From assembly GCA_030704615.1 (NCBI GenBank), contig CM060731.1, positions 4,960,001 through 5,024,000 of the forward strand: DNA of 64,000 bases, given 5' to 3'. The position numbers and the translations under genes are program-made. The notes below the pieces were generated by a model. It saw only the letters and a list, made by a program, of their open reading frames with translations, did no database searches and was not told the DNA's origin. Below are positions 1 to 64,000 of the stretch, in pieces (the first letter of the stretch is position 1; every line of letters begins with the position of its first letter). The DNA is from Takakia lepidozioides (taxonomy: Eukaryota; Plantae; Bryophyta).

Positions 1-3000
1 CATAGTGGAAGACTTCAGTGAAGAAACGAAATGAAATGGTACTTTATAACGTCCAGTGAAGAGAAAGCATGAAAAGAGACAGGGGCCCTCCACAAGCAGC
101 CCAACCACTATTGTTCAAAGGAATTGTCTACGAGTCTTGAACGCCTCATGCAGCATTTCTGATCCTCATAATGCAAACGTCTGTGAAAGACTGGGTACAG
201 GAATAGACAATAGAATCTCCCAGAAGATAGTACTGACCCCTATCTCTTAATAGAGAGGTTAGTGACTCAGACAGAACGATAGACCATCTTCTTATATTCA
301 TTGTCCAGAGGTTGGGAAGAATAATAAGTAGCTTGAAAAGCCATAGAAAAAAGAGACCTTAATCTCCAGGATGATGGTTTGGAATATCCGGGACTTGAGA
401 TGGCGCCGTACCCGTGACCCCTTTGTGGCGGCCTGAATCTGCTCCACTGCCCTTACAAACCTCTCTGCCATCCAATGGAGCACTTCAAAATGCAGATCTT
501 CCAAGGGCTTCTTTTCAGCTCTGTTCATGTAGGAGCTTAAATGAATACGGGTATTTCAACTTTCCAGAACCCAATAGTTGAAGTACATCTTGGGTCTTGC
601 TTGGACAGTAGCTCGAGATATAACTATTTGTATTGTACCCCAAGATGTCATTTTGATCCTTGAACAATTTCTTGGGAATAGTGTAGACAGGATTGTATGT
701 TGCATTTTGCAGTGGACCCTGGGGCCTCATAGGTCTGTCCAAGCATGTTTGCAACCGTTTCCCTCTCCCATGAAACAGAGGTTGCTTGGATATCACAACT
801 TTTATACATCTTTAAAGTCCAGTGAGCAGAAACGAAACGAAACGAAATGGAACTATATAATGTCCGCTGAAAGCTCAAAGAGCTTATGGGACAAAAGGGA
901 AGCAAGAAACAAGAAAAAATAAAAGACAAAGAGCGAAGCCAGAAGCAGCCCAAAAGAAATTACTGCTCAAGGGATTGTCTAAGGGTCAAAGCTTCATGCT
1001 GAAAAGCTGCTAAGCATTTCTGATCGTCATAATGGAAGACTTCAGTGAGAGATTGGGTTATGGCAGCTCTTTCGAAAAAAATCAACCCTATAAGCTTTAC
1101 GCTGTTTCCACCACAATCACCTGGCACTTGAGGGATGTATGCTGCTCACCAAAAGATGGTGCTATAAGGCCTTTGGCCAGGTGCCTCCACTTCACCATGC
1201 TGTAGAATTCCTGCATATGCCCTTCAATCGGCCTCAGCCTTGAGTGCAAGACTTAGTCTGCTCTCTTTATGTTCTGCAATGAGGTTGCTCTACGAGATAG
1301 TTGTCGAAGAGAAATGAAATGAAATGGTGCTTTATAACGTCCGCAGAAAGCTCATAGAGCTTATGGGACAAAATGGAAAGAAAAACATGAGAGAAAGATA
1401 TGTCACTTGCCTAGCATGAAGCACTCTCTACGACGGTTTACCATGCATACTCTTCTGGAAAAGACAGACTTAATGAATCAATGGTTTTGATGCCCAAATG
1501 AAATGAAATAGTACTTAATAACATCCGCGGAAAGACAGTTTCCATAGAATTGCAACAGTAGTTGAAGTCCTGGCCTTGGTCCTATTTTACTTCAGTGCAT
1601 GTGGTGAAAGACAGAAAAATCGAAAACTTCTCTACAACTTGCCTGGAAACAAGGAATGGAAGCAATAGATACACACCTTCACATCTTTTGGAAGGTCCTT
1701 CACCAGAGAAAGCTGTTTCTGAGCTTTTTGCCTCCTCATGAGCGCCCGCCATGCGCGCTGAATCACACTGGCCGCCTTCTGCATTAACGAATACCAGCGC
1801 TTTACCAGGTTCCCCCTCCGTATTGCCTGGCCACTACAAGAGTTGTTGTGGGGAACCTAACTCCCAGCAATGCAACAATCACTGAACTAATTGACATCTT
1901 ATGGGTCCTGAGCAATGTTTAATGATTCTTGACAGGCTCAATGGGCTGGTCAAGAAAATTGTTGTTGATTGTGAGAAGGCCTTTTCTTGCAATACTCTGA
2001 CTCTACGATGGTCCCTGATGAGACTATTAAATGTAGTCAAAGGAGAACACACCGCGAGTAACAGAGGACTAGAGGATTAATAAAAACCAATAGGCATATT
2101 ATTTGCAGTGAGTTGCCCTGCTGCAGATATGTGCAGGCTGGCCTTCTGCTGAATTGTGTATGCTGAACAGGCCATCAAATGTCTAGTCAAAGTTTAACTG
2201 CTTTCACCTCCATAATCTACAAGTGACTCCAACTAAAATGTGATCCTACCTTGACATTTCCAAGCCCTCCTACCTTGTAGAGAATTCCAAGAGCTTCAAT
2301 ACTCTATATAATTTAACATATCACTAAAAGCATTGGCCACATGTCGTTTCCAACTGTGCCCCATGGGTCCTTCATGGACAGACAAAGTTTTCTTCCAGGT
2401 ATCCTGTTTTATTTTGTCCCATAAGGTTTTTGAGTGTCCTGTGGCATTATAATTCTTTCCACAGACGTCATAAAGCAAAAATTCTTTCTAAGCCATCCGT
2501 CTGCCCACGACCATGAATGCCCATCATATCTTTGCGGGCATAATATGAAATAAAATGGTACTTTGTAACATCTGCAGAAAGCTCAAGGAGCTTATGGGAC
2601 AAGAAATGAAACGAAATGGTGCTTTATAACGTCCGCGAAAAGCTCATAGAGCTTATGGGACAAAATGGAAATGAATGAAATGAAATGAAATGGTGCTTTA
2701 TGGTGCTTTAATGGAAGAAAACCTGAGAGAGGAAACAAAACCAGAGCCAAGAATAAGAACTATTGCTTGAGTGATTGTCTAAGAGAAAGCAAGAAACGAG
2801 AAAGAGAAATGAATTGAAATAAAATGGTACAGTCGCAGAAGCTCAAAGAGCTTATGGAACAAGAGAAATGAAATGAAATGAAACAAACAAGAACTGAAAT
2901 GAAATGGTACTTTATATCGTCCGCGGAAAGCTCGAAGAGCTTATGGGACAAAAAGGGGAAAAATAATGAGAGAGGAAACAAAACCAGAGCCAAGAAAAAG

Positions 3001-3160
3001 AGAGAGAGAGGGGCCCTTCACAAGCAGCCCAAAAGCAACTATTCCTCAAGGGATTGTCTAAGAGTCAATGCCTCATGCAGGTATGCAGCTAAGGATTTCT
3101 AGTACTGGACAACCTCTGATTGGGTATCACGTAATAGACAACAGAATCTCCCATGGATCT
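1..3160 (-). mobile_element. Scattered and nested 5'-truncated 3' ends of LINE family A in introns (~1-230, 828-1065, 1308-1400, 1495-1535, 2545-3160)
   Basis: Repeated plus-strand string GAAATGAAATGGT(A/G)CTTTATAACGTCCGC(G/A)GAAAGCTCA(A/T)AGAGCTTATGGGACAAAA, the reverse complement of an element 3' end with a (CATTT)n tail. Longer copies elsewhere join this end to ORF2 C-terminal coding sequence. Confidence 0.85.
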
Positions 3161-6100
3161 CCTAGTAGAAAGGAGAGTGAAAGAAGAAATGAAAGGGGGA
3201 AGGTCCCTATCATCTATCAAATCCACATTAACCTTGTGCCCAGAGCATCCTAGAAGATTTTGAATATACAGTCTTCTATTCTCTCCAATGCAAACATACC
3301 CCCTCCTCTCCCTCCCTCCGTCCCTTCCTTGCTCCCTCTGTATCCCTTGTTCAGGTGGTTAAGAGCGCACCAGGTATGGGAAGTGCTCTACCAGCGCCAA
3401 GGGGCAAGTGGCTTTGGAATGACACTGCACTGTTTCCAGGTTCGCCGCTTTTTGCCACCCAGTGCCTAATCCCCTCTGCGTGATAAGAATGTCAATTCTT
3501 TATGCACTTTGTACTTTCCAGTGCAATATCCATGGTGAGTGAGTCGGGGCCCCAAATCTGAGACTACTTCTACACTGTCCTTGAAGAACCCCAAGAAAAT
3601 ATGTAATTGGGCAAACAAACAGAAAATCAACTAGTATGTATGATTGTACACTATTCCCTTCTAAAGATATTGTTCAGGGATCCAACAATGTGCTAACAGC
3701 AGTGCTCTATTGTAGATGTCAAACTGGAAAAGGCCCTCACCATAGTCAGAGGGCCAACTCCTCGTGGTTGCCTTGGTGAATCCTCATTTGAGTACAAGGA
3801 GACATTGGAGCATCGACTCGATGTGGTGGACATAGGTCTTGCATGCGTCTCACTGTCCTCTTGAATCTCTTGGGGGCCTCTGGAGATGTGACTGTGAGGT
3901 GCCTGCTCTGCTGATAGCAACGAGTTGGACCTTGGATTTACCTGTATTGTAATGACCCTGTCAAAGTGAGAATTCAAGAGTGACAGTCACTCCGACCCTG
4001 AGTTGGAAAAGATCATAAAAACAAATTAAATTATGTTAAATAACACTTCATAATGTCTGCAGAAATCTCAAAGAACTTATAGGACAAGAAATGAAATGAA
4101 ATGATGCTTTATAACGTCGCAGAAAGCAGAAATCAGGAAACAAGAAAGAGAAATGAAATGAAATGGAACTTTATAAAACGTCCGCAGAAAGCTCAAAGAG
4201 CTTATGGAACAAAAGGGAAGCAAGAAACAAGAAAGAATGAAATGAAATGGTACTTTATAACGTTTGCGGAAAGCTCACAGAGCTTATGGGACAAAATGGA
4301 AGAAAAACATGAGAGAGGAAACAAAACCAGAGCCAAAAATAAAACTATTGCTCGAGGGATTCTCTAAGGGTGAAGGCCTCGTGCAGGTAAGCTGCCAAGC
4401 ATTTCTGATCCTCATATTGGAAGACTTCAGTGAGAGATTGGGTTCCGCGGAATAGACAGTGGAATCTCCCACGGATCTCGTAGTATAGAGGGCAATAGAA
4501 GAAGTGTTCTTCAGTTTCAATTTCCCGGTTGCGCCCTGTGCATTCTGGACATAGGCAATCCTCCCGATGCTGAAATGAAATGGTACTTTATAATGTCCGC
4601 GGAATAAAAGACAAAGAGCGAAGCCAGAAGCAGCCCAAAAACAACTACTGCTCAAGGGATTGTCTAAGGGTCAAAGCTTCATGCAGAAAAGCTGCCAAGC
4701 ATTTCTGATCCTCATAATGGAATGACTTCAGTGAGAGATTCGGTGTCACGGAACAGACAGTGGAATCTGCCACGGATCTCATGGTAAAGAGGACAGAAAT
4801 ATTAATGGAAGAGAACAGAGTGGACCTCTCAACAAGCAGCCCAAGAAATGGAAGGAATTGAAAAGAAATGAAATGGTACTTTATAACGTCCGCGGGAAGC
4901 TCAAAGAGCTTATGCGAGAAGAGGAAGAAATGAAATGAAATGGTACTTTATAACGTCCGAGGAAAGCTCAAAGAGCTTATGGGACAGAATGGAAAATAAC
5001 AAGAGAGAGGAGACCAAACCAAAGCCAAAAAGCAGCCCAAAAGCAGCTACTGCTCAAGGGATTGCCTAAGGGTCAAGGCCTTGTGCAGGTAAGCTGCCAA
5101 GCATAATGGAAGACTTTAGTGAGAGATTGAGTCCCACGGAAGAGACAGTGGAATCTCCCAGGGATCTCATAATACAGATGGCAATAAAAGAAGTGTTCTT
5201 CAGTTTCAATTTCCTGGTTGCGCCCGGTGCAAGCTGGAAGTGGAGTTTTGTTGTGAGATTGGGTAGCCTCCAAGTTCTCCTGACATGTAGTTCCAAAAGT
5301 TCTCTTCTAATGAGTCCTTTGCAATCCTGTTTGGATGTGATTTCGACCCCTTCTGGATTTTGTGGCGATAGCGACGCAATAGAGAGTCCATTGTGCTCAA
5401 AAGTACTGCACACTCGAGCATACCAGGAGTGCTTGAAACCTGCTGTTTTGAGCCTAATAGATGTTGCGAAGGCTCTTGCCACGAGCCCCTTGGGTAGAAG
5501 GGCTTGTAACCTTTTATGAAAGATTGTAAGCCGGAAGAAATGAAGTGAAATGGTACTTTATAACGTCCACGGAAAGCTCAAAGAGCTCATGGGACAAAAT
5601 GGAAAAAACAAGAGAGAGGAAACAAAACCAGAGCCAAAAAACAGCCCAAAAGCAACTACTGCTCAAGGGATTGTCTAAGGGTCAAGGCCTCGTGCAGATA
5701 AGCTGCCAAGCATTTCTGATCCTCATAGTGGAAGACTTCAGTGAGAGATTGAGTTACACGGAATAGACAGTGGAAAGAAACAAGAAAGAGAAATGAAATG
5801 AAATGGTGCTTTATTACGTCCGCGGAAAGCTCATAGAGCTTATGGGACAAAATGGAAGAAAACATGAGAGAGGAAACAAAACCAGAGCCAAAAATAAAAA
5901 TTATTGCTCGAGTGATTGTGTAAGGGTGAAGGCCTTGTGCAGGTAAGCTGCCAAGCATTTCTAATCCTCATAGTGGAAGACTTCAGTGAGAGATTGGGTT
6001 CCACGGAATGGACAGTGGAATCTCCCACAGATCTCATAGTATAGAGGGCAATAGAAGAAGTGTTATTCAGTTTCAATTTCCCGGTTGCGCCCTGTGCAAG

Positions 6101-9100
6101 CTGTGTTGGAAAACCACTGGCATGTGGTCGGGCTAGGGATTGAACCTAGGACCTCCCCCATTCCGGTGGGGTGCTCTACCACTGAGCTACCCGTCCCGTT
6201 CTGTTCTCAGAGTGTCGTGCGAGGGCTATAGCCTTGACACCTCCAACAAGCTGGACATAGGCGGTCCTCCTGTTGCAGGATTTCCCATCTGCGAGTCTCT
6301 ATCTGTAGGTTGTGGGAGCCCACTCTGAACCACCCCAATGCGCTCAGGAGAGAAGGAGATAACGATCTCGAAAGGTAATTGGCCGCAAGATTCTATCATC
6401 TCGGAGAACCAAGAATGTCTCTCAATAGAAATGGAGCTTTGTCGTGAGATTGGGTAGCTTCCAAGTTCTCCTGACATGTAGTTCCATAAGCTCCCTTCTA
6501 ATGAGTCTGTTGCGGAGAGAGGGCCACAAACAGCCCAAAAGCAACTGTAGCTCTCAAGGTATTGTCTAAGAGCCAACGCTTCATGCAGATAAGCAGTCAT
6601 TTCTGATCCTCGTAACGGAAGACCTCCATGAGAGATTGGGCATCCTGGAATAGACAGTTGAATTTCCCACAGATCTCATGGTAGAAAGAGCAGTGGAAGA
6701 AGTAATGTTCTCCACTTTCGATTGCCCTATTGTTCCCAGCACAAGAGGGGCATAGACGGTCTTCACCTTGCAGGTTCTCCCACATACCAGTCTCCACTCG
6801 CAGACTGTGGGAGCCCACCATGAACCTCCCCAATGCCCTTAGAAGAGAGGGAGCTAGAGTTGTCATTGTAGGGAGACAGGAGATTGTGCCAGTAAAACGA
6901 CATCATCAGCATAGAGGAGTACTGATTGTGTTGGTCCCCCATCCAATGGCAACCCCACTCCATTATTCTTCACAATGTGTCATTCCAAAGAGTCTATGCA
7001 GATTCCAATTAGGGTAGGTGAGAGAGGGCAGCCCTGTTTGACCCCAATAGTGCTGTGCACCTCTGCTGAGAACTCCCTGCAACCTTGCCCATGCCAATGA
7101 CAGTCTCGTACATGGATAGAATGGGCCCATGGGACGATGTAGGACAAAAATTAGAGAACATCAAACCGCACTGGAAGACGAAGAGTCTCATACAGTTTGA
7201 GAGACGTAGAAACAGGAGAAAGATAGCAATGATGCAGTTCTCACCTTTGCACCAGATTCCCCAGATTGCCGAAGCTGGCGTATAAGCTCTATTTCCTTTC
7301 CAGAGAGCCACAGCAGCTGGTGTTGTTTTGAGGAAGGGGACAACCCACTTGCTGTTGGAGCCGCAACCTCTTGACTACATGAAGATGTGCACTTGATGGA
7401 AAACAGTTCTTGAGCCTGGTGAGGAGGGCGGTATGGGGATGGCCCCAGATGGGAAGGAAGATCTGTGTTGTGGAGGATGTCGAGGGGATATGGCTGGTAA
7501 TTGTCGGTGTTGAGTGTAGAGCCTTCAGAAGACATGGGATGTGAGTGTGGGCATGAGTCCAGCTGCAGAGATATATTTTGACCATTAGTTGTCAGTTGTG
7601 GGGACCCCGCAGAAGCCCAGGTAGCCTGCTGGTAGGACGTTGCATGTGGTGCCCCTGCAATCTGCTCAACGGAGATGGAAGGGGACTGGGCAAAATTTCT
7701 AAATGCACAAGGGTCGTAACGCCTGGGGGTCACCTGTGCAGAATGTCCTGCAACAGACAGTGAAGTGTATGGAATAATGTGTCTTAAACAAGATACATAC
7801 TGACTAATAAAGGGGAAGATATGCACAACAACAAACAAAAACAAAGTTCACCACCTAATGAAACTGTAACTGCTACCTCTCTTAAGCAACATAGCATGAG
7901 TAGAAGCAATAGGGAGGAGCATTGTTTCCAAGACAGTTTAAGACTCAAACAATCCAACAATAGGTAAAGATTTAGTCACTCTTAAGAAATGAGGTGGGTG
8001 CACTAGCCATGCAGGACTGTGTATCGAGTAATTGAGCTGTCAATATTAACCATTACGTCTTCAAGATTTGCCTGGTCCTACACTTTATAGTGTGTTTTTC
8101 AGGTTCCAGCTACTGCCTTTCGAAGTAACTTCGTTTGCACATGAATAGGTGCTATTTCTATAAGCAACCAGGTTCAAAGCAACTAGCATGAATAGTCAAG
8201 TACGCCCTGGCTGTAACTCAAGGTGACAGGGACATGATGATCAGGTGGAGGAAGACAAGGAGAAGGTGGAGGTGACCATGACGTTAGGCCGGAAATTTGA
8301 TTTTGAGAAATATTTTATATGCGAGTCTATATATGGTGCCTCTCCAGAATTTCAATTGCATGATCGAAGAAGGTTTTAAAAGGGGCAGCCTTCACAGTCA
8401 TTTCTAGTGAAGATGTTAAATCACAGCCAATGTCCAACCTAGTATCACAATATCATCAGTAAAGACATGACAGATACCTACCACTTGATGAAGGTCTTGG
8501 AAGGTTGGTCGATGAAGGGAACTGCTGCTGCTGCGATTTGAAGAAGGCAGTGTATGTGTTGCATGCTGGAAGGAGGGGTTGTACAGCTACAGAGGCCCGT
8601 GTTTCAGGACCTTCAGCCTGGATGCGGCCATTGACACAACTTATTGGGTCCACATTAGGCTCATGCCTTAGGTGATCTCTTTCCAATGCACTCTCTAGCA
8701 AACCAGGCAGGGGTTGGCTTGGTGAGACAGAATCCAATGAGCCTTTGAGGTGATACGCTGCATGCGGCTCATGGCTGTGTGTAATTTGCAGATCGGGCCA
8801 GGATCCGGTTGGCTTCAGAGTCTTTAAGTTCTGGGAGTACGGAGCGCACGTCTCGACCCTTCTTGGAAAGGGCCAAGTCAATCCTTTCTTGTCCATCATA
8901 TAGTCGTCTTGCTGTGCACTGCATTGGATGCGTGGAGGAGACAAAGAGCGGATGTGATCTTCAGGTGACTCTCGCGATGCTGTTGGGATCCAGTTTCAGT
9001 CTTCCAGGTGATCTAGTTAGACTCCTCCAAGTTTACTATGCTAAGATGGTATGTTCGTTTTCAACATAAAGAAAGTAGTTCAGAGTAAAGAACAAGCTTA

Positions 9101-12100
9101 TCCAAATTCACACATCAGATTTAGTCATACCCATACTGTGCTTGAATTGTACCCATAGACCCCATGCCTTGATCACTTGAGTGAGAAGCCTGTTTTACAA
9201 TTTCTTACGGGTGGAGGGCTGGGGAACGGCACAAGTGAAGAGCAAATTGAGTGCAACTACTTTGGCTGAAGGGATGTGACCTGAAATGGAAGTTGAGTCT
9301 TCTCATACAGTTTTTTTCTTTCTTGTTTGAGGAGGGAGGAGGTTCGAGGAAGGAGAAAGGAAAGGGAATGAAAAGGAAATTTGTAATGTCCACATGAAGC
9401 TCAAAGAGCTTATGGGACAAAGGAAAGAATGGTACAAGAAGGAAGTGGGCCCTCACCAAGCAGCCCAAAAATAACATTCAAGGCTAAACATTACGAAGGT
9501 GGACAACCTCATGTTGATATGCTGGCAGGCATTTCTGGTTCTCATCATGAAAGACCAGCGAGGGACTGGCTGACAGAAATGAAAGACATATTGACGTAAC
9601 AAAAGGAGAGGAAAATGATGTAATAACATCCATGTGAAGCTCAAAGAGCTTATGGGACGGTAGAAATGAAATGAGATGGTAGACAAAATGCGAAAGAAAG
9701 ACAAAAACCTTTACAACATCCACAGGAAGCTGAAGTGGCTTATAGGACAAAGGAAAACAGGGAACCTCGTAACATCTACATGGGGCACCAAGGGCACATG
9801 CAACAAAGCAGAACAACAAGAAACCAAGCAAAAGGAAGGAAGGAAATGACATGAAAGTCTTCAGGTTGAAAATTACTTGAATGCTGAAGCTGAACAACTG
9901 ATGGCACTGTCTTGTACAATGGCCAGCAATAAGCATCATTGGTCACAGCAGAAAATCGCTCGAGGAAAACTTGTTCTTCTTTTGGAATTTCTTCAGTGGA
10001 GAATTCAGACCAACCCCCTTGGCCAGCACTAGTGCTATTCCAGTGGACATTAGGTTGTGAATTTGGCTCTGTATCCATATAGCCAGGATTTTGATAGGCG
10101 ACCCCTGAGATCGACTGGTCTCTTTGAGGGCCTGCCACTCCATAGCTGGGCTGGTGAGCTTCCCAGCAGGAGCTATTACTGTGTTCTTGATGGGCCAGCG
10201 AGTCATGGTCATTGAGTCCCCTGGGCGGAAAAGAAGGAGTGTGGCCCCGCGAGAAGGGGGCTGGCCATAGCTTTGATTCCAGAAATGGAGTAACTTGTCC
10301 CATTGCGTTAGTTGGACTCTGTTCAGTGCATCCTCTATGAGGCTGGAAGCCCTGAACTAACAAAGGATCCTCTGCTGACTTCATGGCCGTGTCAAATGCC
10401 CCAAAGTCTCTGGTTGTTCTTGGCTGCTCACAGAACTGCTGTTTGTCATCTCCTTGCTCCTTCACATTTTCCCTGCAGATTATAGGTACTGGGGGACTCT
10501 CAGAGGAAGTCGTCTTGACAGCATTCTGTGACTTCTTGAGCTTGACAGTTACAGGGTCCAGTAAGGAGAGATGCAAGTCAGGGTCTGTTGTGAGTGAGAA
10601 AACCTGCTGTACATAAACTGCTGCAGTTGGAGGTTGCCTCATTGGAGCATCTTCAGTTGAGCATTTCAAAGGCATTGACCTGTACAAAGCAGAAGGATCC
10701 CATTCCCAAATAAAATTTCTCCCTGATGTGATTCAGAATGTTTCTTTAGGTGTGCAGTAATTGATTTTTCAATTCTGGCATACTTGAAAATTCAATCTAA
10801 TCAATTAGGAAGAGCGGATCCAGTCATCCCTCAATCGGGGGAAGCTAATTACCCTTCAGATGCTGGATGAGGTTGAGAAGAGTGCTCCAATGTACCCTCA
10901 GAGGCCACAGTGTCAGCCATATTTGACACCCTTCTCATTTGATACATCTCTGATTTGGGGGGTGGACCAAACCTCTCTCCAGCTTGCTGTTCATTCCTGG
11001 TAGTCGCACTCACTGAAGAGATTGATGTGGAAACATGTGTATTCTCAGTGAGTTGCTCCTTCAAAGGCCAAAATGCCTGAAGGGAAGAAGGTTGGGATTC
11101 GCTTACAGTTCTGCAGTGAGACACAGATGGAGCTGATGCATGTCTGGCAGTTAAAGAAGAACCTGCAAAATTTTGATCCTCCAGGTGTTTGTCAATGGCC
11201 TTCATAGTGCACTTTTCTGATATGCATCTCTCAATACGTACGTTTTGCTGGATGCAGTTCCCAATGCTAGACCCAGGGGCAGCATTGTTTCCTGGCAAAC
11301 TTTGGTCACCTTCAGGGTTACACACATCTGCAATTTCGTTGACTTGCATTTGGTGTTGCTCAGTATCAGGGCCCTCTTGTGGCCATATCTCCCTAGGTGG
11401 ACATACCTGCAGGATGCTTGTTTCAATAAACTTAACATCATCAGCATCTTTTACTGGCAGGTAAAAGTTAGGTCTCTCAAAGGGTCCAGTTTCAGAAGGG
11501 TGGGAATATGTAGGGGTCTTGTCTTCTGGCTTTTTCACAGCAACTAATTGGCACCCAGCTACTTCATCTCCTACGGCACTGTTTTGACATGTATGACTCG
11601 TTCCATCCGAAGTCGACACCGAGCTATCAGCCAAAAGAGGATAAATCCCTCTCCTGTCTCCATAGCCATCCTCCCCTTGTAATGCGACCACCTCTTTCTC
11701 TTCTGTTCGGAACTTGCGTCTAGCTGCTGCTTTTTTCCAATTCTGCATCAACCAGCCATTCGTGAGGCTGTTCTTCACTCGTAGAACTATCGGCATTTTT
11801 CGTCTCCGGCATTCCCTGATATGGCCATCCTCTTTCACTATCTCCCTCACAGCCCCTGCCCCCTGCAATTGTCCCATTGGCACATAGACGAAGTCTTGAA
11901 AACTTCAGCAATGCAGATCAGCTTGGGTTTCTGAGAGACAAAGAGACTGGCCTTCTCAATGTTAAGCAATCACACAAGACCTATATCAGCCAATTTCACC
12001 CACACATTACCTTAACATTTAGAAGAGGTGATGTGTCGGCACTCAATTGGGCCACTTAATGATGTACCAGCCCAGTGGACCAGCATTATTAAACTTTGCA

Positions 12101-15100
12101 TAATTCACATGAAAATTGGAGGTGAAAGAGGAAGGGGGAAGTGGTACCCCTAAGCCAGACAAAGAAAACACTTTTTCCACCATTTTCGGCACTACTCCCA
12201 ATTTCTTGTTGCTGAAATGTAGCTCAGCTACCATATATGTATCCTTCTACAAAGCTTGGCCCCCTTTCTATGTCTACCTGCCTAGAAAGCTTCTTCTCTG
12301 CTTGCTTAAGGTACTCAATGTTTCCATAACCAACCTGAATATCAAATCTCAGAATGCCAATTGGATTCTGGTTTTGATTCTGTGAAAATCTGTTATGTTA
12401 CAATAATGTTACAATAATCGTGCTTGGAAGTTTTTGACAAAACATTCCACATGTATTGACAAATTAGACCTCCCTCCCCCCACATGTAAAGTGGAGATTT
12501 GACTATGGACTACATATCGCAAAACTCTTAAATTTAGTCTCAGTCAGAAACTAAGTAATATTACCTCCAACCTTGTTGCATGGCTCTCAGACTGTCTTTC
12601 CTTCGAAATGTTTGTTTCTTGGGCCCCAGGACTCTCTCCCAAGTTCCCCGTTTCCCGTGTTGTTTCCATATGTTCACAAGACAGTTGGTTTACTTGAGAT
12701 TTTTGGGTCTCAGAGTCGAACCGCATGTTAACTCTAAGGTCTGCTTCAGCCAGTCGTCTAGATGACACTTCCTTGTCATGTATCTGGAAAACCTTAGGAT
12801 CCTCCTCTTCCTTGGCCAACACCGCAGCTCCCTGTTCCATGGCCTGCCGACCTCGATCAGAGTTCAGATATGTAACTGCCACCTTGTTACTTTCCTTGCA
12901 GGCTGGAATTCTGACAGGGAAGCTCAGTAATTTCCCTTCCTGGAAGGACAGGTATTGGCAAAAGAGGTCCTCGGAGCTGGTGATGCTTTGGTTGTTTGGA
13001 ACACCTAATCCCCACGCCTGTTGCTGGAAGGCTGACTTCAAGCTTCGCAAAGCAAAGCGCCGATCACACTTGGAGATAGTAAAATGCTGAGAATCCAGAA
13101 GGCCTTCCTTTGTTTCCTGTGGTCCAGCACTGATTGTTTTTTCTCTAGTATCTGTTAGTATTCCCGCCAGATGAGGGGCACTCCCTGGCCTTTCTGCTAG
13201 TGATCCCATACCCTGCTGCAGACAATGGATTTCACCGCCTATCAGCAAGCTGAATGTTGAAGCATACAAGACAGCTTTCAATTCAACAAGAATGGATCAC
13301 GATTTGATGTGTATAAGGTAAACTCTGATATTTATGTATATGAGCAACTAAACAAGAGATGCACCCACAGTGGTCTAACAAAATTCATGCAGATGTTTCC
13401 ACGACCTCTCATGATTCTCTGCAATTCAAAACTACCTTTTCACAAAGAATGGCAGTCGGGGAACAAAAGTCCTGGATAGTAGACAAAGATCTCCTTTCGG
13501 ATTGGGAACCTGCCGCGTGTGTGTAAAGCTCGCCTACTGACAGTTGGTGAGGCTGATGGATTCGGCTCTCCAACCTGAGAGACCAAATTAACTGTAGATA
13601 ACTCATACATCAATTGCACGATATGTATTATGGAGAACAAAAGCTCAACTCCACCAGGCTCCTTAATTGGGAGCATTATGGACTGAGTGCACGCATGAAT
13701 TGTCAACATCCAGGCTAAAGACACATGGGACCTATCTCTGCATCATAACACCTGAACTGTGCTTAACTTCAGACAGTGGCAATATGCACTTGTAGTAAAC
13801 TCTGTGCAGAGGTGATCGATTACCCCCTCAACACCGCAGACAAAAAACTAGAAAATGATATCGCCAACATAGAAAGGTACATACAGGGGTGGCGTCTCCC
13901 AACCAGGCCACAGAAAATTCCCGTCGCTCCCTATGAGCGAACTGCTTCGAAGAGCATGCTTGGAGTGTCCAGAATCTCCTTGTCTGCCCATGTTTGAATG
14001 CTTGAGATTCAACCCAATCTTCTCAAGCTGCTCAATATTTGGATTAATACCTCTAGCCTCTTCCCTTTCATCCTCAACATCAGCCGACTGCAGAAAACTC
14101 TTATCCTCCCTTAGTAGTAGTTGCACATTGCCTCCATCCACACTCCTACCCTTCCTGTCTACACTGCATGTACCTGATAAAGCTTCCTTCTGACAACTTC
14201 CTTCATCTCCTGGCCCTTTCCTTGCAATCTCTTCTCTTTCTGCAAAGCGGTGTGGGGAATAACTTCGGTATATTGAAGACCTATCCACAGATCCTTCACC
14301 GGACAATCTGTCTTCTGTGCGCAGGTGACACTCGTTGTGTATATTACTCAAATCATTTGGAAGTTTGCTGTGCTCCAGCAGATCAGATTCCTCTACCCCT
14401 TCAACTTCCTGTTTCTCATCCATCAGATACAAGGCACTGTTGTTGTCAAACATCTGAGACCAGCACATTAAGATGTGTCCTGCCCATGTGATCACAACTA
14501 GCACATTGATATGTTAGTACCATCAGCCCTAATAGAATTACCTGGAAGGGAAGATTCTGCAAGTCTATTTCAGCCTTGTCGAAGTTACCAAAAAGAAGCT
14601 AATATTTCTACAGACTGTGCCAACCAATTGTTGAAAGACAAACTAGATACCTTGTTGTGTAGGGTATTCATAGCTGATGTGTGCCTGTCCAAGTCTTTCT
14701 CTGAGAGGTTCAGGCCTTGTTCAGTTTGATCCACTACAGAGTCTGACAGACCAGCCAATCCCTCACCCCCATCTTCTACAGAACTGTACCACTGCAGCAC
14801 ACGGGACCCGAAACTCACTCTTTCTAGGGTACCCTTCCCACACTTGTCCAACCGAACAGGGCCATCATCAGGTCCTTTTGCCAAATGTCCCCCCATCGCT
14901 TGGCCATAGACCATTTGATCTTTGAACCCACATTCGGTCTCCTCCCCTACTTCAACACACCCAGCAGAGAGCTCCGTGTCATCGTGCCTTTCGGTGCAGC
15001 AGTTTGTAAAGGCAAGTTGTTCTTGTAAAGGGAAAAACAACCGTTGGGTCCCTCCTTCTTCCAAGTCTATAGCCAGAGCTCCCCCTTCTGAATCTGTAAA

Positions 15101-16715
15101 CAGCACTTGCTCCACTGTTGTAACTGGAAGTTGGGTGGTGTCCTTGCAGTTCATGCTAATCTCTTTGCCATCCCCCTCAGCCACACCAACTCTTTCCTCT
15201 GTGTCTTTCAAACTTAAGGATTCTGCAGGCTCCTCACACCGTACGCTCCCGTTCTCTAACATGCTAGTTTGCACAGCCCTAGGACTGGTTGTGCAATTGG
15301 CAGCCACAAGCCTTCCCCCCTTATAGCCAGATAGTTCCAACTGCTTTTCAGAATTGTGATCCAGTGATGCCAGTGACTCCTGCCTCCTACTATTCTCAGA
15401 GCCACTTTCTACTGCATGTCTTTGTCTGACAGGACTTCTTGCACTGTGAAGGCTTGCCCCAGCAACAGAATGTTGCATACGTTCAATTCTTAACACTCCG
15501 GTCTTCAATGAAATAAAGCTGCAGGCCATCGGACTGTTTGATTGGTCCATCTCCGAAGACCAGCTCAGCTGACTCCCAGACCTGCCCTTATCACTTTCCC
15601 TTTCGTATCTGTCCTTTTCTTGTGTCTCTTCCTCCTCTGCTCCTTCTATCGATCGTTTTGTCTCCCACTCTATGTGGTCCTCAGATTCTAGAAACCTTTC
15701 CCTTGGCCAATTCTTTCGTACATAACAATCATAATGTGTCTCCTGCCCTCTCTTGCTGCCGCATGTGGCTTTCCTCTGCGCAGAAAAGAGGTAGATGCAC
15801 TTTGAACATGTGACACCATATGCATTGGAGAGTTACCTCCCACTTTACCTGCTTCCAATATATGTTTGTTACATTACATTGATACTACCAAATATGCCTT
15901 GTGTGATTGAATTAATTTCAGAAGATCTTTTGTTCATAAGATTGGTAGGAGATTACCTCGTTTTCATCAGACTCTTGCTTATTTTCTGTCCCCTCTCTCT
16001 CAAACAGCTGGATCCGCTGCCGCAAATTGTCCTTTCTCTTGTCCTCCTTATGGCACTTATCAGTCTTGTACCTCCCAGCCTCTCTACCCACCTCCCCTAA
16101 CTCTTCATAATGTTTGCTAGCGTTCCACTGTGACCCCTCCTCTGTCTCGCTCCTTGTCATCTTCCTCCCTGTGGATCTCTCTTTCTCTGTTGTTGTGACT
16201 GCTTCTAATTTTTGTTCTAATGGCAAACCATTACAACTTGTGAGCATATCCACCGGTGAAAGATGTACATTGACTCTCCCTACATACGGGTCCCCTTTTG
16301 GATCCATGCTCTCCTCTTTAACAATCTCACTCTTAGTTTCTGCTGCATCAATCTGACGTCCGGCCCACTTGTCAACCACTGATAAATTGAGTCGCTTTGG
16401 AGGCTCCCAGACCTCTGGAAACATCAAACTCTCCCGCATTTGAGGCATCATTTTCGTCTCTGAGAACAATGATACTGGGACTGGTACTGGTCCTTCATCG
16501 TGGGAGCCCTCATTTAAGGATATTGGCAGAGGGGAAGTGATCCCAGTCGGTTTGGACTTGGCCCTTGACCTCAAACCAGGGGTTCCGTTAGTGTGGGCAC
16601 CACTTGTGAAAGTGAAAACAGTGCCCTCGTATGTGCCATCCCAAAAGCTGGTGGAGTTCTCTAGGGTAGCGTGTGGCTTTTTACCCACTGCATCCCCTTC
16701 TTTTTGCTCCATCAA
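357..16715 (-). CDS. Large multi-exon, mostly low-complexity protein with C-terminal IQ calmodulin-binding motifs; both ends uncertain and may extend past the left edge of the window
   Basis: Chain of long minus-strand ORFs with S/E/Q/P-rich composition, many bounded by AG/GT: ~15956-16715, 14571-15778, ~13850-14455, ~12565-13220, ~10851-11900, ~9890-10680, ~8478-8950, ~7244-7755, 3740-3942, ~1678-1857, ~357-535. Exon ~357-535 encodes IQAATKGSRVRRHL, an exact match to [ILV]Qxxx[RK]Gxxx[RK]xx[FILVWY]. Exon ~1678-1857 encodes AASVIQRAWRALMRR. The full splice path was not resolved. Confidence 0.6.
4030..7140 (-). mobile_element. Nested array of LINE family A fragments, including ORF2 C-terminus and a degenerate RT segment
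   Basis: At least 8 (CATTT)n-tailed 3' ends between 4030 and 5830. ORF 6597-6866 encodes LGRFMVGSHSLRVETG..DRLCPSC..EHYFFHC, a Cys/His C-terminal motif. The minus strand near 7040 reads GVKQGCPLSPTL and near 6915 YADDVVLL, both non-LTR RT motifs. Confidence 0.85.
6104..6248 (-). mobile_element. 145-bp solo LTR (TRIM-like) containing a tRNA-like sequence, inserted in a LINE A fragment
   Basis: Termini TGTTGGA...TCCAACA (TG..CA, 7-bp inverted) with 5-bp TSD AGCTG at 6099-6103 and 6249-6253. The uninterrupted LINE A copy at ~51036-51056 has a single AGCTG (GTGCAAGCTGGACATAGG). Minus strand 6196-6125 folds as a degenerate cloverleaf with A box TAGCTCAGTGG and B box GGTTCAATCC. Confidence 0.8.
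9360..9850 (-). mobile_element. Older, degenerate LINE family A 3'-end fragments
   Basis: Diverged AAGCTCAAAGAGCTTATGGGAC motifs at ~9397, ~9637 and ~9727, plus a degenerate YEDQKCLAAYLH-like peptide (DENQKCLPAYQH) in ORF 9484-9939. Confidence 0.7.
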
Positions 16716-19700
16716 GCAACCTTAGATAGTGTGGAGCTTTCCTGGTCAAAGATATCCGCCAAGCTCTCTTCATTCAAAACCAGATCCGCAAGGAGAGGCT
16801 ACATGTATGTAGCTCATAAGAAGCCCCTGCAGTCAGTCGTCCGCTTACAGAAAATTGTCGGGCTTAAAGCACAACTTTTTGTCAACCAGTTGCATCAACG
16901 AGCACCTCAAGCCTGAAGATCCAACTAATACTTTGGAGAATACTTCAAAACTCCACTCCACCAATGTTACATAGTTATTGAGCACAGTTATTGAGCTCAC
17001 TAGAGGTTTAAATCAGAGATTGCAGGAGTTAACAGAGATTACAGGCCTAAACATGTCTCGGTCATGTAAGCAAGAAAAAGGAACGGAGACAGACAGACGT
17101 CAGGAGAAACTGCGCATTTACACAGAGTGTGAACCGAATGACAGATAACCTCTTGGTCATTGCTGCTACATCACGATTAGCATAACGCAAACTCTCGATC
17201 AAGAAACAACAAGAAATCAAAAGGTAGAAGCAGGAGTGTACTGGGAGGCCATTGTGGTGGGCACTTTGGTGAAGTCTAGAGACAAATACCCTCAATTGGC
17301 AGTCCCTACAGTGAGTATGAGTTGGCCATTGATAGTATCTCTGCTTTAGTGACAAACCACAGCTTTTCCAACTAGAACTCGTGATTCAATCAGTCAAGGA
17401 CGTGGACAGCAGAAGAGAAACCCTAGCTGCAAAGATCGGCGCTTAGGCCCATCAACCTCCTCAACCAACCAGTCTATGTTACACATTTTAATGTGACAAC
17501 TAAGCCTTCCTGCTTCAAGAAGCGACCGGATTCTTGCGACAAGAGGTTGAAATTAATATATGATTCCATTAGGGATATAAAAGCAGGTCATTTCTTCAGG
17601 CGAGTGTCACTCAGGAGATGAGATGAGGGAAAAGAGACGAGGAAGAGACGGACGAGCGCAAGGGTTGCCAGTAGGGAAGATGGGGAAGACAGATCGAACC
17701 GGAGATTGAAGCAATCCAATGACATACCACAGGTGACGCCAACCAACGGCCTCTGTCTACCGGCTCACTACCTTCGCCACATGAACCCCATGCCGCAGAT
17801 GCCAGGGTTCACGGCCATGACTCCAGACACATAAGGGTTTGACAGTTCGAGAGTGAAGACAGCAAGAAGAACAAAAGAAAGAGCGGGAAGACACGTAAAC
17901 GAAATTAACGCGGCGTTCTACGCCAACTGTTTATGCGATGATCAGAGCTTCAACTATCTCCCCACCCATGACTGGCATGCCACCAGATGAAGACAGACTT
18001 GCAGCACACAAGCACACATAGGGTTTCGACAGTTCCAGGGAAGCCAACGAGGGACGTGGTGAAGTGGAAATGGAAAGAAACGGTAGTTGACTCCCAACCT
18101 ACCGTTACTCCGTCCCTGGCCCCGGAGCCGGGACTTGTGTGTGGGCCCGCAGTTTCGTGCTCCCGAATCCTCATGCATGCAAGCCTTTCAACTACCTATT
18201 CTGTTAAGTTTTCACCAAACAGATGTGGTCCGAGGCCGTTAGGTGTGGGGAACAGTGAAAGTAAGGTAGGTTTTGCCAGTATGAGGCTGCATGAGCGGGC
18301 CATCTGAGATTGGATGTGTGCGCACTGCGCACCAGGAAGCTCGGGAGACCAACCTTTGATTGGAAGCCATTCATGCTAAATGGACAACCGGAGATCGGAT
18401 CAGTGTGATGTCATTGGATAGCAAGAACCTACACCCTATCTTTCAGATTTCGGCTGGCTACATGGCAAAAACATTTGGTGTTTGACTAGGTTAGCCGGAG
18501 AGAACTCTCCTGGCTGGTTTGAAGGGAAAATCGAGGTGCCATCCCACCGTCTCATGCCTCAATAAAGATCTCTGACAGCCATCATGATTGTCGTGATAGA
18601 CTTGGGGATAGGTGATAGGTTGACGCAGATATCCGAGACCGACAGTGCATTGACATGCATCCGGAAGGAAGAACTGAGAGCGGTGGCAGCTTCTTACAGG
18701 TGCATACGGTGATATTGTAACAGACTTGAGATAAATATGTCTAGTTGTCATGACCGGCTGCTGATTCTTTGAAGTTCGGCTGAGGCCCTGTGTCTGTGCG
18801 CCACAGCTCGCACCTAGCTGTCAGCACAATCTATCTGTAAAAACTTCATCCATTCTTGAAGTTCCCATTGTCCTGATCTTATGAAAGGAAAGAAAGGGAA
18901 ATGAAAAAGAGATCCATGTCACGAGAGTGAGGACCCAATCGGAGGGGCGAGCACCCCGACTGTCGAACTCCTGTTTGAGATCCAGGATAAGGCAGGTAGT
19001 ACGTACTTGTCCACCCCGTGAAACACTGTTGTTGCCAGCAACTTTTATTACTCTCTCGGATCTCCCCCGAAGTTCGGTTTGAAGAAGAGATGGACCGCTG
19101 TGAATGGAAACTGTGTGCATCATGCAAAATTTCCATCATAAAGTCATCTTCTGTTTGGATAAGAGCTGACACAAAGAGTACCTCACTCCATGCCAAGGAT
19201 ATTCTCCCCGTTGCGCAATCCAAAAGCCAATCTCTGCAGCTTTTCCTGGAAGCAACACAATACACCTAATAGTCAAATGTTTGCAGCGGGTAGGCATCCA
19301 TTCCTTTGGGTGGGTGATTTAGGGTTTGCCGAGTAAAGGAAAACAACATTTCTAGCTTCTCTCGACCTCTGTGCCCAAACGGTGTACCACGAAAAGCTTG
19401 GACAGGCATACGCTCAAATGATTGGGAACAGTGTACTCACAATCAACGAACTTACCTGCCTCTATGTACTATTGTTTTTCCAAGTTATAATACGTCTACC
19501 TAAAAATATGTGGGGACAGGCAAGTATGCAATTCTCGCAATTTGAGTCACAATTCTCACAGGTGATGCTGGGTTCGAATCCTTCTAACTAGTTGTGTGTC
19601 GTGTATAATCTTCTCTTCCCTCTCTGTTTTCCTGTAGAAAAGGAAGGAACGTAGAATAAAATTTGTTCTCGAAAACAAAAAGACGTACCCGATAAATACC

Positions 19701-20348
19701 GGGCCGCCCCCGGCGGATTGTCGGGCGATGGTTTCTAAGGGAGAGGCGGGCCCAGTTCAGGGGGGCTACCTGCTCGCTGGATGGGTAGCACGCCCGAGGC
19801 AGCGTCCCGCCCGCTGCCTCTCTCGGACTGCAATCGCTTGTCGTTTTTGGGCGTGGGTAACGTTCGCTATCGCTCAGGTGGCCGCCTGCGCTGCCAGACT
19901 GTGTGGCCACGAGTTTGGTAGTGGTTGATTTTGTAGAATCCGGCAGGGGGCATTAGGCTCAACTGTTGGTTCGGCAGTTGAGTCTCCCGCGTCCTAGTTT
20001 TGGTGAGAGGTGGGAGAAGAGAGAGCATGCTGTGCGGCTGTGTAGGATAGGATTGGTACGTGCCTTGCCCTGACATTTTTTTCGTAAGGGCGGCTGCGTC
20101 AATTGGAGTTCTTGTGTCTCTTGGTTGACTTGGATATGGTTTGAGGAGTAAGGTGTAAAGAAAGACGGGAAGAAATTCAGTGCGGGCGGGGAAGTAAAAG
20201 TATTTGCCGCAAGGGCAACATTGGTTTTGAGAAAAAGCGTTTTGTTTGTGTTGGTCAATAAAGGCAGCACAAAATTTTGGTAAGATAGAGCGTGTGTGTG
20301 AGAGAGAAAGAGGGTAGAATTAGCGAGGATATAGATGTGGACGTAAAG

Positions 20349-23300
20349 ATGGTGGCCACAAAGCAATTCCCTCCAGTGGATTTGAATCCGAAGGAGAAGA
20401 AAGGTGCCGGCAGTGAAGGCGGACCTGGTTTGATTGAACCTCTGGGGGGCTTCATCTTTGTGTGCAACAATGATACCATGAGCGAAGACTTTGAGCGCCA
20501 TCTTTTTGGTAAATTCTCTTTTTCCTTGAGTAATGCAAGTCTTTGCATTCCATTCTACGTTTTTGTGGCGTGTAGCTGAGCGACATTGGAGTACTTCCGC
20601 TTGTGTAGAAGGAAATGTGCGCAGACAGGGTAGTGAAACTCACAGATTCTTCTAATGAAGTCCTCAACCGATCATTAGTCACTGATATCCACTTCATTTT
20701 TTGTTGTGTGTATAACATCGAGGGCTTCTTCTGCCTGTTATAAATTGGTATCTGATTTTTGAGGAGATTGCATTTGCCATCCGGAAAGTCGGCCTCCAAC
20801 AATTAACTGGGCGTCTGGAATCTCATACAGGGTTATGAGGCGTGGTATTCCGTGTCTCGGATGAATTACCTCCCCCATTTCATTGTTCACAAAGTCTAGG
20901 GCTTTGTCTTCGAGATATATCATTGTAACCAATTTTATTGTCATTATGGAGGCTTGTAAATCTTGGAATAGATAAGGTTCTATCAATTTCAGGTTTAACG
21001 AAGATCAGCAGTTTTTAGTCATTTTGTGCTCCTTGAGGTTTGAGTAGGTGTTTGACACTATCTAGAAATTGGCATGATTTTATTTCTGTTTGTTTTTCAA
21101 ATTCGGAAGGTATATGCTTGCTTGATTGTCTGGTGGTCAGATCTATGCATGATAGTAATTCAATAATCTTTTTGACTCTGAAAGCTTTGGTAAACATTTG
21201 TGGGTTGAGACAGGCAAGCAAGTGGTCTGTACGCATATATAGTGCTTGGTGAAGCGCACTGATGACCTCCTCATATATTATTTTGAATTATTTGGGTTTT
21301 GCCTGGTTTTCCCCTAGCCTTCTATCTACTTTGTCCTTTTAAATTAAAGAGTCCAATGGTCCCCGGTGAATAATGCTAATTTTATTTTGCTATGCCAATG
21401 CAATGTTCATATTCCATTGGCTTCCCAATTGGAGCACTGAAGCATCATATGTTGGTTCTGTGTTTATGTTGAAGAGCTAAGCCTTAGAAATATTTGAGCA
21501 ATACCACGTATGTGATCTTTGGTGGATCTTTCCCCACGCATCAAAACCCCTCCCAGTGTATAACCATGTTTAGCCACACCTCTCTCACAAGAGTTGTAAT
21601 TATCTTGCCCAAAAGTTAGGTTGACTATAGCTGGTCCTGAACACAAATATGAATGAGTGAATATTAATAGCATACCCACCACCCACAGGGGTCAGTACCT
21701 GTGGGGGAAGGTGGTTTATGCTGGCTGGAGTCTTCTCTCTATATAATACCAATACACTAACAATCCATAGATCTGATGGAAAGTTTTTCATTTCCAGTTA
21801 GGGCCTGCCAACAGCATAAACCTCAAGGTGTCCAAGGTTGTGGAATTTCGACCAGCTTGACCACTATGTACAGTTTCAACTAGAACCCGTTGATTAGAAC
21901 CGTCTGACGACAGATTGGCTAGCTGGAGAGCCCTTCCTGTTTGCTGAGGTTGCTGAAGGCTCAGTGAGGCAGTTTTCTGCTAGTTCATAAATCTCCCTCG
22001 CTGAAAAATCTGACGATGATTCTCTGGTCAGGGTATGGGCAGCTCCGGACGATAGTATATGAGCAGTAAACTAGTGACTAGGACACTTTGTATAGTCTGA
22101 AGTGGGTATTGCATTTAATTGCAGGGGTTGTTGCAGAATTTTTGCTTGCAACAAATGCTGTAAGCTCTATTGGTGGAATTTTAGTTCTTTAGATATCAAC
22201 TTGATCTGGTTACAATGTCATATCATATGGAACAATGACACCATCTCTAGGCATGGGTTGCCCAGACTGTGGGCCCTCCTATCTCCTCCATACGCATTAT
22301 GAAGTACAGTGTGTACCGTGTTATGCAGCCACATGTTGTAAAGCTGTGTCAGCTTGGGACCTGTGGCAATTGTGGGCTGAGTTTCCATGCCCTGGAGGGT
22401 AGAAACTCCACAAGTTCCTTCAGGAGTGTTGATATCCTGTTGGTACCCTCATCATCCTATGATGATGAGGGTACATCATCATAGGCGACATCTTGTCTAA
22501 AACTCCATCCTCGCAACCCTTGTCCTAAAAATGGAGCTTACTGAAGCAACCTCCAATTTTAATGCTGAAAAATTACTCACAACTACATCTGGGGTTGACT
22601 AAAACTGATATAGTTTTGTTGGTTAGCTATGGTGCAAGAAAAGTGAAAACTTGGGCTGTACGCACTGAACAGGGGGAAAAACTGAGAAAGGTTGTCTGCA
22701 GCCAGTCTCCCACCGAGGCTATTGTTAGCTATTATCATTCTCATTCTCTTTTGTGCACCACTCCTTGAATAACTACTGTAAATAGTTTACATTACCATCC
22801 TCCTAAATTATGGAGCCCTGTGCGGCCACCGAGTTTTTATTTTTAGCAACAATGGAGCCTGTTATGTCGTGTATTTAAAGTAGTCTTGTAGAATGAACTT
22901 GTCTGCAACTAAACCTTTTTCATCCTACAAATTATAACATTATAAGGAGACCTCCCATCTATCTCCTCCTTTTTCTGCACATACCTACTGGTTTTTTAAA
23001 AGGGTTTCCCCTAAGGAAGGAACAGTTTAGACATCTGCAGCCATCCTTACTTCAGCTGATCTTTGTTGTTCTTCTCTGTGACAGTCCATGGTTAGATTCA
23101 TGGTAACCATCTTCTAAATAGTCAGCAGATACTCCAGAACTCCCACCTATTGCTCTGAAGATTCCCAATTGTGTTAGGATCATGAAATTGTCTGTTCAAT
23201 TCCTTTGGTTTGGTATATCTATTTATGCAAGGGTGTCTCATGTATTTCTCATGCATAGATTATCTGACGGTTCTCACTGACTCATTCCAATGTCCAGGGT

Positions 23301-26300
23301 TGCCTCAAAGGTATCAAGATTCTGTGAAGGCCATACAGCCAGGGCTCCCACTGTTTCTTTACAACTACTCCACTCGGAGCTTGCATGGGGTTTTTGAGGT
23401 CTGCTCTCCCCCATAAAAGGAAAATCATTTTCTGATGTTTCTTGATATCTCAACTTAGGTTTTTGCTATGTACATATTTCTGCAGATTCCTGTCAGTTTC
23501 CTGTCAATAATACTCTTGCTCTTGTTTAGTAGTTCATGCTTACCATGCGGATGCCACAAGAAATGACATGAATGCAAGACCTTAGGTGATTCCACAATGA
23601 CCGATATGCATCAGAGTTTCTAAAGAGATTCATGTATATTGAGGACAAGATCTCTCTCGAATAATACGGACAACAGTTAAACCACCATACAAGAATCACT
23701 AAAATTGTGTACATTGCTAGAGGGTGTCCGTTCCCTTTGCTCAACAACCACTTCTCCCTCTAAAAGTTTTGGTTGTTGCTATGTTTATTGAGTAAACTAT
23801 AAACCTGATGGAGCTATTTACCATGCCAATTGACTCCACATATTGACAGAGGTCAGACCATGCAAACAGCTAGTGAAACCAGTCTTTACAAGTGTGGTAG
23901 CAAAAGAGGCTGCTGATTTTGTGATTTCGCTTTTCTATATTAGGCAGCAAGTGATGGAGGCTTGAATCTTGAGCCAGATGCATGGGAGAACAAAGAAACA
24001 CGGAAGGTTGGTAGGCAGGCCTCCCGATTTCCCGCACAGGTAACCCTACTTTTGCACACTGTGTGCTTGTCCCAGTGGCTGCATATTTCCTGCTCTTGGA
24101 TGGAAGACACCAAAACGTTTGCCAACCTGGGTTGTCAAATCACTCTGACTGCTGGAAGTATTGGAAAGATTTAGTAATTGCAATTTGCAACACTGTGATG
24201 GTCTACGTTTACTTTTAGTTGGCCTTGTATAATATTCATGTGGAGTGGTGCAGGTGAGAGTGCGCTGGCGGGAACAGAGACCACCGCTTGATGAAGAGAA
24301 GTTTCGCCCATTACTTTTTCACTATGATGGCCCAAAGTTCAAGCTTGAGCTCTCGGAGGCTGAGGTATGCACTCATATTCAAGTAATGAATTTCCCTTTG
24401 GGTCAACTGTCATCAGTAAATGGTTTATGTTTTCAAATGCTCCTAGATCTCGTAAATGGTCTGTGCCATACTAAAATATTTGCAAGGGTCTCTGGCACTC
24501 TTCACCTTCTCCCTTTCTTCTCACATCTTGCTTCACTGATGATTTTCCAGGCAGAGAATTTGTTGAAGCTATTTGGAACTCCCAGCAGTCAGAAGATGGA
24601 GGAAGTCCAGGATGACTGTGGAGGCGAATGGGAAAAGGTCAAAAACAAGAGTAAAGTGACTCGTGCTTACCGTCCCCCTCCTTCCAAGAGATCCACATCT
24701 CCAAACTCACCAGCGGGACGAAGACGATCAGGTGCTCGCCATGCAAGTGTGCCCCTTATTAGTTTGAATACTTCAATGAATGGTGATTCTTTTGGTCGTG
24801 GGAGAGAGAGCAGGGCAGATATGGCCCAAAGATGGAGATCAGATTCAGATTCCTGGAGTGGTTCTTCAACTGCCACAGCTTCTTCTAGTTGGGCCTCACA
24901 GGATGAAGAGAGGCCCAAGAAAGGGCACCTCGAAAACGAGGGATTGATTGCTGATGCAAATGGGGTAGCTCTAACATGTAGTGAGTTTAATAACATCCAT
25001 TCAATGGAAAAGGCGTTTGACCAAGCAAATGATTGCTTTGAGAATGTGAGTGATGGGGACTGTGCAAATACTGAACACTCGACTAGTGAGGTTCATGTAA
25101 GCAATGGTGGGGGTCCCCCATTGGGTTTGCGGATACCTGTCCCTCCAGGTTTTGTGTCTTACAGTGCAGCTTTGAAAGCTGGGATGTCTGCAGCAGACAT
25201 GGAAACATGTAATGGAACCAGCAATAGTTCTACTGCAGTGCATGACGATGGGAACATCACGAGTACTAGCGGGAGTGTGGGGAATAGTCGGGCTTCTTCC
25301 GGCTGTGCCCTGATTGCAAACGGTACACCTACGCAGGCAGATCTGCAAGGAGACATAAAGCTAGCACCTATGAAACAAAATATAGACTCTGGGTCACGCG
25401 GAAAAGGTTTCCATGCTGAAGGCGGGATTAGCAGTACGCAGATTTTGGGATCTTCCAAGTCAATTGAACAGGGAAGGGGAGAGCCCAAAGATGAAGAAGT
25501 GGTCCTCGAAGAAGAGGGGAGAAGGCTAGATAGGGGGCAGGTATGGGCCCACAGCAAGTCCACTTTGGCCAGGTTGGCACTCACAGAAGCCAGGAATGGG
25601 CTTGCAGTAGGGGCACGTGACAGCCCACAGTTAAATGGAAAAGCTTCCATTGGTGACTCATGTGTGCAGTCAAAGAAGGTTTTGAAGGATGGGTCTAGAA
25701 ATATCTTGATGGAAGGTGAGAGTGCAGACACCAGCATTACCGGCCATCAGGCACGAGAGACAGTACTGGATGACAAGTTTAGAAATGAGACAACAGAAGC
25801 TGTTACAAAGAAAGCTTGGCAAGGGAATGATGTGGCTGTGCTTGGCCGGTTGCATGATACTGACCCTGCAGTGAGCAGCAATTGTTCAATGAATGATAGT
25901 TCTGTAGGCCATCGGTTATCTCCACGCTCTGACCTCATCAAGGAGACGACAGACATTGTGGTTAAAACTATGGCTTCGCACCTTCCGGTCACATCACCTG
26001 CAGTGGTGGAAAGGGTGCCATTTGTCCAGTCTTCAGTACCTGAGGGGCAGCAGAATCATTGGCCAGTGGATAAATTTTCTGGGCCTCCTCCACCTTCAGT
26101 AGTGTTCCCCTCACCTCATGTTAAGCCTTATCCACAGGTCTCAACATTACCGCCAAGCCGGCCTGTACATGAGTCACGCCGAAGCCAGCAGTATGACCAC
26201 TTGAAGCATGAGAAACATGTTGATGATAGGATGCATTTCCACAAACAGCAAATGCCTGCTCCTGAACAAGCCCCCACAGTTCTGCATTCACAGCAACAAA

Positions 26301-29300
26301 GGCAACTTGGACAGGGCTTGATGCTTCTTCGAATCCCGACCCCTCCCGTAACTCCTGTGCACCAGCATCATCATCCCCCAATATTGTCACCTGCCCTTCC
26401 GACCCCTCATTACCGTGACCGTTCGCATGCACGCAATCGTTCTGGTGCAGCTTCAGTAGATGGGGGGTCATATGGAATGGCTTATCGCCCCATTAGCAGT
26501 GGCCCACCAGATGGAGACATGGGAATTCAAAGCCCTGTTTTGCAGGGTGTTCCTTCACCAATGATAAGTGTGCAGCCTATCTTGTTTCCCCTTTCGGGAA
26601 ATGGCACATTTCCACTGCCTCCAAATGATTTGCTGGGAAACGTGGAAGCATTGCATGCAGAGATTTTGGAGTATGCCTGCATGGCAAGGCCATCAGCAGA
26701 TGCCAGGATTTGTGCAGAGGCTGCAGTGGATTGTGTTAGAGAGGGTGTTAAGCGACTCTGGCCCAGCGCAGATGTTGAGGTGAGAGTGATTTTTCCTGTT
26801 ATGTTATATACCTAGGCCAACTTGGATAGGAGACTAATATAGATAACCAGATCGGCTGTGTTTTCTAGAAGGGTGGGCTCTCTGCGTGGTGTACAGTTCC
26901 AGGATCTTTCAGGTATTGTTGAACCCAGTTTCTTTCTGAAAGACTCTTCAGTTCACTGACCTAGCGGACAGCGATCCTACCCAAGATAACACTGGTCTTT
27001 ATCTATGGCCAGGTCTTTGGTTCCTTTGCAACTGGGCTGTGCCTTCCACACAGTGATGTTGATGTGGTAGTGGTGGATTCACCACCCCTTCCTGATACAC
27101 CAGAAACAGCTACCTTGTTTGGGTCCCGAGCCCTAGCTCCTCTCGTTCGGGTACTCGGAGCAGCTCTCAAGGAGTATGAGTGGTGTGTGAGCTTATCTAC
27201 CATTGAAACAGCTTCAATGCCTGTGATCAAGCTTCGCTGCAGACCCTCCACAATAGCTGCAGAAATTCTATCTTCGTCCCCATCCCCTGCAGTCGCAATT
27301 GATATAACGATCGGAGGGAGAAAAAAGGGGAATTTGGGAGGGGCCCAGACCACACAGGGAACAGAGGGTGCTGGAAACAATACACAATTGAGTGCAAAGT
27401 TTGAAGCAGCAACGAAATTTCACAATGGTGTAGCTGCAAGGGAATATGTTATTGAGAAACTCCGTGATTTCAGTGCCTTGGCACCACTGGTACATTCCCC
27501 ACACCTTCATATATTTATGGGTTTTCTGTGAAATACTCTCTTTAATTGTACCCTTTCCCTTGTGGACATTATTAATTCTCTGCTCTTCTGTCCTTCCCTC
27601 TGTTTTGTACTACGGTGTTGTTCTACTTGCCCTTGGCAGATACTGCTTTCTCTTAAGAGACTCCCGGAGTCTTTGGCAGATGCCTTCAGCTTAGTGTCTG
27701 GCAGCTTAGCTGCATGAGGCACTTCGTCTTTGGGCTACTCTGGGCTTTCATGTTGTTCTACTTTGTCCCATGGGCCGTTAAGTCTCTCTGTCCCTGCTTA
27801 TCAAGCACTTATGTCCCATAAGCTCTATGGGCTTTCGAGGGACTTTGTTAGTTTTCTTTCTTGCTCTGTGTTTCTCCATTTGGAGAGACAGAGAATGTAC
27901 TCATGAGACATTTGCTGTAGCCTTGTGGCTAGAGACCCCGCACCTAGTTTGGAGAAGAGGGAGAAATGAAATGAAATGGTGCTTTATAACGTCCGCGGAA
28001 AGCTCATAGAGCTTATGGGACAAAATGGAAGAACATGAGAGAGGAACAAATCCAGAAACCACAATTAATGTTCTAGCGATTGTCTAAGGGTGAAGGCCTC
28101 GTGCAGGTAGGCTGCCAAGCATTTTTTATCCTCATAGTGGAAGACATCAGTGAGAGTTTGGGTTCCACTGAATAAACAGTGGAATCTCCCACGGATCTCG
28201 TAGTATAGAGGGCAGTAGAAGAAGAAGTGTTCTTCAGTTTCAATTTCCTTGCTGCGCCCTATGGAGAGAGAGAATGTACTCAGACGTTGTTTGCCGTAGC
28301 CTTATGGCCTTGGAGAAGAGGGAGAGAGAGATACATTTTCACTCCTAGATCCATACATGTTCTTCATATTCTGAGTCCAAATCTTACAGGTGCTACTGCT
28401 GAAGTCATACCTACACCACAGAGGGCTCAACGATGTGTATTCAGGAGGCCTCGGATCATTCTCCCTAACACTGATGCTAGTGTTCTATTTGGAAGTAAGT
28501 CTCCCCGCCTTTTCCTTCAGTGTCTTTTTCTGAGGCTTTTCAAATCATGGCGCGAAGTTTAGTGGTTCCCAGTTAAGTCTGAAGCATGCATGTCACTAAG
28601 TGTCGCCAACTTGGCTGGGATTTTTGAGGAGCAGCTTCCTTACATTGGAAAAACTCCAGTGACATTCTTCTGTTGTTCAAAGAAGTGGCCTTCATTTTGA
28701 GCATGATGGAATATTTCATGCCAGCAACAACTTGTTGCAATATGGCTGCACCCTCATTTCAGACTAAAGGGTACCATCACAACTCTCAGAAATGGCTATT
28801 CTGCTGTACATGTGGGGGAATCTTGTAAGAAGAGGCTGCGTCACAAGGAACTGATTAACCAAATTTATACAGATTATGCAAAATGTTCATTTAACATTGG
28901 ACTGGCTCTCAGGGTCATAGTGTGGTATGCAGTGTAACTGTCTCCATGGGAAGGGGAAAAAGGGCCCTAGGGACACAAATAGGACATCAAAACAAAACAG
29001 AGAACAAATTCCCAGAAACTAAAGAACTACTCAAAGCTCATGAGGAAGAGAAATGAAATGAAATGAAATGGCACTTTATAACGTCCGCAGAAAAGCTCAA
29101 AGAGCTTATAGGACAAAGGGGAAAAACAAGAAAAAGAGACAAAAACACAGCCAAAAGCAGCCCAAAGCAACTACTGCTCAAGGGAAGAGAAAGAGAAAGA
29201 GAAAGATTACATCAAATTCTCTCATTCTTGTCTTTATGTGGTGTTTCTCTGCAATGGCAGCGGGCACCCCTGTCTTGTGGTACACCCCAGAAGGTGACGC

Positions 29301-31424
29301 CTCAGGAGGCACCATCAGCTCCGTCTCCAACCTCCTTTACAAGCTCAGCTCCCCTGATCCAGCCATTTGTCAGCACATCTCTTTCAGCACCCTCTTCAAA
29401 GAGAACTGATTCACTCGACTCTTTTGATGACAATTCATCTTGCTCGTCGGCATCAACTGACACAGCCTTGTCATCAATCAGTACATCCACTTCCACTGCT
29501 TCCTCTTCTGAGGATTCTTTGCTACATGGTGGGTATTTTCAATGCATAGTGTTTCTTTTGTCTACATTGTTTCCCTCTTGCAGGGCAGTCATCAGATTAG
29601 ATTTCAAGTAGACTTTTGCAGGCTTAATGCAATTTTTGGAGGATCATTGGTAGTGAAGTGGAGTTAGCAAGACAGTGCATTCGGCGAGGTCAACATTATG
29701 AGCCAAAGGTTGAACCATTGAGCAAACTCAGTAATAGCTGTTATATCAGCACAATATTGTGCAAGATTCATGCCAGTACCTGAGGAAGGCAAGTTTGAGG
29801 CTTGGCACACCAGTGCCACACTCAGTCATTTGGGAGGTAAAGCCCATGTGGCCACAAACACTTTAACTTTATGTGTTGCTTCAGTCCAACATATGCAGAC
29901 ATAAAGTTCTCGAGATAAATGAATTTGGAAGGGCAATATGTGCACAGGAGGGTTGTCAGTCGTGGAGGATGGATCAGCACGTTTGCAGTCTGGCAGTGGC
30001 GAGCCCCTTGTGCGGAGGGCAGGGGGCATCGTGGAGGAATTGCTGGGGTCAATGCACTCAGTGCAATCTCCAAATTTAGGGACATTGTTGATAGGGTTCC
30101 TGCAGATTTTTGGGATGGAGATTGATTTCTCACATGTGCGCCTTGTCTTGAAGGTTCAACTATACACTGCCTCTTTTGATTTTTCCTTTGCTAGTCTACC
30201 GCTAAAGAGAGTTGTTAGACATTCTGTTTCAATATCTGCAACCTCAACAGAGATGCAAGAAACTTATCGTTCGTGATTACACATCTGTAAAATACTCAAG
30301 CTGACTGGCATAGCACTAGATGCTGTGGGGCTGCTGTGGTAGTTGCACAGAATGTGTGGGAACCTAAAGCATTGGCATGATGACACTGTTGACCGCTCAA
30401 TCTATTGAACTCGTTCTTGGTGGGAATCGCAGGGGAGAAATGGGAGTGGTGGGGGGGGTTTGTTCTGGAACGAAAAGATCCAACGGCCAGTTGCCTTGTG
30501 GATTGACGACCCACTTCGTCCTGGTGCCAATATTGGAGCTGGCTCCTTTGCCATGTTTCATGTGCAAGTAAGTCTATCTGTAGATCTTCTTGAGCTTTAG
30601 GGCACGCTACACCAATGGGGATGAGCTACTTGACTCCATAACATCGAGTGTCCGTCCTGAAAAATATTAGTCGGTTTTGATGGAAATTTGGAGGTTCTCA
30701 ACATGGCACAAAGCTACTGGTTTCTATTGATGAACAAGTGGACTAGAAGTAGCTTAAGGCCCTTTCTATGGAATAGCCTGAAGTCCAAAGTAAGAGTAGG
30801 CTGCTTGTCTATGAAGAATAAGTTAAGAAACTGGGAAAAGGTGACCAGTGCCTCTTGGGCATCATGGTAAGGAAAGCTTACCGTTTGATGTAGTGTATTG
30901 GAGGTCCTCGAGTGAGATTCTCACTTTGCAATCTTTAGAAATTTCTGGTATGGTGAAGACTTTTTGGAAGGCCAGGATTGGGCAAGCCTTGTGATGGTAT
31001 GGCCTCTTCTCATCTCACCTCTTGTCCATCCTCACTATCCATCCCCCATTGAAACCTGCCAGAGGCTCTTTGGCCACAGGGCTGTGGCAAGTGCAGTTAA
31101 TGAGTGAATACCTGAAAGCTTTAGTGCCTCTACCTACAAATTGCTGATGGACTTGATTCGTTCCGGATTACTATTGACTCTCTAAAATTGGACTTGTTAG
31201 CTTTATCCCTTGTTAGCTTTATTCCTGTGCCTGACTTTTAGCTGATCCTATTGAAATTGCAGGTTGCATGGCAGGACATGCTGCAACTGTTGACCAGGTC
31301 TTCGGGATCACCAGGTCCTGTGCTAGCCTTAGAAAGGGTTGGAAAAGGTCCAGGCCGTAGGCGACCCTTGCCATTGCTTGACCAACTATTTTTCAATGGC
31401 AGCAATGCTCCTGCAAACTCATAG
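20349..31424 (+). CDS. DCD (Dev_Cell_Death) domain fused to a Trf4/PAPD5/TENT4-like non-canonical poly(A) polymerase; 11 exons, 1349 aa
   Basis: All introns GT-AG with matching phases. Exons: 20349-20508, 23298-23398, 23944-24039, 24254-24364, 24551-26779, 27013-27489, 28390-28494, 29261-29528, 29948-30153, 30433-30567, 31263-31424 (4050 nt). Exons 1-4 encode DCD motifs GGFIFVCNNDTM..HLFGLP.RY.DSVKAIQPGLPLFLYNYSTRSLHGVFEAASDGG.NLEPDAW..SRFPAQVRVR..HYDGPKF.LELS. The C-terminal part has VEVFGSFATGLCLPHSDVDVVV (GS, DxD), the third Asp in IDITI, LLLKSYLHHRGLNDVYSGGLGSF, NLGTLLIGFLQIFG and the PAP-associated LWIDDPLRPGANIGAGSF. Confidence 0.88.
27890..28325 (-). mobile_element. Composite intronic insertion: LINE B 3' stub, LINE A 3' fragment and a second LINE B 3' stub
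   Basis: AATGTACTCA..GTAGCCTT(G/A)TGGC stubs at ~27894-27945 and ~28273-28309, LINE A end at 27965-28260, and a 16-bp direct repeat TTGGAGAAGAGGGAGA at 27949-27964 and 28310-28325. Confidence 0.8.
29050..29185 (-). mobile_element. LINE family A 3'-end fragment in intron 7 of the DCD-TENT gene
   Basis: (GAAAT)n-GGCACTTTATAACGTCCGCAGAAAAGCTCAAAGAGCTTATAGGAC matches the family A terminus. Confidence 0.8.
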
Positions 31425-32040
31425 ACATACATCTCGCAGGAAGATTTTGATCTTTGAACTGTATTTTCCAACACATGCTCTTCCAAACACATTTCTCATC
31501 TACGGAGAAAAAGTACGCGGTCTGTTCAGAAACGTGTTCTGATATGGCAACTGACATCGACATGTTTAATGCTTAGAGGGATTGGTGATCCGAGTTCCTT
31601 GACAAAGCCAGGAAGAGTGTTCCTTTCTGAGTGCTGGAGCTCCCAATTTTGTACGTGGGTGGACAAGTGGATGTGATACCGCTCACGTCTGGAACTGAAT
31701 AATGAACTGCAGCTGATTGTTCCAGTGAATAAGACATGACAGGATGCTTCCAAGATAAGACATGGTTTGCACTCGGTCTCGCACATGATGCTGTGGGTGT
31801 TACACAATGGGGATTAAAGTTAGAATTGATGCCAAATGACTCTTGTTCCTTGAACTGAGGTATGGAGAATGGGGGAACTGTTGCAAGGGGATCATACAAT
31901 CAATGTTGATATTTTTTTTTAACACTGTAACTGCGCTTGCATGGTTTCAGACCACTCCAAGGACATGGTAATAATGCAACACAGTAAATTACATTTGTTG
32001 CGCTGGAGTCCAGCCAAAACACATTAGCTCTCAAATTACT

Positions 32041-32082
32041 TTCGAGATTGAGATTCGAGATTGAGATTCGAGATTGATTCGA
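32041..32082. repeat. Short tandem repeat of a 13-mer (TTCGAGATTGAGA, about 3 copies)
   Basis: Directly visible: ttcgagattgagattcgagattgagattcgagattgattcga. Confidence 0.8.
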
Positions 32083-32179
32083 AATAACCAGCCAAGCGAA
32101 AACATGCTCATTTCACACACCAGCCCTTACATCCACAAAAGATTAAAATTCAGATTTGGTAAAATCCCATGGAAGTATA

Positions 32180-32253
32180 CGACCACGATGGGATTCGAAC
32201 CCACGACCTTTGGATCCGAAGTCCAACGCGCTAATCCACTGCGCTACGCGGTC
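32180..32253 (-). tRNA. tRNA-Arg-TCG: tRNA-Arg (anticodon TCG), intronless nuclear tRNA gene
   Basis: Minus strand GACCGCG TA GCGC AGTGGATTA GCGC G TTGGA CTTCGGA TCCAA AGGTC GTGGG TTCGAAT CCCAT CGTGGTC G forms a complete cloverleaf. T-runs lie downstream and the upstream region is AT-rich. Confidence 0.96.
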
Positions 32254-32760
32254 CGGATGTTATACGATGAAGATAATAATTAAGATATACTAATATATTT
32301 CTAGAATTTTGTACATTATATGGTGATCTGTTGATCGCCACCATTCAATCTGTACCGGGTGCTCATTTGCAATTTGGACGCATTAAATTGTGGTTGCACA
32401 GCTCCAATATATAAAGAGATATATTTAGTCCGTAATACGTATGTCAAAATTGTTGGCAACTCTCATAACCAATCTTTGGAGGTGCCTCGCTAATGTGGCA
32501 TGTTTGTATTACGTACGAGCAGAGTGGCACTTCCCAAGCGTTATTCTGCTACCTCATTGATTACCCACTGGCAATGCAGGAAACAGGTGGTGCCCCGAAA
32601 TGTGAAAAATCCATTATGTATGCTCGGTAGAGAGCAGGGGCCACTAGGTACTGGATGTAGGTGCTACTTAGAATTAAGTTCCACGCATCAATCACCCAAC
32701 CCTTGTGTAGGGAAGAGGAAGAAACAAGAAAGGTAGGTAAGTGTGATTTGTGTATTGTGG

Positions 32761-32985
32761 GTTTTTTGTTCTTTTTATTTCTTTTTCTTTTTTTGTTTTA
32801 AAGGAAACCTGAGAGCGACTGCTCACAATTCAGGCCCTTGAGGAGGGGGAAAAATTAACCCCATTTCAGATAAGCCATTAGGCACACGATTGGGAACGTC
32901 ACCACCAGACCACCTGGTGACGAACAATCCACCGCGCAGGGCAGCAGGTTCGAAACCTGAACCACGTACCACCTGAGCTAAGCCA
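32761..32985 (-). mobile_element. tRNA-derived SINE copy (degenerate)
   Basis: Minus strand begins TAGCTCAGGTGGT..GGTTTCGAACC and ends in an A-rich tail (T-rich on plus, 32761-32800). The body motif GAGCGAC.GCTCACAA.TCAGGCCCTT is shared with 55995-56022. Confidence 0.6.
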
Positions 32986-33334
32986 ATGTGCTTTGTTGGC
33001 TCTCTTGTAGAGAGAGACTTTGCAACATGTTGAAGTCAATGGAGACGTGGTCAAAGGACCTTACGCCGTGTCAAGGCTCTGATTGGTGTGTTGTGCCCCT
33101 TACTTCACCTCCTCTTATGTTTTGTCAAAGCAAGAGAGCCCATCGCCGATTTAGGCTTGTTCTTTTTCTAGAAAAGGGGACTGAATGCAAAGAAAATTGA
33201 AAATTGAATTGAAGGCAAGGTAAAATAACCATGCAGGGAAGCCATGAGACATGAGACCAACAAGGGGGACACCGCGCAGTGTTTTGGGTTCTCTTTACAA
33301 ATTGATATGAAAGTCCTTGCATCTGTCTTTTCCA

Positions 33335-33925
33335 ATGTTGGGCGGTTATTTATTCTTGTCTCTAATAACAGTTGGTTATCTATCCGGTTATATATATATG
33401 TAACCGCAGGAGATGAAAACTTGAAATAACCGGTCCCATTAGGAACCGATAGAGTGTAGGCATACAAGTAACCGGTCCCAATAGTAACCGGCAGAGGTCA
33501 AAATTTTAAAAATTGATGTAGACAACCGGTTGGGTGTTTTTTAAGTGGACGGTTATGAATATATATATTGGGTCTAATAACCTAAGGTTATGAGTGGCGG
33601 TTATGAGGTGTGAGTCCTTGGCTAAATTCATGAATGAGCTTGCCACGGCTGTATATATTGAAGCACATTGAAACATTATGATAGGACATTGTATGTTTTG
33701 AAATCCCCAATGATGAGCCCAATTTATTTAGTAATTCCAGATGCATGTGTCATATATCTTAAATATATCGGCAGGGCAGCTCTATTGTACTAATGTAGGC
33801 TTGAAAATATATTTATGATTGATAGAAGTTTCAGCTATAATTCCATATTCATTTTTAAATAAATAAATATACATAACCGGTTGTATAACCCTCAATTATA
33901 GCAAAAATGATAACCGGATTTATGG
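33335..33925. repeat. AT-rich element with many TAACCG/CGGTTA motifs; probable non-autonomous DNA transposon remnant
   Basis: About 10 copies of (T)AACCG(G) in both orientations, including TAACCGGTCCCA twice (~33428, ~33469). No clear TIR or TSD was resolved. Confidence 0.4.
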
Positions 33926-34199
33926 GTACCCGACCAAGAGACTGTCGGTTTGTAAAAGCCGGATGCTGCAAAGAGCTATCTTGCTCACACTCTCATGGTC
34001 AAAGAAAAGGTAATTTGCAGTATAGTTCGGGTCAAGTTCTTGGCTCAAGGGTGAGGACGAGGTGGGGCAGTTCTTGGGTGAAGGCGTGTACCTACTGCAC
34101 AAGCACCGTCTCATTACCTCTCACTGCGTGTCCGAGTGGGATTCACGGCTCAGTGCCCCTTCGGATAGGCATGGATGATCCTTTGTACAATGCTCTTCT

Positions 34200-34490
34200 C
34201 CACAGGTGCAAAACCGGCCCCCACCTTACATATCCGAGCTACTCATGTGGCAAGTTAACTATCACTTACCCACCCACCGGGAGAGTGAAAGGAGATTGTT
34301 CAGAGTACACGCTTTGGAAGGTACCTCTGCTGTGGAAGTTCCTCTTAGGTCCGTTGTCTCTGCCTTGCTTGAATTATACCATGCTTCCACCTTTGCTGGC
34401 CATTTGGGGGTTATCTAAAACTGTAAAGAGATTGCAAGAGCAATATCACTGGAAGGGCCCTATGTAAGGCAGCGTGGATGAAAGAGGAGT
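34200..34490 (+). mobile_element. Ty3/gypsy integrase N-terminal (H2C2 zinc finger) remnant
   Basis: Frameshifted reading VP...LLELYHASTFAGHLG / KTVKRLQEQYHWKG from ORFs 34206-34418 and 33907-34467. Confidence 0.6.
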
Positions 34491-34579
34491 TGTACAGTTT
34501 GAACCAAGGAGGCACCCTAGCATATTTTAATATGTATTGCTGTGTGCACAAGCTGGGACTGCACAAGATATCATTCTGG

Positions 34580-35092
34580 AGACAGCCCTTACTCACATAT
34601 GCCAAATGCAGGAGCATCAGTTCGACAAAATGGCTCCACATGTTGTGCTCTCATGTAGGATATGCTCAGCATTGGTATGGTAGGGAGGCTTTCAACATGT
34701 ATGAGCAAATGCAACATAACGGGGTGACACCCAATAGTGTCACATTGATTTCCATTCTCAATGCATGTGCCAGCCTAAGGGAACCTTGGAAAGGAAAAGC
34801 AAGTCCATGCCAACATCAGCAAAGCTGGAATGGCATCATGTATCATTCTGGAGAATAGCCTTGTTGAAATGTATGCTATTGTTACTCTAGTGCAATGCTC
34901 AAAGGATATGCTCAGAATGGTTGTGGTAGGGAGGCTTTTGACACCTACAAGCAAATGCAACACCAAGGGGTGGTCCCGGACAAGGTCACAATCAACTGCA
35001 TTGTCAATGCGCATGCCAGCCTAGGAATCCCGCAACAGGGCAAGACAGTCCATGCTGGTATCATCAAAGCTGGCATGGTATGCCTGTTTTAA
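34580..35092 (+). pseudogene. Fragmentary PLS-class pentatricopeptide repeat (PPR) pseudogene
   Basis: YAKC.SI, GYAQHWYGREAFNMYEQMQHNGVTPNSVTLISILNACASL and MLKGYAQNGCGREAFDTYKQMQHQGVVPDKVT..NAHASLG..QGKTVHAGIIK, interrupted by deletions and frameshifts. Confidence 0.8.
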
Positions 35093-36102
35093 TCGAAGGC
35101 TATGACAGTTTTGGCGATGGCCATCTGTAAACATTGAATGCATAGTATTTTGTGGAACATGTGGTTCTGAAGGATCATATTAGTGGCAACCCAAGTAGCG
35201 CCTTATTTGTTATAAGTTTTCATCAAATGCCCTGGATAAGTGTCAACCCTATCATGAGACAACAAAGAGATCTAAGTGTAGGGAATCTTGCCATAACACC
35301 TATAGACTAAATCCCAAATTTGTCTCACGCAAAGACATGAACAGTGGGGATTAGATCTCCACCTGCCCTGCTGGAGGAGCATAATCAACAAGCAATCTGG
35401 CTCTCATGTCAATCCCATCTTATGCTATAGACTACTCCCACAATGCAATCATCATACAAACAATGAAAAGAGCTCCAACCACTTTCAGCAGAGCATCTTT
35501 TGAAACCCCACCACCGGCAACCACACCAGAGAAAAGCAGCCAAAGTTTAGAAATTGGCCTTCCAAAAGTTACAAATGTACTCGATGGTATACTGGCAAGT
35601 GTCAGATGGCGAGTATTACAAGTATCACAAAGAAATAATAATGAGAAATACATCAGAAACATGTGGTTTGAACAAACTCTGTACTGCAAACTAGAGTGCT
35701 TTTGGCTTTACCATCCAAACCAACATGATTGAAAACCCAGGTGTAATGTGAGCTAGCAACACAAGGCTGTAGAGCATGGTTTGAACAGGATAGCCTGTTT
35801 CAATCCACCCATGATTGGTTCTATGTCTGTTTCCTGCCCTGTTGAATGACAAAACTAAAATATGACATCTCGCAATACGACTTCACAGAGGCACCAACCT
35901 AGCCTAAGCTCTATCAGTGGTTCCAAAAATTTTAGCTCCTTGAAACTGGACTCTACCCAAGGATGGGGAAGACCACAGATCATGAATGTTCACGCCTGCT
36001 GCAGCAAGTGTGAATTATGGTGTCACTTCACCCCGAAGGGCTACTGCCTTCTGTACAAATCATGACAGAGAGTCCTACCTTCTCTTCTGCAACGATGGTA
36101 GG

Positions 36103-54459
<18,357 letters not shown>

Positions 54460-55954
54460 GGCTTCCAACCTTCAAAAGCTGCAACGCAGTAACAATAAGT
54501 ATCAGCTTCTTTCCACCGTTACACCTGATGGAGGAGCAGATCGGGATGGAGAGAAGTTCAGTAGGAATTTGCAAAGAAGAGGTAATACATCCACATGTGA
54601 GCATGATTGTACAAATTATTACTCCAGTATGATTCCCCAGTCAAGTGCCTACACGCAGTTACAAAGTGACCTTTCACACATCTCCCTCAAGAGATCACGT
54701 ATATCTTCTCGAAGTGCTCCAGGAAGACCCTCCGCAATGAAGTGTTTGGAGGTGTGCTGCCACTATACGAAGTCATGTATCCGATATACCACTGCTATAG
54801 GTGTCAACAACAAAATATTGCGTAATAGCGTTCTCAGAAGTGGTGAAGCAATGGGGCAATGAAGGCTTTGTGTGAACCAGTATCAATACTATGTAAGGTA
54901 GGCTTTGGTGTTTGTGAGTGCATGAACTCCATAACGCTGTATCCTCTCTTCAATTCAACCTTTTACAACTCAAGAGTATCATGAGCAAAGCCTTCTCTCT
55001 GTGGATGCCTTCCTGGCAATCCTGGACGCTCATTCCACATCGATCTGATTAACCAGGGTCACTCTCTTTAAACCAGGATTGTCTCTGGAGAGATTCCTGT
55101 AAGTTTTATTTCACCTCACATTTTTTTCATGGTGTAAACGCTCCAGCTGCATGGAACCTGCTCAACCCCTCTAGCAACAGAGTCTGCCGAAACATCGTCC
55201 AACTGTCCAAGACTTTCCAAAAAGACTGCTGTAGCACACTCGTCCAACCTTCCTCTCCTTACGTCCGCTACAACTTCTGCTCACCATGTAACCCGCCACA
55301 TCTCTTCCATTCCAGACCAACCGCTTGCAACTTCCAGTAAACTGCATTCTCCATATCCACAGGTGAAACAAACGAGGAAGCACAAACTAACAGGCGAAAT
55401 GTTTGCAGAGTCTGCAGAGGAAAAGAGCAGCCTGCACAGAGGCAAGCGGTAAACGAAGGGAGGAGGAATGCCTTAATTTTCCCTGCTGCGAATTTTCACG
55501 ATCTCTGTCCGTCACTGAGCTGCATTCCTGTTGCTCCACTGACTGGATTGTGAGCAGCAGCGAATACGTGCCGGAGAATAGTGTAAGAAAAGCTTCCCGC
55601 AAGGAGTGATAGTTGGATCCTTTGACTTGCCGCACCAGCATGGATCACGGATTCCTCCTCAACCGGATCGCTGTTGACCACTCCACCATGGCCGCATCCT
55701 GGGCCGCAACCCCGCAACCTCCACTAATTATAACCTCACCATGTCCCACCCAGCTGACTCGGGGTTCAAATCCTGCTACCTTGTCGGGCGTGGTATTGTC
55801 TATTGTCCAGGTATATAGGGCTGCGCCTGGTATGAAAAGCCAGACTTTTTTTATTTTTTTATTTTTATTTTAACGGAAACGGGACAGAGCCATCCCAATT
55901 GTTTAAACAAGCCAGACTAGACAGCCATCCCAATTGCTTAAATGAGTTGCCCAT

Positions 55955-56180
55955 TTTTTTTTTTTTAATTAAGAGAAAGGGAAAAACCCGGCTGGGAGCG
56001 ACAGCTCACAAATCAGGCCCTTAATTGTAGTGAGAGGAGAAAATAACCTCTTTCACAGTAACCGTGCATGGAGGCGTATAAGTGGGACACCGCCACCACA
56101 CCCGTCAAGTAGCAAGATTTGACCCCAGAGTCATCTGGGTGGCACTCAGTGCACTTAACCAACTGAGCTACTGACTGTTG
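55955..56180 (-). mobile_element. tRNA-derived SINE with poly(A) tail; inverted partial copy at ~55743-55800
   Basis: Minus strand has the A box TAGCTCAGTTGGT, a degenerate B box GGGTCAAATC and an A-run tail (T-run at ~55954-55966). The plus-strand fragment CCACCCAGCTGACTCGGGGTTCAAATCCTGCTAC matches its head. Confidence 0.65.
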
Positions 56181-56209
56181 GTTTTTAAATATGAAAGGGA
56201 GTCGCACAA

Positions 56210-56450
56210 TAGGCTGGCCGGGTGGTAAAACACCCTGTGCATTGACCTGTGGGTTTGGGGCTCGAATCCCTGTAATCTGTCTCTCTCTGCCTTGGGGCTG
56301 GGGCTCTGTCCCTGTTTGCCTTCATGGCCCATATGTAAGAAGCGGTCTCCCTCAAGGCACAGTTGCTTGGTGGTGGGGGGGGGGGGGGGGGGGTCCTTGA
56401 AAACCAAAAAACCACTGTTAATCAAATTTAAAAAGGAAAGGAAAAAATAA
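56210..56450 (+). mobile_element. Possible second tRNA-derived SINE, head-to-head with the previous one
   Basis: TGGCCGGGTGGTAA (A-box-like) and GGCTCGAATCCC (B-box-like) at normal spacing, followed by a G-run and an A-rich end. Confidence 0.4.
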
Positions 56451-57279
56451 ATGCTATGCAATAAGTTCACTTCAGCTTAGTATGGATAACGTTGGTCCAT
56501 CCGAGGACTCTTGGCATCAGTTTATAGTAAATCGAAAAAGGCAGGGTGACCTAAATTTGGTGTGAGAGAAGAGGGAAAAGAATGTTGTGAAGCGGGCGAG
56601 GAGGCGCAGCAGCCTTGGGAGGAGACATGACACAGGGACGCAAAGTTGCTGGCGTTGCTGCACTGGCGAGCATAGGGCCCATGCTGTGCAAGTGGATGGA
56701 TAGTCAATGTGACATCAAATCTGGACGCACCACCTTGACCACTATATTGACAATGGGAGTTCTAAGAACAGTAAATGTGCACAATGAACGCATACAGACT
56801 AAAATATTGGCGACGTTTGAGAGTTCCGAGGGGCGGAACCTTCTGGAATTGTCGTATTTGGCAGACGCACTTGAAGGAGCAGGACAAGTATATCGTGAGC
56901 GTGGACTAGAGCTACCTACCGATACCTCACAATCTCTAACAAAGAGGGAAAGTACGCAGCAAGGGTCTGGAATGCGATGGCTCATTCACGCTTGCAATCA
57001 ATCTAACTTAAGGGGGGTGTACCAGACAGCATGCCCCATGTTCTGATCGTGCAGTGAGACTGTCTTCGGGACAGGTCATGTGCTGCTCTACATACCACAC
57101 AACAGTCCAAATCTTTGACTAGCGCTCTGTCTGCGGGAGACAGTGGGACTCGTCAGTTACTCCTTCTGGTCAGTAAGATATTCACACGCGCTGTTTCAGC
57201 ACGAGCCGATCTGCAGCAAATAATGGGTTCTAATACATAAGTAGCTTGTCAAAAAAAAAGTCTACTGTAACTGCATGTA

Positions 57280-60258
57280 CCGTACGGACCTAGCTTATTA
57301 GGCACTTCCACGCCTAATAATTAATAAAAATGGAATATTATTAGGCAGATTCGTTTTTTGTTTTGTTTTTTTAAAGAGGAACGGAGGCCTCTTAGCTTTA
57401 TATATTAGGACATAGAACGTCCGAGAAGTACAAGAGGAAAAAATAACCTCTACCAGGGTGCCATAAGGCTGACCTAGGAAGACGATGCTTCGTGACCAAG
57501 TTAAGAGAAGGGGGAGAAGAGAGGTCTTAGATCAAGGATAATCCATAGACCAGGAGCCATAAAACAGTAAGACTAGAGCCTAACAGCAGTGCCCCAACCA
57601 TCAAGATGCTTGAAGAGCCCTCCCTCGGTCACTACAAAACTGGGGAGCAGCTGGGCAAGGCCCCAATCATCTCCTTCTATCTACTATGCATTTGCGACAG
57701 GCTAAACCATGAGAATAGCGAGGAAATCCACAGAGAGCCACTCAGCAGACCTGCTGACTAATTTAGGCTACCAAAAGATAGCGCCTTCACTTTGCCCTTC
57801 CTAAGAGATTTACGATGCCTCCAATTGACTTCAGGCTCATCCCCACCAAGGGGGGAGCACATGGAGCTAAGAGAGCTACCACTCCTCCGGGAAGTTGTCA
57901 TTCCATTGAACCCTCAATTCTGACAATCTGGTGCAGATCTTTCCTCGTTTGCCCCAAGATTGATCAAACTCTTGGAGGAGTTTTTTACGCCTCTTGTCCC
58001 CACATCTGGAAAGAGCTGAACCCAACACACCCCAAGCTTTCCGAGCCTCAGTCATGATATCTGAGTGAGTCATAAACAGTACAAACCTTACTGAAAATGG
58101 CTTACCCGAAAAAATCAGATCACATCTAGCCTTCCACACGTTCCACAAAGTGTGAGCCCTGAGGGCAGCCCAAACCGGACATTTGGTCCACAAATGACCT
58201 CCCTGAAAATTTAAAAGCAAAACAAACAAAGCAATGCTCCAGGGATTCTGTATCTCCCAACGAACAAGAGGCGCAGACTGGGGAAGAGTCAAGAAAGCAA
58301 GTTTTCAAATGAAGGATCTGATTCACTAATTTCCAAAGGAATCCTGAAACTTTGGCTGCACGGTCTTTACTCCAAACATCTTTCCAAACACATTTCCAGG
58401 TAGATGGGCAGGATTGCAGGTGTCTCCACTTCGCTGTCCATTTAAGATCCATGGAAACCATCGGATTCAGCATAGAGTAACCCAGCTTTACAGTATAAGC
58501 AAAAAAAAAAAAAACTAAGCCTATCCTTCCACCTCCACTCCCCGGGGTCGAATTGTAACAAGGCCAAAGGAGCCTACAAGAACCACAGGAAGAACGGATT
58601 TGTATGACAACCATTATCAGCGGAAGGATTCGCAACACTTGTGGCCATGCAAATGACCCGAATTGCAAAGCAAGCATCATCTTAGACCAGGGCAGGTCTT
58701 GGAGAGTGAAGAATGCCAGAGTCCAAAACCCGGAAACACCAACCAGATAGCCTGGAATCAGAACGGGATAATAAAGAAGGCTGCTTTAGAAGAACCGTTA
58801 TCAAAGGATAACCAGGCTGGGAGACACCTTCTGTTGGCCGGGAAGGATGCCAAAGAAACCCAAGAAGATGGGAGATTAGCAGTCACCACATCCCAACCAA
58901 CCCTGATTCTTCTACGAGAGATGGAGTCTTCAGCCACCTCCGCATGGATAAGAGAACCATTTTCCCATAAATGGAAAAAACTAGAGATACCCGCCGCATC
59001 CCAAGCAGCCCACTTGGCTTAGCACTTAAGCAAAGTCTTTGACTCTCGATTGCCATTCCCAAACAGCAGTTTTCTGAGCACCTCCTCTGTAATGGTAGGT
59101 TTGGATTGCGTAAGATGACCCCTCACAGAGAACCAAGCCTGCCATAGTGATCTCCAAGCTTGTGAGCCCGAAAGAGGCACGGAGTTTGAGGAGCCTCACT
59201 GCACAACCCATCTCAGGGAAGGAGGCCAAATTGAGGAAGGAGTTGGACGAGCCTTGAGGAGATGATTCCGAGGAGACTCCATGGTGAAAGAGAATGAGTG
59301 AATACCCTTGGGATCCACTTGGCTAGAAGGGCCGCGATCTGCGATTTAGGGTCTATAATACCAAGGCCACCATTACTTTTTTTTTGGGTCAACTGCTTCC
59401 AGCTCACATGCGCTCTACGAGTCTGGCCAGGAGAGGAGGCCCCCCAAATGAAGTTCCGCATCATAGCTTTCATCTTTTTGATGAAGGCCTCTCCTGGCGA
59501 CCAAACTGAAGAGCCAAACCAGCTAGAAGCCAACACAACTTGGTTAACAATAATAGCTTTGCCCACTATAGAGAGGTGCACCGAGCACTAGTAGGCTAGC
59601 TTCTTCAGGCTTAGGTAGGCTAGCTTCTTCTTGAGGCTTGCCAAACTTCAGCACGCAGAGCGTCAAAAAGGTCATGCCCAACCAAATGACCCAAGAGAAC
59701 ATGCGATTGGCCTTCCTGCAACCAAGAAAGACCTTGGGCTTCCCCCCAGGGGGCTGTATGGCCAGCCACCATGGAGTCCTTTATCTTGGATAAACGTTTT
59801 TATTATTTAGGCACCTCACCTAACATTAGGCATGTATTACAGTCGACCCTGGATAAATAATGAACAATTGCTTTTGACCTCCCTCAAAAACTATTGTTGA
59901 GGTAATTTTCTTTTTAAAAAAACATAAGGGTCTTGAAAATAGATATTACCTCAACAATTGTTTTTTACCTCATAAAAGAATGGTTGCAGTGAAGGCTGTA
60001 TGTACTAAACCCTAAACCTTTCCAATTTTTTTTTTTTTTTTTTTTTTTTTCCTATACCTAAACATCTGGACAACCCTACTTCTCTTTGCTTGTGTTTTTC
60101 ACAATTTGGACATTTTGGAGTTCTGCATAATTTTTGAGCAATTAGGCACTTCTCAAGAAAATTTTCCAAGTTTTAGGCACATTTTCCAAAAATGTTCTAA
60201 ATTTAATTAGGTACTTGATTTTGAATTAATTATTGCCTAATAAGCTAGGTCAGTACGG
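57280..60258. mobile_element. Tc1/mariner (pogo-like) non-autonomous TIR element, interrupted by an L1 fragment
   Basis: TIRs CCGTACGGACCTAGCTTATTAGGCA (from 57280) and TGCCTAATAAGCTAGGTCAGTACGG (to 60258) differ by one mismatch and are flanked by TA at 57278-57279 and 60259-60260. Confidence 0.8.
57353..59780 (-). mobile_element. 5'-truncated, degenerate plant L1-type LINE (post-RT region, zf-RVT, A-rich tail)
   Basis: LSIVGKAIIVNQV..RNFIWG..VSWKQLTQKKSNGGLGI and WKDVW..KVSGFLWKL..CASC..ESLEHCF; plus-strand T-rich tail at 57353-57372. Confidence 0.85.
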
Positions 60259-60558
60259 TATATACTGGGGACCTCAACCCAAATGAGATTTGAGTAGGTA
60301 CATGCAGTACCTAATCACAAGCATCTAAATACAGCTGCCTCAAGCAGCGCCCTCTACCTTGTTGATTTCGGACTTAATTTGAGAGCACAGAGACAGAGAC
60401 AGTATAAAGTATAAACTAGTGTTGGGCAAAGGATTGTAACACTTTAACATATACAAATTTAGGATCAATGAAAAGTAACATTTATAAAATTAACTCTTAC
60501 ATGGGGAGCCCTAAAAAAAGTTCACGTTAATAGAACTACGCGAAGGAAAAATTCGTCT

Positions 60559-60810
60559 TCACGACTGATGATCTGCAGGCAGTGAAGGTTGGAGGAAAGA
60601 TTCTATACAAGTCTGATGTGAATGTGACATCCTCAATATTTCTACACCCTTTGCAAATTTCTCTAACCTGTCTACCAAGTGCATAACATATGTCGACCTC
60701 TGCTGCAAGAAATGATGCAATGTTTCAAGAGCAACATGTGCATCTTTAAAACCTACTGGGGTTACACTTCGATCAGAAACTATAGATTCACTCTCTTCTT
60801 CCTCTTTGAT
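60559..60810 (-). pseudogene. C-terminal remnant of a pogo/Tigger-like transposase
   Basis: An acidic patch followed by DAHVALETLHHFL...QTCIESFL resembles the tail of Tigger/pogo-family proteins; short, and judged by eye. Confidence 0.45.
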
Positions 60811-60819
60811 GACAACGAC

Positions 60820-61030
60820 GCAATGGCGTGAGCCTTGCGCGTGAGCACGCGAGCGTACGCTCACGCAAGAGTGACGTGGCGTGAGCGTACGCTCACGCCT
60901 GCTGACGTGGCGTGAGCCTGCACCCACGCTAACATGGCGTGAGCGTCATGTCAGCATGCTGATGTGGTGGCAAATGATGACGTCGCACTGTCCGTCATCT
61001 GCCACGTCAGCATTAACATGCGCCCCTATA
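60820..61030. repeat. GC-rich array of GGCGTGAGC and TGACGTGGC repeats with a 22-bp palindrome; probable transposon subterminal region
   Basis: GGCGTGAGCGTACGCTCACGCC at 60878-60899; TGACGTGGC at 60872 and 60903, with an inverted copy at 61001. Confidence 0.7.
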
Positions 61031-61431
61031 ACCGAGGATGGTCCTATGACCGTGGAATTAATGCAGGGAATCTTGCCTGAATACAATGAAGACTACAATG
61101 AGGCCTACAATTGTAGCATCCAACATTGTGCAATTACAAAGACGAGAAATTATCCTCACAAAGTGTGCGACATAGAGGCTGCCACGGGAAGACCTTCTTC
61201 CCTCCTCAAATAACAATGAGAGTTAGGATCATCTTCAAAAGATGATTGCAGTGCATAGCGACAGCAAGACATGTAGACTTCGAACGGTGCAATGACAAAT
61301 GTGTTTTTAAAAGTTGTCACTCAGAGCTCACTCAGTATAGTTGGAAGCCATATCATTGCACCGCCGACGAATTGATGTGAATTACACATTTCAAATCATG
61401 GTCGTCCACATACCACATTGCATAGTTGATG

Positions 61432-64000
61432 CTACCCATGTGTTGTATCCTGCTGCAATAGAGTATCGACCTCGTTGAAACTCAGAGTGGCCTGGTGAAT
61501 GAAGTTGTCACGTTTGGGATCGCAAACCATCCTCTTCAAAAATATGAAATACAAATGTTTGCAGGGAATGAATTTACCTCTCTTGCCCAAACTGGTTGAT
61601 AGCATATTCACAAAATCAGGACATGTGCAATTGGGGAAATTGGAAACCGTGATGTCGTAGGTCCTGTCATGAACAACAGATGTGGAAGTGATGATTGTGA
61701 ACACCCGACCATATCCTGGATCGGGCACTTCCGTGGTGCTTCCAATATGAGCTTGGAGCATTCTTGCGGACTCCACTTTGTCAAAGTGTTCAGCGGTTGG
61801 AGGGAAACGCCGAAGTTTCCATCTCGTTTGGTTGGCCACAAGTCAGGATTTGCCGGGGGGACCCGAGAGGACGCGGAAGTAGTAGCACATGCATGGAGTT
61901 GGGGTTGTCTCGCAAGGGAAAGGCCTGCCTCCTCCAGCATTTCAATCTCTTAAAATGTGATATGTGTTCCCACCTTCACGGGCCAAACAGTTGGAGGAGA
62001 TGGCTTCATCACTACGGAAGGACGCACAATTCCATGCACACATCTGGCACAATCATCTGCGCAGAACCAGAACTTGTGGTTCTTGGCTTCTGGTTGACCG
62101 TATGGACGCATCAAACCCGTGAAAGTCGGAGCAGGAGTTCGGGCACCACCTCTGGATATATAGTGCACTTCTCAAAATAAGTTGCCCTGATCGCTGTACA
62201 TTTCATACGAGACCCTGCACTTGTACATTCTATGTGCCAAACGTGGTCGGGGCATGCGGACTCAAGCACATCAATGGGGTTGTTTCTCTCCTGCACCATT
62301 TCATAGGGAGTGTTTGATGCTGGAGCCTGCCGTCGTGTAGGAGGTTCCTCCATAATGGAGGTTCCGGACATGGGGCTGTCATGCAGGGGAACACGAGGCT
62401 TCGAGAAGTTATCACGGTCTGCTCTGTGCCAATCGGATTCCGAACCAAGTGGAGTGTTCAATTTCCTCTTACAGGAGCCGAATCTCTCCTCCCCTTCAAG
62501 ATGTGGAACTCTGGAAACAAGTGGCGTTCCCTGGGCATACATGCTCACCGCCTCGTGCTATCTTGATTGGATCCCCAGATCTGTTTGCAGCACGCAACAT
62601 CAACTCCAATTTGTCCTGACCCTTGCCACCAACCCCACCTCGCAAGAAATCATGGTATCAGGTTTGTTGTTGCAAGGCACGTATCAAATCATCTGTTGTT
62701 GCCAAATACAAATCCCGACCTCGTTTCCCAGACTACTGCAACCATGCGTTGTGCACAATTTCTGCCAAATTGCAAGATGGCATGTCCGCCATTTCCTCAA
62801 TGGACATGTTGTGCAAAGTGGAGAACCACACTTCAAAACAGTGAACAGGAAACAACATAAAGAAAGCGAGGAGACAATAAAATGAAAAATAAATGTATGA
62901 ATAAAACAAGAAATATAAGCCTCGTACCACTGCCATGGCTGCTCCCCACTGTCTGTACCGGAAGTGCCAAAACACCAGCCAATCTTCCAATGCTCTCATA
63001 CTCTCAAGTGATGCAGCTCCAGAAGAGAACCACCAGGCACGAATTGTCTGGAACAAAGTGTCCGCCTCCTTCATTGTTCTAGCATCTTTGTACTCTTTGC
63101 ACAATTTACGGTGCTGAGTCTGCATCTCTGGTTTGATGTCCGACTTTGTATGTTTTTCCAGATATTGTGTCCAATGGAATAGACATGTACGCTCTCTTCC
63201 TCGCATTGGCACTTTTGGGTCGCCCGATCCGAAGACAATACGAACAGCATTGAAATTTGCTTGAGCATTATCCGCCATAAAACCTGTGAAATTTGGAAAT
63301 GGCAGCCCATGACACCTATCAAGGAATTCCACATGAGCTTCTGGGATTCCGTATCATCGGATTGCATGTCACAAACTGCAATTGTCATAACTCGTTGGTA
63401 CACTGGATCGTAGACATGACAAGCCATTGTCGTCAAATCCTTCACTCGTTTCACATGATCAAACATAAGAAAACAGTTCTACAAGTCCCCAGTCTTCTGC
63501 ATCCGCTTCACGAGGCTAACCCCACTGCCCTCCCCAATAGTCGACATTTTGAAAAGAAAAACTTTGATGGCACCTTGACCTGGGAATACATTGTCTTGAA
63601 TGTAGTCGTACTTGCTCACTCGTTTCAACTCCAAAATGTTGTCTATGTAGCCTCTGATACCAGAGCCCATTCTTAATGCATTGATCTGATGCCGAATGTT
63701 AGGTGAAGAAATGATCCATGACCAGGTCCAATGCTGCACCGTCAAGTTTAGTCCCCACAAAATCCCTTTCACTCAAAATATGGTTTTCCAAGAAGGACTT
63801 GCTTGCGCCAAGAGCAATTGCAGATGTTGTTGCGAATGGGTTTCTCCTGTACTCATGTTTAATCAACCTCGATACTGTCTCAACACTCTCCCTGTAATCC
63901 CCCTTCAAGACAGGATGGTTATGGAATCCGAAATGCACACAAGCTCTTGTCATTATTTTCAAACGGTGAACAACATAGTACATTCTTGCTCCGCATAGCG
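61432..64000 (-). mobile_element. Degenerate Mutator-like (MULE DDE plus SWIM zinc finger) transposase; continues beyond the window
   Basis: FMADNAQANFNAVRIVF..RTCLFHW (MULE-type D..CxxH) in ORF 62733-63332, and SWIM motif CTCPDF..PCKHLYF in ORF 61432-61839. The coding sequence is split by frameshifts and stops. Confidence 0.75.

Follow-up and report, generated by a model that had tools for sequence, protein, structure and literature searches.

A DCD domain fused to a Trf4-related nucleotidyltransferase in Takakia lepidozioides: a conserved family and a candidate RNA tailing enzyme

The window (the 64,000-nucleotide stretch of the Takakia lepidozioides genome analysed here) carries at positions 20349–31424 of its forward strand a real, spliced gene that encodes a DCD domain and a nucleotidyltransferase in one protein, and this fusion is no one-off but a conserved family spanning algae to conifers. 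Judged by sequence and fold, the enzyme half would be classed with the terminal nucleotidyltransferases (non-canonical poly(A) polymerase class), whose catalytic motif and PAP-associated region it has. The reading that we favor, and which we hold to be about evenly balanced between right and wrong, is that of a tailing enzyme, likely A-adding, with a built-in DCD module that would recognize RNA and so choose the substrate.

A script-built model from the window coordinates gives 11 exons in a single frame, all on the forward strand, with GT..AG boundaries at all 10 introns and a coding length of 4,050 nt (1,349 aa) whose sole stop lies at the terminus. Contigs of run X1 show seven of the 10 introns (2, 3, 4, 6, 7, 9, and 10) spliced out at GT..AG boundaries; the joints listed exclude introns 1 and 8, and the X1 contigs leave 26559–27013, with the intron 5 junction, uncovered, gaps that carry no weight for or against splicing. 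Runs X1 and X2 are presumed to be RNA, their records not saying so, and the X2 contigs match almost exclusively repeats. The single gene in one phase-consistent frame that a preliminary description had proposed is thus borne out.

Exons 1–4 match the 126-position Pfam Dev_Cell_Death profile in order. Exon 1 (20349–20508; an X1 contig spans 20024–20479) supplies the start codon and profile positions 1–21 (E 0.0087), exon 2 (23298–23398) positions 23–55 (E 2.9e-10), exon 3 (23944–24039), with the conserved residues W101 and F116-P117, positions 56–79 (E 0.0058), and exon 4 (24254–24364) positions 81–117 (E 0.08); X1 joints over introns 2, 3, and 4 link exons 2 through 5. The match ends at 117 of 126, so that the final DCD residues (aa 157–165) fall in exon 5 (24551–26779). 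This exon of 2,229 nt, spanned by X1 contigs from 24549 to 26558, contains the tail of the DCD (24551–24577), a linker predicted to be disordered, and at its end enzyme helices 1–2 (26639–26779; aa 853–899), a region that in a homologue aligns to residues 24–85 of Trf4 (3NYB). It therefore bridges both modules, as had been claimed. The linker is about 680 aa long, and short motifs recur in it (counted without a control), such as W-E-x-V at 24629–24640.

That two neighboring genes were merged in the preliminary description, or that an alternative transcript ends in intron 5, seems to us scarcely credible. In Klebsormidium the DCD and enzyme halves are indeed adjacent gene models (GAQ80714.1 and GAQ80715.1), but the Klebsormidium DCD half bears the linker motifs of the fusion family, and in the window parts of both modules share exon 5. 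Moreover, nine Logan contigs of 3.5–5.3 kb encode the fusion, each coding 890–1,347 aa and thus leaving little or no space for introns, and a Psilotum transcriptome likewise encodes it.

The catalytic palm lies in exon 6 (27013–27489), which is covered by an X1 contig, joined to exon 7 by splicing, and matched by Pfam MTPAP-like_central (E 4.9e-9) and NTP_transf_2 (E 4.3e-6). The catalytic triad was described as intact, and we find it so: G902-S903, D914 (27055), and D916 (27061) form the GS-x10-DVD motif, followed by the third Asp, D996 (27301). In a family alignment of 40 rows G902, S903, D914, and D916 are each retained in all 40 and D996 in 39, the remaining row being a gap. Exon 7 (28390–28494; X1 joints over introns 6 and 7) encodes a Trf4-type helix with a GGLGS motif, and its region aligns in a homologue with Trf4 142–199. 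A serine-rich insertion of low conservation within the enzyme makes up exon 8 (29261–29528), whose acceptor is fixed by the intron 7 joint. The PAP-associated (fingers) region begins in exon 9 (29948–30153; X1 joint over intron 9), exon 10 (30433–30567; X1 joints over introns 9 and 10) carries the nucleotide-recognition loop, and exon 11 (31263–31424) adds the final helix, a C-terminal motif, and the stop codon. The PAP-associated domain of the preliminary description stands by alignment of a homologue to Trf4 residues 211–291 and by a fold match there; by Pfam it does not, since PAP_assoc scores in five of eight homologues and always below the cut-off (best 22.2 vs. 22.6 bits).

The closest solved structure by sequence is yeast Trf4 (3NYB, E 8.9e-25, compared with 3.3e-7 for Cid1 and 0.84 for URT1), and in fold comparison Trf4 is again the top solved relative (E 1e-15). 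With yeast Trf4/Trf5, S. pombe Cid14, human TENT4A/B (PAPD7/5), and Arabidopsis TRL (At5g53770) the protein shares the Pol-beta-type palm, the GS-x10-DxD motif with a third Asp, the GG[LI]GS helix, and a Trf4-like nucleotide loop; it differs in its DCD, long linker, and serine-rich insertion, and in forming a clade of its own. Trees were calculated after near-duplicates and fragments had been dropped, the enzyme tree from 49 of 91 rows and the DCD tree from 47 of 72. In the enzyme tree the fusion clade (support 100/99) stands apart from the Trf4/TRL clade (99/95), and the AU test rejects its union with the flowering-plant TRL of Impatiens and Urochloa (p-AU 1.4e-5). An orthologue of Trf4, Cid14, TENT4, or TRL was accordingly dismissed as an identity for the enzyme: of the label "Trf4/TENT4-like" the relationship to Trf4 holds and orthology does not. 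It follows that roles in TRAMP-exosome decay or TENT4-type mixed tailing, which had been proposed from this kinship, cannot be transferred by orthology, and that neither nucleotide choice nor an exosome link is inherited in that way.

We regard the enzyme as very probably active, and a preference for A as probable. In Cid1-type TUTases a histidine in the nucleotide loop serves the choice of U. The loop of the window protein (aa 1275–1290; 30502–30549) aligns to the Trf4 loop, has the signature GAGS where Trf4 has SRGS, and contains no histidine, which by itself leaves U addition possible. With this loop and a far stronger match to Trf4, the TUTase class (Cid1, URT1, HESO1, and TUT4/7) was rejected as a home for the enzyme.

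Decay as the outcome of tailing has, in our estimate, an even chance. TENT4 enzymes add mixed or short tails. The DCD could bind RNA for a mixed or short tail that protects or matures it, or for a U or C tail, with an outcome other than decay; we consider this improbable, and except for the outcome it coincides with our preferred reading. It would suit a clade separate from TRL, which marks pre-rRNA for the exosome (PMC8894942, accessible sections), and a loop signature of its own. On the other hand, the loop has no Cid1-type histidine, and according to the same sections the closest relatives with a known role, in plants as in yeast, add A tails that lead to decay.

All four motifs that define the DCD domain (PF10539), a module of about 130 aa (FGLP, LFL, PAQV, and PLxE; PMC1182354), are present in the window protein (aa 53–133), and the DCDs of homologues match positions 1–126 of the 126 in the Pfam profile (E about 1e-40). 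The kinship to EVE and YTH domains that had been put forward agrees with the PUA-like barrel of a predicted model of the Sphagnum DCD (pLDDT 91.5). VIA-align superposes this model on the EVE protein PH1033 (Z 14.2, rmsd 2.8, 125 aligned), the YTH domain of Mmi1 (Z 11.6, rmsd 2.9, 121 aligned), YTHDC2 (Z 11.2), and the EVE domain of VcaM4I (Z 11.1), and Foldseek agrees. Across YTH (Mmi1, YTHDF/DC, and CPSF30) and EVE (PH1033, THYN1, and VcaM4I) structures, none of them fused to a tailing enzyme, the Z scores of 9–14 go with an identity of only 12–18%. A profile search of the PDB returned no match to a solved DCD relative, and the best sequence match there is weak (E 0.093), placing F53 opposite a Trp in MJECL36, an EVE protein. 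Three aromatic residues, candidates for a pocket of the kind in which EVE/YTH readers hold the modified base, vary little: where the alignment has a residue at the position, F53 is kept in 34 of 36 rows, W101 in 33 of 36, and F/Y116 in 38 of 38. In the two conifers the DCD no longer has the W101 loop, yet it remains joined to an intact enzyme.

That the DCD binds RNA is, to us, slightly the better bet. It might recognize a base modification or an ordinary sequence motif; either is possible. The preliminary description had drawn an analogy to Mmi1-directed decay; the Mmi1 YTH pocket does not bind m6A (PMC4737157), so that the analogy indicates an unmodified motif. Bell 2020 (PMC7641849) predicts that eukaryotic DCDs combined with YTH, KH, and zinc-finger domains bind RNA, and calls nucleic acid binding by plant DCDs unclear. 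The proteins described there, heterokont Znf-YTH-DCD-KH (CPSF30-like), eTudor-DCD, and CAPAM-like-DCD, resemble the window protein in joining a DCD to RNA-processing domains and differ in having partners other than a nucleotidyltransferase; in that text, Fig. 13 on plant DCD classes aside, the words "nucleotidyltransferase" and "TRAMP" are absent.

The DCD may instead be a protein-docking domain as in NRP, through which partners would place or regulate the tailing enzyme, for instance during stress; the substrate would then be chosen by other proteins or by the catalytic domain. We think this possible, if rather unlikely. The window DCD is 63–69% identical to NRP DCDs (40–50% to Kelch-type DCDs) and has no net basic character (18 K/R vs. 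20 D/E). The isolated NRP DCD binds CRY2 (KD 4.34 µM) and PevD1, a fungal protein (0.19 µM), in the available part of PMC13570309, and NRP affects the turnover of CRY2 and FyPP3 in that of PMC10388829. Against this speak the predicted fold, which is that of the nucleic-acid-binding EVE and YTH domains, and the linkage of the DCD with an RNA enzyme both in plants and, along with an RRM, in protists; furthermore, the words "RNA" and "nucleic acid" are absent from the JBC text on the NRP DCD, RNA binding apparently having been outside the scope of that study.

Under our preferred reading, the Trf4-related enzyme would add short non-templated tails, probably mostly of A, onto RNA 3' ends, and the N-terminal EVE/YTH-fold DCD would bind RNA and select the substrate within the same chain, as a counterpart in cis of the Air1/2 or ZCCHC7 that serve Trf4 in trans, and partners would be recruited through the short motifs that recur in the linker. 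In plants, Air1/ZCCHC7 have no clear homologue and no TRAMP is reported, as far as the accessible sections of PMC8894942 go. In its support we count the intact catalytic residues, Trf4 as the best solved relative, the loop without histidine, the predicted EVE/YTH fold, the conserved aromatic residues, the retention of the fusion from algae to conifers, the RRM of the protist versions, and the prediction of Bell 2020; points against it are the DCD that is not net basic, the protein binding of its nearest relative (NRP), the W101 loop lost in conifers, the position of the enzyme outside the Trf4/TRL clade, and a distant fusion (P0113) that is catalytically incomplete.

Besides mosses, liverworts, lycophytes, and ferns, two conifers and zygnematophyte algae encode the fusion, and the catalytic aspartates are retained. 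Of the proteins retrieved by exon 6 alone, 41 of 47 (isoforms counted) also have a DCD domain, so that this is not a chance pairing. Labyrinthulomycete-type protists encode a related fusion with an added RRM, and a marine picoeukaryote one that is catalytically degenerate; a distant fusion, P0113, is without two catalytic aspartates, indicating that the pairing can persist without catalysis. Our searches found no member in flowering plants. Three flowering-plant candidates were discarded as having no nucleotidyltransferase, and two of them resemble NRP genes merged with neighbors.

The family could still be retained there if it were the seed-free-plant form, with another N-terminus, of MEE44 (NTP9, At4g00060), Arabidopsis's other TRF4 homologue, of unknown function (PMC8894942). 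We judge this very improbable, bearing in mind that the enzyme tree contains no identified MEE44 sequence. Among the 50 matches listed to the Cryptomeria enzyme region (proteins of 463–1,476 aa only; MEE44 may be longer) there is no flowering-plant name, and in an all-protein HMMER scan the flowering-plant enzymes that could be named (20 of 150 rows looked up) are of the TRL type and match with E about 1e-38, whereas conifers reach 1e-180.

Literature searches found no account of a DCD–nucleotidyltransferase fusion, in line with the preliminary description, which named no characterization of this architecture, and in databases its members bear automatic names only. Arabidopsis has ten plant tailing enzymes, in a catalogue built on flowering plants (PMC13030794). 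The fusion family would thus be an apparently unstudied Trf4-related class, seemingly absent from flowering plants; as Marchantia (MARPO_0059s0047) and Physcomitrium (LOC112277319) carry it, it is open to knockout and assay, and tails on target RNAs would give a direct readout of what plant DCD domains bind.

NRP1/NRP2/B2 (DCD subgroup I) have an Asn-rich N-terminus, a C-terminal DCD, and no enzyme (PMC1182354 and PMC10388829), in contrast to the N-terminal, enzyme-fused DCD of the window protein. In the DCD tree, fusion and NRP DCDs form one group (94/86, the bootstrap not fully settled), within which the NRP/B2 DCDs are placed inside the fusion family; a fusion-only DCD clade is not rejected (AU p 0.20), so that this nesting is suggestive only. 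If NRP/B2 derive from the fusion DCD, RNA binding would become a candidate function for proteins known from stress and cell death. A bolder version, which we think unlikely, is an old eukaryotic single-chain reader-writer in which the DCD would read m5C or m6A in RNA and the enzyme would tail that RNA, a direct coupling of modification to 3' tailing, flowering plants having lost the enzyme and NRP/B2 being the orphaned reader; NRP/B2 would then read RNA as well. In the enzyme tree, the plant and protist fusion enzymes are grouped (87/84) on a long branch, and a single origin of the plant, protist, and marine fusions is compatible with the AU test (p 0.43).

The fusion of a DCD domain to a Trf4-related nucleotidyltransferase is real and conserved. 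It is encoded by a single gene at window positions 20349-31424 (+), with 11 exons, a frame of 1349 amino acids, and GT..AG at every intron. Contigs from run X1, which we guess to be RNA, have seven of the ten introns (2, 3, 4, 6, 7, 9, and 10) spliced out at GT..AG. The DCD domain (about residues 33-165) is encoded in exons 1-5, with Pfam matches on exons 1-4, which tile profile positions 1-117 in order. The enzyme covers about residues 853-1305, and G902-S903, D914, D916, and D996 are all present in exon 6, so that the catalytic set first described as GS-x10-DVD plus a third aspartate is intact. Exon 5 (2229 nt) bridges the two parts as had been proposed, running from the DCD tail through the linker into the first enzyme helices. 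Five coding differences are listed between the X1 contigs and the window: two are silent, and the other three fall where exon 6 is weakly conserved. An upstream ORF of three codons (20335-20346, +) ends two bases 5' of the start codon. Introns 6 and 7 hold a dispersed repeat (27955-28263 and 29030-29185), over which the depth of X1 and X2 contigs is very high; further copies lie at 4222-4542, 5775-6098, and 50759-51045.

The architecture recurs from algae to conifers: 41 of the 47 proteins retrieved with exon 6 alone (isoforms included) also have PF10539. Named sources of the exon 6 matches are Sphagnum, the nearest named relative (71% over exon 6; 100/95 in the enzyme tree), Ceratodon, Physcomitrium, Marchantia, Riccia, Calypogeia, Selaginella, Diphasiastrum, Adiantum, and Ceratopteris; a search with the DCD region (44 matches) added Closterium and Taxus, and a HMMER scan of 1.84 billion representatives added Cryptomeria. 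The kinship with Sphagnum makes a moss the likely host. The SM000 and Mesen1 identifiers stand for zygnematophyte algae, and in Klebsormidium the two halves are adjacent gene models. Complete fusions of 890-1347 amino acids are carried by single Logan contigs of 3.5-5.3 kb, nine in all, from which we infer spliced mRNA, and a complete fusion is also found in a Psilotum transcriptome. The family is present at five loci in Ceratopteris. No flowering-plant name appeared among 50 matches to the Cryptomeria enzyme region, in a word-based search of proteins of 463-1476 amino acids that also missed TRL, the Arabidopsis Trf4-type enzyme; loss from flowering plants is therefore likely, short of proof.

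Yeast Trf4 is the best solved relative of the enzyme by sequence (E 8.9e-25 vs. 3.3e-7 for Cid1) and, using a predicted full-length Selaginella model, by fold (E 1e-15), and the catalytic residues vary little or not at all across the family. In the enzyme tree (IQ-TREE, 49 of 91 rows, 280 columns, no identified MEE44, the other Arabidopsis TRF4 homologue, among the rows), the 14 plant fusions form one clade (100/99), whereas the TRL proteins of Impatiens and Urochloa group separately with a flatworm and a fungal homologue (99/95). A constrained tree grouping the fusions with flowering-plant TRL was rejected (p-AU 1.4e-5). The enzyme is Trf4-like in anatomy, as first described, but not a Trf4/TRL orthologue. 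TENT4 enzymes perform mixed tailing, and a histidine of Cid1 has a role in U choice. Another protein, P0142, carries a NIF phosphatase domain fused to a Trf4-clade nucleotidyltransferase.

Plant and protist fusions unite at 87/84, and their union with P0113, a homologue encoded on contig L002 (8001-10862), is not rejected (p 0.43). DCD, enzyme, and RRM occur together in Mucochytrium, with a weak DCD match (E 6.4e-5), and in CAK9112969.1, whose Durusdinium label may be wrong given its 100/100 grouping with Mucochytrium; P0115 combines DCD and enzyme. The protist fusions P0093, P0115, and P0130 share a long insertion directly after the DxD motif, and two have a C-terminal RRM. P0113 (DCD E 1.2e-23, palm E 3.3e-8; 27 cluster members) retains the W-E-x-V motif after the DCD (6/6 rows) and has N and H for the first and third catalytic aspartates, and is predicted to be a pseudo-enzyme. 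Its contig is eukaryotic, gene-dense, and of 55-62% GC, and the sequence looks like a marine-picoeukaryote type.

Over exons 2 and 4, the DCDs of Sphagnum and the window are 84-86% identical. The predicted model of the Sphagnum DCD (pLDDT 91.5), also searched with Foldseek, matches the EVE protein PH1033 (Z 14.2, rmsd 2.8, 125 aligned), the Mmi1 YTH domain (Z 11.6, rmsd 2.9, 121 aligned), YTHDC2, VcaM4I, and THYN1, in agreement with the suggested kinship to EVE/YTH folds. Candidate pocket residues F53, W101, and F/Y116 are conserved not only within the fusion family but also in every one of the 16 NRP-type and 18 Kelch-like rows; the W101 loop is lost or degenerate in the conifer fusions P0053 and P0076. 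The DCDs of NRP/B2, stress proteins without the enzyme, are 63-69% identical to that of the window. In the DCD tree (47 of 72 rows) NRP DCDs (95/100) nest among fusion DCDs in a joint group (94/86), but a tree in which the fusion DCDs form a clade of their own is not rejected (p 0.20). In Riccia sorocarpa the fusion R1sor_024139 and an NRP-type gene, R1sor_024145, are six locus tags apart, with contigs of the same length (P0090 and P0011); as a lead only, an early tandem duplication may have given rise to this arrangement. Disorder is predicted for the linker, most of 169-431 in the Selaginella model having a pLDDT below 50, and short motifs recur in it in 14-22 of 42 rows, counted without a control.

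The fusion joins a known enzyme class to a plausible candidate reader module. Trf4 needs zinc-knuckle adaptors, whereas the fusion has its own DCD. In the reading we consider most likely, at about an even chance, the DCD would bind an RNA feature in place of these adaptors, and the tethered enzyme would then add a short A-rich tail marking the RNA for 3'-5' decay. The main rival, to which we give a rather low probability, is that the DCD is a protein-docking domain, a role demonstrated for NRP. That the tailing enzyme's DCD specifically reads a modified base seems improbable. Prokaryotic EVE pockets accommodate 5mC/5hmC (PMC7897488); yet Mmi1, the top YTH match, recognizes an unmodified motif, bound on the opposite face, its pocket not binding m6A (PMC4737157).

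The fusion is apparently uncharacterized, as the preliminary description had supposed: the full-text literature searched, mostly without subscription journals, described neither it nor five gene identifiers, although Fig. 13 of PMC7641849 (plant DCD classes) could include the architecture. The accessible text of PMC13030794 contains neither "DCD" nor "moss". Database names of the proteins are automatic (e.g., "DCD domain-containing protein" or "non-canonical poly(A) RNA polymerase PAPD5/7").

Elsewhere in the window, long ORFs of 219-415 amino acids without a Pfam match (7188-16721, -) probably belong, as exons, to a single large gene whose transcription runs away from the DCD gene. LINE-like reverse-transcriptase fragments lie at 38483-41366, 44565-46316, and 51609-52736, two copies being 97% identical over 1765 nt. 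There are also a PPR fragment (34427-34858, +), a protein kinase exon (42322-42807, -), SWIM-finger transposase-like fragments (61432-63478, -), a tRNA-like gene whose anticodon is broken (6124-6196, -), and a tRNA-Arg(TCG) (32180-32253, -).
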